NCBI GenBank assembly: GCA_017640445.1
Contig: JAEPQQ010000003.1
Coordinates: forward strand, 42,543 to 106,542
DNA from: Bacteroidia bacterium
GTDB taxonomy: Bacteria; Bacteroidota; Bacteroidia; NS11-12g; UBA9320
Direction: 5' to 3'
Length of the DNA: 64,000 nt
In this document: one piece after another, positions 1 through 64,000 of the stretch
Position numbering within the stretch: position 1 is the first letter of the stretch
How the letters are laid out: the number at the start of each line of letters is the position of its first letter
The notes under the pieces: model-generated
The model's database searches: none
The model's input: the letters and a program-made list of their open reading frames with translations, nothing else
Told to the model about the DNA's origin: nothing
Position numbers and translations under genes: made by a program

Positions 1-1487
1 ACTTTGGAGACCCAACGACTGATGCTGACACCTCGCACGAAGTAAATCCAACATGGGTATATCCAGGCAACGGAGAATATCTGGCGGTTTTGCATGCCTC
101 CAATGATGTATGTGAAGCAGAATACAAGTTTGTAGTTCGCGTTAAATCTAAAATAGATGTTGAACTAGGACCCGACCTGTACTTCTGCGACAAGGTTGAT
201 CGTTTTCTTTCGCCGCGCATATTTGACGCCACTAAAATTAAGTGGAACACAGGTCAATTCGGGCCATCTATTCGCGCCCAGGACACAGGCAAATACAAAG
301 CCACCGTTTATTATGGGAACTGTACAGGAAGCGACTCGTTAAACCTTCATCTCGATCCAGTAGAATTTTCCATGATTCCTGACACCCTTTTCTGTACAGA
401 AGATGAGGTAGACGTGATGTTGGATGCAGGTGTTGAAGAGCACAGGTATAGATGGAATACATCTCACAAAGACACATTTCAAACCCTTCATGTGACAAAA
501 TCAGGTACCTATTGGGTGCACGTCAGCAATAGAAACTGCTCAAAGGTAGATTCGACCAAAGTATACGTTGCCGACCCTGAACTGCCTGAATACATGTTTG
601 TTTGCAACGAGTTCGAAAAAGAATTTGACGGAGGAGACGACTACATCGGTGGGGCCACCTTCTTATGGAACGATGGTTCGACCGAAAGGAGAAAAATTCT
701 CGACACTGCCGGTCTCCATTGGGTACGGGTAACCTTCAAGCACTGCGTTGTAACCGACTCCATATTTATTGAAAACCCCGTTATCAATCTTGATTTGGGC
801 AACGACACAAATTACTGTGACGACTTATATCGATTCATGTCTGCGCCTGACGATATGTTCAGCTATTTGTGGCACGACAATTCTACGAACCAAACCTTCG
901 AGACGAATGAGCCAGGAACATTTCACGTAGCGGTTGTTGATACCAACGGTTGTGAGAAATCGGATACGCTAAACCTCACCATGACGTATTCTCCGTCCAT
1001 CGACCTTGGCAATGACACGACCATTTGTCTCCGAAGTGTGGTTGACTTTGGAGTAAATCAGGATTTCACGGAGTATATATGGAATACGGGAGAGTCCAGC
1101 GCCTTTATTGAAGCATCTGACTCTGGTTATTACGTGTTAAAGGTTATTGACGAGCATGGTTGTTTTGCCACTGACAGCGTCTACTTATCGGTGGACCCTG
1201 AGGCATTGCCGAACAACCTGTTTATCCCGAATGCCTTTAGCCCGGATGGAAATGGACTAAACGAACTCTTCCCATTTAGTGAGCTTATTCCACAACCAGA
1301 ATATCGCGTGCGGATTTTCAACCGTTGGGGTGAAAAGATATTTGATTCTGATGTGGATGGCCAGCGATGGGATGCTACCCATCAGGGTAAACCCGTAGAA
1401 CCTGAGGCATATATGTACATGGTTGATTACCGTGCATGCAACGGTGAACTCAAACGAACAAACGGCACCATCACTGTAATGAAATAA
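1..1487 (+). CDS. Secreted adhesin-like protein with gliding-motility-associated C-terminal domain (T9SS type B CTD). 5'-partial: the frame is open to the window start and the track start at 90 is a TTG.
   Basis: Frame 3 is open from nt 3. Repeated Cys-containing ~80 aa modules. C-terminal 'LFIPNAFSPDGNGLNELF...RIFNRWGEKIF' matches the CHU_C / gliding CTD pattern. Confidence 0.7.
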   Translation, partial: FGDPTTDADTSHEVNPTWVYPGNGEYLAVLHASNDVCEAEYKFVVRVKSKIDVELGPDLYFCDKVDRFLSPRIFDATKIKWNTGQFGPSIRAQDTGKYKATVYYGNCTGSDSLNLHLDPVEFSMIPDTLFCTEDEVDVMLDAGVEEHRYRWNTSHKDTFQTLHVTKSGTYWVHVSNRNCSKVDSTKVYVADPELPEYMFVCNEFEKEFDGGDDYIGGATFLWNDGSTERRKILDTAGLHWVRVTFKHCVVTDSIFIENPVINLDLGNDTNYCDDLYRFMSAPDDMFSYLWHDNSTNQTFETNEPGTFHVAVVDTNGCEKSDTLNLTMTYSPSIDLGNDTTICLRSVVDFGVNQDFTEYIWNTGESSAFIEASDSGYYVLKVIDEHGCFATDSVYLSVDPEALPNNLFIPNAFSPDGNGLNELFPFSELIPQPEYRVRIFNRWGEKIFDSDVDGQRWDATHQGKPVEPEAYMYMVDYRACNGELKRTNGTITVMK

Positions 1488-1528
1488 AGCCGATCGGCGT
1501 ATTTTTGCTCTAAGCTAAAAACACGCCT

Positions 1529-3088
1529 ATGCCAATTCGAATGGTCGATGATCCCCAGGATCCCAAACGCAATAACACAAATAACAATAAGAAACGTGGC
1601 GGAGTACCTCCTGCTCTACTCCTTTTACTTCCTTCGCTGCTAAAATTCCTATTCAAACGGCCAAAACTGTTGATTGGTGTTATTGTTATTGCAGGCCTGT
1701 TTTATTTCTTTGGTGGAAACCTAACACCTGAACAACCATCATCCATCGCCGAAGAAGAAGTTTCGGCCGACTTTAGCACTGGCTTAAACATGAGCCAGGA
1801 GATGTATGACAAAAGCGAGATTTTCGAACCGCTTGTGGCTGGGTACAAGAACCAACTCCCATCTCAGGTAAGTCTTGAACAGTATTGCCCCGATCGCCTA
1901 AACCAGGGTTCTCAAGGTTCATGCGTTGGATGGAGCAGCTCTTATGCCGCTCGAACTATTCTGGAAAGCAGGAATTCTGGTTTACCTCCCAACCAGGTGG
2001 CGTTTAGCCCGTCGTCGCTGTATAATCAAATTCGACTACCCAATTGCCAGGGCGCATATATCCATACCGCCATGAAGGTAATGAAGGAGCGTGGTGTTCT
2101 CCCCTTTCAAGAGTTTAAATACAACCAATACGACTGTGAACGTACACCGAGCCGGAACCAGATGAGTCGGGCAAATCAGTTTAGAACCAGAGGTTTCCAA
2201 CGCCTATGGGAAAACGAAGGAGGAACCGATATTCTGGCAATCAAGCAAAACATTGCCCAAGGTGCTCCCGTGGTTGTAGGCATGCTTGTTGGTGGTAGTT
2301 TTATGAACGCTATGCAGGGAAAGGCCGTTTGGAGACCAACCCGAACCGATTACCGCATGCGGGGATTTGGTGGCCATGCCATGTGCCTTGTAGGATATGA
2401 CGATAATAAAGAAGGTGGGGCTTTTCAAATCATGAACAGCTGGGGTGAAAACTGGGGCGACGATGGTTTTTGCTGGGTACGCTATTCCGACTTTGAACAT
2501 TTTACACGTGAGGCTTACGGACTTTACCCGATGGGTAATGCGGAGCGAAACGACCCTAATAAACTGGCAGTGGACTTTGGTTTGGTAGAGAATTCTAGCA
2601 TGAGCAACATTCCTTTGTCCATGGCAGGCCAACATAATGGTGTTGCACTTTTTCGTACTTCAAGAGCCGTTCCGAAAGGAACCAGATTCAAAATCGAAGT
2701 AAGTAATAGTGTAGAATGTTACGTCTACATAATTGGCGAAGAAACCGACGGCAGCAATTATGTTTTATTCCCATACACAGAAAAACATTCGCCTTACTGT
2801 GGTATAACCGGTACACGATTGTTCCCACGTAACCAGTCGTTGATGATTGACGACCTGGGTTCTCGCGACCGAATGGCCGTAATTGTGAGTAAAGTTCCTC
2901 TTGACATAAACTACTTGAACACTGTACTTAACCAAATACGTGGGACTTTCCTTCAGGATCTGACTCAAGTACTAGAGCCTTACACTATACGTCAAGTCAA
3001 GTTTCAGTCGGGTAATGTCATTCACTTTGATGCCATAACCGATGGCAATAAAGCCGTTGCCATGCTCATAGAGGTTGACAAAAACTAG
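1529..3088 (+). CDS. Membrane-anchored papain-like (C1 family) cysteine peptidase with a C-terminal DUF4384-like beta domain
   Basis: Catalytic Cys region 'QGSQGSCVGWSS', His 'GGHAMCLVGYDD', and Asn/Trp region 'NSWGENWGDDGFCWVRY' are colinear with papain motifs. N-terminal basic stretch plus TM 'LLIGVIVIAGLFYFFGG'. C-terminal 'VECYVYIIGEETDGSNYVLFP' resembles DUF4384. Confidence 0.7.
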   Translation: MPIRMVDDPQDPKRNNTNNNKKRGGVPPALLLLLPSLLKFLFKRPKLLIGVIVIAGLFYFFGGNLTPEQPSSIAEEEVSADFSTGLNMSQEMYDKSEIFEPLVAGYKNQLPSQVSLEQYCPDRLNQGSQGSCVGWSSSYAARTILESRNSGLPPNQVAFSPSSLYNQIRLPNCQGAYIHTAMKVMKERGVLPFQEFKYNQYDCERTPSRNQMSRANQFRTRGFQRLWENEGGTDILAIKQNIAQGAPVVVGMLVGGSFMNAMQGKAVWRPTRTDYRMRGFGGHAMCLVGYDDNKEGGAFQIMNSWGENWGDDGFCWVRYSDFEHFTREAYGLYPMGNAERNDPNKLAVDFGLVENSSMSNIPLSMAGQHNGVALFRTSRAVPKGTRFKIEVSNSVECYVYIIGEETDGSNYVLFPYTEKHSPYCGITGTRLFPRNQSLMIDDLGSRDRMAVIVSKVPLDINYLNTVLNQIRGTFLQDLTQVLEPYTIRQVKFQSGNVIHFDAITDGNKAVAMLIEVDKN

Positions 3089-3091
3089 TCT

Positions 3092-4504
3092 TTACAACTC
3101 GAGTTTGTACGACTGCCCCAGGTGAGGTATTTCTACGGTTGAGAACTTATTTTCTTCAAGTGCCTCCTTGAAGGCCTCTTGACGTTTAAGATCTCCATGC
3201 ACCAGAAACGTCTTTTTGAGTTTGTGACGATTTAGATTTTCCAGGTAATCGAGCATTTCCTGTTGATCACCATGGGCGCTAAAGGAGTCGAGCACTTTTA
3301 CCTCGGCATTTACCTTGTAGTGCACACCAAAGATTCGAACCTCTTCATCGCCTGCCCGTATTCTACCGCCCAGGGTTCCAGGCGAACAGTAACCTACTAC
3401 CAAAATGGTATTTCGAGGGTCGCTAATAGTGTTGGCCAGGTGATGTTTTACCCTGCCTGCCGACATCATTCCACTTGCACTTATTATGATGGCCGGTTCT
3501 TTCAGGTTGTTGATCTTTTTTGATTGATCTACACTGCGCACGTACTTCAATCCATTAAAACCAAATGGGTTGGGATCTTCGCTCATGTAGTCCAGAATGT
3601 TCTCATCGAAACATTCCGGATGCATGGTAAAGATATCCGTGGCGTTCACCGCCAGTGGGCTATCAACAAACACGGGAATCCTTGGTAATTTACCTTCTCG
3701 TTCCAACTGGTCCAACATGTATACAATCTCCTGTGTTCGTCCTACGCTAAACGCTGGAATGATGAGTTTGCCCTTCTTGTCAACACAGGTATGATGAATC
3801 ACATCCAGCAATTCCTGCTTGTTATCGGGCATACCACCGTGCTTTCTACCACCGTACGTGGATTCGCAAATCAGGTAATCAACATCATCAAGAGGTTGTG
3901 GGTCCCGAAGAATCGGTCGCTCTGGCCTGCCTATATCACCCGTAAACCCGATGTATTTCTTGTACCCGCCTTCCATCTCAACACGGATGGTTACGCTGGC
4001 ACTACCCAGAATATGCCCGCTATCCCGAAACCGGACCGATACGGTGTCGTTGATCCGATACCATCTGTTATACCCTACACCTACAAATTGGTCCATGCAC
4101 ATACGTGCATCTTCAACGGTATAAAGCGGTTTTACAGGTTTGAGTCCAAGTCGCTCCTTACGCTTGTTTACGTATACTACATCCTTCTCCTGAATGTATG
4201 CACTATCCATGAGCATAATAGACGCCAAATCACGTGTGGCACTGGTACAAATTATGTCTCCCTTAAAACCATCCTTACTCAATTTCGGAATGCGACCACT
4301 GTGATCGATATGTGCATGACTCAGCACCAGGTAGTCTATTTCTTCAGGGTTAAATAGCCACTCCCGATTAAAATTCTCATATTTATCCTCATTCCCCTGA
4401 TACAAACCGCAATCCAATAAAATGGTTGTACCATCGTCGAGGGTTATCAGGTGACTGCTTCCGGTAACCGTTTGCGCAGCACCACAAAACTTGATTTTTG
4501 CCAT
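3092..4504 (-). CDS. MBL-fold metallo-hydrolase of the beta-CASP family (RNA-metabolising, RNase J/CPSF-like)
   Basis: 'LSHAHIDHSGRIP' HxHxDH motif, about 470 aa, beta-CASP-like C-terminal half. Confidence 0.7.
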   Translation of the reverse strand: MAKIKFCGAAQTVTGSSHLITLDDGTTILLDCGLYQGNEDKYENFNREWLFNPEEIDYLVLSHAHIDHSGRIPKLSKDGFKGDIICTSATRDLASIMLMDSAYIQEKDVVYVNKRKERLGLKPVKPLYTVEDARMCMDQFVGVGYNRWYRINDTVSVRFRDSGHILGSASVTIRVEMEGGYKKYIGFTGDIGRPERPILRDPQPLDDVDYLICESTYGGRKHGGMPDNKQELLDVIHHTCVDKKGKLIIPAFSVGRTQEIVYMLDQLEREGKLPRIPVFVDSPLAVNATDIFTMHPECFDENILDYMSEDPNPFGFNGLKYVRSVDQSKKINNLKEPAIIISASGMMSAGRVKHHLANTISDPRNTILVVGYCSPGTLGGRIRAGDEEVRIFGVHYKVNAEVKVLDSFSAHGDQQEMLDYLENLNRHKLKKTFLVHGDLKRQEAFKEALEENKFSTVEIPHLGQSYKLEL

Positions 4505-4539
4505 AGATGATTAATTACTACAAGGTTAATCTATTTCAT

Positions 4540-4576
4540 AAAAAAGAGGGCACTAATGCACCCTCTTTAAAAACCG
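4540..4576 (-). terminator. Rho-independent terminator hairpin downstream of the htrA-type gene. It has A/T runs on both sides.
   Basis: 'aaaaaagagggcactaatgcaccctctttaaaaa': GC stem AGAGGG/CCCTCT with internal GCA/TGC, and a T-run on the minus strand. Confidence 0.5.
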
Positions 4577-4590
4577 TATAAATCGTTGGA

Positions 4591-6099
4591 TTACTTCTCA
4601 ACCCGGATCGCAAACGACTCTTCATCGCCGTTTGGCATAACGCCATCAATCAATATGGATCCTTCTTTGTTTTCAAGTAATTTTTCAACGTCTTTGGTGG
4701 TGTAAACCCGTTGTTTGTCAATGGTTGTGATTACAAATCCTTCAGGAACATCCTTATCCTTCAGTGGTCCTTTTCCGATCTTCTTAATACGGACACCATT
4801 GGAAATTTTCAACTCCATTTTCTCTGTATGACCAAGGTTTTCAAAGGTACCTCCCAGTACTACTTTTTCCTCTCGGATCGCCTCCGTGGTAATTTCCTTT
4901 TTCCCATCCTTGCTCAATAGCTTTACCGACTTCTCGATTTGCTCGTTATCTCTCTTTAAAACGACTACGATATCGTCGCCCGGGTGGAACCGGCTTATTT
5001 CCTCTTGTAGCTCAGAAGCTTTGTTTACGGCCTCTCCATCAATGCTCAGTATCACATCTCCCGGTTTTATGCCCGCCTTATCTGCAGCTCCACCATCCAC
5101 AACATCTGGCACATAAACTCCTTCAATATCCTTGATTCCTTTCTCCATAGCCAGTTCAGCCGTTACATCCTGAATTCGAACTCCCAGAATGGCACGTTTT
5201 ACCTCACCATACTTACGCAAATCGTCTAGTATCTTTTTGGCAATGTTTACCGGAACAGCAAAAGAGTATCCTGCATAAGACCCGGTTTGCGAAGCAATGG
5301 CCGTATTAATGCCAATGAGTTCTCCTTTTGTATTAACCAACGCACCTCCACTGTTTCCGGGGTTTACGGCAGCATCAGTTTGAATGAAGTTCTCAATTGC
5401 ATATTCACTATTCTGTCGAAGCAGGTTGATGTTTCTTCCCTTTGCACTTACAATACCGGCGGTAACTGTGCTGGTTAGGTTAAAGGGGTTTCCCACAGCC
5501 ACTACCCACTCACCAACACGTACGTCGTCGGAGTTTCCGAACGAAAGGAAAGGAAGATCCTTTTCCTCGATCTTAAGCAATGCCAAATCCGTTTCAGGGT
5601 CGCGCCCTACCAATTCGGCATCGTAACTTCGTTTATCATTAAGGATTACCTCAATCTTCGAAGCGTTTTCAATCACGTGATTATTCGTAGCAATGTAACC
5701 GTTGTTCATGATAATCACACCTGAACCAGAAGCCTGTCTTGGCTGGTTTCGTTTGAAACGTGGATCATCAAAGAACCCAAATGGATCAAACATTTCGGTT
5801 GTATTTCCTGACTGCGCCAAATCAATTTCGGTTTTGATATGCACAACGGCCGGAGTTGCATGTTCGGACACCTCAACGAAGTCTCCACCGATCTCCGCAA
5901 CTACCGATTCCTGATTGGCAAACTGCACCTTTTGTTGTTCCTCAAATGATTGTGGCATTGTCTTTTCGCTAAAAAAGAAATGGTTGAGACCCAATGCTAC
6001 TGCACCTCCTACAAAGGCTATTGCCAAAATTCCTAAAAACTTCTTCATACTCACTTTTTCTTTAATCTGTTGGTTATTAACATTCACGAATTTAATCAT
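4591..6099 (-). CDS. htrA: Do/HtrA family periplasmic serine endopeptidase with two PDZ domains
   Basis: Signal/TM N-terminus, trypsin-like 'GNSGGALVN' catalytic Ser motif, and two C-terminal PDZ-like segments. Confidence 0.85.
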   Translation of the reverse strand: MIKFVNVNNQQIKEKVSMKKFLGILAIAFVGGAVALGLNHFFFSEKTMPQSFEEQQKVQFANQESVVAEIGGDFVEVSEHATPAVVHIKTEIDLAQSGNTTEMFDPFGFFDDPRFKRNQPRQASGSGVIIMNNGYIATNNHVIENASKIEVILNDKRSYDAELVGRDPETDLALLKIEEKDLPFLSFGNSDDVRVGEWVVAVGNPFNLTSTVTAGIVSAKGRNINLLRQNSEYAIENFIQTDAAVNPGNSGGALVNTKGELIGINTAIASQTGSYAGYSFAVPVNIAKKILDDLRKYGEVKRAILGVRIQDVTAELAMEKGIKDIEGVYVPDVVDGGAADKAGIKPGDVILSIDGEAVNKASELQEEISRFHPGDDIVVVLKRDNEQIEKSVKLLSKDGKKEITTEAIREEKVVLGGTFENLGHTEKMELKISNGVRIKKIGKGPLKDKDVPEGFVITTIDKQRVYTTKDVEKLLENKEGSILIDGVMPNGDEESFAIRVEK

Positions 6100-6204
6100 G
6101 AAGTTAAATTGTCACTTAAAATTCGATATTTGTAACGTTTTAAAAGCTAAAGTTCATTTACATCGTTTACCAGATTCGATTAAATAATATTAACCCTCTA
6201 CAAA

Positions 6205-6774
6205 ATGCTCTTAAACAAACGATTTTCTGATTCTCAACTCGTTGAGGAGATCAAAGCAGGAAACGAAGATGCATTAGTAGTTATGTACAAATCATATTAT
6301 GCGATGGTCAAGAACTTTATACTTAAAAACAACGGTTCGGAGGATGAAGTAGACGACGTCTTGCAAGATGGGTTAATTGCAGTTTGGCGCAACGTAAACA
6401 AATCAAACTTCTCGCTCACCGTAAAAATGAGCACCTACCTAATGGCCATAGTGAAAAACCTGTGGTTCAAACAACTCAAGAAAAAAACACGGTTTACGGT
6501 AGTTGATGAATCCCTGCAGGAAAAAATCACTGCCGATGACATTTCAACGGATCACCTGGACCACAGCGTTATTCATACGTTGGTGGCCGAACTTGACGAA
6601 ACCTGTAAGAAGTTGCTCTCTTACTTCTATTTCGATGGCTTAGAAAACAAAGTCATTGCCGAAAAGATGGGTTTTGCCAATACCGACACGGTTAAATCCA
6701 AGAAATACCAATGTTTTAAGCGACTTCAGAGCGCTGTGACCTCGCAATTCAAAAAAGAAGACTTCTTTAACTGA
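6205..6774 (+). CDS. RNA polymerase ECF-type sigma-70 factor
   Basis: About 190 aa, region 2 'DVLQDGLIAVWRN', and a C-terminal region-4 HTH. Confidence 0.8.
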   Translation: MLLNKRFSDSQLVEEIKAGNEDALVVMYKSYYAMVKNFILKNNGSEDEVDDVLQDGLIAVWRNVNKSNFSLTVKMSTYLMAIVKNLWFKQLKKKTRFTVVDESLQEKITADDISTDHLDHSVIHTLVAELDETCKKLLSYFYFDGLENKVIAEKMGFANTDTVKSKKYQCFKRLQSAVTSQFKKEDFFN

Positions 6775-6779
6775 CAGCC

Positions 6780-7853
6780 ATGACCGAGGAACAGCACATA
6801 CACGAATTGATCGATCAGTACCTGAGAGGTGAACTGTTCGGGCAGGAATTGGATAAATTTAAGATCCGACTCAAAGATGATGAAGCCTTTTTGCAACAAG
6901 TTCAATTGCAGAAGGCGATCATCCAAAGCATAGAGGCCAACCGAAATGCCGAGCTCAAGGAAATGTTGAAAAAACGCACTCAACGAAGTAGCTTTTTTAT
7001 TCCTTTTGGGAAACGACCTCTGGCCATAGCCGCCACCCTCCTTTCTTTATTGGCATTTGGGCTGGTTCTAAAAACCATGCTGCCGTCTAACATGTCGGAG
7101 CTTGCTGAAAACTATGAAGATTCAGCTTCTGATGAAGAAGTTGCTGAGTACAAAGTAGAAGACACTGGCCAGAAAGAAGAAACCAATAATGGCACCCCAA
7201 CGGAAACTAAGGAAGAGGGCGCATTACCCAATACGGACGAAGAGCCTAATCCTGAGCTTGCCTTCTCATACGATGAAGTAGAAGAAGACGCTGATGTTCA
7301 ACTCTCTGCCGACGATGAGGAGATTGACATTTCTCGTCTCAAAGCGGACGAAGATCAGCTTGACGGAAGCAACGTTACCGCACAACGCGACACGTTGCTT
7401 GGGTCTAAAAACATCCCTGTGTGGGCCTATTTGGTTGCTCAGCAAGAAACCCGTGCCGAATACCTCGAAGAAGATGGGGTTGAAACCACCGAAGTTTCCA
7501 AGGATACGCGCAAGAAAACACGGAGGGAGCGAAAAATAGTGGAAGCTGAACGTGCAGATAACGTAGACATAACTGACAAACAGCCCCCTGCCACCACATT
7601 TGAGCAAAAGCAGTCCGGATCGTTACGAATCGAATACTGGCACAGCATTGTTAATTTTAAGGGATACAAATTCGACGGTTCAAAATTATTGCTGTTCGAC
7701 ACCCCGCAAGACCTCCCTTTGAAGGTTATTCAGTACAATGGCAGCACCTATCTGAAAAAGGGAAGCACCTTCTATCAGGTCATTCCAAACAATAACTTCA
7801 ATCATTTGTCTAAAGTATCAGACAACGAAGTACTCAAGATATTAAACAAGTAA
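6780..7853 (+). CDS. Putative anti-sigma factor: N-terminal cytoplasmic helix, one TM, a long acidic disordered linker, and a C-terminal domain
   Basis: Starts 6 nt after the ECF sigma stop. TM 'LAIAATLLSLLAFGLVL'. Asp/Glu-rich low-complexity region. Confidence 0.5.
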   Translation: MTEEQHIHELIDQYLRGELFGQELDKFKIRLKDDEAFLQQVQLQKAIIQSIEANRNAELKEMLKKRTQRSSFFIPFGKRPLAIAATLLSLLAFGLVLKTMLPSNMSELAENYEDSASDEEVAEYKVEDTGQKEETNNGTPTETKEEGALPNTDEEPNPELAFSYDEVEEDADVQLSADDEEIDISRLKADEDQLDGSNVTAQRDTLLGSKNIPVWAYLVAQQETRAEYLEEDGVETTEVSKDTRKKTRRERKIVEAERADNVDITDKQPPATTFEQKQSGSLRIEYWHSIVNFKGYKFDGSKLLLFDTPQDLPLKVIQYNGSTYLKKGSTFYQVIPNNNFNHLSKVSDNEVLKILNK

Positions 7854-7859
7854 AACGGG

Positions 7860-8642
7860 TTGAAACTTCAATTTGAAAAATACCAGGGAACAGGTAACGA
7901 CTTTGTAATGATCGATAACCGATCGAAGGCGTTTGACACAGGCAAACTACCTGTCTCCAAAATTTGTGACCGAAAATTTGGAATCGGAGCAGATGGTTTA
8001 ATTGTTATTGAACATCACGACACACTCGACTTCAACATGATTTACTTCAATTCTGATGGCAGTCAAAGCTTTTGTGGGAATGGAAGCCGATGTGCAGTAG
8101 CATACGCCAAATCTTTGGGAATGATCAACTCTTCTACCCATTTCTTGTCTACCGACGGAGAACACTATGCCGAGATTTCGGATACAGGTGAAGTACGATT
8201 AAAGATGCACGATGTACACAACGTGGAACGGCGTTCGAATGACTTTATACTGGATACCGGATCACCTCACTACATCATCTTTGAAGATGACCTGGAAAAC
8301 CTCGACCTTGTGAACCGAGCGAGGGAAATACGGTACAACTCTGAGTTCAAGGGAGAAGGCATCAATGTAAACTTCATTAAACCCACTTCTGAAATACTGG
8401 AAATTCGAACGTATGAACGAGGTGTGGAAGACGAAACCTTAAGTTGTGGAACTGGCGTTACAGCAGCCGTATTGGCTGACTTTGCCTCGTCGGGCGCAAC
8501 GGGTTCTCTTCATAAACGCACGGTCAAAAGTCAAGGAGGTACGCTTCGAGTAGAATTCAAAAAAGCAGATAATGGCTTTAACGATATTTATTTGATCGGA
8601 CCGGCAAAAAAGACCTTTCAGGGAGTTATCGAACTAACATAA
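7860..8642 (+). CDS. dapF: Diaminopimelate epimerase
   Basis: 'KYQGTGNDFVMIDN', 'FCGNGSRC', and 'GTGVTAAV' are hallmark DapF motifs. The start is a TTG. Confidence 0.9.
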   Translation: MKLQFEKYQGTGNDFVMIDNRSKAFDTGKLPVSKICDRKFGIGADGLIVIEHHDTLDFNMIYFNSDGSQSFCGNGSRCAVAYAKSLGMINSSTHFLSTDGEHYAEISDTGEVRLKMHDVHNVERRSNDFILDTGSPHYIIFEDDLENLDLVNRAREIRYNSEFKGEGINVNFIKPTSEILEIRTYERGVEDETLSCGTGVTAAVLADFASSGATGSLHKRTVKSQGGTLRVEFKKADNGFNDIYLIGPAKKTFQGVIELT

Positions 8643-8682
8643 TCGATTCCCTCTTTCCGATACCGACGACTATCTTTGTCCG

Positions 8683-10137
8683 GTGCAAAAAACAAGTGGT
8701 GCTTTCTGGTTTTTAATAGGAGCTTTATTTCTTAGCTTATTCTGGATCACACGCAACGACCCCTTCTTTGGTGATGCTATATCATCTATTGCCAGGGCAT
8801 CCAACCACATTTACTTTTCCAACTTTGGAGAAATACGCTATCCCAAAAACCTTGATCCCGGGCATCCTTTGACGTTTCCCCTTGCCCACGCGGCGTTATG
8901 GAGTCTTTTTGGACGAGCTTTATGGGTTAGTCATCTGTTTCAACTCACATTTGGTCTTCTCACCATTTGGCTTATGGTTAAATGGGGTAAAAAAGAAGCT
9001 TCATCAACAAGTGCTTTTATTGCCGCTGCCTGGCTCGCAGTTACTCCATTGTTTATGTCACAATCGGTAAACCCGAACATGCACCTCCCTATGACTTTCT
9101 TCGCCCTGGGACTAGGCTATAGTTTGAAGTTTAACAAAACCTGGGGCCAGTTCCTCTTCTCACTGGCGCTGGTGATAAGTCATTTACAAGGACTTTACTA
9201 TTTAACCCCCTTATGGTTGTGGTGGTTTTTCACGTCCAACAGCCCCATCAAAGAACGGATCGGTCATGGTGCCAAATTACTTACCCTCCCGGCAATTTTG
9301 TTTCTGGCCTGGTTGTACTATCACCAATCCATTACAGGTTGGGCCCTCAGTTCGCCAGACTACGCGGGTCACAGGGGCTTTCCCGGAATTAAACGATTTG
9401 TGGTGAATTTGATCCTATCCGATTGGCGAATGGTCGACTACGGACAAATTGCCTTTTTTGTCCTTCCATGTATTGCACTGATAAAAGGAAAAGCGAAATG
9501 GTCCAAACGACATCCCATGGTGGTTTTTCTCACTATTTACCTCTTCAATGCACTTGCTCTGGCCGTCACCACTAAAACAGGCCCCATGCATCGGTACCTC
9601 CTTCCGTGCCTACCCTTCATAATACTTGCCAATCTGGACTATCTGGATAAGCTGGGTAATTGGAAAAAGGCCCTCCTCTCTCTTGTTCTTCTAAGTGGAC
9701 ACTTTTGGTTTTATCCAGGCAAGGTAATGGGTGACGCCACATTGGCTTATCGTAACATATTCCCTTTGTTAAAAGAAGCAAAAGAAGAATTTGGTCACCC
9801 CGTTTTTCACACCTACGCTCCACTCAGTAATCCTGAGTTCGACACCTATCTGGGTACCAGCAAAACAGATTACCGCGCTCTTTATTCACTTGAACTGGAA
9901 GATGCTCACCATGTCATTGTCAGCAATATCAGTGGTGACTTTAGCCAACGTGAACTCAACACACTCCATTCAAACTGGCCTGTAAAAACATATGAACGAC
10001 GCAACGTGTACCTGGAAGTTTATAGTAATCCGGAAAAAGTTAAACATCCGATAACGGGGCCAAAACGAAAAATTGGCAAGTTAGAACAGTGGATCATCTG
10101 GTTGAAACATAAGATAAAGGGTAAGGATAGCGTTTAG
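8683..10137 (+). CDS. Polytopic membrane protein, possibly a GT39/GT83 (ArnT/PMT-like) glycosyltransferase family member
   Basis: At least 10 predicted TM helices in the first ~330 aa plus a soluble C-terminal domain. No firm motif. Confidence 0.35.
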   Translation: MQKTSGAFWFLIGALFLSLFWITRNDPFFGDAISSIARASNHIYFSNFGEIRYPKNLDPGHPLTFPLAHAALWSLFGRALWVSHLFQLTFGLLTIWLMVKWGKKEASSTSAFIAAAWLAVTPLFMSQSVNPNMHLPMTFFALGLGYSLKFNKTWGQFLFSLALVISHLQGLYYLTPLWLWWFFTSNSPIKERIGHGAKLLTLPAILFLAWLYYHQSITGWALSSPDYAGHRGFPGIKRFVVNLILSDWRMVDYGQIAFFVLPCIALIKGKAKWSKRHPMVVFLTIYLFNALALAVTTKTGPMHRYLLPCLPFIILANLDYLDKLGNWKKALLSLVLLSGHFWFYPGKVMGDATLAYRNIFPLLKEAKEEFGHPVFHTYAPLSNPEFDTYLGTSKTDYRALYSLELEDAHHVIVSNISGDFSQRELNTLHSNWPVKTYERRNVYLEVYSNPEKVKHPITGPKRKIGKLEQWIIWLKHKIKGKDSV

Positions 10138-10177
10138 ATTTGGCACGGGAATTGATTTAATTGAAGAAAACAAAGGC

Positions 10178-10786
10178 ATGAAACGATCAGTACTTACATT
10201 TCTTAGTGTAATGATAGTTACACTGGCCTCTGCACAGGCCGATTCGACCAAAGCAAAGAAACAGCATCCTGTAAATCTTGATTCGATTGAGGTTGTACGG
10301 GTTATTGTAGACTCCGCTAGCGGAGACACCTTGTTGTTTTATCGGTTTGAAGAAGTTGTATTAAAAGACTTTAACACACCTGAACAGAAAGAGGAATACA
10401 GAAGATTAAAGTACAATGTCAAGAAAGTAATGCCGTATGCCAAGCTCGCTGCCTTCCGTTTACAAATGATGGAAGACAACCTCCTGCTCATAAACGACCC
10501 CAAAGCAAGAGAGAAATACATCAAAGAAACCGAAAAGTCGTTGAAAGAAGATTTTATGGAGACGCTCAAAGGCTTCTCCAGGTCTCAAGGCTTGCTTCTA
10601 ATCAAGTTGATGCACCGGGAAACAGGTAAAACGACGTACGACATCTTAAAAGGCTACCGCGGAAACGTGGAAACCTTCTATTGGAGTGCTTTTGCTAAAA
10701 TGTACAACGCTAACCTCAAGGTGGAGTACGACCCTATTGTTGACTACCAGCTCGACATGATTATTAAGGCCTATAACCTGGAATAG
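10178..10786 (+). CDS. Secreted hypothetical protein, Bacteroidetes-restricted type (possibly DUF4294)
   Basis: Signal peptide 'LTFLSVMIVTLASAQA', about 200 aa. Confidence 0.35.
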   Translation: MKRSVLTFLSVMIVTLASAQADSTKAKKQHPVNLDSIEVVRVIVDSASGDTLLFYRFEEVVLKDFNTPEQKEEYRRLKYNVKKVMPYAKLAAFRLQMMEDNLLLINDPKAREKYIKETEKSLKEDFMETLKGFSRSQGLLLIKLMHRETGKTTYDILKGYRGNVETFYWSAFAKMYNANLKVEYDPIVDYQLDMIIKAYNLE

Positions 10787-10823
10787 TCACCAACAAATTA
10801 ATGGCTAGATTTGTTGCCTAGTC

Positions 10824-11552
10824 ATGGCGGTAGAGAAATTAGACATCCTGGCCTTTGCGGCCCACCCGGATGATGCAGAACTTGCATGCTCGGGCACACT
10901 TCTTAAACACATTCAACTAGGATATAAAGTAGGCGTTGTAGACCTGACTCAGGGCGACCTCGGAACCAGAGGCAGCATTGAGATTCGAGCCAGGGAAGCG
11001 GAGAAGTCCTCTCAAATTCTTGGGTTATCGGCACGTGAAAACTTAAAAATGCCGGATGGCTTTTTTGACCAAACGGAGGAAAACCTAAAGAAAATAATCT
11101 ACGCAATCCGCAAGTATCAACCAGATGTTTTATTTGCCAATGCTATTCACGACCGACATCCTGATCATGGAAGAGGTTCTGAAATTGTTTCGCGGGCAAA
11201 CTTCTTAAGCGGTCTGGCGAAAATAAAAACCTACGACCACGATGGACAAGAACAGGCACCCTGGCGCCCTTCGAACGTCTATCACTACATTCAGTTTCGT
11301 CACATCAAGCCTGATTTTATTGTTGACATTACACAACAATGGCCTACCAAGCTGGAAGCGATAAAAGCATTCGAAAGTCAGTTCTTTAATCCTGATTCAG
11401 ACGAGCCCGAAACGTTAATAGCTTCCGAAAAATTCCTAAAATACATCGAAGCCAGAGCGCGAGAGTTTGGAGCCGCCATTGAAACCGAATTTGGTGAAGG
11501 TTTTACCACTGAAAAACCCATTGGCGTGCACGATGTGCTGCGCTTAACCTAA
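10824..11552 (+). CDS. bshB1: PIG-L/LmbE family deacetylase, bacillithiol biosynthesis deacetylase BshB1-like
   Basis: 'ILAFAAHPDDAELACSGT' metal-binding motif and 'HPDH', about 240 aa. Confidence 0.7.
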   Translation: MAVEKLDILAFAAHPDDAELACSGTLLKHIQLGYKVGVVDLTQGDLGTRGSIEIRAREAEKSSQILGLSARENLKMPDGFFDQTEENLKKIIYAIRKYQPDVLFANAIHDRHPDHGRGSEIVSRANFLSGLAKIKTYDHDGQEQAPWRPSNVYHYIQFRHIKPDFIVDITQQWPTKLEAIKAFESQFFNPDSDEPETLIASEKFLKYIEARAREFGAAIETEFGEGFTTEKPIGVHDVLRLT

Positions 11553-14105
11553 TCACCGAGCTACGGTAAACCCTTTTTTATACCGTCGGTGATTACCTTC
11601 CAGGTCCAGTGTTTCAATCAGCACGACATAAACGCCTGGCTCTACCAGGTTTCCGTGTTGCGTAATTCCATCCCACAAAAAGATATTCTTTTCCCCGGCC
11701 AGGGCAGTGTTAACGGGAAACGCAACAAGTCTGCCTAAACGGTCAAATATGCGTACATGCACATTGGTATTGGGCGTCAAACGGCTGTAATAAATCTGAA
11801 GCACGTCGTCTTTACCATCTCCATTGGGTAAAAATGGGTCCGGCAGCACTTCGACATCCACACCGTCAACCAACTCTATAAACTGTGAATTCTGATACCC
11901 AGGTGTACCGTAATTCTCGGCATATGAAGCCGATGCCCAATTGGAACTATCGTTGGAGGGCCACTCAAAACTTCGCCTCTCCAGGCTTACCCCTTTTGTG
12001 TCATCCAGAAGACCAAAATGCATGTTGCGGTGGTAATGAAAACTATCAATGATCTGCCCCGATCTGTTCAACACATAAACGTCACCTTCTTCCTGCGGAA
12101 GTCCTGGAACTCTCATTTCAATAAATCTCGAGTTGAACGATTTAGGATAGTGAAGGCGCACCGACGATGGATTAAGGGTAAGGAGGAGATACTCACCTGA
12201 CTTCCATATACCGGGTTTATCCTGGACAGGCACCTTCTCTTTCCATGTGTTTACGTGCTCGCCACGGGTTGCAAGATATAGTTGTGAAACATCAATCACC
12301 TTTCCACTAACATTTACCAGTTCTACAAAATCACTGACGCCTGCAACAGGGTCGAACAGCACCTCGTTAATCCTCAGATCGCCAGGGGCAGGCGTTTCAG
12401 CAATCGCTACAGGCACGTGTTCTTCTAACACGGCGTTCCCGTGACAATCACGGACATTTCTATAAATGAGGTTGTAGATCCGAGACGTTTCGATTTTCTC
12501 GAAAAATCCAAGTGCAAGAACATTCTCCTCGGGTTGATTAACGGAATTCGGATGTTGACCGTTCAGCTCAAAATCTTCTACCATTCCCTGATAACCGTTC
12601 AGTGATTCGTCGAATTCCAGATGAACTGTGTTCCACCCCGAGACATAACTATTCAGTAGTTTGGGCGGCTCTTCATCGTTCGAACTACCCCGCACCGAAT
12701 TCTGTTCACCGGGGCTTCCTCCTCGTAAATCGGCTGTCGAGTTCCAATTTGAGCCTGTGTGGCAGCGAAGTGACTCATCAATAAGTTCGAGGCTCCAACC
12801 ACCTTCCTGTTTCCATTGCGTACCATGCCAGGATTTTTGATAATCGAGCACGTCTATCACCTCCTGATACTCATTTTTAAGCACGAGATTGTCGCCGCCA
12901 TTGTTCAGGGTAATCATTGATGAAGTCGTTACCACTGAAGTGATATCTGCCCAATCCATAACATCCTTGCGATCGATGATAATAACCGACTGGTTTGGTT
13001 TTAGCTCCAGGCTATCGAGATACGCCATCTTGCCTGGATCGGAGATGGACCAGCCCCCCAACTGAACCAGGGAGTCTGTGGTGTTGATGATCTCCACATA
13101 TTCCTTGTCAGGAAGTCCAACCACGGGCGATGGGTCGGCCATGATTTCAGATATCCTGACCTCCCACCGGGAGGGACGCCATGGCTTCTGGTAATGCAGG
13201 TCAACAACGGTGTCGGTACAATTCTGATGGATGTCGCACAAGTTTGAGATGACGAGGCTTTGCACACCTTCTTTCAAGCTCTCATTAAGGTCCAAATCAA
13301 CAACTACGCTATCTACTACCAGGGTATTTATGGTGTTCTTATCCAGAGAAAATGTTGCTAAACGGGTGCCATTGGCATTAAGCACCTCATCGAATACAAG
13401 CTGCAGCTGTGTTTCGGATACCACTTCCACATGAGCCAGTTGCGGTGCCAGGGAGTCTACCCGAATAGAGCCTACATACATGTTATCGATTAGGTGTTTC
13501 CGATGAAAGGAAGCACTCGATTGTTGTATCGCTAATCCAGTACTTTTCACCTCCTCTTTTAAATGATGAGTTGCCCCCTCCATGAGGTCGTAAACTCCAT
13601 CGTGACGTTGATCTACATGCAGTGTCCAGTGTCGATTTTCACGAAGGGTCACCGTAATTCTTCCTTCGAAATGGTGGGTCATTCCATCCGGACCATCCAC
13701 TAACACCTGCCAGGTGTCACTTTCCCTATGGAGTAACCGAATGTCGTCTTTCACTCCACCAATTCGAACAACAACGCCGTTACCAGATACTTGTTCAGAA
13801 TCGCTGGTTAAAACCAGGTCCAGATAGTTAACAGACGACGTATTGAAGTGTAATTGAACATCAAACGACCATTCCATATCGGATTGGCCCTTGATTTTTG
13901 TCATCATACTAAACCGATGGTTGGCCGAATTGCTCGCCGACCTGAGATAATGCGAGGAATAATCAAAAAGCTGGGTATCCCCCATCCAGACTCCCCTCAA
14001 TCGAGGAGTGTTAAAGTTTTCATACACCAGAGTATCTTGTGCATGTAACGAGGTAAAAAGTGTGCATAACAGTGCTGTAAAAACAGCGGTTCGATTTGTT
14101 TTCAT
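11553..14105 (-). CDS. Large secreted lamin-tail-domain (LTD) protein with a type B T9SS/gliding C-terminal domain
   Basis: Signal peptide, two LTD-like 'RISEIMADP' / 'LRINEVLFDP' segments, and C-terminal 'LPNGDGKDDVLQIYYS'. Confidence 0.6.
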   Translation of the reverse strand: MKTNRTAVFTALLCTLFTSLHAQDTLVYENFNTPRLRGVWMGDTQLFDYSSHYLRSASNSANHRFSMMTKIKGQSDMEWSFDVQLHFNTSSVNYLDLVLTSDSEQVSGNGVVVRIGGVKDDIRLLHRESDTWQVLVDGPDGMTHHFEGRITVTLRENRHWTLHVDQRHDGVYDLMEGATHHLKEEVKSTGLAIQQSSASFHRKHLIDNMYVGSIRVDSLAPQLAHVEVVSETQLQLVFDEVLNANGTRLATFSLDKNTINTLVVDSVVVDLDLNESLKEGVQSLVISNLCDIHQNCTDTVVDLHYQKPWRPSRWEVRISEIMADPSPVVGLPDKEYVEIINTTDSLVQLGGWSISDPGKMAYLDSLELKPNQSVIIIDRKDVMDWADITSVVTTSSMITLNNGGDNLVLKNEYQEVIDVLDYQKSWHGTQWKQEGGWSLELIDESLRCHTGSNWNSTADLRGGSPGEQNSVRGSSNDEEPPKLLNSYVSGWNTVHLEFDESLNGYQGMVEDFELNGQHPNSVNQPEENVLALGFFEKIETSRIYNLIYRNVRDCHGNAVLEEHVPVAIAETPAPGDLRINEVLFDPVAGVSDFVELVNVSGKVIDVSQLYLATRGEHVNTWKEKVPVQDKPGIWKSGEYLLLTLNPSSVRLHYPKSFNSRFIEMRVPGLPQEEGDVYVLNRSGQIIDSFHYHRNMHFGLLDDTKGVSLERRSFEWPSNDSSNWASASYAENYGTPGYQNSQFIELVDGVDVEVLPDPFLPNGDGKDDVLQIYYSRLTPNTNVHVRIFDRLGRLVAFPVNTALAGEKNIFLWDGITQHGNLVEPGVYVVLIETLDLEGNHRRYKKGFTVAR

Positions 14106-14173
14106 GGTTTTGGTAAGGTTATTCTAGTCAAAAGTACTAAAGAACTCTAAATTGGCTTTGATTTACGTTAAAT

Positions 14174-17050
14174 TTGCCGTCTTGCAAAAAGTTGGCAGCC
14201 GGGAAAGACATATTCGAACAGGGTAGTATCAACATAATTGGTGCTCGGGAACACAACCTAAAAAACGTCAATCTGACCATTCCCAGAGGGAAATTGGTGG
14301 TGTTTACAGGCTTGAGTGGTAGTGGTAAGTCGTCGTTGGCTTTTGATACCATTTTTGCCGAAGGACAACGCCGATATATGGACACTTTTTCGGCTTACGC
14401 TCGCCAGTTTATCGGCGACATGAAACGACCTGACGTTGACAAGATTGAAGGTTTAAGTCCGGTTATCTCCATTGAACAAAAGACGGTAAGTAAAAATCCT
14501 CGTTCTACGGTTGGAACCATTACCGAGATTTATGACTTCCTTCGACTGCTCTATGCCAGGGCCGGAGAGGCGTACAGTTACCTAAGCAACAAGCCAATGA
14601 CCAGGTTTTCAGAGGACCAGGTTATCAATCTAATTCTCGACAACTTTGACGGGAAAAAAGTAGCTGTACTCGCTCCTATTGTTAAAGGAAGAAAGGGACA
14701 CTATCGCGACCTGTTCGAGCAATATGCCAAAAAAGGTTATTCAAAAATGCGGGTGGATGGCGAGATCGTTCGAATCGACCCGGGCATGCAACTCGACCGA
14801 TACAAAGTGCATGATATTGAATTGGTGATTGACCGAATCGAAGTAAGTGGCGACAATCGCTTCCGGGTAAGCGAATCGGTTAAAGCCGGACTTAAAGCCG
14901 GAAACGGCATCATCATGCTGTTTGACTTTGAAACAGAAGAGGTTCAGCATTTTAGCAAGAACCTGATGGACGCTGAAACGGGACTCGCTTACGATGAGCC
15001 TCAGCCCAATACCTTCTCATTCAATTCACCCTATGGTGCCTGCCCAAAGTGTAATGGACTTGGAACACTCGCCGATATTGAGGAAGAACTTATCATTCCC
15101 AACCCTAAACTAAGTATTAACAAAGGAGGTATTGCCCCGCTTGGTCAGTATCGATCCAATTGGACTTTTACACAGCTTAGGGCCATGGCCAAGAAGATGA
15201 AATTCAGCCTGGCCGACCCTATAAACAAACTAAGCCGTGAGGTGCTCGACGCTATTTTGAATGGCAGTCAGGAAAAGTTTGAAGTAACCTATACCTATTC
15301 GGGCGGTGGACAACAAACGTATGAAACCGCGTTTAAAGGGGTTATTCCAATGCTCCAGCATTCTTACATGCAGAAGTCGCAAGACAGTTTGCACCAATGG
15401 GCTGATGAGTTTATGGTTATGCGAACCTGCCCTGAATGTGATGGGTTCCGCTTGAAAAAAGAGGCCCTGCATTACTTTATAGCAGGAAAACAAATTGGTG
15501 AGCTCGGTGAAATGAACATTTCCGAACTGGCCGAATGGCTTGACGGGTTGGATGATCAATTGAACGACCGACAAAAGACCATTGCTACCGAACTCCTCAA
15601 AGAGATACGAAGCCGAATTGGCTTTCTTACCAACGTTGGACTTGGCTACTTGAGTCTGAATAATCCTGCCCGAACGCTGTCAGGAGGTGAAGCGCAGCGT
15701 ATTCGACTGGCAACTCAAATAGGTTCTCAGTTAGAAGAAGTGCTTTACATTCTGGATGAACCAAGTATTGGCCTTCATCAGCGCGACAATATGCGACTCA
15801 TCGAATCGCTTAAACAACTTAGAGACGTTGGGAACTCGGTGATTGTTGTGGAACATGATAAAGACATGATCCTGGAAAGCGACTATGTGGTTGATATTGG
15901 GCCCAAAGCCGGGAAACACGGTGGCGACATTACGGCATCGGGCAACTGGGAGAGCATTCGCTCTGCGGGTAGTTTGACTTCCGACTATCTAAGTGGAGCA
16001 AAGGAGATTGAAGTTCCCAAACGTCGGAGAAAAGGAAATGGAAAAAAAATAAGCCTTAAAGGCTGTACCGGAAACAACCTAAAGAAGGTGAACGTCGACT
16101 TCCCTCTGGGGAAATTTATATGCGTTACGGGTGTTTCGGGCAGTGGCAAAAGTTCATTGATCAATGAGACACTCCACCCCATTCTGTCGCACCACATTTA
16201 TGGCTCTCGTAAAAGGCCTCTTGGGTACGACAAGATCACAGGACTTAACAGCATTGACAAAGTCATCAAAATTGACCAATCGCCAATCGGACGATCTCCG
16301 CGTTCAAACCCGGCCACATACGTAGGTTTCTTCACCGACATACGCAATCTGTTTAGTGAACTTCCAGAAGCTAAGATCAGAGGCTATAAACCAGGCCGGT
16401 TCTCTTTTAACGTAAAAGGTGGTAGATGTGAAACCTGCAAAGGAGGAGGAAGAAGAATTATTGAAATGAATTTTCTTCCCGACGTTGAAGTGGAATGCGA
16501 AACCTGTTTGGGTAAACGCTACAACCGCGACACGCTCGAAATTCGGTATCGAGGTAAATCCATCAGCGATGTACTCGACATGAGCGTTGACGAAGCCACC
16601 AAATTCTTCGAAAACATCCCTTCGATCTATCGAAAGATTAAGGCGTTGCAAGATGTTGGTTTAGGCTACATCACCCTTGGTCAGAGCAGCACTACCATTT
16701 CAGGTGGTGAGGCCCAACGGGTAAAACTGTCAAGCGAGTTGAGCAAGATCAGTACAGGAAACACGTTTTACATTCTCGATGAACCTACTACAGGTCTTCA
16801 TTTCGAAGATATACGTGTGCTGCTTTCGGTACTTCAAAACCTAACCGACCTGGGCAACACAGTTCTGGTTGTTGAACACAATCTGGACGTTGTTAAAGTG
16901 GCCGATCACTTGATTGATCTGGGACCAGAAGGAGGTAAAGGCGGAGGGCAAATCATTGCAACCGGCACACCCGAACAATTGATTAAGAACAAAGAAAGCC
17001 ATACCGCTCGTTTCCTAAAGCCGGAATTGGAAACCTCTAAAACCAAGTAG
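14174..17050 (+). CDS. uvrA: Excinuclease ABC subunit A
   Basis: 'IIGAREHNLKNV', two ABC ATPase modules 'GLSGSGKSS' / 'GVSGSGKSS', zinc-finger Cys clusters, 958 aa. The start codon is uncertain: TTG at 14174 or 14192. Confidence 0.95.
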   Translation: MPSCKKLAAGKDIFEQGSINIIGAREHNLKNVNLTIPRGKLVVFTGLSGSGKSSLAFDTIFAEGQRRYMDTFSAYARQFIGDMKRPDVDKIEGLSPVISIEQKTVSKNPRSTVGTITEIYDFLRLLYARAGEAYSYLSNKPMTRFSEDQVINLILDNFDGKKVAVLAPIVKGRKGHYRDLFEQYAKKGYSKMRVDGEIVRIDPGMQLDRYKVHDIELVIDRIEVSGDNRFRVSESVKAGLKAGNGIIMLFDFETEEVQHFSKNLMDAETGLAYDEPQPNTFSFNSPYGACPKCNGLGTLADIEEELIIPNPKLSINKGGIAPLGQYRSNWTFTQLRAMAKKMKFSLADPINKLSREVLDAILNGSQEKFEVTYTYSGGGQQTYETAFKGVIPMLQHSYMQKSQDSLHQWADEFMVMRTCPECDGFRLKKEALHYFIAGKQIGELGEMNISELAEWLDGLDDQLNDRQKTIATELLKEIRSRIGFLTNVGLGYLSLNNPARTLSGGEAQRIRLATQIGSQLEEVLYILDEPSIGLHQRDNMRLIESLKQLRDVGNSVIVVEHDKDMILESDYVVDIGPKAGKHGGDITASGNWESIRSAGSLTSDYLSGAKEIEVPKRRRKGNGKKISLKGCTGNNLKKVNVDFPLGKFICVTGVSGSGKSSLINETLHPILSHHIYGSRKRPLGYDKITGLNSIDKVIKIDQSPIGRSPRSNPATYVGFFTDIRNLFSELPEAKIRGYKPGRFSFNVKGGRCETCKGGGRRIIEMNFLPDVEVECETCLGKRYNRDTLEIRYRGKSISDVLDMSVDEATKFFENIPSIYRKIKALQDVGLGYITLGQSSTTISGGEAQRVKLSSELSKISTGNTFYILDEPTTGLHFEDIRVLLSVLQNLTDLGNTVLVVEHNLDVVKVADHLIDLGPEGGKGGGQIIATGTPEQLIKNKESHTARFLKPELETSKTK

Positions 17051-17117
17051 GTTCTATTTTTTACACCTTCACGACATGAGTTCCTGAACGGTTTGTTAGC
17101 TTTGGTAGCTTACCACT

Positions 17118-18008
17118 TTGAACATGACTAAAGTCTACGTCGCTCTCTGCACATTGAGCTTAATCGGTTTCTCTGCCTGTACCAAAAAAGACCCTCTTAT
17201 TGGAGAACCACATCGAACCGGCCATCTTAGCCCCCGATGGGCATCCACCGTGAAACAACCGCGGAACGTAGTGCTCGAATACTTCCAGGGAGTACGGACT
17301 CCCTACTCTGCCTCGGCCGATCAGATAGTTGAAGAGTTAGAAGGTCGATATGGTGATCGGGTTCTTCCCATTGCTATTCACGCTGGAACGTTTGCAGCCC
17401 CTCTTTCGGGGTGGGCAAATTTCACTTGTCGCTATGGTGCTGAAATACTTAGCCAGGCAGAACCCTCAGGTTTTCCATTTGGAACGGTTAATCGTTCCAT
17501 CTTTTTGGGTAAAGGAATGAACGGAAATCTAAGCATGGCCATGAGCAGGCAAGACTGGGAGTCGACGTTTTCAGGCCTGCACAGGGACACTTCGTACGTG
17601 AACATCGGTGGTGAAGCGATTATTGACCTCTCGCAAGAGAAAATGTCGGTAACGGTTGAACTGTATTACACCGATAACAACTATTTCGATAACTATATAA
17701 ATATAGCCCTGCTCCAGGATGGTCTCAAAGCGTTGTTGACGGGTCAAAATACGGGCTATGTCCACAATCACGTTCTGCGCGATTTACTAACTGGTCAATG
17801 GGGTGTTGAGGTTCCTGCCGACACCATGAGAAAAGGCAACGTCTATCGTCAAACTTTTCACTATCCCATTCCTCGAAACTACAACGGGGCGTTGATCCCA
17901 CCCGGAGGTGGTCCAACCGTTTATGAAGACCTTGACCTGGTGGTGTTTGTATCCCGAAAACAAACCAATATTATAACCGGAATACGACTTCCGATACGGA
18001 TTGAATAA
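17118..18008 (+). CDS. Outer-membrane lipoprotein, paralog 1 (possibly Omp28-related family). It has lost the CxxC motif.
   Basis: Lipobox 'GFSAC'. Shares 'GTVNR', 'AMSR', 'HVLRDLLTGQWGVEV' and 'PPGGG' blocks with the downstream paralog. Confidence 0.6.
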   Translation: MNMTKVYVALCTLSLIGFSACTKKDPLIGEPHRTGHLSPRWASTVKQPRNVVLEYFQGVRTPYSASADQIVEELEGRYGDRVLPIAIHAGTFAAPLSGWANFTCRYGAEILSQAEPSGFPFGTVNRSIFLGKGMNGNLSMAMSRQDWESTFSGLHRDTSYVNIGGEAIIDLSQEKMSVTVELYYTDNNYFDNYINIALLQDGLKALLTGQNTGYVHNHVLRDLLTGQWGVEVPADTMRKGNVYRQTFHYPIPRNYNGALIPPGGGPTVYEDLDLVVFVSRKQTNIITGIRLPIRIE

Positions 18009-18210
18009 GCTCGAAAAGCGTCCTTTTCATAACCTTTTATTAACTCAATGGAAAAGTGGGTATAAGTTGGATAAATCGGAAGATTTGCCACCGTTGGTCT
18101 AAATTTGACAGAAATGTGGCCTGCAACTGGTAATTCAGATACACATCGCTTGTTTTTCTGAAGATTTAAAATCAACTTCGAAACCCTAATAGATGTATTA
18201 GTTTTAATTA

Positions 18211-19107
18211 TTGAATATGAAAAAGATTTTTTTACTAAGTGTTGTAGCAACCATGGTTCTATTTGGTTGTTCAGAAGACACAACTCCAGGTACTGGAAAT
18301 GGTAATGGCGATGGAAATGGAAACTCAGGTCCTACACTTGCTTCTACAGAGCAGGAAAACCGTAATGCCGTACTAGAAGATTTTACTGGTGTTCGATGTG
18401 GATATTGCCCACAAGGACACGAAATCGCTCAAGGTTTGATCGACCAGTATCCTAACGATGTAGTTGTTATTGGTGTTAACGCAGGTGGGTATGCAGCCCC
18501 AGCTCCAGGATGGGCTAACTTCACAACTTCTTATGGTCAGGCTTGGATCGACCAAAGTAGTGTTAAGGGTTACCCAGCAGGAACCGTTAACCGTCAGGCA
18601 TTTGCGGGAAGAAGCCAGGACAAAGGAACTGGTTTGGCTATGAGCCGTGGTTCTTGGGCTGCTTCTGCTCAGGAAATTATGCAAGAGCCTTCTCCGGTAA
18701 ACTTGGGTGCAACTGCTACTCTTGATACTGCTACTATGGAGTTGACTGTAACTGTAGAAGCTTACTACACTGGTGACGAGTCAGCTAACGAAAACCGAAT
18801 CAACGTTGCATTGATGCAAAGTGGAATGGTTGCGAATCAAAGCGGTGGTGGACCGAACTACGTTCACAAGCACGTTCTTCGCGACATGGTAACTGGTCAG
18901 TGGGGTGCAGAAGTTACTTCTGACAAGTCTAAAGGATCTGTTTACAAAGAAACTTTCACTTACGATGTACCAACTGATTACAATGGTGCAATGATTCCTC
19001 CAGGTGGTGGAGTTGTTATTCCTGCTGATCTTGACGTAGCAGTTTACATTGCTCGTGGACACGTAGACGTAATCACAGGTATTAACGTACCACTTACACT
19101 TAAGTAA
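18211..19107 (+). CDS. Outer-membrane lipoprotein, paralog 2. It retains the 'CGYCP' CxxC motif and has a GNGNGDGNGN linker.
   Basis: Lipobox 'LFGC'. Colinear with paralog 1: 'HVLRDMVTGQWGAEV'. Confidence 0.6.
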   Translation: MNMKKIFLLSVVATMVLFGCSEDTTPGTGNGNGDGNGNSGPTLASTEQENRNAVLEDFTGVRCGYCPQGHEIAQGLIDQYPNDVVVIGVNAGGYAAPAPGWANFTTSYGQAWIDQSSVKGYPAGTVNRQAFAGRSQDKGTGLAMSRGSWAASAQEIMQEPSPVNLGATATLDTATMELTVTVEAYYTGDESANENRINVALMQSGMVANQSGGGPNYVHKHVLRDMVTGQWGAEVTSDKSKGSVYKETFTYDVPTDYNGAMIPPGGGVVIPADLDVAVYIARGHVDVITGINVPLTLK

Positions 19108-19127
19108 GAAATAAAATTTATACGCTT

Positions 19128-19159
19128 AAAGCCGTTGTCGATCGACAACGGCTTTTTTT
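19128..19159 (+). terminator. Rho-independent terminator (perfect 11-bp palindrome plus T7)
   Basis: 'aaaGCCGTTGTCGATCGACAACGGCttttttt' 21 nt after the lipoprotein stop. Confidence 0.75.
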
Positions 19160-19196
19160 GTGGCCGTAATCAAACCGCATTCCATACCTTTGCCTC

Positions 19197-19889
19197 GTGT
19201 CTGAACAAGCGAATACAAATGGGCATCTAACCTTGGTGCCAACACCTATTGGCAATTTAGAGGACATGACGTTTCGTGCACTTAACCACCTGCGTTCGTG
19301 CGACCTGATTCTTGCTGAGGATACCCGACAAACGAAGAAGCTTCTAAACCATTTTGAAATCAACAACTCGGTTGAGTCATACCATCAAAACAATGAACAT
19401 GGTAAGCTGTCGTACGTCATCCATAAATTGACCCAGGGGCTCCATATAACCTATTGCACAGATGCTGGAACGCCTGGTATTTCCGACCCCGGCTTTTTAC
19501 TGGTTCGAGAAGCTATCGCTCAAAACATCAAGGTAGAATGTTTACCAGGTGCAACGGCGTTTGTTCCCGCTCTGGTAGCCTCTGGACTTCCATGTGACCG
19601 ATTTGTATTTGAAGGCTTTTTACCCCACAAAAAAGGAAGGCAAAAGAGACTGACCAATCTCATTGATGAAGAACGAACCATGGTGTTCTACGAGAGTCCA
19701 CACCGTATCCTAAAAACCCTCAACCAATTTGTTGAGTTCTTTGGATCAGAACGAGGTGCTTCCATATCGCGTGAAATTAGCAAGATGCACGAAAGCCAAT
19801 ACCGTGGCACACTGGCTGAAGTTATCGAACAACTGGCGGCAGACACCGTGAAAGGAGAGTTTGTTGTATGCATAGCAGGCAAACCATGA
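19197..19889 (+). CDS. rsmI: 16S rRNA (cytidine1402-2'-O)-methyltransferase
   Basis: 'LTLVPTPIGNLEDMTFRALNHLRSCDLILAEDTRQTKKLL' tetrapyrrole-methylase fold typical of RsmI. Confidence 0.85.
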   Translation: MSEQANTNGHLTLVPTPIGNLEDMTFRALNHLRSCDLILAEDTRQTKKLLNHFEINNSVESYHQNNEHGKLSYVIHKLTQGLHITYCTDAGTPGISDPGFLLVREAIAQNIKVECLPGATAFVPALVASGLPCDRFVFEGFLPHKKGRQKRLTNLIDEERTMVFYESPHRILKTLNQFVEFFGSERGASISREISKMHESQYRGTLAEVIEQLAADTVKGEFVVCIAGKP

Positions 19890-21487
19890 GTAAAAGACTA
19901 ACATATCTTGGACTGGCGTTGTTGGGCGGCGTTTTACCCGCCATTGGCTGGCCCCCTCACAAACTTTCGTTTCTACTGTTTTTTGCGTTTGTGCCTTTCC
20001 TCCTTCTGGAAACGCACTTCGTTGAAAAGAAAAGGGGTATCTGGTTTGGTCTATACGCATACCTTGGGCTATTCGTTTTTAATCTCATTACTACATGGTG
20101 GGTTTGGAACGCTTCCCCCGGAGGTGCTGTGTTTATGCTTTTCGCAAACAGCTTCCTTATGCTCATCCCATTCCTGAGCTACCGATTCTGTAAAAAAATA
20201 CTAGGACAGGGACGTGGCCTGCTCATGTTTATTGCCACTTGGCTGACCTTCGAATATTTTCATTTTCGCTGGGACCTAAACTATCCGTGGTTAACCCTCG
20301 GAAACGGGTTTGCTACGTCTACAAGCCTGGTTCAATGGTACGAATATACGGGAGCCCCCGGAGGCAGTTTATGGATTCTCCTATCCAATGCCCTTATATT
20401 TCTCCTTGTCACCCAGTACAAACGTTCCATTGCCGTTTGCACGGCGCTATTGCTTCTAGTTCCCATTGGTTGGTCATGGATTCTTGGGCGTACGCAGAAC
20501 ACGTGTAAAGCAAAAAACGAGATCCTCATTATTCAACCCAACATTGACCCGTATAAAAAATTTGACGCAGGAAAAGACGTTGAACAACTCGAGCTTTTCC
20601 TTAAGTTGTGCCAAGAAGGGGTTACGCCCGACACCCGGCTTATTGTTTTACCTGAAACAGCTCTGGTTGGTAACACTAATGAGACCTACCTGTCCAGAAG
20701 CTATGCGGTACGGCAGCTAAAAGCCTTTCTGAGCCAACACCCAGGGGTTGGCATGCTGATAGGTGCATCTACCCACCGGTTTTACAAAGAAGGTGAGTCC
20801 CTTCCTCCCTATCCAAGATATTATGAACCTGAAGATCGCTATTACGATTCCTACAACACCGCCGTTCAACTAAAGTCAGATGGCTCAATAGAACTTTACC
20901 ATAAATCTAAACTCGTACCAGGAGTAGAAAGTCTTCCTTTCCCGCAATTCTTTAAGGAATTCGATGCAATTCTGAAGTTAGACTTTGGTGGAGAGTCGGG
21001 TAACCTGGGCAAGGACAAGCAGGCTAAGACGTTCTATTACGAAGCACCTGACACCACCTCAAAGCCCCAATTGGGTGTTGCTCCCCTGATCTGTTATGAA
21101 TCTATTTTTGGTGAGTACGTTGGTGATTTTGTGCGTAAAAAGGCAACGGTACTTGCCGTTATAACCAACGACGGTTGGTGGAAAAATACGGCCGGACACA
21201 AACAGCATATGCATTACGCCCGTTTACGAGCCATTGAGTATCGCAGATATGTAATTCGTAGTGCAAACACGGGCATAAGCTGTGTGATAGACGACAACGG
21301 AAACGTACTGGAGGAACTGGGTTGGTGGCAAGAAGGAAGCATCCGGGCCCGAGTACCGTCTCTTACCTATGAGACGTTTTATTCACGTTCGGGTGACTAT
21401 TTAGGCAAACTTGCTGTGTTTATTTTTGTTTTTATGGGTCTAAGCATTGTGGTAAAATGGAGAGTACAAAAATCGGAATTGAAGTAA
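19886..21487 (+). CDS. lnt: Apolipoprotein N-acyltransferase
   Basis: N-terminal polytopic TM domain plus a CN-hydrolase domain with 'CYESIFGEY'. ATGA start/stop overlap with rsmI. Confidence 0.8.
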   Translation: MSKRLTYLGLALLGGVLPAIGWPPHKLSFLLFFAFVPFLLLETHFVEKKRGIWFGLYAYLGLFVFNLITTWWVWNASPGGAVFMLFANSFLMLIPFLSYRFCKKILGQGRGLLMFIATWLTFEYFHFRWDLNYPWLTLGNGFATSTSLVQWYEYTGAPGGSLWILLSNALIFLLVTQYKRSIAVCTALLLLVPIGWSWILGRTQNTCKAKNEILIIQPNIDPYKKFDAGKDVEQLELFLKLCQEGVTPDTRLIVLPETALVGNTNETYLSRSYAVRQLKAFLSQHPGVGMLIGASTHRFYKEGESLPPYPRYYEPEDRYYDSYNTAVQLKSDGSIELYHKSKLVPGVESLPFPQFFKEFDAILKLDFGGESGNLGKDKQAKTFYYEAPDTTSKPQLGVAPLICYESIFGEYVGDFVRKKATVLAVITNDGWWKNTAGHKQHMHYARLRAIEYRRYVIRSANTGISCVIDDNGNVLEELGWWQEGSIRARVPSLTYETFYSRSGDYLGKLAVFIFVFMGLSIVVKWRVQKSELK

Positions 21488-22113
21488 AACGCCTTGGAGC
21501 GATAGACTACCAAAAGGCCTGGGACCTTCAAAAAAGTACGGTTGATCTGCGACTGAAAGGCGAGGCACGAGACCGTCTTATTTTGTGTGAGCACAACCAT
21601 GTCTATACTTTTGGAAAAAGTGCCGACCAAAACAACCTGCTGATCAATGATGTTTTCCTAAAAAACATAGGCGCGCAAAAATTCGAAATAGAACGAGGAG
21701 GAGATATTACTTATCATGGTCCGGGTCAATTGGTTGGGTACCCAATTCTTAACCTACACGAGTTAGGCATTGGGGTTAAGCGTTACGTAGACCTTTTGGA
21801 GGAAAGTTTGATTGTGACGCTTGAAAAATTTGGTATTCAAACAACCCGAATTGACAGCCTTACAGGTATTTGGCTGGTGGATGGTCCACCGCGAAAGATA
21901 GCAGCAATAGGGATCAAAGTAAGCCGGGGAATTACCATGCACGGCTTTGCGTTAAACGTAAACACTGATCTTTCGTACTTTAATCATATTGTTCCCTGTG
22001 GAATTACCGATAAGTCGGTTACCTCAATGGAAAAAGAACTCGGCAAGACGTTGGATTTCGAGCATGTAACCCAGGTGTATGAAACCGTTTTCCAGGAAAT
22101 TTTATACAGCTAA
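21457..22113 (+). CDS. lipB: Lipoyl(octanoyl) transferase
   Basis: 'RGGDITYHGPGQLVGYPILNL' is the classic LipB motif. Overlaps the lnt 3' end. Confidence 0.85.
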   Translation: MESTKIGIEVKRLGAIDYQKAWDLQKSTVDLRLKGEARDRLILCEHNHVYTFGKSADQNNLLINDVFLKNIGAQKFEIERGGDITYHGPGQLVGYPILNLHELGIGVKRYVDLLEESLIVTLEKFGIQTTRIDSLTGIWLVDGPPRKIAAIGIKVSRGITMHGFALNVNTDLSYFNHIVPCGITDKSVTSMEKELGKTLDFEHVTQVYETVFQEILYS

Positions 22114-22371
22114 AGTACTTCCTGCACCATTTTCTCAAACGATACAGGTCGTACTTGATAGCTACTCATTACGTGTCGTAAACTTTACATTACGTTGGCA
22201 ATCTCACTCACTTGCCAGGTCCTTAGTTCTCACGCTAAAGAATTGATTAACACGTAACTCCTTTACCCAGATTGAAATGCAATCTGGCTTTTGACATCAG
22301 AGGTTGCCCTCTGGTTCTAATTACCGTATTACAGACGATTGTGGGCGCAGTTTTGATGCCTTAGTGCGCCC

Positions 22372-22408
22372 TTAAAAACTCTTAAAATATCTTAAAAAAG
22401 TCTTAACT
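22372..22408. repeat. Helically phased CTTAAAA heptamer repeats (4 copies at about 10-bp spacing) downstream of the kelch gene
   Basis: CTTAAAA at 22372, 22382, 22392 and CTTAAC at 22403. Confidence 0.6.
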
Positions 22409-22411
22409 GGC

Positions 22412-23623
22412 TCATTGTTTCAGTATGGTTTCGTGGCGCGAAAAGCCCTGCATATCTATTGTCACAACATGATACATGCCAGGTTGAAGTGCTGAAATAT
22501 TGAGGGTTGCCTCTCCATCCTGAGCCTCTAAAACAACTCGCCCCAGTTGGTCTGTGATCAACACTTCTGCAATGGATTGGCCCACGTTAATTTCACCTTG
22601 AGCGGGATTTGGGTAGATTCTGGCATCGGTTCTCTCCGAAACATCCCTAACGGCAACCGTTGCATCGGATACCGTAGCAACGTAAAACTTGTTCGAATGG
22701 TCGAATCCACCTGACAGGTTGGTACCTGTACCCATGTACACCTTATCGTCTACAACTTCTGACACCGACCAAGACAAACCTGACCCACTTGCGAAACCCA
22801 ACTTAAAGGCCTTGCTCCAGGTGTTGTTTTCTGGATCATAGGCAAAGAAGTCGTCGTACTGAGTACTGTAATTGGTCTCTCCCCCACCAATAAAACCGTA
22901 CCCCTTGGCCGCAAAGCCAATCGCCGCCTTTCGGGGTGCACCAGGAAAACGCGCCTTTTCAACCCAGGTATTTGTTTCAGGTGTAAACTCATAGAAACTC
23001 GATTCGCCTGCCAGCGCATCCCTACTACCTGTGCCCATATATATTTTACCGTTCAGCACAAAACCCGCTGCAAAGATTGATCGCCCACCTGGATAGTGCT
23101 CCAATTGCTTCCATTCATCTTTATCGGGGTCGTATTCCCAGGTTTCAAACTGATAATCGCTTCCATCGTATCCTCCAATAACGTAGCCTTTCCCATTTAA
23201 TGAACAGGCAAAAGACCCGTTTATGAGCCCCCCTCCAAAATCTGCAATGGCTGTCCACTCGTCTAACGCCGGATCATACTTGTAGAAGTCCTGCGTCAAA
23301 TTGTTCCCTGACTTGTCTCCGCCACCGATGTATCCCATTCCATTGAGGCTAAAGGAAACAGCCCACGTACGACCATGGTCTCCGGGAATAGGCGCTTTTT
23401 CCGACCACGTATTGTTGGCCGTGTTAAGCGCATAAAACCGATTGGTGTCTGATCCATGACTTACGTATACCACGTTGTCAATCTCAAACGAAGTACAGCT
23501 GTTTGTTGCTTCTCCCGGAAAGTCAGCTATGGCTGTCCATTGTCCGAATGTTTGCATAACCCCAGCCGTTAACAAGGTTATGATTGCCGAAATAAATCGT
23601 GTTTTTTGATGTATTGTTTTCAT
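22412..23623 (-). CDS. Kelch-repeat beta-propeller protein with a T9SS type A C-terminal sorting domain
   Basis: Signal peptide, repeated 'W...P...R......NGKIY.GGG' kelch blades, and C-terminal 'RIYPNPAQGEINV...LQPGMYHV' Por_Secre_tail. Confidence 0.75.
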   Translation of the reverse strand: MKTIHQKTRFISAIITLLTAGVMQTFGQWTAIADFPGEATNSCTSFEIDNVVYVSHGSDTNRFYALNTANNTWSEKAPIPGDHGRTWAVSFSLNGMGYIGGGDKSGNNLTQDFYKYDPALDEWTAIADFGGGLINGSFACSLNGKGYVIGGYDGSDYQFETWEYDPDKDEWKQLEHYPGGRSIFAAGFVLNGKIYMGTGSRDALAGESSFYEFTPETNTWVEKARFPGAPRKAAIGFAAKGYGFIGGGETNYSTQYDDFFAYDPENNTWSKAFKLGFASGSGLSWSVSEVVDDKVYMGTGTNLSGGFDHSNKFYVATVSDATVAVRDVSERTDARIYPNPAQGEINVGQSIAEVLITDQLGRVVLEAQDGEATLNISALQPGMYHVVTIDMQGFSRHETILKQ

Positions 23624-23678
23624 ATTTACCGTTTGACCCGAGATACGGCAGGCAACTTTATTGCTGCCTAAAGCCTCT

Positions 23679-23754
23679 CTTAAAAAGGCCTAAAAACACT
23701 TAAAAAATGCTTAAAGTGCTGTGCTTAAAACACCCTCACTTTAAGAATTTCTAA
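23679..23754. repeat. Second cluster of phased (C)TTAAAA-like repeats (about 7 copies at 10-11-bp spacing) upstream of the kelch gene, in the HK/kelch divergent promoter region
   Basis: TTAAAAA 23680, CTAAAAA 23690, CTTAAAAAA 23699, CTTAAAG 23710, CTTAAAA 23724, CTTTAAG 23739, TTCTAAG 23748. Confidence 0.6.
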
Positions 23755-23756
23755 GT

Positions 23757-25259
23757 TTGTTGTACATCGTAATGGAAAAACGGAAAAGACTGGGTATACT
23801 AATTGTCTTTGTGTCGGTTTCTTTTCTGGGACTGTTGTGGACTCAATATCTCTGGATCAGAAACAACATAAAGCAATCAAACAATGAGTTCGACCAAAAG
23901 GTAAATGCCCTGGTCGTGAAGGTAGTCCGTGAGGTTGAAAACGAAAACTACTGCGTTGACATGTTTAGCAAGGTAGACCTGCCTCAAGGACAAACGCTTC
24001 GCATTCTGGCCATGAACGATAGTACACAGAAAGCAGACACAATCCCATTGTACCTCTACTTCCAAAATGCCAATAAGGTTGATTCTTTGTACAGCTTCGA
24101 CAGTCTCCTGTTTTCGTACCCTACCGAGATCCAGATGAACTTGGATGTGACTTTTCTGGAGCACAACATCGTTAATCCAAACCCGCCTATTCACGACTTT
24201 CATGGATTCGAACGAAGGTTTGAAGATAACAGCCTAAATGTGCACATGCTCGACACCCTGCTGCATCGTGAATTTAAAAAGAACGACATTGATCGCACAT
24301 TTCATTTCTTGCTACAGAGCCCCAGAACAGGGAACCAGTTTTTCACTAGCAACGCTGAAATATCACCCGACGATATTCGCTCTGGAATTCGTTCCATTAT
24401 TTTCAACAATTCCCGTTACTACGAACCGTTGGAACTGTTTGTGTTTTTCCCAGACCGGAACACACATTCCATTACAAGCAATCTTATTACTATCCTAAGC
24501 TCTTTCGTTCTGGTTGTTATGATCGTTCTATTGTTTGTTTTCTTCTTCAGAATGCTGGTTCAGGAACGGCGACTATCTGAAATGAAGGTAGACTTTGTAA
24601 ATAACATAACACACGAGTTCAGAACACCACTTTCCAATATCAAACTGGCAGCAAACGCACTTCGCAAAGACATGCCACAAACCGGGCAAAAGCTAATTGA
24701 GATTATTGAAGAGGAAAACGAACGTCTTCAAAAAGGCATTGATCTGGCTTTGACTACCTCGCTTCTCAACAAAGACGAAATTCTATTGGATCGTGAAGAA
24801 AAAGACATTCATGAACTCTTACGACGGCTAGTTCAAGGCAGTTTGCTAGTTGCCGAAGAAAAAAATGGTAGTATTCACCTCCATCTTAAATCCACCCACC
24901 ATACGTTGTTTATAGATGAACTTCACATGACTAATGTATTTAGTAACCTAATTTACAACGCATTAAAATATTCGAATGCTTCGCCGGCAATTCACATCGA
25001 TAGTGAACTTCACAAAAACGAACTGCATATTGCGGTTAAAGACAATGGTATAGGCATTGCCGAACGAGACCTGCCATACATTTTTGACCGCTTCTACCGC
25101 GTATCAACCCAAAACCGACACGAAACCCGGGGGTATGGCATCGGGCTATACTACGTAAAGATGATTGTGGAGGCCCATGGCGGGCGTATTTCTGCTACCT
25201 CAAGCCTCGGTAAAGGGACAACGTTTAACTTATACCTACCTACAAATGCAAATGAATAA
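23757..25259 (+). CDS. Sensor histidine kinase with two TM helices flanking a periplasmic sensor domain
   Basis: HisKA 'ITHEFRTPLSNI' and HATPase_c 'GIGLYYVKMIVEAHGGRISATSSLGKGTTF'. Confidence 0.85.
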   Translation: MLYIVMEKRKRLGILIVFVSVSFLGLLWTQYLWIRNNIKQSNNEFDQKVNALVVKVVREVENENYCVDMFSKVDLPQGQTLRILAMNDSTQKADTIPLYLYFQNANKVDSLYSFDSLLFSYPTEIQMNLDVTFLEHNIVNPNPPIHDFHGFERRFEDNSLNVHMLDTLLHREFKKNDIDRTFHFLLQSPRTGNQFFTSNAEISPDDIRSGIRSIIFNNSRYYEPLELFVFFPDRNTHSITSNLITILSSFVLVVMIVLLFVFFFRMLVQERRLSEMKVDFVNNITHEFRTPLSNIKLAANALRKDMPQTGQKLIEIIEEENERLQKGIDLALTTSLLNKDEILLDREEKDIHELLRRLVQGSLLVAEEKNGSIHLHLKSTHHTLFIDELHMTNVFSNLIYNALKYSNASPAIHIDSELHKNELHIAVKDNGIGIAERDLPYIFDRFYRVSTQNRHETRGYGIGLYYVKMIVEAHGGRISATSSLGKGTTFNLYLPTNANE

Positions 25260-25935
25260 TACGATACTCGTTGTTGAAGACGACAAGAATACGGGCTTCC
25301 TTCTTGAGAAGCGTCTTAAGGAAGAGGGATTTGATGTAGTGATATGCACCGATGGCAAACAGGCTCTGGACGCCTTCGAACCCCATGCTTTCTGCTTGTG
25401 TATTTTGGATGTAATGCTGCCGAGCAAAGATGGCCTGGAGCTTGGAAGGGACATACGGGAAGAAGACGACACAACTCCGGTAATCTTTCTAACCGCCAGA
25501 AATCTCAAAAGCGACAAAGTGAGAGGTTATAAAACGGGTTGCGACGACTACATTACGAAACCTTTTGACGTAGATGAATTGGTATTTAAGATTCGTGCTA
25601 TTCTCAAAAGAAGTGTTCGTAAGCAACCCCTCGAAAACAAAATAACGGTATCGGATTTAACCTTGCATCGCGATGAGCGATTGATTGTAACAGGTGACAA
25701 AACCACCACGGTTAGCCATAAGGAACTGTTGTTACTCGACCTGTTCTTTTCTCATTTCAATGAGGTGATTCCAAGAAAAGAATTACTTATGAAATGTTGG
25801 GGTAATGACGATTACTTCTCTTCAAAGATTCTGGACGTTTACCTTACCAAGGTTCGTAAGATTCTTAAACTTGATGAGAAGTTAAGACTTCAGAACATCC
25901 ATGGCCATGGTTACAAATTGGTTGCCTCTAAATAA
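25252..25935 (+). CDS. OmpR-family response regulator (receiver plus winged-helix). The ATG at 25252 overlaps the HK stop by 8 nt.
   Basis: 'ILVVEDDKN', the 'ILDVMLP' receiver, and a C-terminal trans_reg_C domain. The track start at 25165 is rejected as an upstream alternative codon. Confidence 0.85.
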   Translation: MNNTILVVEDDKNTGFLLEKRLKEEGFDVVICTDGKQALDAFEPHAFCLCILDVMLPSKDGLELGRDIREEDDTTPVIFLTARNLKSDKVRGYKTGCDDYITKPFDVDELVFKIRAILKRSVRKQPLENKITVSDLTLHRDERLIVTGDKTTTVSHKELLLLDLFFSHFNEVIPRKELLMKCWGNDDYFSSKILDVYLTKVRKILKLDEKLRLQNIHGHGYKLVASK

Positions 25936-25943
25936 CCAATCTG

Positions 25944-26918
25944 TTAGCCAAACACCTTGTTTACCAACAGGGTAGCTGCCGCTCTCGACGAAGTCTTCTG
26001 CTCAACCACTTTGTTTCTTAGTTCCTCGTGTAGCTTAGCCAGCCCTTTATCGCGCTGAAACCGATCCAATAGTAGGTTTCCTACTTGTTCCTCAAACCAT
26101 TTAGCCGATTGCTCTTTGCGTGTTCGATCGAAGCTGGCGTTTGCTTTTTGTATATCGACAAAGTGCAGCGCAGTCTTCCATACTTTATGGAGATTTTTCT
26201 CAGATATCGAGTCGACTTGCGTTACTTCTACCTTCCAGTCACGCCGTGCGCTATGTAACAATTGTAGCGCATTTTTGTAGTGGTTTTCGGCTTCTTTAGC
26301 CAGTTTTGGGTTGGTATCTGACTTATTGATCAGAATGGCGTCGGCCATTTCAACAATGCCTCGTTTGATGCCCTGAAGTTCATCGCCTGCTCCAGGAAGT
26401 AGCAATAGCAAAAAGAGGTCAACCATAGAATGCACCAATGTTTCACTTTGTCCCACCCCCACTGTTTCCACCAGAACAACGTCGTATCCAGCCGCCTCGC
26501 AAAGCAGGATGGATTCTCTGGTTTGAGCGGCAACACCACCTAAGGCTGTACCACTTGGAGAAGGTCTAACAAAAGCGTGCTCGGAAGATGCAAGTCGGTT
26601 CATTCGTGTTTTATCACCAAGGATGCTGCCACGGGTTTGCTGGCTTGAAGGGTCAATAGCCAATACCGCTACCTTCTTGTGGCATTGGTCGATCAAATAG
26701 TGGCCAAAGGCATCGATGAAGGTGCTTTTACCAACACCTGGCACACCTGTTATTGCAATTCTGATGGAGTTTCCAGAATGGGGAAGGCACAAATCCAACA
26801 CTTCGTTGGCTAGAAGCTGATGTTGGTCCAAACTGCTTTCCATCAATGTTATAGCTTTCGCCAGGGCCGCCCGATCTCCGCTCAGGATGTCGTTACATAT
26901 GCGTTGTGAGGTATTCAC
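25944..26918 (-). CDS. meaB: Methylmalonyl-CoA mutase-associated GTPase MeaB/ArgK (G3E family)
   Basis: 'ITGVPGVGKSTFIDAFG' P-loop and the MeaB/ArgK architecture. Confidence 0.8.
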   Translation of the reverse strand: MNTSQRICNDILSGDRAALAKAITLMESSLDQHQLLANEVLDLCLPHSGNSIRIAITGVPGVGKSTFIDAFGHYLIDQCHKKVAVLAIDPSSQQTRGSILGDKTRMNRLASSEHAFVRPSPSGTALGGVAAQTRESILLCEAAGYDVVLVETVGVGQSETLVHSMVDLFLLLLLPGAGDELQGIKRGIVEMADAILINKSDTNPKLAKEAENHYKNALQLLHSARRDWKVEVTQVDSISEKNLHKVWKTALHFVDIQKANASFDRTRKEQSAKWFEEQVGNLLLDRFQRDKGLAKLHEELRNKVVEQKTSSRAAATLLVNKVFG

Positions 26919-28270
26919 TAAAGAAGAAGGTTACCGATAACAAAATACAGAAACAAACCGAGCAAATCGTTACTGGTTGTTATAAATGGCCCTGTTGCCA
27001 GTGCCGGGTCAATCTTAAAACGGTCGAGTAAAAGGGGCACCACAGTTCCAACAACAGCAGCCAGCAGAATAACTGACAGAAGTGCGATGCTCACTGTGGT
27101 CATAATGTCGTTTGAATTACCTGATATCAACCCATAGGCCATTAATAGTGCTGAACAAACCAGTCCGTTGATTAATGCCACCATAAGTTCCTTACCCAAT
27201 TTACCCCAGAGTCCATCACTTTTTATGGTGTTGTTAGCCAACCCCTGAACCATTATAGACGATGACTGTACTCCAATATTTCCGGCCATTGCCATAATGA
27301 GGGGCATAAACAAGGCGAGTTGAACATTGTCTTGCAATTCGGTTTTAAACTGTCCGATCACAATGGAGCTCATCACACCGCCGAATAACCCAATGATAAG
27401 CCATGGCAGGCGCGCTTTCGACAATACCCAAACACGATCTTTTAGCTCTACACTTTGGCTGATACCCGATAGCATTTGATAATCTTTATCGGCTTCCTCT
27501 TTAATAAAATCAACCACGTCGTCGATTGTTACCCGACCCAAAAGTCGCTTGAGTGAGTCAACAATGGGCAACGCAATCAAATCATATTTCTTCATCTTGT
27601 TTGCAATCTCCTCGCCAGAAGAGTTCACATTGGCAAATAAGATGTTGCTATCGAAGATTTCTGAAATAGGTGTATTGGCCTTCGCCAGAATGATCTTTTT
27701 CAACGACACCCATCCCAGCAGTATATCGCTGTCGTCAACCACATATACTGTGTAAACCCGGCTCACTTCCTCTGCCTGTTTTCGTATTTCGTCGGTACAT
27801 TCCTTAACGTTCCAGTTGATATTAACCTTGATCAACTCGCCCCCCATCAAACCACCTGCCGTATCATCCGGATATCGGAGCAGCCGTGTGAGATAGAGTG
27901 ACGTAGGCTTATCAGGAAGAAGTGATATAATTTCAGAAGCCAGTCCGGTATCCAAAACACTAAGCACATCTACTGCATCATCGCTATCCATATGTTGGAT
28001 AAACTCAAGTGCAATTTGCTCTTTACTAAAGCCTTTGAAGAACTTGACACGCACTTCAGGCTCCAATTCAGCAAGAACTTCAATCTTTTTGTCGGAATCG
28101 AGTAACGAGGTTACGTAAACCGCTTGCTCCAGATTGAGATCGTCAAAAATCTCTGCGATATCGGCAGGATACAGACGGGCAAGGACAGGCCTTAGTTCAT
28201 CCTCCTTTTGAAGGTCTATTTGAAGAACAAACTCTTCAATAAATTCCTTATTTAACTCGAAGGTTTCCAT
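26918..28270 (-). CDS. mgtE: Magnesium transporter MgtE
   Basis: MgtE_N, CBS pair, and a C-terminal 5-TM MgtE domain. Confidence 0.85.
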   Translation of the reverse strand: METFELNKEFIEEFVLQIDLQKEDELRPVLARLYPADIAEIFDDLNLEQAVYVTSLLDSDKKIEVLAELEPEVRVKFFKGFSKEQIALEFIQHMDSDDAVDVLSVLDTGLASEIISLLPDKPTSLYLTRLLRYPDDTAGGLMGGELIKVNINWNVKECTDEIRKQAEEVSRVYTVYVVDDSDILLGWVSLKKIILAKANTPISEIFDSNILFANVNSSGEEIANKMKKYDLIALPIVDSLKRLLGRVTIDDVVDFIKEEADKDYQMLSGISQSVELKDRVWVLSKARLPWLIIGLFGGVMSSIVIGQFKTELQDNVQLALFMPLIMAMAGNIGVQSSSIMVQGLANNTIKSDGLWGKLGKELMVALINGLVCSALLMAYGLISGNSNDIMTTVSIALLSVILLAAVVGTVVPLLLDRFKIDPALATGPFITTSNDLLGLFLYFVIGNLLL

Positions 28271-28273
28271 GCC

Positions 28274-29044
28274 TCAACTACGATATCGCTCTACAAATTC
28301 GGTTAAGTCTTTAAAATCCTGTACAGTCAGGTTTTCAGCACGCAATTTAAACAAATGATTGCTGAGAACTTGGTCCTTCTCCAGGTTAAATTTCTTTAAA
28401 GCATTTGCTACCGTTTTGCGTCGTTGCTGAAAAGCGGTCTTTACAACATCAAAAAACAGAGGTACGTTCCAGTCGATTTCCTGTTCAATCCGACGACCCG
28501 ACAAAACGCCCGACATCACCTTTGGTGGAGGGTTGAACACAGTGGGTGGTATTTCAAACTCCAACTTCGTTTCGTAGAAGGCCTGGATCAAAACAGACAA
28601 GATGCCATAGGTTTTGTTGTTGGGTTCTGCAGCAATGCGCCTGGCTACTTCTAATTGAAACATACCGCAAAACGCAGGTATTCTGTCTACATGGTCAAGA
28701 ATCTTAAAAAGAATCTGAGAAGAGATGTTGTAAGGGAAATTACCAATTACACCAAACTCCGATTCAAACAACTGTGTTATATCGTGCTTGAGAAAGTCGC
28801 CCGAAACGACTTGAAGTCCCACCACAGTTCGCTCCAGGTAATCAACCGACTCCCGATCCAGCTCAATGGCCTTAAATTTAATGTCCTTGGGCAGGAGATA
28901 CTGGGTTAAAACCCCCATACCAGGCCCTACTTCCAACCAGGCTTGAACTGACGTTGTGTCGATCCAATCGGCTGTTCGCTGTGCAATAGACGTATCCTTA
29001 AGGAAGTGTTGTCCCAGATGTTTTTTTGCTCGTACCTTCATCAC
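28274..29044 (-). CDS. rsmA: 16S rRNA (adenine1518/1519-N6)-dimethyltransferase
   Basis: 'KKHLGQHFLKD' and a SAM-binding 'LEVGPGMGVLT'. Confidence 0.9.
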   Translation of the reverse strand: MMKVRAKKHLGQHFLKDTSIAQRTADWIDTTSVQAWLEVGPGMGVLTQYLLPKDIKFKAIELDRESVDYLERTVVGLQVVSGDFLKHDITQLFESEFGVIGNFPYNISSQILFKILDHVDRIPAFCGMFQLEVARRIAAEPNNKTYGILSVLIQAFYETKLEFEIPPTVFNPPPKVMSGVLSGRRIEQEIDWNVPLFFDVVKTAFQQRRKTVANALKKFNLEKDQVLSNHLFKLRAENLTVQDFKDLTEFVERYRS

Positions 29045-30030
29045 AACTTCTCTTTTATTCTTGCCAAAAGTTCCACTTCTCCCTCTATTTCAAACCGCAC
29101 AGACTGGACGAACACACTTACGTCTGCTCCTAATTCTTCAAAGATGGGTTTGAGTTTAACCCAGTCCTTATTGGTTGTAACGATTACATAGTCCAACTCC
29201 TCACTTCTATTAACCATCCGAAGAACATCCTTCGTTGTATATCGGTGATGATCGGAAAACGACAATGTTTCTACGTTGGTTAGAGTCTGTTTTATTTGTT
29301 GGGCAAACCGTTGGTTGTTAGCTAAGCCACTTACGGCAAGTGCCGACGACAACATTCGTTCATCTCCATACACCAGTTGAAGCTGATCGGCAGTAGTTCG
29401 AGCATAATACGTAGGTTTCGACAACCCCGAATAGGCCTTGTAACCATGTGGACTTTTGGTAAACACGAGTAAATCGGCCCGATCTATGTTTTTTCTGAAC
29501 TCCCGCAAGCGCCCCATTGGCATTACAAAATCGGAGAAAAACGGTTGGTCGTATATGCTCAAAACGATAGACACCGATGGTTTTACGTACTGATGTTGAA
29601 ACGCATCATCGAGGATAACCAGATTCACTTCAGGGTCGAGATTAAGCAACTGAGGTATTCCAACTACCCGATCTTCACAGACAGCGACTATCGTTTGAGG
29701 ACTGTGTTGCTTGATTTCGAGTGGTTCATCTCCACAGTCAGAGGCTGTACCCGTTTCAGATACTTCTAAAAAACCTTTTGTTCTTCGGCCATACCCTCTG
29801 CTCAAAACACCGATCTTGTAGTCATCAGAAAGCGCTTCTATAAGGTATTTCACCATCGGTGTTTTTCCAGTACCACCAACTGCCAGGTTACCCACCGAGA
29901 TCACAGGTACGTCGAACTCAACCGATTTCAGTATCCGTTTTCTGAACAAGAAATTCCGAATTTCCATTATCGAACCATACAGGATCGAAAAAGGCCAAAG
30001 TATCCATCTCAAGGTTTTCAAGCTCTGCAA
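29041..30030 (-). CDS. lpxK: Tetraacyldisaccharide 4'-kinase
   Basis: 'VISVGNLAVGGTGKTP' P-loop typical of LpxK. 4-nt overlap with rsmA. Confidence 0.85.
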   Translation of the reverse strand: MQSLKTLRWILWPFSILYGSIMEIRNFLFRKRILKSVEFDVPVISVGNLAVGGTGKTPMVKYLIEALSDDYKIGVLSRGYGRRTKGFLEVSETGTASDCGDEPLEIKQHSPQTIVAVCEDRVVGIPQLLNLDPEVNLVILDDAFQHQYVKPSVSIVLSIYDQPFFSDFVMPMGRLREFRKNIDRADLLVFTKSPHGYKAYSGLSKPTYYARTTADQLQLVYGDERMLSSALAVSGLANNQRFAQQIKQTLTNVETLSFSDHHRYTTKDVLRMVNRSEELDYVIVTTNKDWVKLKPIFEELGADVSVFVQSVRFEIEGEVELLARIKEKL

Positions 30031-30168
30031 AGTTGCACTATTTCAAACACTTATGATGATGAATTGACTCCTCCATCTATTTATGTTCGGGCTTAGGTTG
30101 TACGCTTAGGTAAAATTGTGTTGTTTTGTCCGGCTGACCGCCAACTAACCCCAAACAAAATATATGGG

Positions 30169-31269
30169 ATGAAACTTCGAAAGATAACACAACTCCTAAC
30201 TGAAATAGCTCCTCTGAGTCTTCAGGAAAGCTATGACAATGCCGGATTGATTGTAGGAAAAAACAACTGGGAAATCTCTGGCATCCTCGTTTGCCTTGAT
30301 GCGACAGAAGAAGTACTGGACGAGGCGATGGAAAACAACTGCAATCTGGTGATAGCCCACCACCCGATTGTCTTTAAAGGCTTGAAACAATTCAATGGTA
30401 AGAATTACGTAGAACGTGTAGTGATCAAAGCCATCAAAAACGACATTGCGATTTATGCCATTCACACCAACCTCGACAATGTTCTTCATAATGGTGTGAA
30501 TCAAAAAATTGCTGAAAAGCTTGGACTTTCGGGGCTTGAAATTCTTCAACGCCGGCCGAGCGATCTCCTTAAACTGGTGACTTATGTTCCCAAAGACAAT
30601 CTGAAGGAAGTTCGTGAGGCGCTTTTTGATGCTGGAGGAGGTCACATTGGCAACTACGACAAGTGCAGTTTTTCGAGCATGGGTACAGGCACCTTCAGGG
30701 CCGGAGAAAATGCAGACCCTCACGTTGGAAAGAAAGGAAACATGCATCAGGAATCTGAATCCCGACTTGAATTGGTTTTACCAAGACACAAACAGGTCTC
30801 TGTGGTGAATGCGCTGCTCAAGGCTCATCCGTATGAAGAAGTAGCATACGACTTATTGGAGCTCCAGAACAAGTCGACTCTCACCGGTGCTGGTGTGGTT
30901 GGCGAGCTTCCGGAAGCACTGAAGAAGGATGACTTTTTGGCCCACCTTAAAACCAGCATGCAGGCTCATGTGGTGAAGTATACGCACAGCGAACGGGATG
31001 TGATCAAACGCGTTGCCGTTTGCGGGGGATCCGGAAGCTTCCTCATTCACGCCGCAAGAAGCTCAGGGGCAGACGCTTACGTCACGTCCGACATAAAATA
31101 TCACGAGTTCTTTGACGGAGAAAATGACTTGATGATATGCGACATCGGACATTATGAAAGTGAGCAATTTACAATCGAGTTATTAGGAGACTTTTTATCG
31201 GAAAAAATCCCTAATTTTGCAGTCATTTTCACGAAAACGGTTACAAACCCGGTTAGATATTTTTATTAA
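30169..31269 (+). CDS. Nif3-like dinuclear metal centre protein (YqfO/GTP cyclohydrolase 1 type 2 family)
   Basis: 'LVIAHHPIVFKGLK' and 'AIYAIHTNLD'. Start chosen at the internal ATG 'MKLRKITQLL'. Confidence 0.8.
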   Translation: MKLRKITQLLTEIAPLSLQESYDNAGLIVGKNNWEISGILVCLDATEEVLDEAMENNCNLVIAHHPIVFKGLKQFNGKNYVERVVIKAIKNDIAIYAIHTNLDNVLHNGVNQKIAEKLGLSGLEILQRRPSDLLKLVTYVPKDNLKEVREALFDAGGGHIGNYDKCSFSSMGTGTFRAGENADPHVGKKGNMHQESESRLELVLPRHKQVSVVNALLKAHPYEEVAYDLLELQNKSTLTGAGVVGELPEALKKDDFLAHLKTSMQAHVVKYTHSERDVIKRVAVCGGSGSFLIHAARSSGADAYVTSDIKYHEFFDGENDLMICDIGHYESEQFTIELLGDFLSEKIPNFAVIFTKTVTNPVRYFY

Positions 31270-31280
31270 AATATTCATTC

Positions 31281-32060
31281 ATGGCATCAATAGAAGAAAA
31301 ACTTCAAGGTTTATGGAATCTCCAAACCATCGATAAAAGACTAGACGACCTACAAGCTATTCGGGGAGAGCTTCCAATGGAAGTAGCAGATTTGGAAGAT
31401 GAGATTGCAGGTTTGCAAACACGTCTTGAAAACTTTGAACAAGAAATCACCGACTTTGAGTCTGGGATAACCGGTAACAAGGAAAAAATCAGCCAGGCAC
31501 AACAACTAAGCAAGCGTTACAACGAGCAGTTGAACAAAGTAAAAAACAACCGTGAGTACGATGCCTTGAATAAGGAAATTGAGATACAGGGACTTGAGGT
31601 GCTTGCCGCTGAGAAAAAGATTGGTGAACTTCAGAACAGCATTCAACTTAAAAAGGAACTGATCGAAGAAGTAAAACAAGATCTTGAAGGCCGTAACATT
31701 GATCTCGAAAACAAGAAAAAAGAGCTTGAAGAGATCACTTCTGAAACCGAAAAAGAAGAAGGAAAAATAGCCAAAGACCGTGACAAGGCGCTTAAAGTAG
31801 CAGACGACAAGTTACTCAAGGCGTACGAGCGAATCCGCAAAAGCGTTTTCAATGGTTTGGCAGTTGCTCCGGTATTAAGAGGTTCGTGTGGTGGTTGTTT
31901 CGCCAAGATTCCACCTCAGCTTCAATCTGACATTCGTCAACGTAAGAAAATCGTTATTTGCGAACACTGCGGTCGTATCAATGTGGATGCAGAGATGGCA
32001 GGAATTGTTGAAGAAGTGGTTGAAGAAAAGCCAAAATCAAGAAGAAGACGTAAGGCTTAA
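31281..32060 (+). CDS. Coiled-coil C4 zinc-ribbon protein (COG1579), the conserved partner of Nif3
   Basis: Long coiled coil plus 'CGGC...CEHCGRI' zinc ribbon. Confidence 0.7.
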   Translation: MASIEEKLQGLWNLQTIDKRLDDLQAIRGELPMEVADLEDEIAGLQTRLENFEQEITDFESGITGNKEKISQAQQLSKRYNEQLNKVKNNREYDALNKEIEIQGLEVLAAEKKIGELQNSIQLKKELIEEVKQDLEGRNIDLENKKKELEEITSETEKEEGKIAKDRDKALKVADDKLLKAYERIRKSVFNGLAVAPVLRGSCGGCFAKIPPQLQSDIRQRKKIVICEHCGRINVDAEMAGIVEEVVEEKPKSRRRRKA

Positions 32061-32120
32061 TAACATCCGCCTTTTACCTTTTTTATCTTTTCCTAATGGA
32101 CAAGTAATACTTTTGTCCTG

Positions 32121-33614
32121 ATGCGTTTCTTAAAACACGCTTTATTTTTCGTTTCTCTGTTTGCGTTGGTTACCAATGGTACCGCCCAAACGATTGACTT
32201 CTCACCATCGTGCCTTCAGGCACAGGAATACATCTATCAACTTCGGTTGAAAGAAAGTTCCACGCTTTTGGAGAAAGCCTCAGTTGAAGAAAAAGATAAT
32301 GTTGTAGTCGACTACCTAAAAGTAGTGTCATCCATGTTGGACTATGTTACCTCAGAGAACAATTCAACGTTCATTCGATTTATGGTTGTTCGGGATTTGG
32401 CCATTGACCGCATCAAAAAATGTGATGACCACAACGGATACAAAGACTTCCTTCTGGAGGAAATCTATTTCTACTCTTCGGTGGCCAATGGAAAAAAGAA
32501 CAAGGCGGTTGCAGCAGCGAATGACGTACGAAATGCCTACAACCATGGCAGTGCGGTATTAAAGAACTACCCATCTTTTACCGCCGCAAAAAAAACCATG
32601 GGCCTGCTTCAGTCTGGGTTCGGAAGCTTACCTAATTCGTATCAGAGAATGGTTCGGTTTCTTGGCTATGAGAGCAATATGAATCAAGGAATCGGTATGC
32701 TGGAGGACTTTATAAATGACAAAAATGTTCCCGACGAATGGTCACTCATGCAAAAAGAGGCCGCCTTCTACCTGGCTTCCATCAATTTGTATTTAAAGAA
32801 TGACAAAACCACGGCCTGGAATCAAATAAACGCCCTAACCTCCGACTATCGAAGTAATCCACTGAGTGCCTTTGCCCGCGTAAACTTTGCCGACAAATGC
32901 AAAAAAAACGAGGAAGTAATCAAGACCATTCGCGGGCTACCCACTGACAACCGATATCAAACCATTCCTTTCTTATGGTTTATGATGGGTAAAGCCAAAC
33001 TTCAACGACTCGACAAAGATGCCAACTCTTATTTGACGCGCTTCGTAAACGAAACCGAAGGTGAGAGCTATTTAAAAAGTTGCTATCAGAAACTCTCCTG
33101 GCACGCACTGATCCAAGGCAACGAAGCCAAGTACAAGGAATACAAGTCCAAGATTCTTTCGTGCGGAAGCACCGGACTTGAGGAAGATGCTCAAGCACAA
33201 AAGTTTGCTAAAGAAGTGCAGGCACCGAACCTACAGCTTCTAAAAACCCGTATGTTGTATGATGGAGGATATTACAAACTCGCATTGGACATTATACGTC
33301 CTCTTAAATCCAGGAACTTCGAAACCAATATCCTCAAAACGGAGTATTCATATCGAAAAGCGAGGATATACGATGCCCTTGGAAGGGAAGACATCGCCAC
33401 CGCCTTTTACAAAGGGGCAATTGAGAGAGGAAAGACATTGAATGCCTATTATGCATCGTACTCTGCTCTTTATCTGGCAGAGATGTACGAAAGCAATGAA
33501 CAAATTAACGAGGCCAGGCATTACTTTAAAATGGCCACAACGTTCTCTGCCAATAAACAATATAAAAAAAGCATCGAACACAGGGCCAAAAGTGGGTTAA
33601 ACCGCACTAAATAG
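32121..33614 (+). CDS. Secreted hypothetical protein, helical/TPR-like
   Basis: Signal peptide 'FFVSLFALVTNGTAQ'. No catalytic motifs. Confidence 0.4.
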   Translation: MRFLKHALFFVSLFALVTNGTAQTIDFSPSCLQAQEYIYQLRLKESSTLLEKASVEEKDNVVVDYLKVVSSMLDYVTSENNSTFIRFMVVRDLAIDRIKKCDDHNGYKDFLLEEIYFYSSVANGKKNKAVAAANDVRNAYNHGSAVLKNYPSFTAAKKTMGLLQSGFGSLPNSYQRMVRFLGYESNMNQGIGMLEDFINDKNVPDEWSLMQKEAAFYLASINLYLKNDKTTAWNQINALTSDYRSNPLSAFARVNFADKCKKNEEVIKTIRGLPTDNRYQTIPFLWFMMGKAKLQRLDKDANSYLTRFVNETEGESYLKSCYQKLSWHALIQGNEAKYKEYKSKILSCGSTGLEEDAQAQKFAKEVQAPNLQLLKTRMLYDGGYYKLALDIIRPLKSRNFETNILKTEYSYRKARIYDALGREDIATAFYKGAIERGKTLNAYYASYSALYLAEMYESNEQINEARHYFKMATTFSANKQYKKSIEHRAKSGLNRTK

Positions 33615-33644
33615 GTTTCATAATTCTACCTTATTTTTGACGAC

Positions 33645-34205
33645 TTGAACATCACACGAGTACTTCTGGTTATAATGGTTATTTCGGGATGTTCGCGGCA
33701 GCCTTCACTTCCGGGAAACACCTCAACATTTGTCGATATAAGTGAATTTACTTCCTCCGAACTAAACTGGCTTACATCGGAACAACCAGACTTATTAAAA
33801 CGGTCTAACTGGCAAGGTACCTCGAAAACGGACACATTGAACCATGTTGACTGGGAAAAAGAGCTATACCCTTTTCTGGAACTGAACATAAAACCAACGG
33901 TGTGGAGCACTGATTTCACGTTGTCTGACTCTATGGTTTTTGACAACAAGATCATTCGAACCTATCGAACCACCAACCCGCGGCAAAGAGTAAAAGAGTT
34001 TCAGATCACCACCTTGATGGCCGATGGGTCGATCGAACGGCTGGAAGCTACCATCGAGGACCATACCCGCCTTACTTCCTCAAACCAACAAATCAGTCTT
34101 ACCCGTGGTGTAGGCTACAGTTTAGCCGGGCTTCGAAAAACGAAAATGCTCGGAAATGAAGATTACCAACTAATCGGACAATATCTAACAAAAAACAACG
34201 ACTAA
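33645..34205 (+). CDS. Hypothetical lipoprotein
   Basis: Lipobox 'VISGCSRQ'. Codirectional with its neighbours, so preferred over the antisense ORF 33626..33955. Confidence 0.4.
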   Translation: MNITRVLLVIMVISGCSRQPSLPGNTSTFVDISEFTSSELNWLTSEQPDLLKRSNWQGTSKTDTLNHVDWEKELYPFLELNIKPTVWSTDFTLSDSMVFDNKIIRTYRTTNPRQRVKEFQITTLMADGSIERLEATIEDHTRLTSSNQQISLTRGVGYSLAGLRKTKMLGNEDYQLIGQYLTKNND

Positions 34206-34220
34206 TAATAGATTATCACA

Positions 34221-35102
34221 ATGACAAAGGCTTACGTTTTTCCTGGACAAGGAGCGCAATTCCCGGGAATGGGAAAAGAACTTTACGAATCGAATGCAGA
34301 GGCTAAGGCTTTATTCGAACAGGCCAATGCTATACTTGGTTTTGACATTACCGATGTTATGTTTAACGGAACACCGGAAGATCTGAAGCAAACCAAGATT
34401 ACCCAACCCGCTGTTTTTCTTCATTCGGTTGTATTGGCCAAGACCATGGATGATTTCGAACCTGCCATGGTGGCGGGCCACTCACTTGGAGAGATTTCGG
34501 CTCTGGTTGCGGCTGACGCATTGAGCTTTGAGGATGGACTTAAGCTGGTAAGTATACGAGCCATGGCTATGCAAAAAGCCTGTGAACAAAATCCTTCTAC
34601 CATGGCGGCCATTCTGGGCCTTGACGACGCAGTTGTGGAAGAAACTTGTAATGGTATATCCGCCGAAACAGTGGTTGCAGCGAATTACAACTGCCCTGGT
34701 CAATTGGTCATCTCTGGCAGCAATGAAGGAGTAAAACAGGCTTGTGAGCTTCTGCTTGAAAAAGGTGCCAAGCGTGCACTCCCCCTTCCTGTGGGTGGCG
34801 CTTTCCATTCACCCTTAATGGAACCAGCACGGGAAGAACTGGCCGAAGCCATTGCAAAAGCTACTTTCAATACGCCTAAATGTCCTGTTTATCAAAACGT
34901 ATCAACGCAAGGAGAAACAGACCCTCAAACGATCAAAGACAATTTGGTTGCACAGTTAACGGCCCCTGTTAAATGGACCCAAAGTGTACAGAACATGATG
35001 GCAGCTGGTGCTACCAAGTTTGTTGAAGTTGGTCCGGGTCGCGCTTTGCAAGGCATGGTAAAGAAGATCGACCGTGCAACTCAAGTAAGCGGTATTAGCT
35101 AG
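34221..35102 (+). CDS. fabD: ACP S-malonyltransferase
   Basis: 'FPGQGAQFPGMG' and the active-site 'GHSLGE'. Confidence 0.9.
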   Translation: MTKAYVFPGQGAQFPGMGKELYESNAEAKALFEQANAILGFDITDVMFNGTPEDLKQTKITQPAVFLHSVVLAKTMDDFEPAMVAGHSLGEISALVAADALSFEDGLKLVSIRAMAMQKACEQNPSTMAAILGLDDAVVEETCNGISAETVVAANYNCPGQLVISGSNEGVKQACELLLEKGAKRALPLPVGGAFHSPLMEPAREELAEAIAKATFNTPKCPVYQNVSTQGETDPQTIKDNLVAQLTAPVKWTQSVQNMMAAGATKFVEVGPGRALQGMVKKIDRATQVSGIS

Positions 35103-35105
35103 GGT

Positions 35106-35747
35106 TTACAGAACACCAAATACTTCGTTCCAGGCGTGCCTTCCCAAAACGGTGTAAAAAAAGAAGGCACCTAACCATCCGTGATACACGCCCATCACTA
35201 CAAGGTTACGTCCTTGGTGAAACAGGTGGGTATATACCAATGCGAGAAGGAAGGTACCGTAAACGAGGTGGATGTAAGGGTAATGTGCCACTGCAAAAAT
35301 GACGGCGGTTAGCAGTACCACTAGCACATGGGGCACCTTTTGGTTTCGAAGACCGCTGGAAAGGATGCCGATTACTATGAATTGTTGAACAATTCCCCAA
35401 ATCGGATAGATTAGAAGAATCGGGATTATTGTCCAATCCACCATCAGGGTGTTTTGATAGTGGCCAATGATGAAAAAAATTCCAATGGCTAAAACAGCTA
35501 TTGGAAGAAGCTGAAGGAAGGTTCGCTTCGCTCCCTTGAGGTGCAGCCCCCATTGCTCCAACATACCCGGTGTTTTAGTTGTGCGAATGGCTACGTATAC
35601 GATCCAGAAAATACAGGCAGATGCGATGTAAACGAATCGCAAATCCAGCCAATCCATCAATATAAACTTGGCTATGCCGGTGAGAACAACGGCGAGGATC
35701 TCTATTCGTTCTGATTTGCTGGTAGCATTATTTGTAGCAGCACCCAT
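35106..35747 (-). CDS. CPBP (CAAX protease/Abi)-like intramembrane protein with a degenerate motif 1
   Basis: FxxxH 'FAVAH' and HxxxN 'HQGRN' are present, but the EExxxR position reads 'QQFIVIG'. Confidence 0.4.
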   Translation of the reverse strand: MGAATNNATSKSERIEILAVVLTGIAKFILMDWLDLRFVYIASACIFWIVYVAIRTTKTPGMLEQWGLHLKGAKRTFLQLLPIAVLAIGIFFIIGHYQNTLMVDWTIIPILLIYPIWGIVQQFIVIGILSSGLRNQKVPHVLVVLLTAVIFAVAHYPYIHLVYGTFLLALVYTHLFHQGRNLVVMGVYHGWLGAFFFYTVLGRHAWNEVFGVL

Positions 35748-35756
35748 CCACCAATC

Positions 35757-36038
35757 TTATTCCTCCTTGAGTAGAAACAAGTCTTCATTAGGGCGTTTCA
35801 TTAGAAACTGCTCCCGGGCGTATCGCTCGAGCATTTCTTCATCGGTATTCAGCGCTTCACGCTGTTCTTTCAGCAATTGAATCTCCTTTTCGTAAAAGGT
35901 CTTTTCCTTTTCAAGCTCTTCAATTTGCTTTCCAAGTTTATACTGATATACGAAGTTGTTTTGGTCAAAAAACGTAAGCCAGATGGCCAGGGCTGCGAAA
36001 ACCAGCACATATCTGTTTTTATACCACGGACTTGACAT
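35757..36038 (-). CDS. Septum formation initiator (FtsB/DivIC-like) small bitopic coiled-coil protein
   Basis: 93 aa. N-terminal TM 'VLVFAALAIWLTFF' followed by a heptad coiled coil. Confidence 0.6.
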   Translation of the reverse strand: MSSPWYKNRYVLVFAALAIWLTFFDQNNFVYQYKLGKQIEELEKEKTFYEKEIQLLKEQREALNTDEEMLERYAREQFLMKRPNEDLFLLKEE

Positions 36039-36104
36039 AGAACAAAGTTAATGGAAGTTGGTTGTTCGTTTACACTGGGTAATGAACACGAACAAAAAAA
36101 TGTC

Positions 36105-37637
36105 CTATTGCGGTGAAACCAGGGATGTAGAAGCAGATTCCATTCGGTTCACTACTCTTTCCTGACCCAACAGCTCAATCATTTCCCAGATGGGAGGACC
36201 TCCGGCTTTTCCACTCACAGAAAGTCTTAAAGGCTGCATTAACCCTCCTGGCGACACCTCATTCTCTTCAGCAAAAGCTTTAAAGCTTGACTCAAGTGAC
36301 TCCGCGTTAAACGATGTCAAATCCTTCCAGGTGGAAGCCAGTTTTCCGATCAAAGCAGGAATTTCACCTTTCCACTTTTTACGGAGTACTTTCTCATCGT
36401 AATTGGTTGGCTCGGTAAAGAAAAAATCGCCAGCTTCCAGTATCTCGTGTGTAAAGTTGACTTTTTCCTTGATCAGATTTACAACCGAAGTAGTGTATTC
36501 GGTGTCGTTCTTCCAACCTCTTCTTTCCAACTCCGGAGCCAGGTCGTTCGCAATTACCTCGTTGTTTTTTGCTTGTAAATAGCGGTTATTGAACCACTTT
36601 GCTTTGTCTGCGTCAAACTTTGCACCGCTCTTAGAAACTTTTTCAATGCTAAACGCCTCTATCAATTCGGTAAGGTCGAATAATTCCCGATTATCAGACG
36701 GATGCCATCCAAGCAGGGCCAACATATTAAGAACCGCTTCTGGCAGGTATCCATCTTCCCTGTAACCCGAACTTATTTCTCCCGATGCAGGATCGGTCCA
36801 CTGCAGAGGAAAAACGGGAAAGCCCAATCGGTCGCCATCTCGTTTACTTAATTTACCTTTTCCATCAGGCTTCAGCAACAATGAAAGGTGGGCAAACTTG
36901 GGCATGGTTTCTTCCCATCCAAGGTATCGATATAAAAGTACGTGCAGGGGTGCAGAAGGAAGCCACTCCTCTCCTCGAATAACGTGTGAGATTTCCATGA
37001 TGTGATCATCTACAACGTTCGCCAGGTGATAGGTTGGCAGGCCATCTTGTTTCAACAAAACCTTGTCATCCATCTGGCTGGTATGCACCACTACCCATCC
37101 TCTCACCTCATCGTGAAAGCGAACTTCTTCTTTCCGTGGCAGTTTGATTCTTACCACATAAGGGTCTCCGTTATCGAGTCGTTTTTGTACTTCATCCTCA
37201 CTTAAACTCAACGAGTTCTTCATACTCATCCTCGAACTTGCATCGTACTTAGCCGGCATTCGCGCAGCTTCTAACTTTGCTCGCATTTCGTTCAACTCGT
37301 CGCTGGTATCAAATGCATAATACGCGTATCCAGATGCGATCAATTGATCAGCATACTGTTTGTACATGTCCATTCGCTCACTTTGTCGATAGGGCGTATG
37401 ATCTCCACCCTCACGAACTCCTTCATTGGGGCTAATGCCTAACCAGGCAAGAGCTTCGTTAATGTAATCTTCTGCTCCGGGCACAAACCTTTTTTGGTCG
37501 GTATCCTCAATACGAAGGATAAAATCGCCACCGTGTTTCTTGGCAAACAGGTAGTTAAACAGGGCCGTGCGCACTCCTCCAATGTGGAGTGGGCCTGTAG
37601 GGCTTGGGGCAAATCGAACGCGTACTTTTCTTTCCAT
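36105..37637 (-). CDS. gltX: Glutamate--tRNA ligase
   Basis: 'RFAPSPTGPLHIGGVRTALFNYLFAKKHGG' HIGH region and 'KLSKR' KMSKS. Confidence 0.95.
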   Translation of the reverse strand: MERKVRVRFAPSPTGPLHIGGVRTALFNYLFAKKHGGDFILRIEDTDQKRFVPGAEDYINEALAWLGISPNEGVREGGDHTPYRQSERMDMYKQYADQLIASGYAYYAFDTSDELNEMRAKLEAARMPAKYDASSRMSMKNSLSLSEDEVQKRLDNGDPYVVRIKLPRKEEVRFHDEVRGWVVVHTSQMDDKVLLKQDGLPTYHLANVVDDHIMEISHVIRGEEWLPSAPLHVLLYRYLGWEETMPKFAHLSLLLKPDGKGKLSKRDGDRLGFPVFPLQWTDPASGEISSGYREDGYLPEAVLNMLALLGWHPSDNRELFDLTELIEAFSIEKVSKSGAKFDADKAKWFNNRYLQAKNNEVIANDLAPELERRGWKNDTEYTTSVVNLIKEKVNFTHEILEAGDFFFTEPTNYDEKVLRKKWKGEIPALIGKLASTWKDLTSFNAESLESSFKAFAEENEVSPGGLMQPLRLSVSGKAGGPPIWEMIELLGQERVVNRMESASTSLVSPQ

Positions 37638-37742
37638 GTGTAAAAAACAGGCGCAAAGATAGTGGATTGGCCTTGTCTGAGAAAAGCATTCTTCAGCTGT
37701 AAAATCCAGAAATTTTATACCTTTGTTTTGGTCAACACCTCT

Positions 37743-39005
37743 ATGGAATACCCCTATCTGGTTATTTTATTCATGCTGCTTCTGTCAGCATTCTTTTCAG
37801 GCTTGGAAATTGCCTTTTTATCTGCCAATAAACTTCGGATCGAGCTTAAGAGCAATCAGGGGGTCGGATGGGCTAAAATATGTGCGCGATACATAAAAGC
37901 GCCTTCCAAGTTCATCAGTACAATTCTGGTTGGGAACAACATTGCCATTGTTATTTATGGTTTGGCCATGGAACAGGTCTTACGGGAAAGTCTTTTAGAC
38001 GGGCTCGGATTAAAAGACTTTGGCGAAATGATACTGGTGACTCTGGCTTCCACACTAGTGGTTTTAGTTATCGCCGAATTCATGCCAAAAACCCTGTTTA
38101 GGATCAATCCAACCGGCATTCTGAGTATCCTCATATACCCATTTCAATTCTTCGCAAAACTTTTATACCCGGTGGTTCGATTTGCCTTGTGGTTGGCTAA
38201 GCGCATCCTTCGAGTTGTGCTAAAAAAAGAGTTTACCGAAGAGAGTCCAACCTTCAGTCGACTCGACCTGGATCACTACATCACGGAAAGTCAAAAACAC
38301 AAAAACGAAGACGATCGCGACGTAGATACAGACATTCTGAAAAATGCGCTCGATTTTGGTTCGGTTCAGATTCGTGACTGTATGGTTCCAAGAACGGCTA
38401 TAAAGGCGGTTGACCTGGAGTGTACTGTAGATGAATTACTTGCCATTTTTATGGAAACCGGCCATAGCAAGATTCTGGTGTACCGCGAAACCATAGACAA
38501 CATTATTGGATACGTTCACCACATAGACCTGTTTAAAGAACCTAAAACGGTAAGTTCCATCCTGATCCCGATTCTGATCACAAACGAATCGAAGTTAGCC
38601 AACGATATGCTCAACGATTTCACCATCAATCGGAAAAGCATTGCAGTAGTGGTAGACGAGTTTGGTGGAACTGCGGGAATCGTAACAGCCGAAGACATCA
38701 TTGAGGAAATTTTCGGGGAAATTGAAGATGAGCACGACGATCATGATAATACGGTAGAACGTAAAATTAGTGATCTGGAATACGAACTCTCCGCCTCTCT
38801 TGAAGTGGATTATCTGAACGAAAAGTACAACTTAAACCTGCCGGAAGGTGATTACGAGACTCTTGGGGGTTACATCATCAACCAACACGAAAGCATACCG
38901 GAAGAGGGAGACACCATTGACCTCGGTCGCTTTGTGTTTACCATTCTCCACTCCATGAACCACCGTATAGAAACGGTACATCTCAAGATTGACACCAGCG
39001 AATAG
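37743..39005 (+). CDS. CNNM/DUF21 - CBS pair - CorC_HlyC transporter-associated protein (hemolysin family, GldE-like)
   Basis: 4-TM DUF21 N-terminus, CBS pair, and C-terminal CorC_HlyC. Start chosen at the internal ATG 'MEYPYLVIL'. Confidence 0.75.
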   Translation: MEYPYLVILFMLLLSAFFSGLEIAFLSANKLRIELKSNQGVGWAKICARYIKAPSKFISTILVGNNIAIVIYGLAMEQVLRESLLDGLGLKDFGEMILVTLASTLVVLVIAEFMPKTLFRINPTGILSILIYPFQFFAKLLYPVVRFALWLAKRILRVVLKKEFTEESPTFSRLDLDHYITESQKHKNEDDRDVDTDILKNALDFGSVQIRDCMVPRTAIKAVDLECTVDELLAIFMETGHSKILVYRETIDNIIGYVHHIDLFKEPKTVSSILIPILITNESKLANDMLNDFTINRKSIAVVVDEFGGTAGIVTAEDIIEEIFGEIEDEHDDHDNTVERKISDLEYELSASLEVDYLNEKYNLNLPEGDYETLGGYIINQHESIPEEGDTIDLGRFVFTILHSMNHRIETVHLKIDTSE

Positions 39006-39180
39006 CCTTTCGTCGAGTATTTCCTTTGACTTTGGCTATTATCGACTAAGATCCCCACAACCAGCAGGTTAACTCTTAAAACCATTCGCATAGAAAGTCG
39101 AACTCTTTGACATAAACAAGTCAATTTCTATTAACGATACAACGTCGGCATACGTTTTAGCTATCTTAGTAGCGACCCAC

Positions 39181-42129
39181 ATGAACCGCTTACGTATTAA
39201 CTCATTGACCAAATCAGTACTAGTTTTACTGGTTGTATTTATTCAAAGTGTCTCTTCCGGTCTTGCGCAAGAGATTAAACTCTTAAAAGACATTTGGGAT
39301 GCCGAGGATCCCGGGAGGTCTTCTACACCTCAACATTTCATTGAATACGGCGACCTGCTGTTGTTTGTTGCGCAAGAAGAAAAAACGGGAGTCGAACTAT
39401 GGTCTACCGACGGAACTGAGGCAGGAACCAAGTTAGTTAAGGATATTTACCAGGGCCCCGCCCCCTCACAGGTCTCACAATTAACGTTATACCAAAACGA
39501 AGTATACTTCACAGCGAACGATGGGGTTCATGGACAAGAACTATGGAAAACGGATGGAACCGAGGCAGGCACGCAAATAGTGGTAGACGCAAACCTAGGT
39601 GCATTAGGCTCCTCCCCTCTCTATCTCACAGCACACGATGGATTCCTTTATTTCTCAGCATGGGATGCTGATCGTGGTCGAGAACTTTGGAAAACCGACG
39701 GTACTTCAGCGGGAACCACTTCGTTCGATCTGGTAACCGGTCGTTTTAGCGGTGACCCAATCTCCATGGTTAGTTATAAAGGTTACCTGTATTTTGGTGG
39801 TAATGACGTTAGCAGCCTTCATAGTCATGACCTGTGGAGAACAGATGGAACCCCCGAAGGAACCGAAAAGATTGGAACAGGCAGCGATCGCTCTGACGTT
39901 TCTGTATCTGCCCTGACAATTTCAGGGAATAATTTATTCTTTAATGCCTTTTCCGACGGGTCAATTAACAAACAACTTTGGGTTACCGATGGTTCAAAAA
40001 CGGGCACCCGCCTGGTCAAAAAAATTGATTACCGGTTTGGCGACAGACAGGGACCTCAATCGATGACACCTGTCAATAATGGCATCTACTTCAGTGCAAT
40101 GGATTCGTTACATGGACGAGAACTCTGGTGGAGCGATGGCACTGAACAAGGCACCTATCTAGTTAAAGATCTGGAACCTGGTGTTGGGAGTTCAGTTCCA
40201 AACTCTTTCACCGAATGGAAGGGCAAGGTTATTTTCAACGCTCACACAAGCCTCTTTGGCCAGGAGCCTTGGTCTACCGATGGCACGGAACAAGGAACTC
40301 AACTGATTAAAGACATAGCCCCCGGAACGTTTAGATCGGTCATTGGTAACAACAGCTATGTACCGTTCAATGGAAGGTTATACTTTACCGCGAATGATGT
40401 TGCACATGGCGATGAGCTTTGGCGAACCGACGGTGATTTTAGTAGTACGGAATTAGTAAAAGACCTATCACCGGGTCTCCCTGGATCGTCACCCTTTTTC
40501 CTAACCCCGTTTAAAAACAAACTGATCTTTGCTGCCGGTGATACAGCTGTTGGCAGGGAGTTGTGGATATCCGATGGCACCGAGCATGGCACCAAGGTAC
40601 TTGCGAACATTTATTCGTATCCGGGCAGTTCGCAACCAATCGGAATTACAGTAGTAGGCAACGACTTATATTTCAATGCAAATCATCCGGTTAACGGGTT
40701 CGAGCTTTGGAAATCAGATGGGACAGAAGATGGTACCTTTCTCGTACACGATATTCTTCCCGGAAAAGATGGTTCTTTCCCCCAATTCATGACGGCCGGA
40801 GAGGGCAACGTTTTCTTCATTGCCACCGATGAAGACCATGGAAGAGAACCCTGGTTTAGCGACGGAAATGAGACCCGACTTGTAAAAGACGTCAACCAGG
40901 GAATCGCAAGCTCCTCCCCCTTTAGCCTCACTCGCTTTAAGGACCATATTTATTACGTAACCCGGAATGAGATTTCGGGCTTCATGCTCCGAAGGATGAA
41001 TGTTCACACGGGCAAGTCATCCTTGGTTAAAAGCTTCTTCATCGGGTTTCAGTCTACGTCACCTGGTCAGCTAACCGTATGCCGTGGTCGTTTGTTTTTT
41101 ACCGTTTTCCACGAAGAAACTGGATCTGAACTGTGGTCTACCGATGGAACTGAAGCCGGGACCAAACTGGTTAAAGATATTTGTCCAGGTATCTGTTCAT
41201 CATCCCCTAGAAACCTGTTCAACCACAATGAAATTCTGTACTTTACCGCTCGCGGTGAAACTACCGGAACTGAATTGTGGCGATCAGACGGAACACCCGA
41301 GGGTACCCGACTGGTTAAGGATGTTCGCACGGGGTCGGGACATGCAGAATCACGCCCCATGATTAGCCTGGGAGACCTCCTGTTCTTTTCGGCAATCGAT
41401 CTTAGCGGCAGGTATGGACTATGGAAAACGGATGGCACAACCGCAGGCTCCCGACGAGTTAAAGATGTGAGCCCAGGTTTCTTATCGTCAGGCTTTCTGG
41501 ATGCTGTGGTTATGGACGGCATCGTTTACTTCTCGGCATCGCAATACGGGTCAAACAATTACGAGTTATGGCGCAGTGATGGAACTGAAAAAGGCACGTT
41601 TCTGATTAAAGACATTAATCCAAAACCCTATGGTTCCAACCCTAGCCAGTTTACTAACTTCTATGGCCAACTGTATTTTATTGCAACCGACGAACAGGGC
41701 ACCGAACTATGGACGAGCGATGGTACAGAAGACGGTACGCGTATGGTGCAAGACCTATACCCAGGTCTATGGGCGTCTCACCCTCAGGAATTAACGATTG
41801 TTGGACAACGATTATACTTTGTAGCAACTACTTACGATCACGGACGAGAGATCTACTACATAGAGGACCCCAGCATCGTTTTGCCCGAACCAGACCCAAT
41901 ACCGCACTGGTATTATCCAAATCCTTCTAACGGTTTGTTAACGATTGAACTTCAGGAGTTTGATTATACCGCGCCCGTCGGTTTTGAGATCATTGACGTT
42001 ACTGGGCGCCTTCATATGGTTGGGCAGGTAAAAAACCCAAAACAAGACATCGATGTTTCGCGACTTCTTAATGGTATGTATATCGTGAAATTGTCGAACG
42101 GACTGTCAGGTAAACTGATCCGATTTTAA
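39181..42129 (+). CDS. ELWxxDGT-repeat protein (about 17 tandem repeats of ~50 aa) with a T9SS type A C-terminal sorting domain
   Basis: Recurrent 'GxELWxTDGTEAGTxLVKDIxPG'. C-terminal 'YYPNPSNGLLTIEL...LLNGMYIVKL'. Confidence 0.8.
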   Translation: MNRLRINSLTKSVLVLLVVFIQSVSSGLAQEIKLLKDIWDAEDPGRSSTPQHFIEYGDLLLFVAQEEKTGVELWSTDGTEAGTKLVKDIYQGPAPSQVSQLTLYQNEVYFTANDGVHGQELWKTDGTEAGTQIVVDANLGALGSSPLYLTAHDGFLYFSAWDADRGRELWKTDGTSAGTTSFDLVTGRFSGDPISMVSYKGYLYFGGNDVSSLHSHDLWRTDGTPEGTEKIGTGSDRSDVSVSALTISGNNLFFNAFSDGSINKQLWVTDGSKTGTRLVKKIDYRFGDRQGPQSMTPVNNGIYFSAMDSLHGRELWWSDGTEQGTYLVKDLEPGVGSSVPNSFTEWKGKVIFNAHTSLFGQEPWSTDGTEQGTQLIKDIAPGTFRSVIGNNSYVPFNGRLYFTANDVAHGDELWRTDGDFSSTELVKDLSPGLPGSSPFFLTPFKNKLIFAAGDTAVGRELWISDGTEHGTKVLANIYSYPGSSQPIGITVVGNDLYFNANHPVNGFELWKSDGTEDGTFLVHDILPGKDGSFPQFMTAGEGNVFFIATDEDHGREPWFSDGNETRLVKDVNQGIASSSPFSLTRFKDHIYYVTRNEISGFMLRRMNVHTGKSSLVKSFFIGFQSTSPGQLTVCRGRLFFTVFHEETGSELWSTDGTEAGTKLVKDICPGICSSSPRNLFNHNEILYFTARGETTGTELWRSDGTPEGTRLVKDVRTGSGHAESRPMISLGDLLFFSAIDLSGRYGLWKTDGTTAGSRRVKDVSPGFLSSGFLDAVVMDGIVYFSASQYGSNNYELWRSDGTEKGTFLIKDINPKPYGSNPSQFTNFYGQLYFIATDEQGTELWTSDGTEDGTRMVQDLYPGLWASHPQELTIVGQRLYFVATTYDHGREIYYIEDPSIVLPEPDPIPHWYYPNPSNGLLTIELQEFDYTAPVGFEIIDVTGRLHMVGQVKNPKQDIDVSRLLNGMYIVKLSNGLSGKLIRF

Positions 42130-42695
42130 GATAACATCTTACCCACCTGTTGCTCTACGGCCTCAAACAAGTGCTCAGGCTTTTTGGTTTTCCAGTTCCA
42201 GGTAGCCTCGTCATCCTCCTCCAGGCGAACGTAGGAATCAATACCCGCAGCCTCCATCTCATCCATAACGTGGTCCCGAAAATGTAAGAAAGCCACCCAA
42301 CCACCCGGGGTATCTTCCCACCACTCCTGGTAATACGAATCATCGCTGGCATGAAAGTTCAACACGTTTTCACCTAGAAGTATGAACTTCTCAATTCCAC
42401 ATTCCAACATTTCATCAATGATTTCTCGCTTTAATGTTGCGATGTCGTTGTTAATACAATCGTTCCACTCTCCTATCATCTCAAGAATGGCATACCCCTT
42501 CTCATAATCAACAAACAATACTTTTAGGAGCAACGTATCACTTCCAAAGTAGTCCCACTGCGGATGAATAGCATAGTTGTATATTTTGTTCGTAAACTCG
42601 AACTGGCTATGTTCCGTGTTATAAAAGGGACTGTCGGCATCGTCGCTGGCCCGATACAAGTGTCTCCAAAGAAAATGTGGTTCAATCTGATGCAT
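42126..42695 (-). CDS. Hypothetical cytoplasmic protein
   Basis: 189 aa acidic ORF overlapping the GT2 start by 14 nt. No recognisable motif. Confidence 0.4.
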   Translation of the reverse strand: MHQIEPHFLWRHLYRASDDADSPFYNTEHSQFEFTNKIYNYAIHPQWDYFGSDTLLLKVLFVDYEKGYAILEMIGEWNDCINNDIATLKREIIDEMLECGIEKFILLGENVLNFHASDDSYYQEWWEDTPGGWVAFLHFRDHVMDEMEAAGIDSYVRLEEDDEATWNWKTKKPEHLFEAVEQQVGKMLS

Positions 42696-43614
42696 GTTCG
42701 ATATTGGAATCCTGTATTACATACAACGGACGCTCCTTAATGTTTTCATTAATTCGACTGATGTATTCGCCAATGATTCCAATTCCGATGAGTTGAATGC
42801 CTCCGATAAATACCATTGTCACCATTTGCGACGCCCAACCCGGCTGATAATCTTTGATTACATAGCGCGAATACAATGTATAGAGTATGAGCAAAAAACC
42901 TATAAACGAGAAAACAAATCCCGATATCGTTGCAATTTTCAGCGGCCAGTTACTAAACGATGTAATACCATCCAATGCAAACCGTATCATTTTAGCATAA
43001 CTGTAACCCGTTTCCCCACTCATTCGCTCCTCGCGTTCGTAGGTCACATCAGTTTGGTTAAAACCGATCCATGATATCTGCCCCCTCAGAAACTTCTGAC
43101 GTTCAGGCATCTTACGAAGCTGTTGTACCACTTTTCGATCGATGATCCGGAAATCACCTGTATCTAATGGAATGTCAATTTGTGTAATACGGTTTAACAC
43201 CCGATAAAACCACTTAGCAGTGGCTCGTTTCATTATGGACTCACCTTTACGTTGTGCACGTTTGGCATACACAACCTCGTATCCTTCCAGGCTTTTTAGA
43301 TACAGTTGTTCAATCACCTCCGGCGGATCCTGGCCATCAGCATCAATGATCACCACCTTATCTCCGGTAACATGATCGAGGCCCGCACTAACTGCAATTT
43401 GATGACCAAAATTGCGACTGAAGTGAATGTACTTCACCTCCTGGTGTTCCTTAGCCAATTGGTTCAACACCTGTTTGCTACTGTCTGAGCTTCCATCATT
43501 CACATAAACAAACTCCCCTTCCACATTCAGCTTTTCCAACACGGCAGTAATACGCTCGTACATGGGCACGATGTTGTCTTCTTCATTGTAAATGGGAATG
43601 ATTACAGAAATCAT
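42682..43614 (-). CDS. Family 2 glycosyltransferase (polyprenyl-phosphate sugar synthase, DPM1/GtrB-like) with two C-terminal TM helices
   Basis: 'ISVIIPIYNEEDNI' and 'VIIDADGQDPPEV', the DxD region. Confidence 0.8.
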   Translation of the reverse strand: MISVIIPIYNEEDNIVPMYERITAVLEKLNVEGEFVYVNDGSSDSSKQVLNQLAKEHQEVKYIHFSRNFGHQIAVSAGLDHVTGDKVVIIDADGQDPPEVIEQLYLKSLEGYEVVYAKRAQRKGESIMKRATAKWFYRVLNRITQIDIPLDTGDFRIIDRKVVQQLRKMPERQKFLRGQISWIGFNQTDVTYEREERMSGETGYSYAKMIRFALDGITSFSNWPLKIATISGFVFSFIGFLLILYTLYSRYVIKDYQPGWASQMVTMVFIGGIQLIGIGIIGEYISRINENIKERPLYVIQDSNIEHASD

Positions 43615-43784
43615 GGTTCAAAGAAAGTACTTTTAGTTATAATTCTCTGTAACTAAAATCAAGGTGGTGCGTAATACCTATAACTGCACAAACCTTTATT
43701 GTCACTCATGTAGACCCTATATTTCCCTTATCTTAAAAAAGATAGTCCGTTTCCAACTAACTAGCTAATTTGAGCCCTTTATCA

Positions 43785-43792
43785 TAAATTTG
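43785..43792 (+). promoter_or_regulatory. Candidate Bacteroidetes sigma-A -7 element (TAnnTTTG) for the unknown operon
   Basis: 'TAAATTTG' lies about 27 nt upstream of the first ATG (43820). Confidence 0.35.
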
Positions 43793-43819
43793 GGCAACTT
43801 AAAAATTAATTCAAAATCT

Positions 43820-45193
43820 ATGTCTGATTCTTTTGATTTACTTGACCAATTAGGTGACCAGAAAAAAGTAGAAAACCTTAAAGCAAAACTTGAAAAAAAG
43901 TCCAACGAAAACATTGCAACCAAACTGGACAAAATAGAAGCCGAAATCGAGAAAGCAGTTGGCGAAAACCGCTCTTCTGAAGAAATCGTTAGCAATATTA
44001 TTAACTCCAACTTCGATACGTTAAACGGCGATGTGGAGGCCACTGAACAAGACCTTCAGGAACTCATGCTTCACCTCCGGTCCATGCTGGACAGTTGTGG
44101 TGGGGAGTTTTCTAAACTTCAGGAGTTAAACACGTCGGAACAGAAGTTGATCGACAACGCAACAAAAGCCCGGGAAGAGGCTGAACAAGAAGCCAAAGAT
44201 GCTGAGTCTATGTCGAATGCCTGGAACATTTTGTTTGGGTATAAAAACAGCAAGGTAAAACGTACAAAAGCCGAACTCGAGCAGAAAGTAGAAGCGCTGA
44301 AAGCAGCCGAGGCAGAAGCGCAGAAACGTTATCGCGACCGACTTAAAAATGCCGACATCGGTGAAAGTCTGAACCGTATCATTAGCCAGGTTCAAGGAAT
44401 GGTTGGTATCGTAGAGGAAATGATTCTGGAAGTTGACAACCAGATTGTTGCCCTGAAAAACCGTAAAGAGCTTGCTTTCGAAACCAAGGAAAAAGCAGCT
44501 CAGGTTATGGAAGATCGGAAAACCGACCTCGAAGAGGTTGAGAACCAACTGAAACAAGCGGAGACCGAACTAACTGAACTTCCGAACAACAGCCCTGAAT
44601 ATACGGAACAACAGAAAAAAGTTGCTGACTTGAAAGAACGTCGTGCCGACTTAAAAGGAAAATTCAACATTGCGCTTGGTATTTTCCAGTCGAAGGAACG
44701 TTTTGTTGATCAGATTGTAGTTCACCTGGAAGCACAAACCACTACCAAAAACAACTTAAAACAGTTGATTGGTCAGTTGAAGAGTGACACGGAAGAGCGT
44801 GTAACCACGTATGAATCAGGATTACAGCTTATTCAGTCTGCAACGGCTCAGGAAGCTGCCTCTATGTATGAGGAAGCAGGTGTAAAGACCGATCAGAAAA
44901 TTACTGAGATCGCTGCCAAGGTATTGGTGGGTTCCGAAAAAGATCGTATCGAGCGTGTGAAGAAACATCCTCAGCGTATGACGGAACTTCACAAGGTGCT
45001 TGTTGCCATGGCTGAAGCTACCGCCAAATACAAAGCAGAAGATGCTAAGATAATGGAAGAGCACAGCAAAAAGTTTGGCATCGACGTTAGCCAAACATTC
45101 TCCCATAAATACGAGAAAAACAGCGAACCGTCGAACAACGATGGTGGTTCTTCTGAGCCAACAAATGATTCTGTAAACGAATTGATGGACTAA
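43820..45193 (+). CDS. Operon gene A: acidic all-alpha coiled-coil protein of about 458 aa, no TM (ESCRT-III/PspA- or TelA-like by composition only)
   Basis: Continuous heptad-rich, K/E-rich sequence with an acidic Ser-rich C-terminal tail. The track start at 43790 is a TTG. The first ATG is at 43820. Confidence 0.6.
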   Translation: MSDSFDLLDQLGDQKKVENLKAKLEKKSNENIATKLDKIEAEIEKAVGENRSSEEIVSNIINSNFDTLNGDVEATEQDLQELMLHLRSMLDSCGGEFSKLQELNTSEQKLIDNATKAREEAEQEAKDAESMSNAWNILFGYKNSKVKRTKAELEQKVEALKAAEAEAQKRYRDRLKNADIGESLNRIISQVQGMVGIVEEMILEVDNQIVALKNRKELAFETKEKAAQVMEDRKTDLEEVENQLKQAETELTELPNNSPEYTEQQKKVADLKERRADLKGKFNIALGIFQSKERFVDQIVVHLEAQTTTKNNLKQLIGQLKSDTEERVTTYESGLQLIQSATAQEAASMYEEAGVKTDQKITEIAAKVLVGSEKDRIERVKKHPQRMTELHKVLVAMAEATAKYKAEDAKIMEEHSKKFGIDVSQTFSHKYEKNSEPSNNDGGSSEPTNDSVNELMD

Positions 45194-45212
45194 GGCCCGC
45201 GAAAACTGAAAT

Positions 45213-46310
45213 TTGAAGACAATTGACATAAACAATCACTTTACAGAGCTCGACCGAAGCATTCTGGAAGGTGAAACTGCATACTCTGATTACTTCAACT
45301 ACGTTCGGGATTGTTTGAACATCTTATTAAGCTCGTTCGACAACATCACCACGCAAAGCTCGCTTGAAATCAAAGTGCTTAAGAGTTTCTCTCAGAAGTT
45401 CTTAAATACGATTGAAGCATTTCGACTCAAGTATGCCTTTGAGGATGAAAGCCCCATGCGTATTGACTTGACAGAAAGTGGCTTCCCGAACTTTATGGAG
45501 TTTAAGAAGTTAAACGACGACATTGATCGAAAGGAGACTGCTTTGGAGAAACTACCTAGTCAGGACTCACTCAAACAAAGTATTCTGGACCACCTGATTC
45601 GAAAAAAAGAGGACCCAAGGCACCTACTTAAGCAACTGAGCCGATCGAGCTATTACATACGTTTGAAATGGAGCAACCTGTTTACAGAATTCACTCCAGG
45701 AACACTGGAACTTCTGAATGAACATACCGATAAAGCTCGTACCCGAACGTATTTCTACTCCTGGGCGTCTTACGACAGTGTAACAAACAAGCCTTTCATT
45801 TACACCATGGTCTTCGACAACAAGGCCATCTCGAAAGAAGGCGTCACCGACGTAGACAAAGACCCCGGTTTTGTTGAAACAATTAAACGTGTAACGCACA
45901 ATACTTCTCCATTGAAGGTAATTGCTTCCGACATCGACAATGCCTACGAAAGTGTTATGCCCAAGGTAATCAAACGTATTGAAATTGGTCCAATCTTCGG
46001 GAAGTATGCACAGGACAAACATCCGCATACACTGCTTATAAAAAAGCAATTTTCGGACGACGATTTCATCTTTACATACAACACAGAAATCGTCTTTTCA
46101 ACAGGTGAAAAACGAACCAAGTCCTTCCTGTCTAAAGGGGAGCTCCGGCAGGTGTTCTATGTCGACGAGTCGAACAAGGAGTGTATGGAAAAAATGGTCT
46201 CCGACTATCATACATACCTGATCACTTCTCACAAGGTACTGCAATACCTTAACGACAATGAACCCGACATGTTAAAGGATCTTTCGGCACCTGTTTACAC
46301 CTACAACTGA
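45213..46310 (+). CDS. Operon gene B: hypothetical protein
   Basis: 365 aa. No motif recognised. 19-nt gap from gene A. Confidence 0.55.
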   Translation: MKTIDINNHFTELDRSILEGETAYSDYFNYVRDCLNILLSSFDNITTQSSLEIKVLKSFSQKFLNTIEAFRLKYAFEDESPMRIDLTESGFPNFMEFKKLNDDIDRKETALEKLPSQDSLKQSILDHLIRKKEDPRHLLKQLSRSSYYIRLKWSNLFTEFTPGTLELLNEHTDKARTRTYFYSWASYDSVTNKPFIYTMVFDNKAISKEGVTDVDKDPGFVETIKRVTHNTSPLKVIASDIDNAYESVMPKVIKRIEIGPIFGKYAQDKHPHTLLIKKQFSDDDFIFTYNTEIVFSTGEKRTKSFLSKGELRQVFYVDESNKECMEKMVSDYHTYLITSHKVLQYLNDNEPDMLKDLSAPVYTYN

Positions 46311-46311
46311 T

Positions 46312-48270
46312 ATGGAAAAACAAGAATCATCATTATTAAAAATTAAGGAGGATGACCTCCTTGTCTATAAAGACGACATAACGGCGTACCTGAAACAAGT
46401 AAGCTGGCTGCCCGATGGGAAGTCTTCTACAACCATTGATCTGAACTTCTTAACCAACGTTAGTAAGGCTCTTGATCTGAACCAGGAAGACACAGTTTCC
46501 ATTTTAAAGGAAGCCGTTCGAATCAGCAACGACCGAGTTATTCTATCGAATGCAAGCAATCATGTGCTTAACGCTGTTCGGAAAGGTTATACCATTGGTA
46601 AATATCTGGCCAACCTTTATTCGGAAGCGAGTGGGCTTGAACTGCTTCAGCAAAAGAATCAAAACGGTAGTCTTCACCAGTCGGAGCTACCCGAGTTTCA
46701 CGATAAAAGTCAAACTCAGAGTGCTGTTTTATTGTTCGGTTCAGCGTCTTACATCAAGTTTGCGTTGCAGGATTATTTGGCGGACCAGGTTTCAAGCATT
46801 CAGATCGACTTTGGCGGAATACCTCAGCTTAGTCTTACACGCCCGTCAAAGGCCATACAATGTAGCCTTTATTATTTCGGCGCCTATTTGGAGCGATCGG
46901 GTGTGGTTACATCCGACCTGCACCTTGTCAAACTGACCTTACTGTACTTTGAACGGGTTATTGAAGAGGTGCTTCTTCGAAAGAACGCCTTGAAATATTT
47001 GGAAGCCTTTAACCAGAACCATTACAAACTGGAAAACTCTGAGTTTATGGTTCAGGGGCTTGAAGCTCCCTCTTCCATTTCAGTTAAGGGCATGCAATTC
47101 AACCCTACCCGAATGGAGGACATTGTTGCCAATAAACAGGCTAAGCACTTATTTAAGCGATATGCTGAACGACTGCTTTGTTATGATTTTGACGCACGAA
47201 AAAACCCCATCAACGAACTTGGTGGCTTGCCGTCTATAACCATGGCTGATGGGAAGCCCGGTACAGGTAAGAGTATGCTCATTGCCGCAACTGCTACCTT
47301 GCTCCAGGAACGTTGTGATCAATTGGGTCACAACTTCTTGTTCTGGCCACTTCCAGAGACCATTGTTTCGACCTTTCAAGGAGGAACCGCCGAGCGGGCA
47401 ATGGAGTGGTTCAAACCCATGCAGGACCCTAACAAAATTGTATTTGCACCAATAGACGATGCAGAAAACAACCTGGAAGAGCGAACTCGTCAGGGAGTAT
47501 CTGCCGGTGTTCGAGAGTTTATCGGGGTATTCCTCCGAAATACTGAAGGTGCATACGCCATCAATCACGGAAACCGGTTAATGAGTCTGTTTACCAATAT
47601 TCCCGACCAAATTGACAAGGCCGTTTTGTCACGGATTCAAATGCGCATCTCGATGGAGGGAGCCACCTCCAAATATGACTTTATCGATCAGGATTACCTA
47701 TGGTGGAAAAAGTACAACGAACTGGATTCCAAATTCGTAGACAATAAAAAACCAAAGGCTTATGAATACATGGAAGCCCAAAAGGCCGCTACCTCGATCA
47801 ACGAACTTGTAGCAACCCAATATCGCTTTGGCAACACCGACGTGGAAGAAATGTTCCATGCCGTACAAAAAGAAATGGATGTTCAAAGCCATGAATTCTT
47901 TGGCGTATTCTACAATCGGATTTTGGAAAAGTATCCGTTCTTTTCATCGCGCGACCTTCGTAACATTCAGAAGGCGGTAGATGCGCGATTAATAGACTTT
48001 GACCTGCCATCGGTGTGGTGGGACAACCCGGATGACTTCTTTAACCAGGCGTATGACAAAAAGCTCGACATCCTTAAAGACCTGATGAAGCAAAACATGA
48101 AGGGAGTTTCGTTTGGCGATGTGCGACTTTATGAGGCCTTGAACTACATAGAGAACTCCATTCGTATCAACGAAACGGGAGTAAACAGAGAAATTAAAGC
48201 CCGCGCAAAACAACTGTATATACAGCAGCAGGCAAACGAAGAATTAAGGAAGGGAAACATCCATGATTAA
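46312..48270 (+). CDS. Operon gene C: classic-clade AAA+ ATPase (single AAA module at about residues 290-480) with unknown N- and C-terminal domains
   Basis: Walker A 'GKPGTGKSML', non-canonical Walker B 'IVFAPIDDAEN', a second-region-of-homology-like 'YAINHGNRLMSLF', and Arg-finger region 'LSRIQMRISM'. Confidence 0.75.
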   Translation: MEKQESSLLKIKEDDLLVYKDDITAYLKQVSWLPDGKSSTTIDLNFLTNVSKALDLNQEDTVSILKEAVRISNDRVILSNASNHVLNAVRKGYTIGKYLANLYSEASGLELLQQKNQNGSLHQSELPEFHDKSQTQSAVLLFGSASYIKFALQDYLADQVSSIQIDFGGIPQLSLTRPSKAIQCSLYYFGAYLERSGVVTSDLHLVKLTLLYFERVIEEVLLRKNALKYLEAFNQNHYKLENSEFMVQGLEAPSSISVKGMQFNPTRMEDIVANKQAKHLFKRYAERLLCYDFDARKNPINELGGLPSITMADGKPGTGKSMLIAATATLLQERCDQLGHNFLFWPLPETIVSTFQGGTAERAMEWFKPMQDPNKIVFAPIDDAENNLEERTRQGVSAGVREFIGVFLRNTEGAYAINHGNRLMSLFTNIPDQIDKAVLSRIQMRISMEGATSKYDFIDQDYLWWKKYNELDSKFVDNKKPKAYEYMEAQKAATSINELVATQYRFGNTDVEEMFHAVQKEMDVQSHEFFGVFYNRILEKYPFFSSRDLRNIQKAVDARLIDFDLPSVWWDNPDDFFNQAYDKKLDILKDLMKQNMKGVSFGDVRLYEALNYIENSIRINETGVNREIKARAKQLYIQQQANEELRKGNIHD

Positions 48271-49534
48271 ACTGATCCAAAACGGTTTATTTGGTCATTC
48301 ACTGGTACAAGTGAGTACCGAGTCGATGATTAAACGATACAACGACTGTTTGAAGGATATTGGCCTTGCCCCAACGAGGTTGACGTCGTTTCACATCGAC
48401 GGCTGGGGTTGGAGTCCGGAGATTGCTGAGGAACAGGGTGACCGGTTTTATCTGTCTCACGGTTTGGCGAATCCATATGGGATTATAGTAAGTCCCAAAC
48501 AAGCTAATAGCTCCATCTATTTACCTTATCATAGTTTCGACAGGGCAATTCACAAGACCATATTTGAGCAGTACGCTGATCAAATCAAAGACATTACATC
48601 GCGATCGGGCCTATGGTTTGAACTTGACCAGGAAATATCGGCTTACCGATCACCGCAGGACCTACTGATGGTTGATTATGTGAAATTGAACTTCTTTTCA
48701 GTAGATCGCATTATGACCGCCGCTCAGGATCAACGGGCACTGATTCGGGAGTTCTACGACAAACCTCATGCCTGGTCGAACGACGAACTTCGACAACGCA
48801 TCATCGATAGCAGTGAGCGTCATGGAGACCTGAGGTACTCAAAATTTGAGATACCCGCTCATCCTTTCAACGAAATCGAGAACTTCTTCACGGTTGCTTT
48901 TAACGGTGTATACGTGTTTAAAAAACTTCCAAACGGCAAACCTCTTCTGGTACACCAGTCGGGCGATTCCAGCGTATCGGGAGAAACGAAACACGGGCAC
49001 GTAGAATACAACGTCAACGATCCTGAACTCATCAGCTATCTGTACAATGCGGGTATGATCTCGAACAACATCAAACTGTTTGAAGAGCACCCTGTGCTGT
49101 TGGAACTTATGCAAGAGCATCTTTTGTTAGAAGCCGCGTCCAAGTTAGAAGAACCAGTGGACTTCTCAACCATCAACGCTACGCAAAAGAAAGGTGTAGT
49201 GAATCGGCTGATGAAGCAAAACCTTCTTGGAGATGCCTACTTTGAGTTCGAACGGCTCATTATGGATGTTCGCGATGGTTCCGTTGGCGCGTCTTACTCT
49301 ATACCCGATGTTTTACGCCCGTTTTTGCTGAACCCTGAAGCCAAGCTTTCGTCTCAGGAAAAACTGGTGTTGTGGCAGTTGTTATGCACCTACAACCCGG
49401 CCAACCCGGTGTTCACCTATTTGTTTGACAAATCAAGTTTTTACTCTCAGTATAAAACCTGGGATGAAAAACTGCAGCTTTGGATTATCCAAAAAATACT
49501 CGCTCATAAAGAAATTTTTAACGCCTTGATTTAG
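48263..49534 (+). CDS. Operon gene D: hypothetical protein
   Basis: 423 aa. 8-nt overlap with gene C. No motif recognised. Confidence 0.55.
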   Translation: MIKLIQNGLFGHSLVQVSTESMIKRYNDCLKDIGLAPTRLTSFHIDGWGWSPEIAEEQGDRFYLSHGLANPYGIIVSPKQANSSIYLPYHSFDRAIHKTIFEQYADQIKDITSRSGLWFELDQEISAYRSPQDLLMVDYVKLNFFSVDRIMTAAQDQRALIREFYDKPHAWSNDELRQRIIDSSERHGDLRYSKFEIPAHPFNEIENFFTVAFNGVYVFKKLPNGKPLLVHQSGDSSVSGETKHGHVEYNVNDPELISYLYNAGMISNNIKLFEEHPVLLELMQEHLLLEAASKLEEPVDFSTINATQKKGVVNRLMKQNLLGDAYFEFERLIMDVRDGSVGASYSIPDVLRPFLLNPEAKLSSQEKLVLWQLLCTYNPANPVFTYLFDKSSFYSQYKTWDEKLQLWIIQKILAHKEIFNALI

Positions 49535-49541
49535 CGCTTCT

Positions 49542-50057
49542 ATGGATACTTTTTTATCACTACTTGTCGGTTTCGTTATTGGGATTCTGTTCTTTGCCTG
49601 GGACAACAAAAAAGGATATGTGTGGTACAAACGTTGGTACGACCTAAGCCATAAAACACCCCTGGATTCGGACAATGTTTACAGTTTTATAAACAACCAG
49701 CCGTTTTCAAAGAGGCTGGTTCCTGCAATCATCTTAACCGTTCTTTTCGCCTGGGGCTCGTGGTTATTAGGTGACCTAAACCTCATTATTACGCTGGTTA
49801 CCGGTATGCTTTCACTGGTTGGTGTGATAGCCGGTTTCTACGTTGGCCCGATGGTTATGAACAAATTACCTAAAGGTTTAAAAGAGGCAAATAAAACCCT
49901 TAAGAAGATTGACGAATTAGAGAAAGACCTTCTCGACGACCAAAAAGAACCGAAACCGCAACAACCCCAGGCTCCTGAACAAAGCTCAAGCGACAAAACC
50001 GACGACAAAAAAGATACCGATTGGAGAAAAGGTGTTCAGGATTTTCTTGATAAATAA
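49542..50057 (+). CDS. Operon gene E: small 3-TM membrane protein with a charged cytoplasmic tail
   Basis: TMs 'LLVGFVIGILFFAW', 'AIILTVLFAWGSWLL', 'LVTGMLSLVGVIAGFYVG', and a K/D/E/Q-rich C-terminus. Confidence 0.55.
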   Translation: MDTFLSLLVGFVIGILFFAWDNKKGYVWYKRWYDLSHKTPLDSDNVYSFINNQPFSKRLVPAIILTVLFAWGSWLLGDLNLIITLVTGMLSLVGVIAGFYVGPMVMNKLPKGLKEANKTLKKIDELEKDLLDDQKEPKPQQPQAPEQSSSDKTDDKKDTDWRKGVQDFLDK

Positions 50058-50068
50058 CAAAACCACAC

Positions 50069-51658
50069 ATGGAAGAAACCACCGAACAACAAAACAACAG
50101 ACTCTATTGGATTGTCGTAAATCTACGAACCAGAATTTCGACAGCCTTAAAGAAATTCATTAAGAAACGTCCCATCCTTTCCGGGATTGTGATGTTGGTA
50201 ATTGCCTACTTCATCTTTACCGGACGCAGTGGAATTCAACCCGCGTTTCTGTTAATTCGGAAGTTCTTCTTATTGGCGTTGCTGTCGTTGGTGATTTTGT
50301 GGTGGTATTTTAAGGGGTGGAAAACACGTACCAACAGGGGCAACATAATCGGAACGATCTTCCTGCTTGGTTTTGCTGCGTTTAGCTATTTCATTGGACC
50401 AGGTCTGTTTCGATACCTGAGCCTTTATACGCACTACACCAAGCTCGAAAAGGTGGCTTTGACCGAACTGCCCCCTACTGGATTTGAACGGATTCAACCC
50501 ATCAATTCAGTTAGTACCTTAATTAATCAGGAAGCACTGCGGGAAACCGAAGATGCAACACCTCCACGGTTCATGAGAGGTAAAGACGGTAGATATTATT
50601 ACAGTTGTGCTGTTGGACCAGCGAAAGAATATAAGATTCAACAGGTGAGCAAGAATATGTACAAGGTCATTTTTGTACCATCCGACCTACCGGCTCCTGT
50701 GTTCTCTGGCAAATACCGTTCGGATGTAAGTTTTGACATTGGTGAACTTCTCTTGTTCAGTAAAAAGACAACAAGTGCCGTTATCAAAAGATTTACACCG
50801 TTGCAATTCCTAAACTACGAGCCAGCCGAACCGCTTTTTCTTCAAAACGACGAAGGTAAATGGGTTCAGGTGGTCCCTCTCATCAAATGGAGAGGCTTTC
50901 TGTTTCCAAGACCCGTCTTTGGTGGGGTGATGGTTATTGAGGATAAGTCAACCTCGAAAGGCTATTTCTCAAGGGTATTTTTTGGCAAGGGAACGTTCAT
51001 CCCAAAAGCTGAAATTTCCAAGCACCCTTATCTGGTTGGGCAAAACCTCATTCCAAAACAAGTTGCACGGTTTGTTGCCGAAAGCTTTCGCTTTGCCAAT
51101 GGCTTCTTTGCCCCAATGCCTTACTACCATGAGGGTGACATACGTATTCCACACCTGCCAAACGACGTAAACCCACAACCGTTTGTTACCTACTTCAATG
51201 TTCCGGGCGCTCCTAAACTGTACAACTTCTTTGGGCTCGAACCGTATCAGGAAACCAAGAAAGGGCTTAGCCTTAGTCTTCTCATTCCAGGTGACGACGA
51301 TGAACGGGTGTTCTACATGGATCATCGCCAATCGGAAAACACCTATATCGGAAGCAGTGCCATCTCTGCAAAAATTATTGAAAGCAAAAAGAACTACGAC
51401 TGGAGCAAGAACTACCCGGCTGAAAGTCGTCCGTTTGTTCGAAAAGTTGATGGAAAGTCAAGGTTTATGTGGTTAAGCACCATTGTAACAAAGGCTGGCG
51501 ATCAGGGAGAGTACATCGGTGGTAGTATACCGGAACTTACTCTAACGGATGCCACCCATGGGAAAGTGGTCTGGATCAATTCCGACTCCCTCATCAACAA
51601 CGATAGTTGGATCCATCTGGCTGAAGAGGAATTGCAGGAATATTGGCGAAAAGAATGA
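50069..51658 (+). CDS. Operon gene F: membrane protein with 4 N-terminal TM helices and an extracytoplasmic domain of about 400 aa
   Basis: Hydrophobic N-terminal helices followed by an aromatic-rich soluble domain. Confidence 0.55.
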   Translation: MEETTEQQNNRLYWIVVNLRTRISTALKKFIKKRPILSGIVMLVIAYFIFTGRSGIQPAFLLIRKFFLLALLSLVILWWYFKGWKTRTNRGNIIGTIFLLGFAAFSYFIGPGLFRYLSLYTHYTKLEKVALTELPPTGFERIQPINSVSTLINQEALRETEDATPPRFMRGKDGRYYYSCAVGPAKEYKIQQVSKNMYKVIFVPSDLPAPVFSGKYRSDVSFDIGELLLFSKKTTSAVIKRFTPLQFLNYEPAEPLFLQNDEGKWVQVVPLIKWRGFLFPRPVFGGVMVIEDKSTSKGYFSRVFFGKGTFIPKAEISKHPYLVGQNLIPKQVARFVAESFRFANGFFAPMPYYHEGDIRIPHLPNDVNPQPFVTYFNVPGAPKLYNFFGLEPYQETKKGLSLSLLIPGDDDERVFYMDHRQSENTYIGSSAISAKIIESKKNYDWSKNYPAESRPFVRKVDGKSRFMWLSTIVTKAGDQGEYIGGSIPELTLTDATHGKVVWINSDSLINNDSWIHLAEEELQEYWRKE

Positions 51659-52869
51659 TTGGCCTAAGACTTGCATTAACGACTTGCCTGATGCTGACGG
51701 CTTGTTTTTCCTTTTGCCAAAAAGTCAAACGAGTTAAGCAGAAAATGGAAAACAAAACCATCAAGCACATTTATGTGAGGCAAGATGGTTTGGAACATTT
51801 GGAAACGGGCGAGTTCTACCTGATTCAAAAGAAAGACACCTTGTCGAAAGGCAGGTCTTTTGCAAATGGCCTGATTCACACCTATGCTGGTGACACCACC
51901 TGGGTCACGCATAAGGACCGACCAGAGTACAAAGGCATGATGATCAACGGTAAAAAAGAAGGTCAATGGGTATTTGTGCATCGCCTGGGATACACAGGAC
52001 ACCTCCTCTACAAGAACGACAAACAAGTTGGTGATGTCTCATCCTTTTTTCCCAATGGCAAACCCTTTGTTCATTACCATCTCGACGACTCTTCAAAACA
52101 AGACGGACGTTTCGTTTTAATGAACGCCCAAAACGACACTGCTGCTGTCATACATTTTAAGGCCGACAAGCCACATGGCACCATGTGGACCAAATACTCC
52201 TCAGGGAACTACTTCTGCAAGGCCATATACCGGAATGGTAAGCTCTGGACCTACGATGAATTCGACTCAGAGGGTAAACTCAATCCCGAATCATCTGTAA
52301 AAGACGGTAATGGTACAGTGCTAATTAAGAGTGCCACGGAGTCCAAAACAGAACCGATCATGGAAGTACGTTTTGAAAACGGTTACCTGCACGGCCCGTC
52401 CACCAATTTTCAGGTAACCAATGGAGAGAATATGGAGTTTTACAAAAAAGGCGTTCTTGTTGAAAGCATGTACGAAAAATCAAGTGATTCCTCCACTAAC
52501 TGGTCGTCATGGTTTGCCTACATGATGTTCAAAGACAAGAGTGGTCGTTATCTGGGCTATGGACGAGCCAAATTTGGTGATACTGAATTGGAATTGGCGC
52601 TGGATCGATACGTTGATGATAACATACGCGTTCCTGACATTGCTTACGAAATGGCAAAATCGGGTCAGGTTATTGTGGAGTTTACGGTTGAACAAGATGG
52701 TAGGGTAAGCAATTTGACAATTGGATCAGACGTAAAATTAGGTTATGGGGTGGAACAGGCGTGTTTGAACGTTATTGAACAAACCAGTGGCTCGTGGCGC
52801 CCATTCACCCGGTTTGGTTTACCGCAACGAATTAGGTTTACCAAGCCAATCGGGTTTAACTTTTTCTAG
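51643..52869 (+). CDS. Operon gene G: lipoprotein with YwqK/MORN-variant repeats and a C-terminal TonB_C-like domain
   Basis: Signal/lipobox 'LTTCLMLTAC'. Repeated 'G.W..Y..NGKL' units. C-terminal 'VIVEFTVEQDGRVSNLTIGSDVKLGYGVEQACLNVIEQTSGSWRPF' fits the TonB C-terminal pattern. 16-nt overlap with gene F. Confidence 0.6.
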   Translation: MAKRMIGLRLALTTCLMLTACFSFCQKVKRVKQKMENKTIKHIYVRQDGLEHLETGEFYLIQKKDTLSKGRSFANGLIHTYAGDTTWVTHKDRPEYKGMMINGKKEGQWVFVHRLGYTGHLLYKNDKQVGDVSSFFPNGKPFVHYHLDDSSKQDGRFVLMNAQNDTAAVIHFKADKPHGTMWTKYSSGNYFCKAIYRNGKLWTYDEFDSEGKLNPESSVKDGNGTVLIKSATESKTEPIMEVRFENGYLHGPSTNFQVTNGENMEFYKKGVLVESMYEKSSDSSTNWSSWFAYMMFKDKSGRYLGYGRAKFGDTELELALDRYVDDNIRVPDIAYEMAKSGQVIVEFTVEQDGRVSNLTIGSDVKLGYGVEQACLNVIEQTSGSWRPFTRFGLPQRIRFTKPIGFNFF

Positions 52870-54488
52870 AACACCTCAACCTTGGCATACCCCACCATAC
52901 CATTTTCAATAATGCGGATAAAGTAATGGCCCGGTTGGTTTAGCTCTACACCTACCCTGGCATTAGACGAAGTCAAGAATTTAACAATAGAGCCGTAGCT
53001 ATTAAATACTTCAATAACACGTTCTTCTCTCGACTCAAATTCCAATGTACAATGCCCGGAAGTTGGGTTGGGATACACTTTATGTAATCTGGGCGACACC
53101 AAATCGTTATTTCCAACAATCACATAAGTGCCACAAAAACGGTTGCTATCCAGATCCACCTCTAGTTTCCCATTCGGTGCCAGTGCCTCAAAGCACAAAT
53201 CCAGAATCGGGCCACGTTTAATACCCATAAAACGCGTTTTTGATTCAAATGTAGCTTCATCACCTGGTGCCAGGTTAAGGGAATCGAGCACCTCATAATA
53301 GATCGCATTTTGACACCAGGCAAGATGCCCTAGGTTGCAGAAGATAGCCACTGAGTGCAGTGTATCCAGGCCGACATTTTTGATTGCAAACTCTCCCTCT
53401 GCTGTAAAACTACCTACTTGGAATTCGTCAGTGGCAATGCGCCTCAATTGAGCTTGTTTTAGTTGTACATTGGGCGATGGTCTTTCGATGGGTCTTGTAC
53501 GCCAGGGTTGAGCGAACGCCATCATCTGGCCAGAGTACGAATTCCCGGTAAAAATGAACTCCGATTGGGTTCGATGAACATCGGTCACGTTACCTCCTGG
53601 ATTCTGATACATAATAGTGTTCCAGGATGAGTTGGTTTGTTCATGGAGCACGACCTGGTTCGTATCGGCTTCTATAATAAATACGGTGGCATCAATCAGT
53701 TTGATTTTTTTAAACTCTTTGGATGCCTGAAGCAAAGTATCCCTAACGATTAGTCCGGTATCCATTCGAAGAATTGACTTATCTGTTTGAAGTAACACAT
53801 TATCTCCTTGTAACACGGCACCCTGTATTCCGCCTATGTAGGAACTGGAATCAAGTAACACACCAGAAGTATCTGCCTTATAAACGCGCTCTTCGGTTGA
53901 CAACAAAAGCGTTGAACGATCAACAAAGACCATGGCCACCAGTGGTGACCCCATATTGAGCCACCTGGCTGATCCGATCTCGCGTGCAGCTGTATCAAAC
54001 GTAAACAAAGCATTATCAACGCCAATTGCGCCCAATCCATCCCCGTTAAAATCAACCAAAATGGGTTACTCCCAGGGAGGTTTAAGGTACAAGGGTTCTG
54101 TGGTTTCCAGCGTATAGAGCTGCTTCCCATTTGGGCTATATGCGGCAAAGACCACTCGTTCATCCATAACCACATCCCCACTATTGTATTCAACCCCTAC
54201 GGTATGAATAATCGAAGGAGTAGTAAAAATGGTTCGAAAGAACGCATTTGACGTATCCCTGGATGTTAAATGCCACTTTTCCACACCGTTTTGAAGAGTC
54301 ACAATACCTTGATAAAAACAAGACGGAACGGACAGTTTACCTCCAACAATCAATAGAGAATCGTTAAACACAGCTGAACCCAATAGAGTGGATTTGGTAT
54401 GCGAAGTTTCTGTATCAACCCACGACCAGGACTGGCACAACGCAAGGTTGGCATACAAAACGAACAAAAAACTAAGGAAGTGTTTCAT
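52866..54488 (-). pseudogene. T9SS-secreted FG-GAP-like protein gene interrupted by one in-frame TAA (rc of 54066-54068). ORFs 54066..54488 and 52866..54059 form a single reading frame.
   Basis: Upstream ORF has the signal peptide 'MKHFLSFLFVLYANLALC'. Downstream ORF begins at a TTG and ends with Por_Secre_tail 'KVYPNPTSGHCTLEF...QPGHYFIRI'. Same frame, separated by TAA plus two codons. Confidence 0.6.
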
Positions 54489-54564
54489 GGTATCAAAAGT
54501 GTACGAAAGCTTCTCCGAAGATACGGCTTCCGAATATCACAGGCCGTCAGTTGGTTGTCATATA

Positions 54565-54595
54565 CAAAAAAGGCCCGACAATGTCGAGCCTTTCT
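54565..54595 (-). terminator. Bidirectional terminator-like hairpin
   Basis: 'aaaaaaGGCCCGACaatGTCGAGCCtttct'. Confidence 0.4.
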
Positions 54596-54767
54596 GTGGT
54601 GTGGGGCGTACCACAACCATTTTATTTTATTTGACTACATTGTACTATTAAAGCCTAAAAATACAAATAATCTTCATATTAACAACACAATACAATCACA
54701 TCACATACATGTTGTTCGTCCCCAATATTGTCCCCCATTTGGATATATCATATATTTGCGGGGACAA

Positions 54768-56081
54768 ATGAACGTAATTAACATCCCAAATCCTACCATA
54801 AGTTTTCACCCTAAAAATCTCAAGGCCAAATCAAACACTGTACTTTACGCCAGGGTTTATTGGAAAGGGCAAGATTTTAAAGTTTATACCAACTCAAAAG
54901 TAGACCCCATCAAATGGAAGGAACATAAACGAAAATCCAAAAAGTCCGACTTTGATAGTCTTTTTGGAAAAACTTCCATCTATGGTGATCTAAACACAAT
55001 AAGAAATCAAATCATTAATGCATTCGAATTATATAAAGCTCAAGTGATTAATACGGGCAACGAATTTGTATTCAACGAATTCAAATCTTTATGCAGGGAC
55101 AATCTTACTAAAGACAAAAATGTTCAGCGCGGAGATTACCGAACTGACCTAATTGCTTTTGCTAAACACTATTACGCAGAACTTAACGGCCATAGGGCAA
55201 AAGGAACGCTAAAAACGTATAATACATTAATCACTCAGCTAGAAGCATTCAAAGAGACTAGTAACAAACTGTCTTTCGACCTGAAGGACATTGACCTTAA
55301 GTTCTATCATGAATTTGTTTCTTTCTTGTACTCTATCCCTACTCCTACCAAAACTCCAGTCAAAGCAAACACAGTAGGTAAGAAAGTCGCAATTCTTAAG
55401 GCATTTTTAAGGGAGTCGCATGACCGTGGCTATCACAACAACACTGCATACCTCAAAAGCAGTTTCAAAACACCAAGAGAAGAGGTGGATTCTGTTGTAC
55501 TATCTCCAGAACAGGTTCAAACAATTTCCAATTTGGACTTGAAAGAACACCCTGGTCTTTCTGCGGTTCGAGACATCTTTATTTTCAACGTAAAATGTGG
55601 CCTTAGGTATAGCGACCTACAAACCATAACACGTGACATTATGATTGTTGACAGTAACGACAATAGGCAGCTAAGAATCAAATCACAGAAAACTGGTAAG
55701 GACATCCTCCTTCCGTTGATTCCTGAAGCCCATGAAATTTGGGCACGATATGACTACAAATTCCCACATATATGGCCTCAGAAGTTTAATAAAAAGATCA
55801 AGACAATAGCAAAGTTGGCTGAGCTTCAAGATAATTTTTCAGTAGAACGGACTAGTGCCAAAAATGTAAAAACCAGAGAGACACGTCCTTTCTGTGACTG
55901 GATATGCACGCATACAATGAGAAGGACCTGGGCTACTACAGAGTATCGCAGTGGAATCCCTTTATACATAATATCTCGACTTTTGGGGCATAGCTCCGAA
56001 AAGGTCACTAGAAGATACTTAAAGATTGACCTTGACCAAGTAGCATCAGATTATTTCAGTTATAAGAAAAAAAATGACTGA
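54768..56081 (+). CDS. Tyrosine-type site-specific integrase (Bacteroidetes phage-integrase family)
   Basis: C-terminal catalytic region 'HTMRRTWATTEYRSGIPLYIISRLLGHSSEKVTRRYLK' (R...H..R..Y), 438 aa from the ATG at 54768. Confidence 0.8.
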   Translation: MNVINIPNPTISFHPKNLKAKSNTVLYARVYWKGQDFKVYTNSKVDPIKWKEHKRKSKKSDFDSLFGKTSIYGDLNTIRNQIINAFELYKAQVINTGNEFVFNEFKSLCRDNLTKDKNVQRGDYRTDLIAFAKHYYAELNGHRAKGTLKTYNTLITQLEAFKETSNKLSFDLKDIDLKFYHEFVSFLYSIPTPTKTPVKANTVGKKVAILKAFLRESHDRGYHNNTAYLKSSFKTPREEVDSVVLSPEQVQTISNLDLKEHPGLSAVRDIFIFNVKCGLRYSDLQTITRDIMIVDSNDNRQLRIKSQKTGKDILLPLIPEAHEIWARYDYKFPHIWPQKFNKKIKTIAKLAELQDNFSVERTSAKNVKTRETRPFCDWICTHTMRRTWATTEYRSGIPLYIISRLLGHSSEKVTRRYLKIDLDQVASDYFSYKKKND

Positions 56082-57018
56082 GTATCAAATAAAATATGAC
56101 CCTTACCGTTTTAATTCGTTTAAAGAAGGTGAGTCAGAACTAATAACAAGTTATGGATCTTTTCCTAGACAGAGCGCTTTAGAAATGTTTCTCGCAATGG
56201 TCTTTGTATCATTCAATCCAGATGCGTCATATAGTATTATCTCCCCTTTAAAACGCAGCATCACAAATCTTCATGACGGCTACACATTTCATCCACCTAC
56301 AGTTTTGAGCAATAATGAATTAAAACCCACCCAAATTGAAATTGACATAGTGAACTCGTCCAGATTTGAAGAAATGATCGATCAAATATTCTACAAAACT
56401 GACTCAAGGCTCAACCTCTTTTGTTCAAAATATGGTCCTAACCATCCTGGGCAGTTAAGTTCTGTATTGTCCCAACTGGAAAATCTACTTTGTAGTGATA
56501 TCTATCCTCCCGAACAAAGTAATCTCCCCAAAATTGATGTTAAGTTATTTGACACTAAACGACTCATTGGAATCATGAGTGATAGGCAAGCTGAATTAAG
56601 AGGGGGATTGCACAAACAAAGAAAATATTATTGCCACTCATTTGTCAAAACTGAGGCCATAGAAATTTTTGAATTCAACAAATATGAAACTTTTATTAGG
56701 TTCGAATCTTTACACCTCAATGGCAGGTTTATCAACCTTCAGACCAAGAAATGGTTAAAAGGTGATACTGAATTTATATGTCTTTGTCTAGCTGTTGTTC
56801 AAAAGAATTACATTTTCAAACCAATACTCAATAAAGGAATCAGAAATAACAACAGGCTGCACAATGTAATTGCATATTATGAAAAAAGGTATAATTACAA
56901 ATTAGGGCCAAACTTAAGAAAGCCCTCTCAGTATGAAAAGCGATTTGGCAAATATGCTCCGCAGAGTAAAAAAGCTGAGTTTCGTGAGCCGTACTCCTAT
57001 CTCGTGAGTTACGTTTAA
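56074..57018 (+). CDS. Hypothetical protein (island cargo)
   Basis: 314 aa ORF overlapping the integrase stop by 8 nt. AT-rich. Confidence 0.45.
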   Translation: MTEYQIKYDPYRFNSFKEGESELITSYGSFPRQSALEMFLAMVFVSFNPDASYSIISPLKRSITNLHDGYTFHPPTVLSNNELKPTQIEIDIVNSSRFEEMIDQIFYKTDSRLNLFCSKYGPNHPGQLSSVLSQLENLLCSDIYPPEQSNLPKIDVKLFDTKRLIGIMSDRQAELRGGLHKQRKYYCHSFVKTEAIEIFEFNKYETFIRFESLHLNGRFINLQTKKWLKGDTEFICLCLAVVQKNYIFKPILNKGIRNNNRLHNVIAYYEKRYNYKLGPNLRKPSQYEKRFGKYAPQSKKAEFREPYSYLVSYV

Positions 57019-57100
57019 GTTACATTTGATCTACATCTAGGTTACATATTTTCAACACACAACGAATTTATGCACATTTAACTGAGGCCTATAGGTTACG
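57008..57100. repeat. Cluster of four GTTAC(A/G)T direct repeats (iteron or arm-site-like)
   Basis: GTTACG 57008, GTTACAT 57019, GTTACAT 57041, GTTACG 57095. Confidence 0.5.
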
Positions 57101-57139
57101 TTTTAAGAGCCCCCCTATTTTCAGAATTAAATTTGTAGT

Positions 57140-57436
57140 GTGAAAACATCACTAAATATACAACTGTCAATTGAAGAACTCAAAGAGCTAATTGAGGGCA
57201 CAGTTCGTGCATCACTTTCAGCTCTATTGAACAATACTGGTGACAATAAAATGATGTCTGTTCGACGAGTTTGTGAATATCTCGACATCTCAAAACAGAC
57301 CTATTACAATTGGGTGAAGGGTGGTATCTTAAAACCATTCTATATCGGACATAAGCCTTATATAAGGGTTCAAGAACTTCAAGACGCTATATCAACCAGC
57401 CCAGTTAAGTCACAACATCAAATTGATTTATCTTAA
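57140..57436 (+). CDS. Excisionase/MerR-type helix-turn-helix DNA-binding protein
   Basis: 'MSVRRVCEYLDISKQTYYNWVKGGILKPFYIGHKPYIRVQEL' is typical of the HTH_17/Xis family. Confidence 0.6.
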   Translation: MKTSLNIQLSIEELKELIEGTVRASLSALLNNTGDNKMMSVRRVCEYLDISKQTYYNWVKGGILKPFYIGHKPYIRVQELQDAISTSPVKSQHQIDLS

Positions 57437-57453
57437 ATCTAATCCATAAAAAT

Positions 57454-57642
57454 ATGAAAAACATAATTCACATAGATCCTGAAGTTAGTCGATATAAATA
57501 CTTTACGATTGTTCCAGACATAAATTTCACAAGCATTATTCCTGAAGAGCTACAGAATGAAAAAAACATTGACTTTGCTATTTATTTTATAAGTCTATTG
57601 TGCAAACGAATTGGCTACTCACTTAATGGACAATCATGCTAG
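57454..57642 (+). CDS. Small hypothetical ORF (62 aa)
   Basis: Fills the gap between the Xis-like gene and the next ORF. Codirectional. Confidence 0.25.
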   Translation: MKNIIHIDPEVSRYKYFTIVPDINFTSIIPEELQNEKNIDFAIYFISLLCKRIGYSLNGQSC

Positions 57643-58898
57643 GTCCAGTCCACAAATCTTACGACTCAAGTGTATCAATATGTGGACTCCGTTTGAAGGC
57701 TTTAAATAATAATTACGCCAAAATCATAAAACCACTTCTAGTAAATGAGAACCCTAACGGTTTTATAACTCGGGGCCCATACTCTGTAAAGGACCACAAA
57801 TGCTTCACCTACAGCATGCTTAAAGGCAGTTTAGATACTATGGTCTTAAAAGGTATTAATAACCAAAAGTTAATCAACAAACTAATATTACAGGAAACCA
57901 AGATTGATGACACAGTGTATAGTCGCTACCCTTTTCTTTTAAGACATTTCAACACAAAAAAACTCAAGATTAACACCTACAAAGCTTTAAAAATAATACA
58001 AGAAAAAAGTCAAAGTACAGAGGAGATATTCAGCCGACTCAGATGCATTCAGGACATACACAATGGAACCTATAGAATTTCTCTTAACCCTGAAACAGAT
58101 GGAAGAGTTCACACTCCTATCACCTCGTTGCCAAAAAGTGTTAGGCAACATGTTTCATACAACGGAAAACCGTTGGTTGAGATCGATATTTCGAATGCCG
58201 TCCCATTTTTCATATTCCTTTTCCTTAAAACTTCACACCAAAAAAACACCCCTAAAGTCTTTTCATCAAGTACTAACAACTGCTACCCTTTAGCTTCATT
58301 TCTTGATGTTTTAAGTTCTGTAGCCTTTATAACCTATTCTATGATTCTCAAAAAGCTGAGGCACGTTGATACCAATGAGTTTGAGCTCTTGCGCAGAACA
58401 ACTACGACAGGAACATTTTACGACCAATTCGTAGAAGATTTTAAAGAGTCCCATTCATACGCTGAATTAAAAAAAATGTCAATCGAAAATGGTGCTGATT
58501 TTAACGGAAGTCATAAAGACATAAAGAGGATTGTTAAAAAGAGAATGTTATCAATGATCTACGCTAAACCAAAGGGTTTCAAAAAAGAACAGGCAATATT
58601 TGCTAGACACTTTCCAACACTACTCCTTGCATTAAACTCGGCTAAAATCTCAGGCAAAGGCAAAGAAAGATACAAGAACCTTTCTCATTTGTTTATGCAG
58701 TTTGAAGCAAGCATCATGATAAATCTATGTGCACGTAGGTTCAATCAAAAGTTTGCGAGACATGCTCCTATATTTACCTTACATGACTGTCTAATTACAA
58801 CTGCTGATTACGCAGCTAAGCTTCAAGAGATAATAGAATCTGAATTTCTAGAGCATTTTTCAGTAAAGCCGAAACTTAAACGACAAATATGGAATTAA
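57636..58898 (+). CDS. Hypothetical protein of 420 aa (possible replication/mobilisation function)
   Basis: Long AT-rich ORF. No relaxase or primase motif identified. Confidence 0.45.
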   Translation: MLGPVHKSYDSSVSICGLRLKALNNNYAKIIKPLLVNENPNGFITRGPYSVKDHKCFTYSMLKGSLDTMVLKGINNQKLINKLILQETKIDDTVYSRYPFLLRHFNTKKLKINTYKALKIIQEKSQSTEEIFSRLRCIQDIHNGTYRISLNPETDGRVHTPITSLPKSVRQHVSYNGKPLVEIDISNAVPFFIFLFLKTSHQKNTPKVFSSSTNNCYPLASFLDVLSSVAFITYSMILKKLRHVDTNEFELLRRTTTTGTFYDQFVEDFKESHSYAELKKMSIENGADFNGSHKDIKRIVKKRMLSMIYAKPKGFKKEQAIFARHFPTLLLALNSAKISGKGKERYKNLSHLFMQFEASIMINLCARRFNQKFARHAPIFTLHDCLITTADYAAKLQEIIESEFLEHFSVKPKLKRQIWN

Positions 58899-58904
58899 TA
58901 TAAT

Positions 58905-59279
58905 TCATGTAACAAAGTATATGTGTTGAATATTGGAATTCCTTCTGGAAACTAGAATTATTGACTGGCCTGTACCAGCTTGGAGTAAAATGTCAACTAA
59001 CTCGCCATCCGCATCCTCACAGCGATAGATATAGCTCGTGTTATTTCGCTCAATTTTATCAATCACATACTCTCTGGCTCCTCTTTTCGGAGTGTAGATG
59101 GACAAAATCATAGATACAGCATCAATTGACACACTTCCTGAAGTCGGCTTGATCATAGTGTGGTTTGGCTTAACACCCTTGCGAGCAATCAGATGACCTG
59201 TGATTCTAAACTCTATTTGAGCCAAGGATGGCTGGGAGAAACCGATAGAAGCAATTAATAGGAGGATAAGGTTTTTCAT
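58905..59279 (-). CDS. Small secreted hypothetical protein
   Basis: Signal peptide 'MKNLILLLIASIGFSQPSLAQ', 124 aa. Confidence 0.45.
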   Translation of the reverse strand: MKNLILLLIASIGFSQPSLAQIEFRITGHLIARKGVKPNHTMIKPTSGSVSIDAVSMILSIYTPKRGAREYVIDKIERNNTSYIYRCEDADGELVDILLQAGTGQSIILVSRRNSNIQHIYFVT

Positions 59280-59407
59280 AGAATCAAATGATTATCGTGT
59301 GTAACTGATTTTAATGACTATTTGAAGTTTTGCAAAGATACACATTATTTGCCCATGGTTGACATATATGTTTACCTTCAAAGTTATTATTAGGTTCATC
59401 TTGCCTT

Positions 59408-59638
59408 GTGGCAAAGGATAACTTTGAATATGAACAGGTGCAAAAGGCATTTGGAGAAAGAATTAGAAAACTTCGGGAGGCCAAAGGCATGTCGTTACTT
59501 GATTTAGGCGTCATTACAGGGTTAGAAAAAACAGCCATATCACGCATCGAAAATGGGCGAACGAACGTAACACTTAGAACAGTCACCAAGCTCGCCAGAG
59601 GACTCAACACTGACCTGTTGGAACTTTTTAAGGAATGA
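59408..59638 (+). CDS. XRE-family helix-turn-helix transcriptional regulator
   Basis: 'FGERIRKLREAKGMSLLDLGVITGLEKTAISRIENGRTNVTLRTVTKLARGL'. GTG start. Confidence 0.7.
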   Translation: MAKDNFEYEQVQKAFGERIRKLREAKGMSLLDLGVITGLEKTAISRIENGRTNVTLRTVTKLARGLNTDLLELFKE

Positions 59639-59901
59639 CCTGGAAGGGGAGACACCTCATCCCGTTCAGTTTATTTGCAACGCGACAATCAATCGACTAC
59701 TTCTACGTGAGGCAACTGAGCGCCAAGTGTAGGCGGTAAAGAGAGGCATGCTTTAGAGCTGATTTTTTAAGTTACAACTCCATCCATAATTGAAATCAAT
59801 CGTATTATATAATGTATAATAGTATTTAATGGAGCTTTTAAGTAAATATTAAAATACATTTTGGGTGTGAATTAAGGAGGTGGTCGTTAGCGGTTTTGGA
59901 A

Positions 59902-60591
59902 TTACCAAGGTCGAGACCTTGATAGCTTTAGCTTCTCTTTAATTTCCGCATCGTCTTTAAATGATTCTAAAAGGCTTATCTCTCCTAGTTCTTTGGCTTG
60001 ATGCTTCCTCATTTCCCAATAGCTGTTATACGCACCGGGCAGTAGCCAAATAACGATGCATTGTTTGTTGTCTTGAAAATCATGTTGTATTTCTGAGACA
60101 TGGAAATAAGTTGTTCCTAGAAATTCTTTAAAAAACGGGAGTTGAACTATCTCACCTTTCCGAGGCACAACATGAAGATGATCATAATTCAAATTAATTG
60201 ACTCCCCAAATCCCTTAACGTAAAAAACGTACGAAACCTCAGCCGTGTTGAAAGGAAATTCTTCAGCCATCGGATAACTAGCAAGGTCATCATGTATGTT
60301 CTTAATTTGCTTACGAACTACATCGTAACTTTTGTTCACAGATAAACAAATGTTTTTGATTGTTGGCAGCGCTTGATCTTCATTACGATAGTAGTCTTCT
60401 TGAAGAAGACAATTGAGAATATCTCGATAACTTTTGTCTAAGTTTACAAATTTCTGTGCTCTTGATCTTTGGGAACATATATCCAAAATCATTCCCTTGG
60501 TTGACATTTTTCTCTGCATCATATTCACAAGGTATACAAACTGTAATATCGTAAAGGCCTTCTCATCAGAAATAAACTCACAATTGTGCAT
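59902..60591 (-). CDS. Hypothetical protein (divergent from the candidate HEPN gene)
   Basis: 229 aa. No motif recognised. Confidence 0.45.
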   Translation of the reverse strand: MHNCEFISDEKAFTILQFVYLVNMMQRKMSTKGMILDICSQRSRAQKFVNLDKSYRDILNCLLQEDYYRNEDQALPTIKNICLSVNKSYDVVRKQIKNIHDDLASYPMAEEFPFNTAEVSYVFYVKGFGESINLNYDHLHVVPRKGEIVQLPFFKEFLGTTYFHVSEIQHDFQDNKQCIVIWLLPGAYNSYWEMRKHQAKELGEISLLESFKDDAEIKEKLKLSRSRPW

Positions 60592-60632
60592 CTTGCAAAC
60601 TCCTTTTCTAACAATTCATTTTAATTTGAAGT

Positions 60633-61517
60633 ATGACACGAATCGAATCACGATATACCCCAATTTGGACTTACACGCTTTCTGGGGTTAATTGGTCTAT
60701 TGACCAAATAAATTACGCAGACAGCAACTCATTTGGAGAAGACTACTGTTGTACAAGGTCAGGAGTAAACGCTCAATTAATTGTCTCAATGGCCTCCGTG
60801 GTCGAAGGTTCTATGCGAGAATATCTACGAAATAAAGTAATTAATTTAGACAACCTTAAGAAGCATGTATCTCAAATTGAAACTGGTGAGATTAGTTCAA
60901 TGGATGACTTGGACAAATTAAAAGAGGAAATATTTGGAACTGAACAATTAATGGACCATTTAACTAACATTAGAATAAAAAATGAAATAAAAAACGGTAA
61001 AAAAATATGGAAGGTTCTGGGAATCATATCACCAAAATTTAGAAAATATTGTGAACGCAGACTAAAATCTAAACTTGTCAAAAAGTCCCAATACAAGTTA
61101 TACTCTCAAGAAGCCTCATTGGAATTAATAGAAGAGGGCGCATGGAATAAACTAAAACAGTATTACCATAAGTCGAATACGGTTGATCTAATGTCCATTC
61201 TTAGTCGTGTTAGTGTAAACCTTTTCAACGATGTTCTCATGCTAATGAAGTTCAGACACTTTTTTGTTCATGCTAGGATCATGGTTCATACTGAGAACTC
61301 GGTTAATTTCGAGGATGGTTCATTTACTGCAATACGAGATTATTTAACCAATAAACAATTGTACAACACATCAGAAGGCTATTACATTGATAAAATTGCG
61401 CCAATAGAAATCGTTAAACATTTTCAAGACTGTGTCACCACATTTTTACAGAGTTCAGTTTACTCTGATGATTCAAGAATATCTAACTCATTAATTCAGG
61501 TCTTTGGCATTAAATGA
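60633..61517 (+). CDS. Hypothetical protein with a possible HEPN-like Rx4H motif (Abi-like candidate)
   Basis: 'KFRHFFVHAR' contains R-x4-H. Helical. Island context next to R-M. Confidence 0.4.
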   Translation: MTRIESRYTPIWTYTLSGVNWSIDQINYADSNSFGEDYCCTRSGVNAQLIVSMASVVEGSMREYLRNKVINLDNLKKHVSQIETGEISSMDDLDKLKEEIFGTEQLMDHLTNIRIKNEIKNGKKIWKVLGIISPKFRKYCERRLKSKLVKKSQYKLYSQEASLELIEEGAWNKLKQYYHKSNTVDLMSILSRVSVNLFNDVLMLMKFRHFFVHARIMVHTENSVNFEDGSFTAIRDYLTNKQLYNTSEGYYIDKIAPIEIVKHFQDCVTTFLQSSVYSDDSRISNSLIQVFGIK

Positions 61518-61587
61518 TAGTAGAATTAGTACTCGTGCAGAATCAAATTAACCCGTATTACTTGAATGCATGTAAAAACACAACGAT

Positions 61588-62325
61588 TCACACCATCAAT
61601 TTCTCCAAATAGTCCTTCGTTACCCTCCAGTTGGGATAAAGCTTTTCTAAAAGGTCGAAGAACGCTTTACTGTGGTTTAAATGAGCCAAATGACAAAGTT
61701 CATGGACAATTACATATTCTATACATTTCCTGGGCGCTTTGACCAATTCAATATTTAGGTGTATTCCTCCATTTCGGTCACAACTTCCCCATCGCTTTTT
61801 CATCCATCGATACTTCAGAACTGGCGTGCCGTTATAAAAGGAATTTGACAACGGAACCAATTCTTTAAACAGTTTCTCAAAGTACCTGGTTGCCTTGGCC
61901 TTGTACCAGGACCTGATTAGCTTCTCAACTTTTGAACTATCTGTTTTGTCTGGTAGCGACACTTCTAGCATTCCACCATGCAGTTTTACACTTTCGACAT
62001 CGTTCAGGATAAGTTTCAACTTGTATTGCTTGCCTAAATAAAGATGCGTTTCTCCGCTTACAAACTTCCTAGGTGGAGTTATTGGATGAAAAGACAAGAA
62101 AAAATCCTGTTGTCTTAATATCCATGCAGCCTTGCTTTTAACTTTCGTTTGAACATCTTCATTCGTAGCATCTAAAGGAGCTATCACACGAACGCTTTTG
62201 TCAGGATACACCTTTATCCCTAACGTCTTTCTTTCAGCATACTCTAATGAGTAGCCAATCGTTGAGGTGCCGTATTGAATCTGATCCTGCATTATTGATA
62301 CTTTAAGATGGCAATTTTCAAACAT
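61588..62325 (-). CDS. YgjP/DUF45-family zinc metallohydrolase (WLM-like, 'M48 family metallopeptidase')
   Basis: 'RWGSC' and 'YVIVHELCHLAHLNHSKAFFDLLEKLYPNW' HExxH signature. Confidence 0.75.
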   Translation of the reverse strand: MFENCHLKVSIMQDQIQYGTSTIGYSLEYAERKTLGIKVYPDKSVRVIAPLDATNEDVQTKVKSKAAWILRQQDFFLSFHPITPPRKFVSGETHLYLGKQYKLKLILNDVESVKLHGGMLEVSLPDKTDSSKVEKLIRSWYKAKATRYFEKLFKELVPLSNSFYNGTPVLKYRWMKKRWGSCDRNGGIHLNIELVKAPRKCIEYVIVHELCHLAHLNHSKAFFDLLEKLYPNWRVTKDYLEKLMV

Positions 62326-64000
62326 TCTTCGTTTATCGCATCAATCTTGCTCCAGTCTGTATCCACGTCGTATTTTGTCATAAGATCGTACAAGGCATCA
62401 CCAATTCCAATGTTAATTTTACCTACGATGTCTTCATTTTTATGCCAATCGACAATCTTTTTACTGTTCAAATAGATATGTTCCTTAACCATATTATCAA
62501 TCGACAAACTAACCTCAATGTGAAATTCCGTTTTCATCAACTCAGCGTCTTCAAAGATTGATTTACTGAAATTGTAAAAAGCCAGTGCCACTTCATTATT
62601 TGCAAGTTGCTCTGGCGCTCCTTCTGATCTACCTGTAAGGAATTTATCTTCGTGTTCTTTAGCCCTTTTTAGGTACTCCACTTCACTGATTCTCTTCTGA
62701 TGGTAGTCCGCAATTGTCTCTTTAATTAAATCTGCCAATTTCTTATAATAGATCGGGTCTTCCTGCATTTTTACATTTATTGCCTTGACCGTTCTGCTGG
62801 CTATATGATCAGCCTGGGCTGCTTTGCCTACAAGCTTTTCAACTTCTGCATCCCTTTCTTCCTTATCAAAAATATTCACCAACTCGGTGATCTTCAAGAT
62901 ATCTCCTTCAGTGGAAATGTGTTTATTGATCAACTTTTGAATTTGAGGTTCAAACTCTTTGTATGATATATCATCATTATACCTTCTCGTTACATCAACA
63001 CGAAGTTTAAGGAAGAACTTTGCGTCCTTTTTGAACGTATCTATATTCATTACATCAGTGTTAGTGACAAAGTCAACTGATGATAGTGCCATTTTAAGCA
63101 ACCGAGCGAATTGACTTACTTTCTCATAAAATTTATTTCGTCTGTCTTCAGCGGACAAATGCTCCTCATATGCAGTGACTTCAACATGCTTACCTTTTAA
63201 CGTTTTAAATATGTCCCAAACCTCAGAATGTGCTTGAGGAAGTTTCTTAATTTCTTCATTCAGTTTACTAAACGTGCCTTCCAAATCAGATTCATCAAAA
63301 CCTACCAAACCAGTAATTCCAGAATAGGTACTTAAGGCAGAGTCAAGGTTTTCTAGGTTGCCATAATAATCAATGATATAACCATAGTCTTTCCCAGGAT
63401 AAACTCGATTTACCCTTGCCACAGCTTGGAGTAAAGTGTGCTCTTTTAATGACCTGCACAGATATAGTACAGTATTATTTGGTGCATCAAAACCAGTAAG
63501 CAGCTTCGCAACCACGATTAAAATCTCTGGGTGGTCTCGTTTTTTGAACTGATTAATAATAGCCTTTTCATACTTTTTGACACTGCCATATTTGTCAATC
63601 ATTGAGTCGAAGTATTTATCCTCACGATCTTTCTCGTCGTTGATATTATAATAGGCATCTTCGGCACCTTCCCGCTGGTCTGATTGGGTTACTATAACTT
63701 CAGTGCTGACCATACCAATTTCATCCATATACTGTTTATACAGCAAGGCTGTTTTGATTGTTGGTGCAACAAGCTGCCCTTTGGGTTTGTATTTGTTGTC
63801 ATTCGTCTGAAAAAAGTTGGCGTAATGTTCACTAATATCCCAAGCACGATGGTAAACCACAGCCTCAGCTTTGTTCAATTCATTTATGGTGTTAAACTTC
63901 TTTTTTAAGCGTCCCTTCCCATATTCTGTGAGTGGTTCAGAAACCTTGTCAAAAAACCGATTAATTGGATCTTCATTTATTGTTATCAGATTGTGCCTTC
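62292..64000 (-). CDS. hsdR: Type I restriction enzyme R subunit (HsdR), C-terminal part. The N-terminus lies beyond the window end.
   Basis: Helicase C-domain motifs 'LLTGFDAPNNTVLYL' and 'LQAVARVNRV'. The frame is open to nt 64000 (the track start at 63878 is an internal TTG). Confidence 0.7.
   Translation of the reverse strand, partial: RHNLITINEDPINRFFDKVSEPLTEYGKGRLKKKFNTINELNKAEAVVYHRAWDISEHYANFFQTNDNKYKPKGQLVAPTIKTALLYKQYMDEIGMVSTEVIVTQSDQREGAEDAYYNINDEKDREDKYFDSMIDKYGSVKKYEKAIINQFKKRDHPEILIVVAKLLTGFDAPNNTVLYLCRSLKEHTLLQAVARVNRVYPGKDYGYIIDYYGNLENLDSALSTYSGITGLVGFDESDLEGTFSKLNEEIKKLPQAHSEVWDIFKTLKGKHVEVTAYEEHLSAEDRRNKFYEKVSQFARLLKMALSSVDFVTNTDVMNIDTFKKDAKFFLKLRVDVTRRYNDDISYKEFEPQIQKLINKHISTEGDILKITELVNIFDKEERDAEVEKLVGKAAQADHIASRTVKAINVKMQEDPIYYKKLADLIKETIADYHQKRISEVEYLKRAKEHEDKFLTGRSEGAPEQLANNEVALAFYNFSKSIFEDAELMKTEFHIEVSLSIDNMVKEHIYLNSKKIVDWHKNEDIVGKINIGIGDALYDLMTKYDVDTDWSKIDAINEECLKIAILKYQ

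Follow-up and report, generated by a model that had tools for sequence, protein, structure and literature searches.

Vps4, NSF, katanin/spastin, TRIP13 and other classical AAA enzymes thread a terminal disordered segment and so disassemble stable helical or oligomeric assemblies. Four groups of known systems resemble the locus described here. ESCRT-III/Vps4 and the bacterial PspA/Vipp1/Snf7-AAA+ loci likewise combine a cytoplasmic helical protein, a classical-clade AAA enzyme and membrane partners in one operon, and the expected logic is alike: a helical scaffold on the membrane is recycled by the AAA enzyme, which acts through a terminal peptide. The Psp system (PspA-PspB-PspC with PspF) also joins an AAA+ protein to a coiled-coil protein and small proteins of the inner membrane and suggests an envelope-stress theme; its AAA+ member PspF is a sigma-54 enhancer-binding protein that also has an HTH domain. 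TRIP13/Pch2-HORMA systems (including CBASS type III Cap6/Cap7) are alike in that a single-ring AAA with a client-binding N-domain remodels a dedicated partner through a terminal tail. NSF/SNARE and katanin/spastin provide a common template, which is disassembling a stable helical assembly or engaging an acidic disordered C-terminal tail.

In the window (the whole 64-kb stretch of DNA that was analysed), we found the seven codirectional + strand ORFs of the preliminary description, here called A to G. They are real and closely packed, with junctions of +19 (A-B), +1 (B-C), -8 (C-D), +7 (D-E), +11 (E-F) and -16 nt (F-G). The features are as follows.

43785..43794, + strand: candidate -7 promoter element of Bacteroidota type, TAAATTTGGG, some 27 nt upstream of the A ATG
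43820..45193, + strand: gene A, 457-aa all-helical cytoplasmic protein that opens every cassette
45213..46310, + strand: gene B, 365-aa cytoplasmic protein, accessory, in six-gene loci only
46312..48270, + strand: gene C, 652-aa classical-clade AAA ATPase with an N-domain of about 260 aa
48263..49534, + strand: gene D, 423-aa DUF6638 protein, accessory, overlapping the end of C by 8 nt
49542..50057, + strand: gene E, 171-aa protein with 3 TM helices, N-terminus out and C-terminus in (hydropathy and charge distribution)
50069..51658, + strand: gene F, 529-aa membrane protein (3 TM helices) whose extracytoplasmic alpha/beta domain spans 418 aa
51643..52869, + strand: gene G, predicted lipoprotein (LTAC lipobox) with a TonB_C domain at 331-406, neighbour only

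Judged from gene order, the conserved unit is six genes, A-F (43820-51658), and not the seven first proposed. The order A-B-C-D-(E)-F is kept in 37 of 40 related loci, the three exceptions being cut-off contigs; since E diverges fast, a tblastn match to E itself was obtained in only about 21 of the 40. Two Verrucomicrobiota genomes have the same A-B-C-D-E-F order within unrelated flanks. Carriers belong to at least three phyla, namely Bacteroidota, Verrucomicrobiota and CPR/Patescibacteria; Rubellicoccus peritrichatus, of the Verrucomicrobiota, is a cultured carrier, as are Winogradskyella, Psychroserpens and Formosa. Retention of the order A-F across three phyla decisively answers the concern that the gene order might not be conserved, and it bears out the idea of a conserved, uncharacterised operon, centred on an AAA ATPase, whose parts lie in the cytoplasm and the inner membrane. 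Four more full loci, from unassigned lineages, have a reduced A-C-E-F form without B and D; therefore, A, C, E and F are the core. In addition, A adjoins C on two short contigs. Within Bacteroidia, identity is 64-86% for A, 57-84% for C, 37-76% for D and 28-70% for E, so A and C are the best conserved.

By gene content, B and D are accessory, restricted to the six-gene form, in which they occur together. B (27-84% identical among six-gene loci) had no family match in any profile library searched. D belongs to PF20343 (DUF6638; 106.9 bits versus a cut-off of 27, E 1.5e-30), a Pfam family without a described function and with no mention in the literature searched. The D homologues among the matches listed, at least 120, are all DUF6638 or hypothetical proteins, and D has no PDB relative. 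The DUF6638 identity of D was not known when the locus was first read.

G is a neighbour of this unit. None of the 40 related cassettes has a G homologue beside it, and this holds even for the closest relative, 84% identical and with the upstream synteny shared. G is also missing from the Verrucomicrobiota and four-gene loci. Of its former label, YwqK-repeat/TonB_C lipoprotein, the TonB_C part stands (E 1.4e-6), and the MORN/YwqK signal is weak (E 0.04). The -16 nt overlap of F and G hinges on a TTG start at 51643; the public call for G begins at ATG 51691 (392 aa) and leaves a +32 nt gap after F. The literal first reading, in which all seven genes would form a TonB-like, envelope-spanning machine including lipoprotein G, could draw on the TonB_C domain and on G being codirectional with F and abutting it. 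This distribution of G contradicts it, as does the presence of neither ExbB nor ExbD; we regard it as very improbable, and, from comparison of the loci, it is already refuted as a conserved feature. With G outside the unit, the argument for a machine that extends to the outer membrane loses its sole periplasmic/outer-membrane-facing part and is not supported. The cassette also occurs in CPR bacteria.

The AAA+ assignment of C was confirmed by its PF00004 match (E 1e-8). C has Walker A at 314-321, an aromatic pore loop (S353-T-F-Q-G357), Walker B (P380-I-D-D-A-E385), sensor-1 N429, second-region-of-homology (SRH) arginines R441 and R445, and an enlarged lid at about 455-540; by these predicted motifs, C has the full set of elements of a classical AAA enzyme that threads substrates. 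The motif columns are invariant in the alignment, and since the equally invariant Walker B has an unusual DD rather than DE, hydrolysis by C could be slow or regulatory. Against the PDB, the C profile matched TRIP13 best (E 4e-5), then VAT, Vps4, Rpt4, Cdc48, Pex6, spastin and katanin, in each case over the AAA core only. These nearest solved relatives are all unfoldases or disassemblases, which we count in favor of C being an unfoldase.

Vps4, VAT and Rpt4 score nearly as well as TRIP13, B and D have no HORMA match, PADLOC finds no Cap6/Cap7, and there are no cyclase or effector genes; the test for a TRIP13-HORMA system was negative. C has no MIT or Vps4_C match, and the test for Vps4 was negative as well. 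Unlike PspF, C is of the classical clade, with neither a DNA-binding domain nor a Sigma54_activat match, and E and F are unrelated to PspB and PspC. Among the PspA-AAA contexts described, none includes DUF6638 or E- or F-like proteins (Ravi et al. 2024, PMC11237479).

A has no TM helix or other hydrophobic segment by hydropathy and no Pfam, NCBIfam or PDB relative, and 58 diverse A relatives are likewise without a Pfam match. The A family comprises 236 clusters at 50% identity, all of about 430-490 aa. The AF2 model of A (pLDDT 70, pTM 0.49) has long helices at 53-101, 141-177, 180-253 and 259-380; it is least confident at 340-400, the most conserved stretch of A, and residues 425-457 form a low-confidence region. 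Fold searches with A returned generic helical bundles only, with no Foldseek match better than E 0.025; the fold and sequence matches of A are all within the noise typical of long helical proteins. Hence, the earlier analogies to ESCRT-III/PspA and TelA do not hold as homology: A and the 58 relatives have no Snf7, PspA, IM30 or TelA profile match, hhalign of A with E. coli PspA gave 11.5% probability, and A is twice as long as an ESCRT-III subunit. We prefer to read the locus as functionally analogous, and no more than analogous, to an ESCRT-III/Vps4-type pair, in which an AAA enzyme would remodel a helical scaffold; family membership is not implied.

Both ends of A carry short motifs. The N-terminal peptide FDLLDQLG is conserved, and a phi-L-x-x-L peptide occurs at the N-terminus of 50 of 116 diverse A-family members versus 12.9 ± 3.1 in shuffles. 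The C-terminal tail of A is disordered and acidic and ends in ELMD. Across the same 116 members, whose representatives are not phylogenetically independent, 18 end in Ala-Ala versus about 1-2 expected, and 25% have Ala as the last residue; this ending is frequent in distant relatives and does not occur in the window's own clade, where tails are DLMD or DLLS. Such ssrA-like termini on many A-family tails, together with the aromatic pore loop of a classical-clade unfoldase and the long disordered cytoplasmic tail of E as a possible engagement site, would fit regulated proteolysis or quality control. C would then recognise clients by a tail tag, A being an adaptor or model substrate, and pass them to a protease encoded elsewhere, or extract E/F in the manner of FtsH or Msp1. 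However, no protease gene is conserved in or beside the cassette, C has no protease domain and no proteasome-docking HbYX-type motif (its C-terminus is GNIHD), and the strict one-to-one co-occurrence of A and C suggests a recycled partner and not a destroyed substrate. We consider this improbable.

In agreement with the first reading, hydropathy gives three TM helices for E, and the E architecture is the same in 17 loci of all lineages at 25-70% identity. Only two parts of E are conserved: the cytoplasmic loop (Y..WY.L[ST]HK.PL...GF[IV].NQPF..R) and the basic C-terminal peptide, which follows a helix and a disordered linker in the 72-aa cytoplasmic tail. F was thought to have four TM helices; we found three, and its large domain outside the membrane stands. 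The cytoplasmic N-terminal helix of F carries a conserved Y13-W14 motif with W14 nearly invariant. There is no Pfam family for E or F, and the extracytoplasmic domain of F has no PDB match. An E-F conduit for export or surface assembly, fed by C with unfolded A or another client, is also conceivable; once outside, A would refold into a helical-bundle fibre or into a protein resembling a translocator or pore-former. The conserved short motifs at the disordered ends of A might act as signals for export, and the cassette occurs in CPR bacteria. This is unlikely, if less so than proteolysis, since A lacks a hydrophobic segment and has fold and sequence matches only at noise level, E and F supply only six TM helices per pair, and no outer-membrane part is conserved in diderm hosts, as G is not conserved. 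We also count against it that no bacterial example of a classical AAA unfoldase pushing export is known to us.

Gene content, order, conservation, ATPase motifs, topology and lack of known relatives were observed; the role of A as client of C, the seating of the complex on E and F, and the physiological role are inferred. We tentatively read A-F as a membrane-anchored AAA+ remodelling machine in which C acts on A at an E/F platform, with a probability of roughly 0.4. C would be a hexameric unfoldase of the classical AAA clade and A its dedicated client, an elongated helical bundle that probably assembles alone or with partners on the cytoplasmic face of the inner membrane. The disordered C-terminal tail or the conserved N-terminal peptide of A would give C its hold, and C would unfold or disassemble the protein. 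E would recruit through its conserved cytoplasmic loop and tethered C-terminal peptide, F would couple the platform to its large outside domain, which may sense or act on the envelope, and B and D would be cytoplasmic cofactors in the six-gene form only. The physiological role is likely to be keeping up or remodelling the membrane or envelope. In its working cycle the module would resemble ESCRT-III/Vps4, NSF/SNARE or Psp-type systems, with homology to none of them, and the A-F system appears new. In favor of this reading we count the conserved gene order with its A-C-E-F core, the strong conservation of A and C, and the unfoldase features of C. For A as a client, we count its all-helical make-up without TM helices, its disordered tail and the motifs at its two ends. 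For the platform, we count the conserved cytoplasmic loop and basic C-terminal peptide of E and the outside position of the F domain; the housekeeping flanks, which vary between lineages, also fit. Several observations were counted against remodelling: A has an acidic N-terminus and shows no amphipathic helix for membrane binding, the model of A is only moderate, Walker B is DD, and the Ala-Ala ending is not found in the window's clade.

The region has a host-like GC content (0.44-0.45), and an integrase and a drop in GC begin at about 54.4 kb. The proximity of this integrase-bearing low-GC island, 1.5 kb from the cassette in this window, is consistent with anti-phage defense or abortive infection, in which A or the N-domain of C would sense, the AAA would transduce, and E and F would depolarise or permeabilise the cell. 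So are the patchy occurrence across distant phyla, the self-contained cassette with exact boundaries, the combination of membrane proteins with an ATPase, and the genes for NUDIX or Ham1 nucleotide pyrophosphatases within or next to some cassettes. In spite of these features, PADLOC had no model above noise for any of the seven proteins, and no flanking family recurred in more than two loci (89 flanking proteins, 15 loci), the matches being housekeeping genes. In seven further loci, the flanks are tRNA synthetases, RuvC, catalase, transporters and similar genes; the flanking housekeeping genes are unrelated to the cassette and vary between lineages. F homologues were absent from phage genomes, IMG/VR contigs and plasmids, except for one remote archaeal homologue of the F outside domain alone; the test for a phage origin was negative. 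Moreover, A and C are highly conserved and not fast-evolving, and many Winogradskyella species and related genera carry the cassette, which, with a 563-aa upstream ORF recurring in four inspected loci, points to stable vertical inheritance. Hence, the phage-defense analogy first drawn finds no defense system behind it, and a defense function is doubtful, although we rate it above export. The six-gene A-F module is self-contained and vertically stable, and four of its genes make up the core.

As to its expression, the preliminary description placed a single candidate promoter, TAAATTTG, at 43785. The motif class TAnnTTTG has 23 + strand copies in the window, so common that the motif alone is weak promoter evidence. 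The element TAAATTTGGG itself is invariant in six related loci at a near-fixed distance from the ATG (within 1 nt), and the intergenic region is otherwise 64% identical. This invariance and spacing support the candidate promoter and favor ATG 43820, rather than TTG 43790, as the predicted start of A.

We found that positions 43790-52869 of the window are occupied by seven ORFs running in one direction, with junctions of +19 (A-B), +1 (B-C), -8 (C-D), +7 (D-E), +11 (E-F) and -16 nt (F-G). The F-G overlap requires a TTG start of G at 51643; in the public gene call, G starts at ATG 51691 and the F-G gap is then 32 nt. All seven proteins were scanned against Pfam, NCBIfam, PADLOC and PHROGs, and AAA, DUF6638 and TonB_C were the sole family matches.

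The seven genes, 43820-52869, + strand, in order
A: 457 aa; no TM helix, all-helical in the AF2 model
B: 365 aa; no relative in any library searched
C: 652 aa; classical-clade AAA ATPase (PF00004, E 1e-8)
D: 423 aa; DUF6638 (PF20343), 106.9 bits, residues 10-410 on model positions 2-391 of 439
E: 171 aa; 3 TM helices, N-terminus outside, 72-residue cytoplasmic tail
F (six-gene form A to F, 43820-51658): 529 aa; cytoplasmic N-terminal helix, 3 TM helices, 418-residue outside domain
G: lipoprotein-type signal LTAC; TonB_C (PF03544) at residues 331-406

Scanning a single genome per species yielded 40 loci with a relative of ATPase C, and in each of them we then looked for all seven proteins as well as the neighbours seen in the window. 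At 37 of these 40 loci, the order A, B, C, D, F is maintained, and the remaining three are incomplete contigs; the gene order of the preliminary description thus recurs elsewhere, within A-F. E was detected by tblastn in about half of the loci, mostly those of Bacteroidia and CPR; it was missed in many because it is small and fast-evolving, and those of the remaining loci that were inspected show a 3-TM ORF with the size and architecture of E. At every locus with flanking genes listed, A is first and F is last, and the neighbours are unrelated or on the opposite strand. Chance juxtaposition of the cassette genes was rejected since the order is kept across related loci, and the existence of a conserved module is highly probable.

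Of the seven genes assigned to the ATP-driven, envelope-spanning machine originally proposed, A-F are conserved as a unit, and G has no counterpart beside any of the 40 related cassettes. G is absent even from the closest relative (L001), whose C shares 84% identity and whose upstream glycosyltransferase genes keep synteny with the window; a search of the other loci for G-like or MORN-repeat neighbours returned nothing significant. As for G itself, described as a YwqK-repeat/TonB_C lipoprotein, its TonB_C domain is clear (29.1 bits vs a cut-off of 24.6, E 1.4e-6) and the MORN-variant repeat signal is weak (E 0.04). This TonB_C domain speaks for a Ton-like machine made of all seven genes. However, no ExbB or ExbD match was found among A-F, and because G is not conserved, such a machine is rejected as essentially excluded.

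The cassette is carried by Bacteroidia MAGs (C identity 57-84%), by Flavobacteriaceae including the cultured Winogradskyella, Hwangdonia and Mangrovimonas (about 42-43%), and by the CPR bacteria Sungiibacteriota and Buchananbacteria (39-44%). Two further carriers, both Verrucomicrobiota, emerged from searches with F: Rubellicoccus peritrichatus (complete genome) and a Verrucomicrobiales MAG, in which genes for proteins of 438, 372-373, 647-652, 420-423, 122-183 and 531-563 aa follow the same order; both of these cassettes lie between unrelated housekeeping genes. In addition, L045, L048, L049 and L053 have the architecture A-C-E-F without B and D, and on two short contigs C comes directly after A. 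Hence, A, C, E and F form the core, as the A-C-E-F loci carry neither B nor D, and B and D are an accessory pair travelling together. On one MAG contig (L047:3711-5709, GCA_016182325.1), three ORFs of 111, 317 and 206 aa stand in place of an intact ATPase gene, owing either to decay of this copy or to errors in the assembly.

Comparison of the motif columns of C in 19 sequences from three phyla places it among the classical AAA enzymes. Walker A (G314-K320), sensor-1 N429, R441 and R445 are invariant in these sequences, with both arginines at the positions expected for the second region of homology, and the pore loop reads S-T-F-Q-G, with F or Y at residue 355 throughout. Walker B is an invariant P-I-D-D-A-E, with D382-D383 in place of D-E; hence, C has an aspartate in place of the usual catalytic glutamate. 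About 60 residues are inserted in the lid, and no relative of the first 260 residues was detectable. Against the PDB, the C-family profile matched TRIP13/Pch2 (4e-5), VAT, Vps4 (E 3e-4, residues 313-449), Rpt4, Cdc48, Pex6, AFG2, spastin and katanin, all of them classical-clade enzymes and all through the AAA core alone. Assignment of C to Vps4 or the meiotic clade was rejected, since neither MIT nor Vps4_C matched C in Pfam at E <= 1 and the similarity to Vps4 is that of the AAA core. A TRIP13-HORMA pair (CBASS type III) was likewise rejected, with no HORMA match in B or D and no Cap6/Cap7 match.

In the membrane protein E, only the first cytoplasmic loop (consensus Y..WY.L[ST]HK.PL...GF[IV].NQPF..R) and a short basic C-terminal peptide are kept across 17 loci; the peptide is the very C-terminus of the protein, following a disordered linker. 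In F, the cytoplasmic Y13-W14 motif is conserved, with W14 invariant in 18 locus sequences and nearly so in 109, and 30 positions are invariant among the 109 (e.g. E391, S403, H419, K441, E452 and R454). The F model is confident (pLDDT 91.7, pTM 0.89). Its outside domain matched no PDB fold, the F profile found nothing among PDB sequences, and a Pfam scan of 18 F-family members gave no recurrent family. The sole remote relative elsewhere is a standalone 537-aa protein of Halocatena marina (L051:5314-6927, on the megaplasmid NZ_CP110250.1), and the hhalign match (97.5%, E 7e-12) marks it as a true remote homologue of the F outside domain. That protein is labelled 'ABC transporter permease', a label which looks unfounded because no Pfam or NCBIfam model matches it. 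We consider it quite unlikely that the cassette is an export or surface-assembly device.

The preliminary description had likened A to ESCRT-III/PspA proteins and to TelA, and neither family was recovered in profile searches. Neither A nor 58 diverse relatives matched the Snf7 or PspA_IM30 profiles, and when a profile of 116 A sequences was aligned to E. coli PspA with hhalign, the probability was 11.5%; on these profile comparisons, homology to PspA or ESCRT-III was rejected. Fold searches with A provided no specific support for ESCRT-III/PspA. Homology to TelA was rejected as well, since PF05816 matched neither A (E <= 1) nor the 58 relatives (E <= 0.01). A survey of PspA/Snf7 neighbourhoods describes several bacterial PspA-AAA associations, none of the cassette's composition (PMC11237479).

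We found no Pfam, NCBIfam or PDB relative of A, with the single sequence or with the family, and no recurrent family in a Pfam scan of the 58 members. A profile search of 1.84 billion cluster representatives returned 236 clusters at E <= 1e-3, 170 of them at E <= 1e-10, and the family is compact, nearly all members being 430-490 aa and aligned end to end. The AF2 model of A is moderate (pLDDT 70, pTM 0.49), its helices measuring 49, 37, 74 and up to 122 residues, and residues 425-457 form an unstructured tail. The best Foldseek match of A in the PDB was no better than E 0.025. Both ends of the protein carry short signatures. At the N-terminus, a phi-L-x-x-L peptide (FDLLDQL in the window) occurs in 50 of 116 members vs 12.9 +/- 3.1 in shuffled sequences. 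The C-terminal tail is disordered and acidic, ~30 residues long, and ends DLMD or DLLS in Bacteroidota, including the window's clade. Among the 116 members, which are cluster representatives and not independent, 18 end in Ala-Ala vs one or two expected, and 29 have a C-terminal Ala after the disordered tail (P0365-P0508, alignment A8). The Ala-Ala ends of distant A homologues resemble ssrA-type recognition tags. As a whole, the cassette is very unlikely to be a proteolysis or extraction module.

For the accessory pair, the B profile against PDB sequences and a Pfam scan of 18 B members gave no family. All 120 D homologues among the matches listed are annotated DUF6638 or hypothetical, the D profile found nothing among PDB sequences, and no mention of DUF6638 was found in the literature searched; a literature keyword search also found nothing. 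Hence, with four unnamed families, one DUF and the AAA core alone recognisable, we class the cassette as new in kind, and judged by its sequences it appears to belong to no known system.

Scanning the cassette proteins against PHROGs gave nothing significant, F had no match among 50,697 phage records, no F homologue was confirmed in IMG/VR, and the only match in a plasmid search with F was the remote standalone homologue on the haloarchaeal megaplasmid. Hence, a phage or plasmid origin of the cassette was rejected. In PADLOC-DB 2.0 (2023), the best matches (E 0.003-0.6) are to coiled-coil or P-loop segments, and no defence model fits.

Around the cassette, 89 flanking proteins from 15 loci include no Pfam or PADLOC family more than twice, and the families seen are housekeeping ones (isocitrate lyase, malate synthase, ferrochelatase, tail-specific protease and ABC ATPases). 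Neighbours of the cassette in Verrucomicrobiota and at the four-gene loci encode tRNA synthetases, RuvC, catalase, sulfatases, P-type ATPases, TrkA and TGT. An upstream ORF of 563 aa recurs at four of the inspected Flavobacteriaceae loci, which belong to at least three genera; its recurrence suggests that these loci share synteny upstream. With such flanks and shared synteny, the cassette looks like a physiological module under stable inheritance and not like a defence island. The phage-defence analogy drawn earlier thus finds neither a PADLOC model nor an enrichment of defence genes in the flanks, and we hold a defence role for the cassette to be unlikely.

Consistent with the host-like composition first reported, the GC content of the cassette is 0.44-0.45, matching the DNA to its left. 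The window itself corresponds to a Bacteroidia metagenome-assembled genome bearing JJ975_ locus tags. From ~54.4 kb, GC falls from about 0.445 to 0.34-0.40 (54399-64000), and this segment, which opens with a tyrosine-integrase gene, is probably an integrative element that begins 1.5 kb beyond the end of G. The island boundary that had been placed near the operon is thus supported by the integrase and the GC drop, at a distance of ~1.5 kb from G.

Genes flanking the cassette in the window
39181-42129, + strand: 982-aa protein, no Pfam match; relatives in the five closest related loci only 28-34% identical
42126-43614, - strand: GT2 glycosyltransferase (310 aa) and 189-aa unknown protein, divergent from A; pair syntenic in the five closest relatives only
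52866-54059, - strand: 397-aa protein with a T9SS sorting domain (Por_Secre_tail), converging on G; stop regions overlap by 4 nt
54399-56081: tyrosine-integrase gene, 560 aa, Phage_int_SAM_5 and Phage_integrase

Vps4, NSF, katanin/spastin and TRIP13 pull at a disordered end of their targets, which are stable helical or oligomeric assemblies, and so take them apart. C shows every feature of a classical AAA enzyme that threads its substrate, and A always accompanies C. From the established behaviour of this AAA clade, we infer that A may be the client of C, engaged by its tail or its N-terminal peptide. The loop and the tethered C-terminal peptide of E, together with the cytoplasmic F helix, would keep the reaction at the membrane, the F outside domain would couple the cycle to envelope state, and B and D would serve as cofactors in the six-gene version. 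This membrane-anchored remodelling model, drawn by analogy, is tentative, at somewhat under even odds. The most far-reaching reading, to which we give a probability of roughly 0.35 as a whole, is that A-C-E-F, with B and D where present, is a novel ATP-driven membrane machine in which C cycles a dedicated helical scaffold on a two-protein membrane platform with an outside domain of a fold unmatched in the PDB, a functional parallel to ESCRT-III/Vps4 or NSF/SNARE that would have arisen independently and is spread over Bacteroidota, Verrucomicrobiota, CPR and further unassigned lineages.

To our knowledge, bacteria lack a dedicated AAA partner for most membrane-scaffolding proteins, and we know of few multi-gene machines, found from Bacteroidota to tiny CPR genomes, that are still wholly unannotated. 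The cassette is a defined, portable set of four to six genes, and cultured carriers are at hand in the fully sequenced R. peritrichatus (CP136920.1) and several Flavobacteriaceae. It offers a confidently modelled outside domain of F without a solved relative, and its biochemistry can be framed as one clear hypothesis, the threading of A by the AAA enzyme from a terminal tail. Any role (membrane remodelling, export or defence) would give a function to DUF6638 and four protein families.

Some cassettes have additional genes within or beside them. In Flavobacteriaceae, a NUDIX hydrolase gene lies between C and D (L018:12234-12818, L025:11919-12530), and a Ham1-type NTP pyrophosphatase is encoded two genes 3' of F in the four-gene locus L045 (7431-7988); these are unrelated nucleotide 'house-cleaning' enzymes, both beside the cassette. 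Small PF05635 '23S rRNA-intervening sequence protein' genes between D and E/F (L018:14241-14480, L033:14556-14909) break the otherwise tight operon in some Flavobacteriaceae. A P-type ATPase of ~620-640 aa is encoded within four genes 5' of the cassette in one Verrucomicrobiota and two four-gene loci (L044:193-2061, L048:1949-3865, L053:7925-9823), with TrkA_N just downstream in two of the three; this co-location may reflect shared ancestry or chance.

At the 5' end of the cassette, A most likely starts at ATG 43820, in preference to TTG 43790, judging from the conservation of the surrounding sequence. The TTG falls within the motif TAAATTTGGG, which is invariant across six related loci and lies upstream of the ATG of A at a spacing that varies by no more than 1 nt, and the rest of the intergenic region 5' of A is only 64% identical in the same loci. 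The candidate promoter proposed upstream of A thus gains real support from this phylogenetic footprint; the bare motif TAnnTTTG has 23 copies on the + strand of the window. A scan for sigma-70 promoters and terminators stayed at chance level, as expected for Bacteroidota. An Rfam scan of 42.0-54.5 kb gave no match above threshold, and the sub-threshold rivX match inside gene C (47004-47101, 19.5 bits vs a gathering score of 100) is almost certainly due to chance. A second conserved intergenic block, TGTCACTCATGT, lies ~115 nt 5' of the A start codon.

Follow-up and report, generated by a model that had tools for sequence, protein, structure and literature searches.

A Widespread Single-Module AAA ATPase with Aspartate Aligned at the Catalytic Walker B Position, Encoded in a DUF6638-Linked Bacterial Gene Cassette

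Introduction

AAA ATPases are well known, and a Walker B motif of the form hhhhDE, with a catalytic Glu (PMC7973254), is typical of their active modules. Members of the classic clade are further marked by a short α-helical insertion between β2 and α2, which carries pore loop 1 (PMC7973254). In NSF, the D1 module is the motor, with residues D328/E329, R385/R388, and N374 (PMC6160233). The D2 module, in contrast, is considered a structural scaffold for nucleotide-dependent hexamerisation and not a catalytic domain (PMC4520572). A Walker B motif of the form DDxE has a precedent in NSF-D2, so the motif alone does not constitute a new mechanism.

Here, a gene with such a motif is described from a Bacteroidia bacterium, within a 64,000-nucleotide stretch of DNA termed the window. 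The gene, denoted gene C, is the third of six tightly packed genes, ordered A, B, AAA, DUF6638, and two membrane proteins (Table 1). The AAA protein is the only recognisable enzyme of this cassette. An original prediction, made from the sequence, had described gene C as a single-module classic-clade AAA ATPase with an unusual Walker B motif.

Results

Identity and Domain Layout of the Gene C Protein

The mechanical list of open reading frames gives gene C an ATG start, and its product is identical, over its full length, to a deposited “AAA family ATPase” from a Bacteroidia MAG (P0001; 100% identity and coverage). Pfam PF00004 matches residues 314–447 with 36 bits against a cutoff of 21.2 (E = 1.1e-8) and is the sole Pfam family above its cutoff. 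Direct translation finds GKPGTGKS, FAPIDDAEN, and SRIQMR where the original prediction had placed them. These motifs are not chance occurrences, as more than 1739 homologues were found and the 120 listed all carry both DD[AG]E at Walker B and [LMI]SR at the second region of homology. Gene C is a real gene, and its product is, as had been predicted, a single-module classic-clade AAA ATPase; it is widely conserved in bacteria.

Structure and profile comparisons lead to the same family. The AlphaFold2 (AF2) model of gene C (pLDDT 81) matches TRIP13, Rpt, AFG3L2, katanin, Vps4, Msp1, and p97 in Foldseek at E-values of 4e-6 to 1e-4. A profile of the AAA domain only, built from the extended family, matches 293 classic AAA chains in the PDB, with VAT, Cdc48, p97, AFG2, and NSF as the best, and Vps4B matches it at 5.6e-21; the informative profile is this domain-limited one, and the full-length gene C family profile gave no match to PDB sequences at E ≤ 1e-3. 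In the AF2 model only, the β2–α2 insertion is present as a strand at 341–344, a helix at 349–354, the loop STFQGG, and a helix at 360–371.

It is very improbable that the protein lies outside the classic clade, as a McrB-like GTPase, a MoxR-like or other P-loop NTPase, or a mobile anti-phage defence ATPase. All strong fold and profile matches, like the lone Pfam family, are classic-clade; no McrB/AAA_5 family appeared at E ≤ 0.1 and none among the top 50 fold matches. Some sub-threshold PADLOC matches do point toward defence (DruB at E ~0.003–0.0038, in the N-terminal, non-ATPase region, and IetA at E 0.016), but PADLOC is not significant for any of the six cassette proteins. Some relatives reside on Vibrio megaplasmids, yet the plasmid matches are non-mobilisable replicons of 0.9–4.6 Mb, no relative was found in 2.9 million viral contigs, and at least 579 species representatives carry the cassette.

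The AAA module is flanked by regions for which domains of about 290 and 170 residues, of no recognised fold, had been proposed. An N-terminal region of ~250–290 residues does precede the module, and in the AF2 model it consists of a small α/β unit (residues 8–71) followed by a helical bundle (residues 80–222). Pfam and NCBIfam scans find no known domain in it, with no Pfam domain in residues 1–300, and it is kept over its full length in distant relatives. Some 200 residues also follow the α/β core, but about 100 of them resemble an AAA lid. The model places lid helices at residues ~454–560, with an insertion at 472–508, and fold alignments to TRIP13, Rpt, and katanin span 290–340 columns; this suggests that these C-terminal residues are probably an ordinary AAA lid rather than a novel fold. 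Beyond the lid, the predicted C-terminal extension ends in a 46-residue helix (residues 601–646).

Table 1. Coordinates in the window of the cassette genes and of the gene C regions and motifs.
Feature	Position	Strand	Basis
TAAATTTG, candidate operon promoter, 28 nt upstream of gene A start	43785..43792	+	Read in sequence
Gene A, 457 aa, soluble all-helical elongated bundle (predicted)	43820..45193	+	ORF; homologue P0121 starts at same ATG; AF2
Gene B, 365 aa, soluble	45213..46310	+	ORF list; Pfam/NCBIfam scans
Gene C, 652-aa single-module classic-clade AAA ATPase	46312..48270	+	ORF, Pfam, homologues, alignment, model, profile
Gene C family-specific N-terminal region, aa 1 to ~250	46312..47061	+	AF2 secondary structure
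Walker A/P-loop GKPGTGKS, aa 314–321	47251..47274	+	Translation
Pore loop 1 STFQGG, aa 353–358	47368..47385	+	Translation; alignment with Vps4B SKWLGE
Walker B FAPIDDAE, aa 378–385	47443..47466	+	Translation, alignments, profile
Near-invariant segment NNLEERTRQGVSAGVRE, aa 386–402, pore-loop-2 position between β3 and α3	47467..47517	+	22-sequence alignment; Vps4B alignment
Sensor 1 (T428-N429) and second region of homology TNIPDQIDKAVLSRIQMR, aa 428–445	47593..47646	+	Translation, alignments, profile
Gene C AAA lid and helical C-terminal extension	47671..48267	+	AF2 secondary structure; fold alignments
Gene D, DUF6638 protein, 423 aa	48263..49534	+	Pfam PF20343, E 1.5e-30; alignment A3
Gene E, 171-aa membrane protein, three hydrophobic segments, charged C-terminal tail	49542..50057	+	ORF, hydrophobic-segment prediction
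Gene F, 529 aa, three N-terminal hydrophobic segments, large conserved domain	50069..51658	+	ORF, homologues, hydrophobic-segment prediction

Walker B and the Position of the Catalytic Residue

The Walker B motif of gene C reads hhhhDD and departs from the canonical hhhhDE. The predicted non-canonical motif is borne out and is conserved: the 120 listed homologues divide into 109 with DDAE, 2 DDAENS variants, and 9 with DDGE, and an alignment of 22 sequences, extending down to 44% identity, shows no variation at D382, D383, E385, N386, or N387. No conventional D-E pair was found elsewhere in gene C. Some loci were fetched with the pattern P[IV]DDAENN, and conservation within those loci is partly circular because the pattern was used in retrieval; the 120 homologues and the representatives at 50% identity were chosen otherwise. 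In 117 such representatives the two Walker B positions are DD (97), DE (7), or ED (11), the other 2 are accounted for by one misaligned row and one sequence with a frameshift. At the later position (+3, the equivalent of E385), D or E occurs throughout.

An initial phmmer pairwise alignment to Yme1 had its register off by two residues. As a single pairwise alignment is ambiguous, the Walker B register rests on multiple and profile alignments. In the multiple alignment, which includes fragments, I-D-D-A-E of gene C falls on I-D-E-I-D of Vps4B and I-D-E-L-D of Yme1, and the family profile “iDdie”, aligned to IDEID of VAT, has the same register. D382, with which the β3 strand (residues 375–382) ends in the AF2 model, is the Mg-binding Asp. 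As aligned, D383 sits in the place of the catalytic Glu, which is to all appearance substituted by Asp and not displaced, and E385 evidently corresponds to the later Asp of the DExD box rather than being a relocated catalytic residue.

The original prediction had the catalytic Glu displaced by two residues, in which case E385 would activate water with an unusual hydrolysis geometry. This is unlikely, even though E385 is invariant in the close family and its equivalent is always acidic in the wider one. Cassette relatives with a canonical D-E pair also keep an acidic residue at the later position (DEAE, DEFE, DEID), so E385 does not qualify as a replacement for the catalytic Glu; in Vps4B, Yme1, and VAT alike, its aligned residue is the later Asp of DExD. 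The Walker B of NSF/Sec18 D2, VVVDDIERLL, and that of gene C, APIDDAENNL, are both DDxE; hhalign of NSF-D2 against the gene C family sets DD on DD and E on E. NSF-D2 has the equivalent Glu, yet is regarded as a scaffold (PMC4520572). In the gene C model, moreover, E385 opens a low-confidence loop past β3. The Asp at the catalytic position lowers the claim to a canonical active site but not to classic-clade membership, because NSF-D2, an accepted member, is also DD.

Other Active-Site and Pore Motifs

The remaining motifs are a mixture of the retained and the altered. The P-loop, GxPGTGKS in 120 of the 120 listed homologues, follows the pattern GxxGxGK[ST]. Pore loop 1 is ST[FY]QGG in the same 120, with a conserved aromatic at F/Y355, and both pore loops are among the most conserved segments of gene C; model confidence is low at residues 385–397. 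At sensor 1, the TN pair is present and invariant in the family.

The second region of homology is weakened. R441, invariant like N429, aligns with the second Arg finger (the Arg before F in RRpgRF), while the first finger site is S440, an invariant Ser. Where Vps4B has R-R, the family has S/Q/N-R, and R-R occurs in no family member. Judged by these alignments, R441 is the only Arg finger left of the two. The assignment of Arg fingers to SRIQMRISM thus holds for R441 and fails for the rest of the stretch, as R445 corresponds to the Arg of RFD-R, which is not a finger.

Such a site may belong to a protein that binds ATP and essentially does not hydrolyse it, serving at the membrane as a nucleotide-dependent oligomerisation scaffold or switch by which A, B, and DUF6638 are organised, and threading no substrate. 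This reading, modelled on NSF-D2, is possible but rather doubtful. Its DDxE is of the same type as that of the D2 scaffold (PMC4520572), and one Arg finger is lost across the whole family; the second region of homology is weakened in NSF-D2 as well. However, the corresponding stretch of NSF-D2 lacks both the TN pair and the finger Args, whereas gene C retains N429 and R441, invariant in its family. Every family sequence that aligns reliably has an acidic residue at the catalytic position, D in some relatives and E in others, and the conservation of the pore loops also argues against a passive role. NSF-D2 is the second of two modules and follows the motor D1, while the gene C polypeptide has a single module and no second, active one. 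The features of an NSF-D2-type module are found in gene C for DDxE, but not for a preceding active D1 or a degenerate sensor 1 and Arg fingers, and its N- and C-terminal regions and partners are unrelated to those of NSF.

The Cassette and Its Distribution

The genes around gene C are closely joined: B and C lie 1 nt apart, and gene D begins before the end of the AAA stop codon and shares 8 nt with gene C. The TAAATTTG element fits TAnnTTTG, the Bacteroidetes −7 promoter box. Inside the cassette, scans for sigma-70 consensus promoters and terminators found no more than the shuffled expectation, and an Rfam search upstream of gene A gave no riboswitch or leader RNA.

Protein A is all helix in its AF2 model (pLDDT 73, built from alignment A5, which is shallower than alignment A2) and has no predicted transmembrane segments. 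Alignment A2 shows conserved acidic-hydrophobic termini, DSFDLL at the N-terminus and ELMD at the C-terminus, and an aromatic-basic motif, AWNILFGYKN, lies at a hairpin tip. A and its homologues belong to no Pfam family and have no significant fold match (best E 0.02). Weak fold likenesses to tripartite alpha-pore-forming toxins (AhlC, NheA, SmhB) and F-BAR domains, at E 0.02–0.2, are too weak to use. Protein A was also considered as an ESCRT-III/PspA protein of a bacterial Vps4 system and rejected, as A and 18 homologues gave no Snf7/PspA match at E ≤ 1 and no such fold match.

Protein B matches no known family in Pfam or NCBIfam and has no structural relative by sequence. The large domain of protein F likewise matches no known family; its identification as DUF2333, the downstream gene of Sinorhizobium meliloti, was rejected, as the two are not homologous. 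Searches of the PDB with profiles of A, DUF6638, and F gave noise only; no family recurred in Pfam scans that covered 19 homologues of A, 15 of F, and the A′/B′ proteins of distant cassettes, and NCBIfam had nothing for any cassette protein.

The same gene order occurs in ~80 loci from several phyla, with unrelated flanks. Gene B always lies between A and the AAA gene, and the DUF6638 gene always accompanies the AAA family. The four-gene core is found in Bacteroidota, Desulfobacterota, Deinococcota, Verrucomicrobiota, Sinorhizobium, and Vibrio; at least five phyla are represented, with S. meliloti and Vibrio parahaemolyticus among the organisms that have the cassette. Even distant relatives, at 26–34% identity in the AAA domain, remain in A′-B′-AAA-DUF6638 cassettes. 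Proteins A of the Bacteroidia and S. meliloti cassettes are homologous, as is B to an S. meliloti cassette protein (hhalign 99.9%, E 3.6e-31). The downstream membrane partners vary by lineage, with E and F here and DUF2333, or DUF1523 and Band_7, elsewhere. The present locus has all features of the DUF6638-linked AAA cassette, namely an AAA protein of ~630–660 aa, a DD/SR-type site, A- and B-like genes upstream, and DUF6638 downstream. In Flavobacteriaceae, an amidohydrolase-SnoaL pair and a 2OG-Fe(II) oxygenase are inserted between cassette genes and look unrelated to the system. The original prediction had suggested that the regions flanking the AAA module could be substrate adaptors, for instance for protein A. 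The strict co-conservation of the AAA gene with protein A supports a functional link between the two, as distinct from contact.

A literature search on DUF6638, DUF2333, the S. meliloti locus tags, and Asp-for-Glu Walker B motifs found no relevant paper, and comparative-genomics papers on the PSP and ESCRT systems describe other AAA associations, with this cassette absent.

Discussion

Proposed Mechanism

The favoured reading, with a probability of roughly 0.6, is that gene C encodes a genuine classic-clade AAA with a weakened site, which acts as the ATPase of its cassette and as a slow or partner-gated remodeller. The nucleotide site would be deliberately weakened but not abolished. Retained in it are the Walker A Lys, D382 of Walker B, N429 of sensor 1, and, of the trans Arg fingers, R441, with the catalytic Glu changed in place to Asp (D383) and the other Arg finger to Ser (S440).

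On the mechanistic side of this model, the protein would form a hexameric ring whose ATP turnover is slow or gated by a partner, and it would serve a soluble core of A, B, AAA, and DUF6638 joined to lineage-variable membrane proteins. The family-specific N-terminal domain may recruit a co-encoded partner, A, B, or DUF6638, on which the conserved pore loops would then act at the cytoplasmic face of the membrane. The substrate is assigned from co-occurrence only; fold comparison gave no significant relative for protein A, and sequence comparison gave no structural relative for B, DUF6638, or F.

What is new is a whole family of stand-alone single-module classic AAAs with, by alignment, Asp at the catalytic position and a single Arg finger, locked into a conserved cassette with at least three uncharacterised proteins. 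The breadth of the cassette, at least five phyla, takes in the tractable S. meliloti and V. parahaemolyticus. Two questions are thereby made testable: how a type-I AAA works without a canonical catalytic Glu, and what role the unannotated DUF6638-containing cassette plays.

Comparison with Known AAA Systems

Several known AAA proteins resemble gene C in different respects. The best Foldseek E-value belongs to TRIP13/Pch2 (3.6e-6 over 334 aligned columns), a single-module AAA with an N-terminal substrate-recognition domain, and in this layout it is like gene C; identity is, however, 15% and the global TM-score is low (0.23/0.37). PADLOC detected no bacterial HORMA or Trip13 defence family among the cassette proteins. 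The highest profile scores are those of Cdc48/p97/VAT, with ~82 bits per domain to VAT D1 and an alignment that stays colinear from Walker A, by way of pore loop 1, Walker B, and sensor 1, to the second region of homology. These proteins have two modules, double-psi barrel N domains, canonical DE, and RxxR, whereas gene C has one module and, in its model, a helical N-terminal region.

The best single-domain sequence match is to Vps4/SKD1, katanin, spastin, and Msp1, which, like gene C, are single-module classic AAAs. Vps4 gives the tightest local Foldseek superpositions on the gene C model (rmsd ~5 Å over ~197 columns, 22–23% identity), and AAAs of the Vps4/meiotic clade share the pore-loop layout, the TN sensor 1, and the xRxxxR pattern. 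Vps4 has DEID and RR where gene C has DDAE and SR. No MIT domain, Vps4 β-domain, or Snf7/PspA neighbour of the Vps4/ESCRT-IV kind was detected for gene C, which, unlike Vps4, has proteins A and B, DUF6638, and membrane proteins as its partners.

A more speculative proposal, drawn by analogy and put forward tentatively as somewhat improbable, is that the core of A, B, DD-type AAA, and DUF6638, together with its interchangeable membrane partners, may constitute an undescribed, widespread membrane-associated remodelling system. At the inner membrane, a deliberately slow, partner-gated AAA ring would take apart or reset assemblies that protein A forms, with a logic like that of ESCRT-III and Vps4 or of SNAREs and NSF.

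Identity, Fold, and Clade of the AAA Protein

The AAA gene product exactly matches a deposited 'AAA family ATPase' of a Bacteroidia MAG, and the homologue search shows that its family is large (>1739 matches). Residues 314–447 match Pfam PF00004 at 36 bits, above the gathering score of 21.2. GxPGTGKS, ST[FY]QGG, DD[AG]E, and [LMI]SR occur in all 120 homologues listed among these matches, and a 22-sequence alignment that extends down to 44% identity shows no variation at D382, D383, E385, N386, N387, T428, N429, S440, R441, and R445. Translation, the PF00004 match, and the listed homologues thus confirm that the ORF and its motifs are real rather than a chance pattern, and GKPGTGKS, FAPIDDAEN, and SRIQMR read as originally predicted.

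Features of the AAA gene, its cassette, and the surrounding window
Feature	Nucleotides	Residues	Strand	Basis
T9SS repeat protein, 982 aa	39181–42129		+	
A, 457 aa, all-helical	43820–45193		+	ORF listing, AlphaFold2 model
B	45213–46310		+	ORF listing
AAA, 652 aa, ATG start	46312–48270		+	ORF listing
Walker A, GKPGTGKS	47251–47274	314–321	+	direct translation
Pore loop 1, STFQGG		353–358	+	direct translation
Walker B, FAPIDDAE	47443–47466	378–385	+	direct translation
TNIPDQIDKAVLSRIQMR		428–445	+	direct translation
DUF6638, 8-nt overlap with AAA stop codon	48263–49534		+	ORF listing, Pfam
E, three hydrophobic segments	49542–50057		+	ORF listing, segment prediction
F, three N-terminal hydrophobic segments and large domain	50069–51658		+	ORF listing, segment prediction
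TonB_C protein, 408 aa	51643–52869		+	
Second T9SS cargo	52866–54059		−	
Low-GC region	54399–64000			
Tyrosine integrase, 560 aa	54399–56081			
YgjP-like metallopeptidase	61588–62325		−	
Type I restriction R subunit, fragment	62292–63878		−	

The AlphaFold2 model (mean pLDDT 81) comprises a small alpha/beta unit and a helical bundle (residues 8–222), the AAA alpha/beta core (about 300–450), four lid helices (454–560) with an insertion at 472–508, and a helical C-terminal extension whose last helix spans 46 residues. Foldseek matches of this model in the PDB are AAA+ proteins only, mostly of the classic clade (TRIP13, proteasomal Rpt, AFG3L2, katanin, Vps4, Msp1, spastin, and p97), with no McrB-type protein among the top 50. 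The close-family profile is too divergent to match the PDB; a profile of extended-family AAA domains gives 293 matches, led by VAT, Cdc48, p97, AFG2, NSF, and Rix7 (~82 bits per domain) and including Vps4B at 5.6e-21. Between beta2 and alpha2 the model also has a short helix, a hallmark of the classic clade (PMC7973254). Together with PF00004, these results uphold the predicted classic-clade classification. Membership of a non-classic clade or a role in defence is highly improbable, and searches of PADLOC models and viral contigs tied the cassette to neither phages nor a known defence system.

With the AAA domain as query, phmmer retrieved only 335 proteins at E ≤ 1e-3 from 1.84 billion representatives, FtsH and other ordinary AAAs not being reached at that threshold. 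Of the 150 proteins listed, most full-length ones have ~560–690 aa with the AAA module starting at about residue 190–320; the rest are shorter fragments and one 1631-aa protein. Even at 25% identity, the N- and C-terminal regions are kept full length. Judged by sequence comparison, the family stands well apart within the classic clade, as a branch with N- and C-terminal regions of its own.

Walker B Register and Arg Fingers

The original prediction placed the catalytic Glu two residues away from its usual position. Pairwise phmmer alignments conflict here, with IDD on IDE for Vps4B and a register off by two residues for Yme1. When MAFFT aligns 117 family representatives with the Vps4B and Yme1 fragments from those alignments, I-D-D-A-E stands on I-D-E-I-D and I-D-E-L-D, and the family profile pairs 'iDdie' with the IDEID of each VAT module. 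Strand beta3 of the model (residues 375–382) ends with D382, where the Mg-binding Asp is expected. The acidic pair is DD in 97 of the 117 extended-family representatives, ED in 11, and DE in 7 (the other two being a misaligned row and a frameshifted sequence), and two residues after the catalytic position there is always D or E, even with a canonical Glu (DEAE, DEFE, DEID). Because these four lines agree, D383 is assigned, from alignment and model, as a Glu-to-Asp substitution in place, and E385 corresponds to the second Asp in the classic DExD box rather than to a catalytic residue that has moved. A displaced Glu is accordingly very unlikely. Both a conventional DE pair elsewhere and a non-classic placement were checked for, and neither was found; clade and register, taken jointly, carry high confidence.

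The reversed pair (EDID or EDIE) defines a sub-branch of 450–640 aa (P0351, P0363, P0372, P0375, P0384, P0385, and P0391). At L087, the only such locus examined, two A-like/B-like-sized genes precede the AAA gene and two genes of ~215 aa follow it; DUF6638 is absent there.

Arg fingers had been predicted in SRIQMRISM, which stands for one residue only. A-V-L-S-R-I-Q-M-R lies on A-I-R-R-R-F-E-K-R of Vps4B (MAFFT), and the family 'ls..R' lies on 'RRpgR' of VAT (profile alignment). From these alignments R441 is the finger that remains, and R445 matches the Arg of RFD-R, which is not a finger; at the other finger position Ser is invariant, with Gln or Asn in distant relatives. R-R occurs in none of the 120 listed homologues and 117 representatives.

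The Cassette and Its Distribution

A, B, AAA, DUF6638, E, and F form a compact run on the plus strand, and the A, B, AAA, and DUF6638 proteins have no transmembrane segment. This gene order recurs in ~80 loci with unrelated flanking genes. The loci belong to Bacteroidota (cultured Polaribacter, Winogradskyella, Tenacibaculum, and Aquimarina among them), Desulfobacterota (Desulfonema magnum and others), Trueperaceae, and Opitutaceae; a relative is present in at least 579 GTDB species representatives. Distant AAAs (26–34% identity; Walker B DDID, DDVD, or DEAE) likewise lie within A'-B'-AAA-DUF6638 cassettes. The cassette further occurs in Sinorhizobium meliloti, adjoining choVW and tdk, and on Vibrio megaplasmids (V. 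parahaemolyticus, V. vulnificus). By hhalign, both A (97.7%, E 1.6e-12) and B (99.9%, E 3.6e-31) are homologous between Bacteroidia and S. meliloti. By sequence homology, A-B-AAA-DUF6638 (43820–49534) is a four-gene core module extending from Bacteroidia to S. meliloti and Vibrio (L083, L084, L086, L088, and L089). The membrane-protein genes that follow differ by lineage: E and F in the window, and DUF1523 with Band_7, DUF2333, or unannotated genes in distant cassettes.

In the copies searched, the AAA match and a bare DUF6638 label are the only Pfam/NCBIfam families among the core proteins; PF27695 appears as a precomputed label on one homologue of protein A. No literature on the cassette was found, and the AAA associations described in PSP and ESCRT surveys differ from it.

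The gene order survives insertions. Some Flavobacteriaceae (L061) have a 2OG-Fe(II) oxygenase and an amidohydrolase-SnoaL fusion between cassette genes (7352–7864 and 9964–12243), and S. meliloti Ak57 has an endonuclease-domain gene and transposase ISRm16 between AAA and DUF6638 (L088, 9001–10746). The latter record (CP090106.1, 3.72 Mb) is titled 'plasmid pSymB' and is probably mislabelled, since its size and choVW, tdk, and fhs look chromosomal.

Elsewhere in the window, the TonB_C protein, named for its C-terminal domain, shares 16 nt with the end of F; it adjoins the cassette in no other locus and thus probably lies outside the system. The 982-aa protein has ~20 tandem units of ~45 aa (ELW.(T/S)DGT..GT..VKD) and a C-terminal type IX secretion sorting domain (Por_Secre_tail, E 2.6e-11). 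From 54399, GC drops from ~0.45 to 0.34–0.39; this region, which also holds several family-less ORFs, looks like an integrated island, with no tRNA in 53500–55000 at its junction.

Proposed Mechanism and Comparison with NSF

The AAA site would keep all that is needed for ATP-Mg binding and in-trans gamma-phosphate sensing, with two rate-setting elements weakened: the catalytic carboxylate would be one methylene shorter and one of two Arg fingers lost. We favor a ring-forming remodeller with slow or partner-gated ATP turnover that would act, close to the cassette's membrane proteins, on a soluble partner encoded with it (probability about 0.6 overall); its mechanistic part is more tentative, at somewhat less than even odds.

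Protein A is modeled as an elongated bundle of long helices (AlphaFold2, pLDDT 73). The fold search found no significant structural neighbour, the nearest folds being tripartite alpha-pore-forming toxins and F-BAR domains (E 0.02–0.2, not significant), and a Pfam scan of A and its homologues gave no PspA or Snf7 signal. Its termini (residues 1–11 and 450–457) are conserved acidic-hydrophobic peptides, N-terminal DSFDLL and C-terminal ELMD or DDLL, and could be docking peptides for ATPase recognition. The hairpin tip (133–147) carries a conserved aromatic-basic motif, AWNILFGYKN (FIGIFSRQK in S. meliloti, IVGIFFKKK in Vibrio), that could bind membrane interfacially.

The DDxE motif is shared with NSF-D2, a textbook classic-clade module reading VVVDDIERLL (PDB 3j94, 1nsf), and hhalign sets DD on DD and E on E. 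NSF-D2 is considered a scaffold for nucleotide-dependent hexamerisation (PMC4520572); NSF-D1 has D328/E329, R385/R388, and N374 (PMC6160233). The main rival, a non-hydrolysing scaffold or switch like NSF-D2, is unlikely, though less so than the alternatives already weighed. Three observations favor a functioning motor over a pure scaffold: the catalytic residue is always acidic and varies between D and E across relatives, pore loops 1 and 2 rank among the most conserved segments, and the chain has no second AAA module. The AAA of the window belongs to an uncharacterised classic branch that combines a DDxE Walker B of the NSF-D2 type with one Arg finger, inside a widespread cassette. The motif has its precedent in NSF, and here it stands in a stand-alone DD-type AAA family with conserved partners.

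Follow-up and report, generated by a model that had tools for sequence, protein, structure and literature searches.

An AT-rich, integrase-bounded region at a tRNA-Phe 3' end of an uncultured Bacteroidia bacterium: a likely integrative island with a TV-Pol-type polymerase-like gene and restriction-modification cargo

What kind of DNA occupies the AT-rich last part of this 64,000-nt window (the whole stretch of DNA that was analysed), where does it begin, and which of its genes might copy and maintain it? A sequence-only reading of the window had proposed an integrative element with defence cargo. The core of that proposal holds, given the integrase at the edge, the sharp break in composition, the left junction and an empty site in a related genome; its account of the att site, of the DUF45 gene and of the unknown ORFs does not. 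In our reading, positions 54596-64000 probably form the left part (9.4 kb) of an integrative genomic island that is at least 12.4 kb long, is inserted at the 3' end of tRNA-Phe(GAA), combines a TV-Pol backbone with a restriction-modification (R-M) cargo and would follow the mechanism proposed below.

Composition, left junction and empty site

The shift to AT-rich DNA from about 54.6 kb, lowest at 56-59 kb, was confirmed. The GC content is 0.366 at 54541-64000 versus 0.4455 at 1-54540, with a minimum of 0.339-0.359 at 56-59 kb, while every 9.46-kb window of the core has a GC content of at least 0.434. The tetranucleotide distance rises from 0.11-0.16 in the core to 0.33-0.36 in the island. The 1-kb GC bins of island and core differ (p = 6e-7, Mann-Whitney). 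The island is compositionally foreign to its host. Three features mark its left junction:

54569..54593, minus strand: terminator-like hairpin in the chromosomal flank, outside the island, with TTTTTTG next on the minus strand
54596..54608, minus strand: attL core, the last 13 nt of the displaced tRNA-Phe(GAA), GTGGTGTGGGGCG on the plus strand, left boundary of the island
54718..54767, plus strand: element-arm repeats upstream of the integrase gene, with GTCCCCAAT at 54718-26, GTCCCCCAT at 54730-38 and inverted GGGGACAA at 54760-67

A tRNA 3' fragment had been reported missing from this junction, leaving the att site unassigned. In fact, 54596-54608 match positions 62-74 of the tRNA-Phe of the closest related genome (L122) at 13 of 13 nt. 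A stretch of 23 nt shared exactly with L122 ends with them, and the homology goes no further than 54608/54609. The left side of the island is now delimited to a single nucleotide, and the start codon of the integrase gene lies 166 nt inside the 13-nt core. The integrase ORF can also be read in a longer form from 54399, but this form extends into the flank and is probably not the real gene.

The hairpin and an inverted repeat, both previously put forward as att candidates, do exist at the junction (12-nt arms for the former, TTGTCCCC/GGGGACAA at 54728-54735 and 54760-54767 for the latter), and both appear to have other roles. The arms of the hairpin are 92% complementary, it immediately follows the displaced tRNA-Phe 3' end, and its position, and largely its sequence, are kept downstream of the intact tRNA-Phe in L122. 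By sequence conservation, it is tRNA-Phe's own terminator, on the chromosomal side. The inverted repeat belongs to GTCCCC repeats inside the element arm. In L105, a related metagenomic element, the 9-mer GCACCCTAT occurs twice, likewise spaced by 12 nt and at the same distance from the integrase gene. Because of this counterpart at a matching position, the repeats look like arm-type or operator sequences rather than the crossover site; they are probable binding sites of the integrase or excisionase, or operator sites.

Comparison with an island-free relative, as had been suggested, revealed an empty site. L122 is syntenic with the window at 40.0-54.44 kb and then has an intact, unoccupied tRNA-Phe, with no integrase, TV-Pol or R-M genes after it at the syntenic site. 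At the level of sequence comparison, this shows the empty site of the island in a single genome. L122 has two additional genes between a T9SS gene and the tRNA terminator, so that it differs from the window genome by more than the island. More distant relatives have other neighbours after the 529-aa gene, and the empty site hence rests on one genome. In the window, the chromosomal T9SS gene next to the island has an in-frame stop.

The right end was expected past 64 kb, together with hsdS, and this agrees with ENA contig L001, which is identical to the window, reaches window-equivalent position 66,976 and stops there within hsdS. There is no second copy of the 13-nt core up to that position, and no intact tRNA anywhere in the 64-kb window. 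We predict that the right end lies past 66,976 and is marked by an intact tRNA-Phe.

Related elements with both ends show what such an arrangement looks like. L105 has a 13-nt direct repeat, with one copy at 1080 and the other forming the 3' end of a tRNA-Phe (12931), at the same tRNA positions as in the window; the integrase gene starts 190 nt inside the repeat, and a TV-Pol-like gene is found within the element, with phosphatase, peptidase and TPR genes as cargo. L097 has a 15-nt repeat at a tRNA-Leu, an integrase gene starting 188 nt inside it, and a type I R-M system and a TV-Pol-like gene within. In Winogradskyella flava (L003), a perfect 77-nt tRNA-Arg repeat surrounds the integrase gene, and the element also contains a TV-Pol-like gene together with a type II R-M system and GmrSD.

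Backbone genes and the TV-Pol-type protein

The left part of the island carries the following genes:

54774..56081, plus strand: tyrosine integrase, 435 aa (Phage_int_SAM_5, 3.4e-12; Phage_integrase, 9.5e-11)
56074..57018, plus strand: ORF314, overlapping the end of the integrase gene by 8 nt
57140..57436, plus strand: HTH_17 excisionase/AlpA-like DNA-binding protein (PF12728, 4.4e-8)
57454..57642, plus strand: ORF62, 62-aa detached TV-Pol N-terminal piece (HMM nodes 4-52)
57636..58898, plus strand: ORF420, TV-Pol-type minimal family-A polymerase-like protein, with thumb, palm and fingers and without exonuclease domain
59408..59638, plus strand: XRE-family HTH regulator, 76 aa (HTH_3, 4.3e-14)

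The integrase, HTH_17, XRE, YgjP and HsdR assignments made earlier were each recovered by profile search. The integrase also matches phrog_1 (integrase, 5.6e-28) and is 26% identical to that of L105 (E = 7e-32), and the HTH_17 protein has a match to the excisionase model TIGR01764 at 2.9e-4, under that model's cutoff. ORF314 has no family match in the profile libraries searched, which included Pfam, NCBIfam and PHROG. It is weakly similar, in both search directions, to ORFs of about 305 aa that occupy its place upstream of HTH_17 in L104, L094 and L095. Homology is clear among those ORFs and with an ORF of L099; on this sequence evidence, we regard ORF314 as a conserved backbone gene. XRE genes related to that of the island lie near the polymerase-like gene in L002, L087, L091, L094 and L105. 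Gene comparisons across about 40 related loci show a common backbone of integrase, ORF314-family protein, HTH_17 and TV-Pol-type protein, often with XRE.

ORF420, one of the former unknown ORFs, has no matching model in Pfam, NCBIfam, PHROG or PADLOC, and its AlphaFold2 fold and conserved catalytic residues identify it as a TV-Pol-type family-A polymerase-like protein. The model has a pLDDT of 77 and a pTM of 0.74. In Foldseek searches of the PDB, family-A DNA polymerases fill the first 48 places, followed by POLRMT at the 49th, with probabilities of 0.98-1.0 and TM-scores of only 0.24-0.41. At 420 aa, the protein is too short for an exonuclease domain to fit. The residues R157 (in DGRxH), D184, K301 and H383-D384 are invariant across 12 sequences. 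Homologues are numerous, with 8145 representatives and >8000 clusters at 50% identity.

TV-Pol proteins were described as stand-alone proteins of 400-600 aa with a thumb, a beta-hairpin Arg, a palm of RRM type containing two Asp, and an RxxxK motif in the fingers; they have no nuclease domain and an extra N-terminal region, and they occur in Bacteroidetes (Iyer, Abhiman and Aravind 2008, Biol Direct 3:39; PMC2579912). ORF420 fits this family by its modelled fold, its residues and its gene context, with the Arg of RxxxK replaced by Lys (KRIVK). Its relation to the original set, which includes Sputnik V13 and Bacteroidetes members, is seen at the fold level only: in the viral library, it matches the replication protein of the Zamilon virophage (E = 5.7e-4).

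The gene is split. In an HMM based on the N-terminal parts of full-length homologues, ORF62 covers nodes 4-52 and ORF420 begins at node 58, with the change of frame between 57627 and 57642. As the -1 frame has a TAA at 57624-57626, the two ORFs cannot be rejoined by a programmed frameshift. With the gene broken in this copy, autonomous replication may suffer, unless a misassembly has produced the break.

The neighbourhood of the polymerase-like gene is recurrent. An integrase gene lies within 8 kb in nine of the 13 loci with enough flank, and an HTH_17-like gene within 800 nt upstream in 16 of 28 related loci. Among 148 neighbouring ORFs, the Pfam counts included Phage_integrase (10), HTH_17 (7), N6_Mtase (4) and Methylase_S (4). 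This association with integrase and HTH_17 in related loci argues for a backbone gene, which, by its position and by analogy with CcPol, probably encodes the element's primase-polymerase.

Cargo genes

The remaining genes of the island are these:

58905..59279, minus strand: ORF124, small protein with a signal-peptide-like N-terminus
59902..60591, minus strand: ORF229, orphan cargo gene, divergent from ORF294, no family in the libraries searched
60633..61517, plus strand: ORF294, orphan, predicted all-helical, with RHFFVH (Rx4H pattern)
61588..62292, minus strand: YgjP/DUF45 metallohydrolase (PF01863, 1.7e-56)
62292..64000, minus strand: hsdR, C-terminal 568 codons (T1R_D3-like, 1.2e-21; PADLOC REase_I, 4.9e-70)

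On L001, hsdR continues to window-equivalent 65,456 and codes for a 1054-aa protein with HSDR_N, ResIII/SWI2_SNF2 and T1R_D3 domains. Beyond it lie a 106-aa ORF and a fragment of hsdS, and the order from right to left is thus hsdS, 106-aa ORF, hsdR, ygjP. The type I R-M genes seen up to 66,976 are a complete hsdR and part of hsdS; hsdM is presumably further right. The start of ygjP overlaps the stop of hsdR, which makes it part of the type I R-M operon, and in 58 of 60 loci collected through related hsdS genes, hsdR is directly followed on its strand by a gene for a YgjP homologue. The DUF45 gene, previously counted as separate cargo, is therefore a partner of hsdR.

Three orphan genes are found beside the R-M operon. 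ORF124, with no homologue in the related loci fetched, is probably cargo. ORF294 is the gene put forward earlier as a HEPN-like candidate; HEPN domains carry an Rx4-6H motif in a four-helix bundle. Searches of Pfam, NCBIfam, PADLOC and PHROGs gave no family for it, it has no homologue except itself, and its single-sequence AlphaFold2 model is unusable (pLDDT 34).

Alternative explanations and known systems compared

In the mechanism that we favour, the integrase would join attP by recombination to the 13-bp core of the tRNA 3' end, the HTH_17 protein would direct excision, the excised circle would be copied by TV-Pol acting as a primase-polymerase, and the XRE regulator would silence the module while the island is integrated. 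The R-M system would protect the host from foreign DNA, and it probably stabilises the island. An immobile remnant is a possible, less likely alternative: after a single integration at tRNA-Phe, the element would have decayed and only the R-M cargo would now be under selection. The split TV-Pol gene, the in-frame stop of the neighbouring T9SS gene and the lack of visible transfer genes are in keeping with this. Nevertheless, none of the integrase, HTH_17 and XRE ORFs is truncated, ORF420 retains every invariant residue of the family, the att core is exact over its 13 nt, and the TV-Pol break could be a consensus error of metagenome assembly. We consider it hardly credible that the region is no mobile element but a defence locus of the chromosome, rich in AT and with an integrase present by chance. 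A single end is visible, but the junction falls exactly within the tRNA 3' end, leaving the tRNA terminator outside, the site is empty in L122, and relatives of the same layout have both repeats.

The polymerase-like gene raises two further possibilities. P4-like satellites have an integrase, an AlpA-type HTH protein, a replication enzyme and a repressor in this order, and the gene order of the island resembles it; its HTH_17 protein belongs to the AlpA/excisionase family, and the best viral-library fold matches of ORF420 are small phage proteins, 400-430 aa long. A satellite like P4 or the PICIs, packaged and transferred by a helper phage, is nonetheless improbable. Pfam and PHROG searches found no capsid, terminase-small, packaging or helper-interference genes, close relatives occur in one of 2.9 million IMG/VR contigs versus 36 metagenome contigs, and tblastn gave only three weak phage matches. 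Slightly less probable still is that the polymerase-like protein acts as an effector in defence or conflict, which would make it cargo and no replicase. Polymerase-fold proteins such as reverse transcriptases do function in defence, and the gene lies within an island of defence genes. However, no PADLOC model matches it, and its place beside integrase and HTH_17 is constant while the cargo is wholly different, with type I R-M in the window island, L084 and L097, type II R-M and GmrSD in L003, and phosphatase, peptidase and TPR genes in L105.

As an island, this one is ordinary, since AT-rich, tRNA-integrated elements with R-M genes are common; with its R-M defence and its own small polymerase-like gene, it appears as a fairly ordinary island on a poorly studied backbone. 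We tentatively suggest that the module of integrase, ORF314-family protein, HTH_17 and TV-Pol defines a large, essentially unstudied class of small, self-replicating islands at tRNA 3' ends, with variable defence cargo, in Bacteroidota and other phyla, whose polymerase of 450 aa would initiate by itself without a helicase. If so, TV-Pol would be the smallest self-sufficient replicase of the family-A superfamily. The family, a natural minimal family-A polymerase core, was predicted in 2008 and is still missing from standard domain libraries, so that automated annotation labels thousands of its genes 'hypothetical'. The family is constantly paired with integrase and excisionase-like genes, a combination that offers a simple marker for small defence-carrying islands of Bacteroidota.

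The R-M cargo resembles YgjP-associated type I R-M operons in that hsdS, hsdR and ygjP have the same direction and ygjP overlaps the hsdR stop, and differs from them by the 106-aa ORF between hsdS and hsdR. Among Bacteroidota islands, those of the NBU1 type, with IntN1/IntDOT-type integrases, also combine a tRNA 3' end, a short core repeat and an excision/regulation module. The window island shares with them the tyrosine integrase, the tRNA 3' end, the short core repeat and a small module of this kind. NBU-type elements harbour a relaxase, an oriT and a DnaG-type primase. In contrast, profile searches of the window island found no relaxase, oriT or type IV secretion genes at 54.6-66.98 kb, and TV-Pol occupies the position of the primase.

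CcPol-MP of staphylococcal SCCmec, in which CcPol, the polymerase subunit, was assigned to the TV-Pol group, was shown to perform primer-independent synthesis (Bebel et al. 2020, PMC7581432; Rice 2022, bioRxiv 10.1101/2022.12.02.518924). SCC elements have large serine recombinases, a polymerase with an OB-fold SSB, and always a helicase, and the hosts of PolA-SSB are Firmicutes (PMC7581432; bioRxiv 10.1101/2022.12.02.518924). Like them, the window island has an A-family polymerase domain next to a recombinase in the core of an integrative element. Unlike them, it belongs to Bacteroidota, and no serine recombinase, SSB-like partner or helicase other than HsdR was recognized in the visible 12.4 kb. 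Transfer genes were not recognized there either. In the window, HTH_17 and the polymerase gene have no small ORF between them; in L086 and L095-L097, this place is taken by ORFs of about 123 aa.

The closest parallel is with the TV-Pol elements of 2008, whose neighbours include lambda-type integrases and regions rich in R-M operons, and for which a primase-polymerase function was predicted (PMC2579912). They were proposed to be replicative transposons, with no tRNA target given (PMC2579912). The window island, likened to them by description and fold, is similarly integrase-linked and R-M-bearing, with a family-A core devoid of nuclease; it differs in its split TV-Pol gene and in its site-specific integration at a tRNA with a defined 13-nt core.

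Left junction and attachment site

The composition of the window breaks sharply at the edge of the AT-rich island, and the break is real. GC content is 0.4455 in positions 1-54540 versus 0.366 in 54541-64000, and every 9.46-kb stretch of the core stays at or above 0.434. The 1-kb GC bins of island and core differ (Mann-Whitney p = 6e-7), and tetranucleotide distance from the core rises more than twofold in 54541-64000. These values bear out the switch to AT-rich DNA that an earlier, sequence-only reading had placed at about 54.6 kb, and domain matches recovered every gene named there. Lower-than-core GC was also seen in the bins 6001-7000 (0.386) and 43001-44000 (0.404). We found no intact tRNA or tmRNA in the 64-kb window, no match to Rfam families in 52-64 kb and no near-identical DNA among plasmids or phages.

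Island genes recovered by domain matches
54774-56081, tyrosine integrase with Phage_int_SAM_5 and Phage_integrase domains
57140-57436, HTH_17 excisionase-like protein
59408-59638, XRE HTH_3 protein
61588-62292, YgjP/DUF45 protein of 234 aa
C-terminal 568 codons inside the window, hsdR

The protein encoded at 50069-51658 has close homologues, the closest (76% identity) on L122, a locus of the nearest relative that is syntenic with 40.0-54.44 kb of the window, including a gene for a T9SS-type protein. Beyond the synteny, L122 carries two small genes, a minus-strand tRNA-Phe(GAA) and then Fer4/CCG genes, and no integrase, polymerase-like or R-M gene was found at the syntenic site. A comparison with strains lacking the island had been proposed; L122 provides such an empty site in a relative, with the flank and an intact tRNA-Phe. 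In a direct alignment, 54563-54608 corresponds to the terminator hairpin and tRNA 3' end of L122, with an exact common run of 23 nt, GAGCCTTTCTGTGGTGTGGGGCG. Positions 54596-54608, read on the minus strand, are the last 13 nt of the L122 tRNA-Phe (13/13 match), contrary to the earlier statement that the left junction holds no tRNA 3' fragment. The similarity ends at 54608/54609, where L122 continues into the tRNA body and the window into AT-rich island DNA. The att core is therefore the 13 nt adjoining the hairpin, 54596-54608. The hairpin itself, formerly an att candidate, is present, yet it is the chromosomal tRNA-Phe terminator, because the alignment places it together with the tRNA 3' end in L122.

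In the flanking chromosome, 43800-51660 comprises five to six genes whose order is conserved in all relatives examined (L122, L123, L125 and L126); they code for 457-aa and 365-aa proteins, an AAA ATPase, a DUF6638 protein, a 171-aa protein and a 529-aa membrane protein. More distant relatives were discarded as empty sites; they are uninformative in this respect because synteny stops right after the 529-aa gene. In L122, two extra minus-strand genes (14703-16335; 333 and 194 aa) that are not found in the window separate the T9SS gene from the terminator of tRNA-Phe. The T9SS-sorted protein gene (Por_Secre_tail; 52866-54488, minus strand) has an in-frame TAA at 54066-54068, and its L122 orthologue is a single 533-aa protein. 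A frameshift was rejected, as a single tblastn HSP spans the stop codon; the gene is a pseudogene, or else the MAG consensus is in error.

Right side of the island and the restriction operon

A longer ENA contig, L001, carries the 234-aa YgjP and is identical to the window across 12,413 nt. Its position 1, at window-equivalent 66,976, is inside hsdS, so the right side is seen up to this point; the NCBI contig of the same MAG measures 119,655 bp. L001 codes for a complete HsdR (1054 aa, with HSDR_N, ResIII/SWI2_SNF2 and T1R_D3), a 106-aa ORF and an hsdS fragment truncated by the contig end. This fragment shows that hsdS had been correctly predicted past 64 kb; hsdM presumably lies further right still, beyond 66,976. 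The assembly break in hsdS could reflect repeated or variable target-recognition domains. Neither a direct repeat of the junction nor a second att core was found in 54.8-66.98 kb, the longest match being 11 nt, at chance level. The island thus extends over at least 12.4 kb, as the core is present in a single copy as far as 66,976. The predicted right end is an intact tRNA-Phe(GAA) on the minus strand, with GTGGTGTGGGGCG as its 3' end when read on the plus strand. The visible island, to window-equivalent 66,976, showed no recognisable helicase, SSB-like partner or transfer function.

The hsdS fragment seeded one scan of genome contigs, which yielded a best match at 53% identity and no extension. 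Among the loci seeded with related hsdS genes that contain both genes, a YgjP homologue directly follows hsdR on the same strand in 58 of 60, and in the window the YgjP start overlaps the hsdR stop. YgjP, previously taken as separate cargo, is instead a partner of hsdR and should be read with it in the operon. ORF294, the HEPN-like candidate of the sequence-only reading, harbours RHFFVH, an Rx4H pattern, and is predicted to be helical. Searches returned neither a homologue nor, even at E = 10, a family match, and its single-sequence model (pLDDT 34) is unusable. ORF229 and ORF124 could not be assigned to a family either.

A polymerase-like gene of the TV-Pol type

None of the models in Pfam, NCBIfam, PHROGs or PADLOC matches the ORF at 57636-58898 (ORF420). 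A word-indexed search collected 12 homologues, and a full HMM scan 8145 representative proteins, of which 2332 reach E <= 1e-30; almost all measure 430-520 aa. Ten sampled representatives are likewise devoid of a Pfam domain over the polymerase-like region, and no protein names were found for representatives of the family. Invariant residues are R157, H159, T163, R170, D184, Y262, K301, E357, T381, H383 and D384. The AlphaFold model (pLDDT 77, pTM 0.74) consists of two antiparallel helices, a beta-hairpin bearing R157, a strand terminating at D184, a long helical insertion and a second beta-hairpin, which contains H383-D384. Sequence searches of the PDB with the protein and its profile were empty, and only fold comparison gave matches. 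The top 48 are family-A DNA polymerases (apicoplast Pol, Taq, Klenow, Bacillus fragment, Pol theta, Pol nu) and the 49th is mitochondrial RNA polymerase, with modest TM-scores of 0.24-0.41. In a viral-library fold search the best matches were phage proteins of 400-430 aa (TM 0.50-0.55), and the Zamilon virophage replication protein was also found.

TV-Pols were described as proteins of 400-600 aa without nuclease domain, with Bacteroidetes among their hosts and with lambda-type integrases and R-M-operon-rich regions as neighbours, and were predicted to be primase-polymerases (Iyer, Abhiman and Aravind 2008, PMC2579912). As modelled, the window protein matches this 2008 description in its structural elements, its missing nuclease domain and its integrase and R-M surroundings. 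The staphylococcal CcPol, which the Aravind group assigned to the TV-Pols, primes DNA synthesis together with an SSB-like partner, MP (Bebel et al. 2020, PMC7581432; Rice 2022, bioRxiv 10.1101/2022.12.02.518924). A conserved ORF of ~123 aa lies between the HTH_17 and polymerase-like genes of four related loci (L086, L095, L096 and L097, 8791-9162 in the last) and has no equivalent in the window; this ORF may correspond to that partner.

The polymerase-like gene is broken in the window. ORF62 (57454-57642) covers the first 52 positions of an N-terminal profile built from full-length homologues, and ORF420 begins at profile position 58 in a different frame. Programmed -1 frameshifting at a slippery A_AAA_AAC (57561-57567) is excluded because the -1 frame is closed by a TAA at 57624-57626.

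Other family members occur in different settings. A 524-aa homologue (22% identity, E = 4e-10) on the 35-kb Hymenobacter qilianensis plasmid NZ_CP060788.1 (407-4398) lies beside a ParA-like gene and a small ORF; a conventional Rep/ParA module is also present on the plasmid, and the locus may be a second replicon using a TV-Pol. P0089 (719 aa, Logan metagenome) has C-terminal NUMOD4 and HNH_3 homing-endonuclease domains, and NUMOD4 was found too in three neighbour ORFs within related loci. Two 735-kb uncultured jumbo-phage records (LR756501.1 and LR756503.1) show a weak match to the palm/fingers part at ~526,053-526,589 (E = 5e-4).

Conserved module, variable cargo and possible function

The layout recurs in related elements. 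In the metagenomic locus L105, whose integrase is 26% identical to that of the window (E = 7e-32), the 13-nt sequence GTGGTACCTCCAG occurs as a direct repeat, once 190 nt upstream of the integrase and again, 11.9 kb away, as the 3'-terminal 13 nt of an intact tRNA-Phe on the minus strand, with tRNA positions and orientation identical to those in the window. In L097, a 15-nt repeat at a tRNA-Leu 3' end and 188 nt outside the integrase gene encloses type I R-M genes. In Winogradskyella flava (L003), perfect 77-nt tRNA-Arg repeats bound a 9.4-kb element whose genes code for an integrase, a polymerase-like protein, a type II R-M system and GmrSD. The arms from core to integrase of the window and L105 each contain two 9-mers with 12-nt spacing, equally distant from the integrase (GTCCCCAAT and GTCCCCCAT in the window, GCACCCTAT twice in L105). 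The inverted repeat TTGTCCCC/GGGGACAA, also proposed earlier as an att candidate, does exist, but it lies inside the arm, away from the core, as a third, inverted copy of the 9-mer. These 9-mers are putative arm-type or operator sites.

A tyrosine integrase is found within 8 kb of the polymerase-like gene in 9 of 13 related loci with at least 3 kb of flank on both sides, and an HTH_17-like gene at most 800 nt upstream on the same strand in 16 of 28. A Pfam census of 148 neighbour ORFs from 17 loci was led by Phage_integrase (10), Phage_int_SAM_5 (9) and HTH_17 (7), followed by type I R-M domains; XRE genes also recur near the polymerase-like gene. In L104, L094 and L095 the place of ORF314 is taken by ORFs of ~305 aa, which resemble it weakly but reciprocally and are clear homologues of one another and of an L099 ORF; the ORF314 profile found no match in the PDB. 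Thus, integrase, ORF314, HTH_17 and TV-Pol make up a conserved module. The cargo varies: type I R-M in the window, L084 and L097, type II R-M with GmrSD in L003, and phosphatase, metallopeptidase and TPR genes in L105. This constancy of gene position with changing cargo argues that the polymerase-like gene is backbone and that the defence genes are interchangeable.

The island is inserted at the tRNA-Phe 3' end with its integrase at the distal end, and this junction makes it hardly conceivable that there is no mobile element at all. The integrase would recombine within the 13-bp core, excision would be aided by HTH_17, and the excised circle might be copied by the TV-Pol acting as primase-polymerase. 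XRE would repress the module, and the type I R-M system may serve both defence and island stabilisation. The TV-Pol might instead be a defence effector, which is improbable given its constant position beside the integrase. A phage satellite would have a similar gene layout; however, no packaging gene was found in the visible island and the family is nearly missing from viral contigs, making this reading unlikely, if slightly less so than that of an effector. The split polymerase-like gene speaks for a decaying remnant, a tentative possibility that is compatible with an integrative element whose TV-Pol belongs to the backbone.

Earlier work has described islands of this type as well as the polymerase family. 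What is new is the exact att site, the tRNA-targeting layout common to related elements and, for a family still missing from standard libraries, its size.
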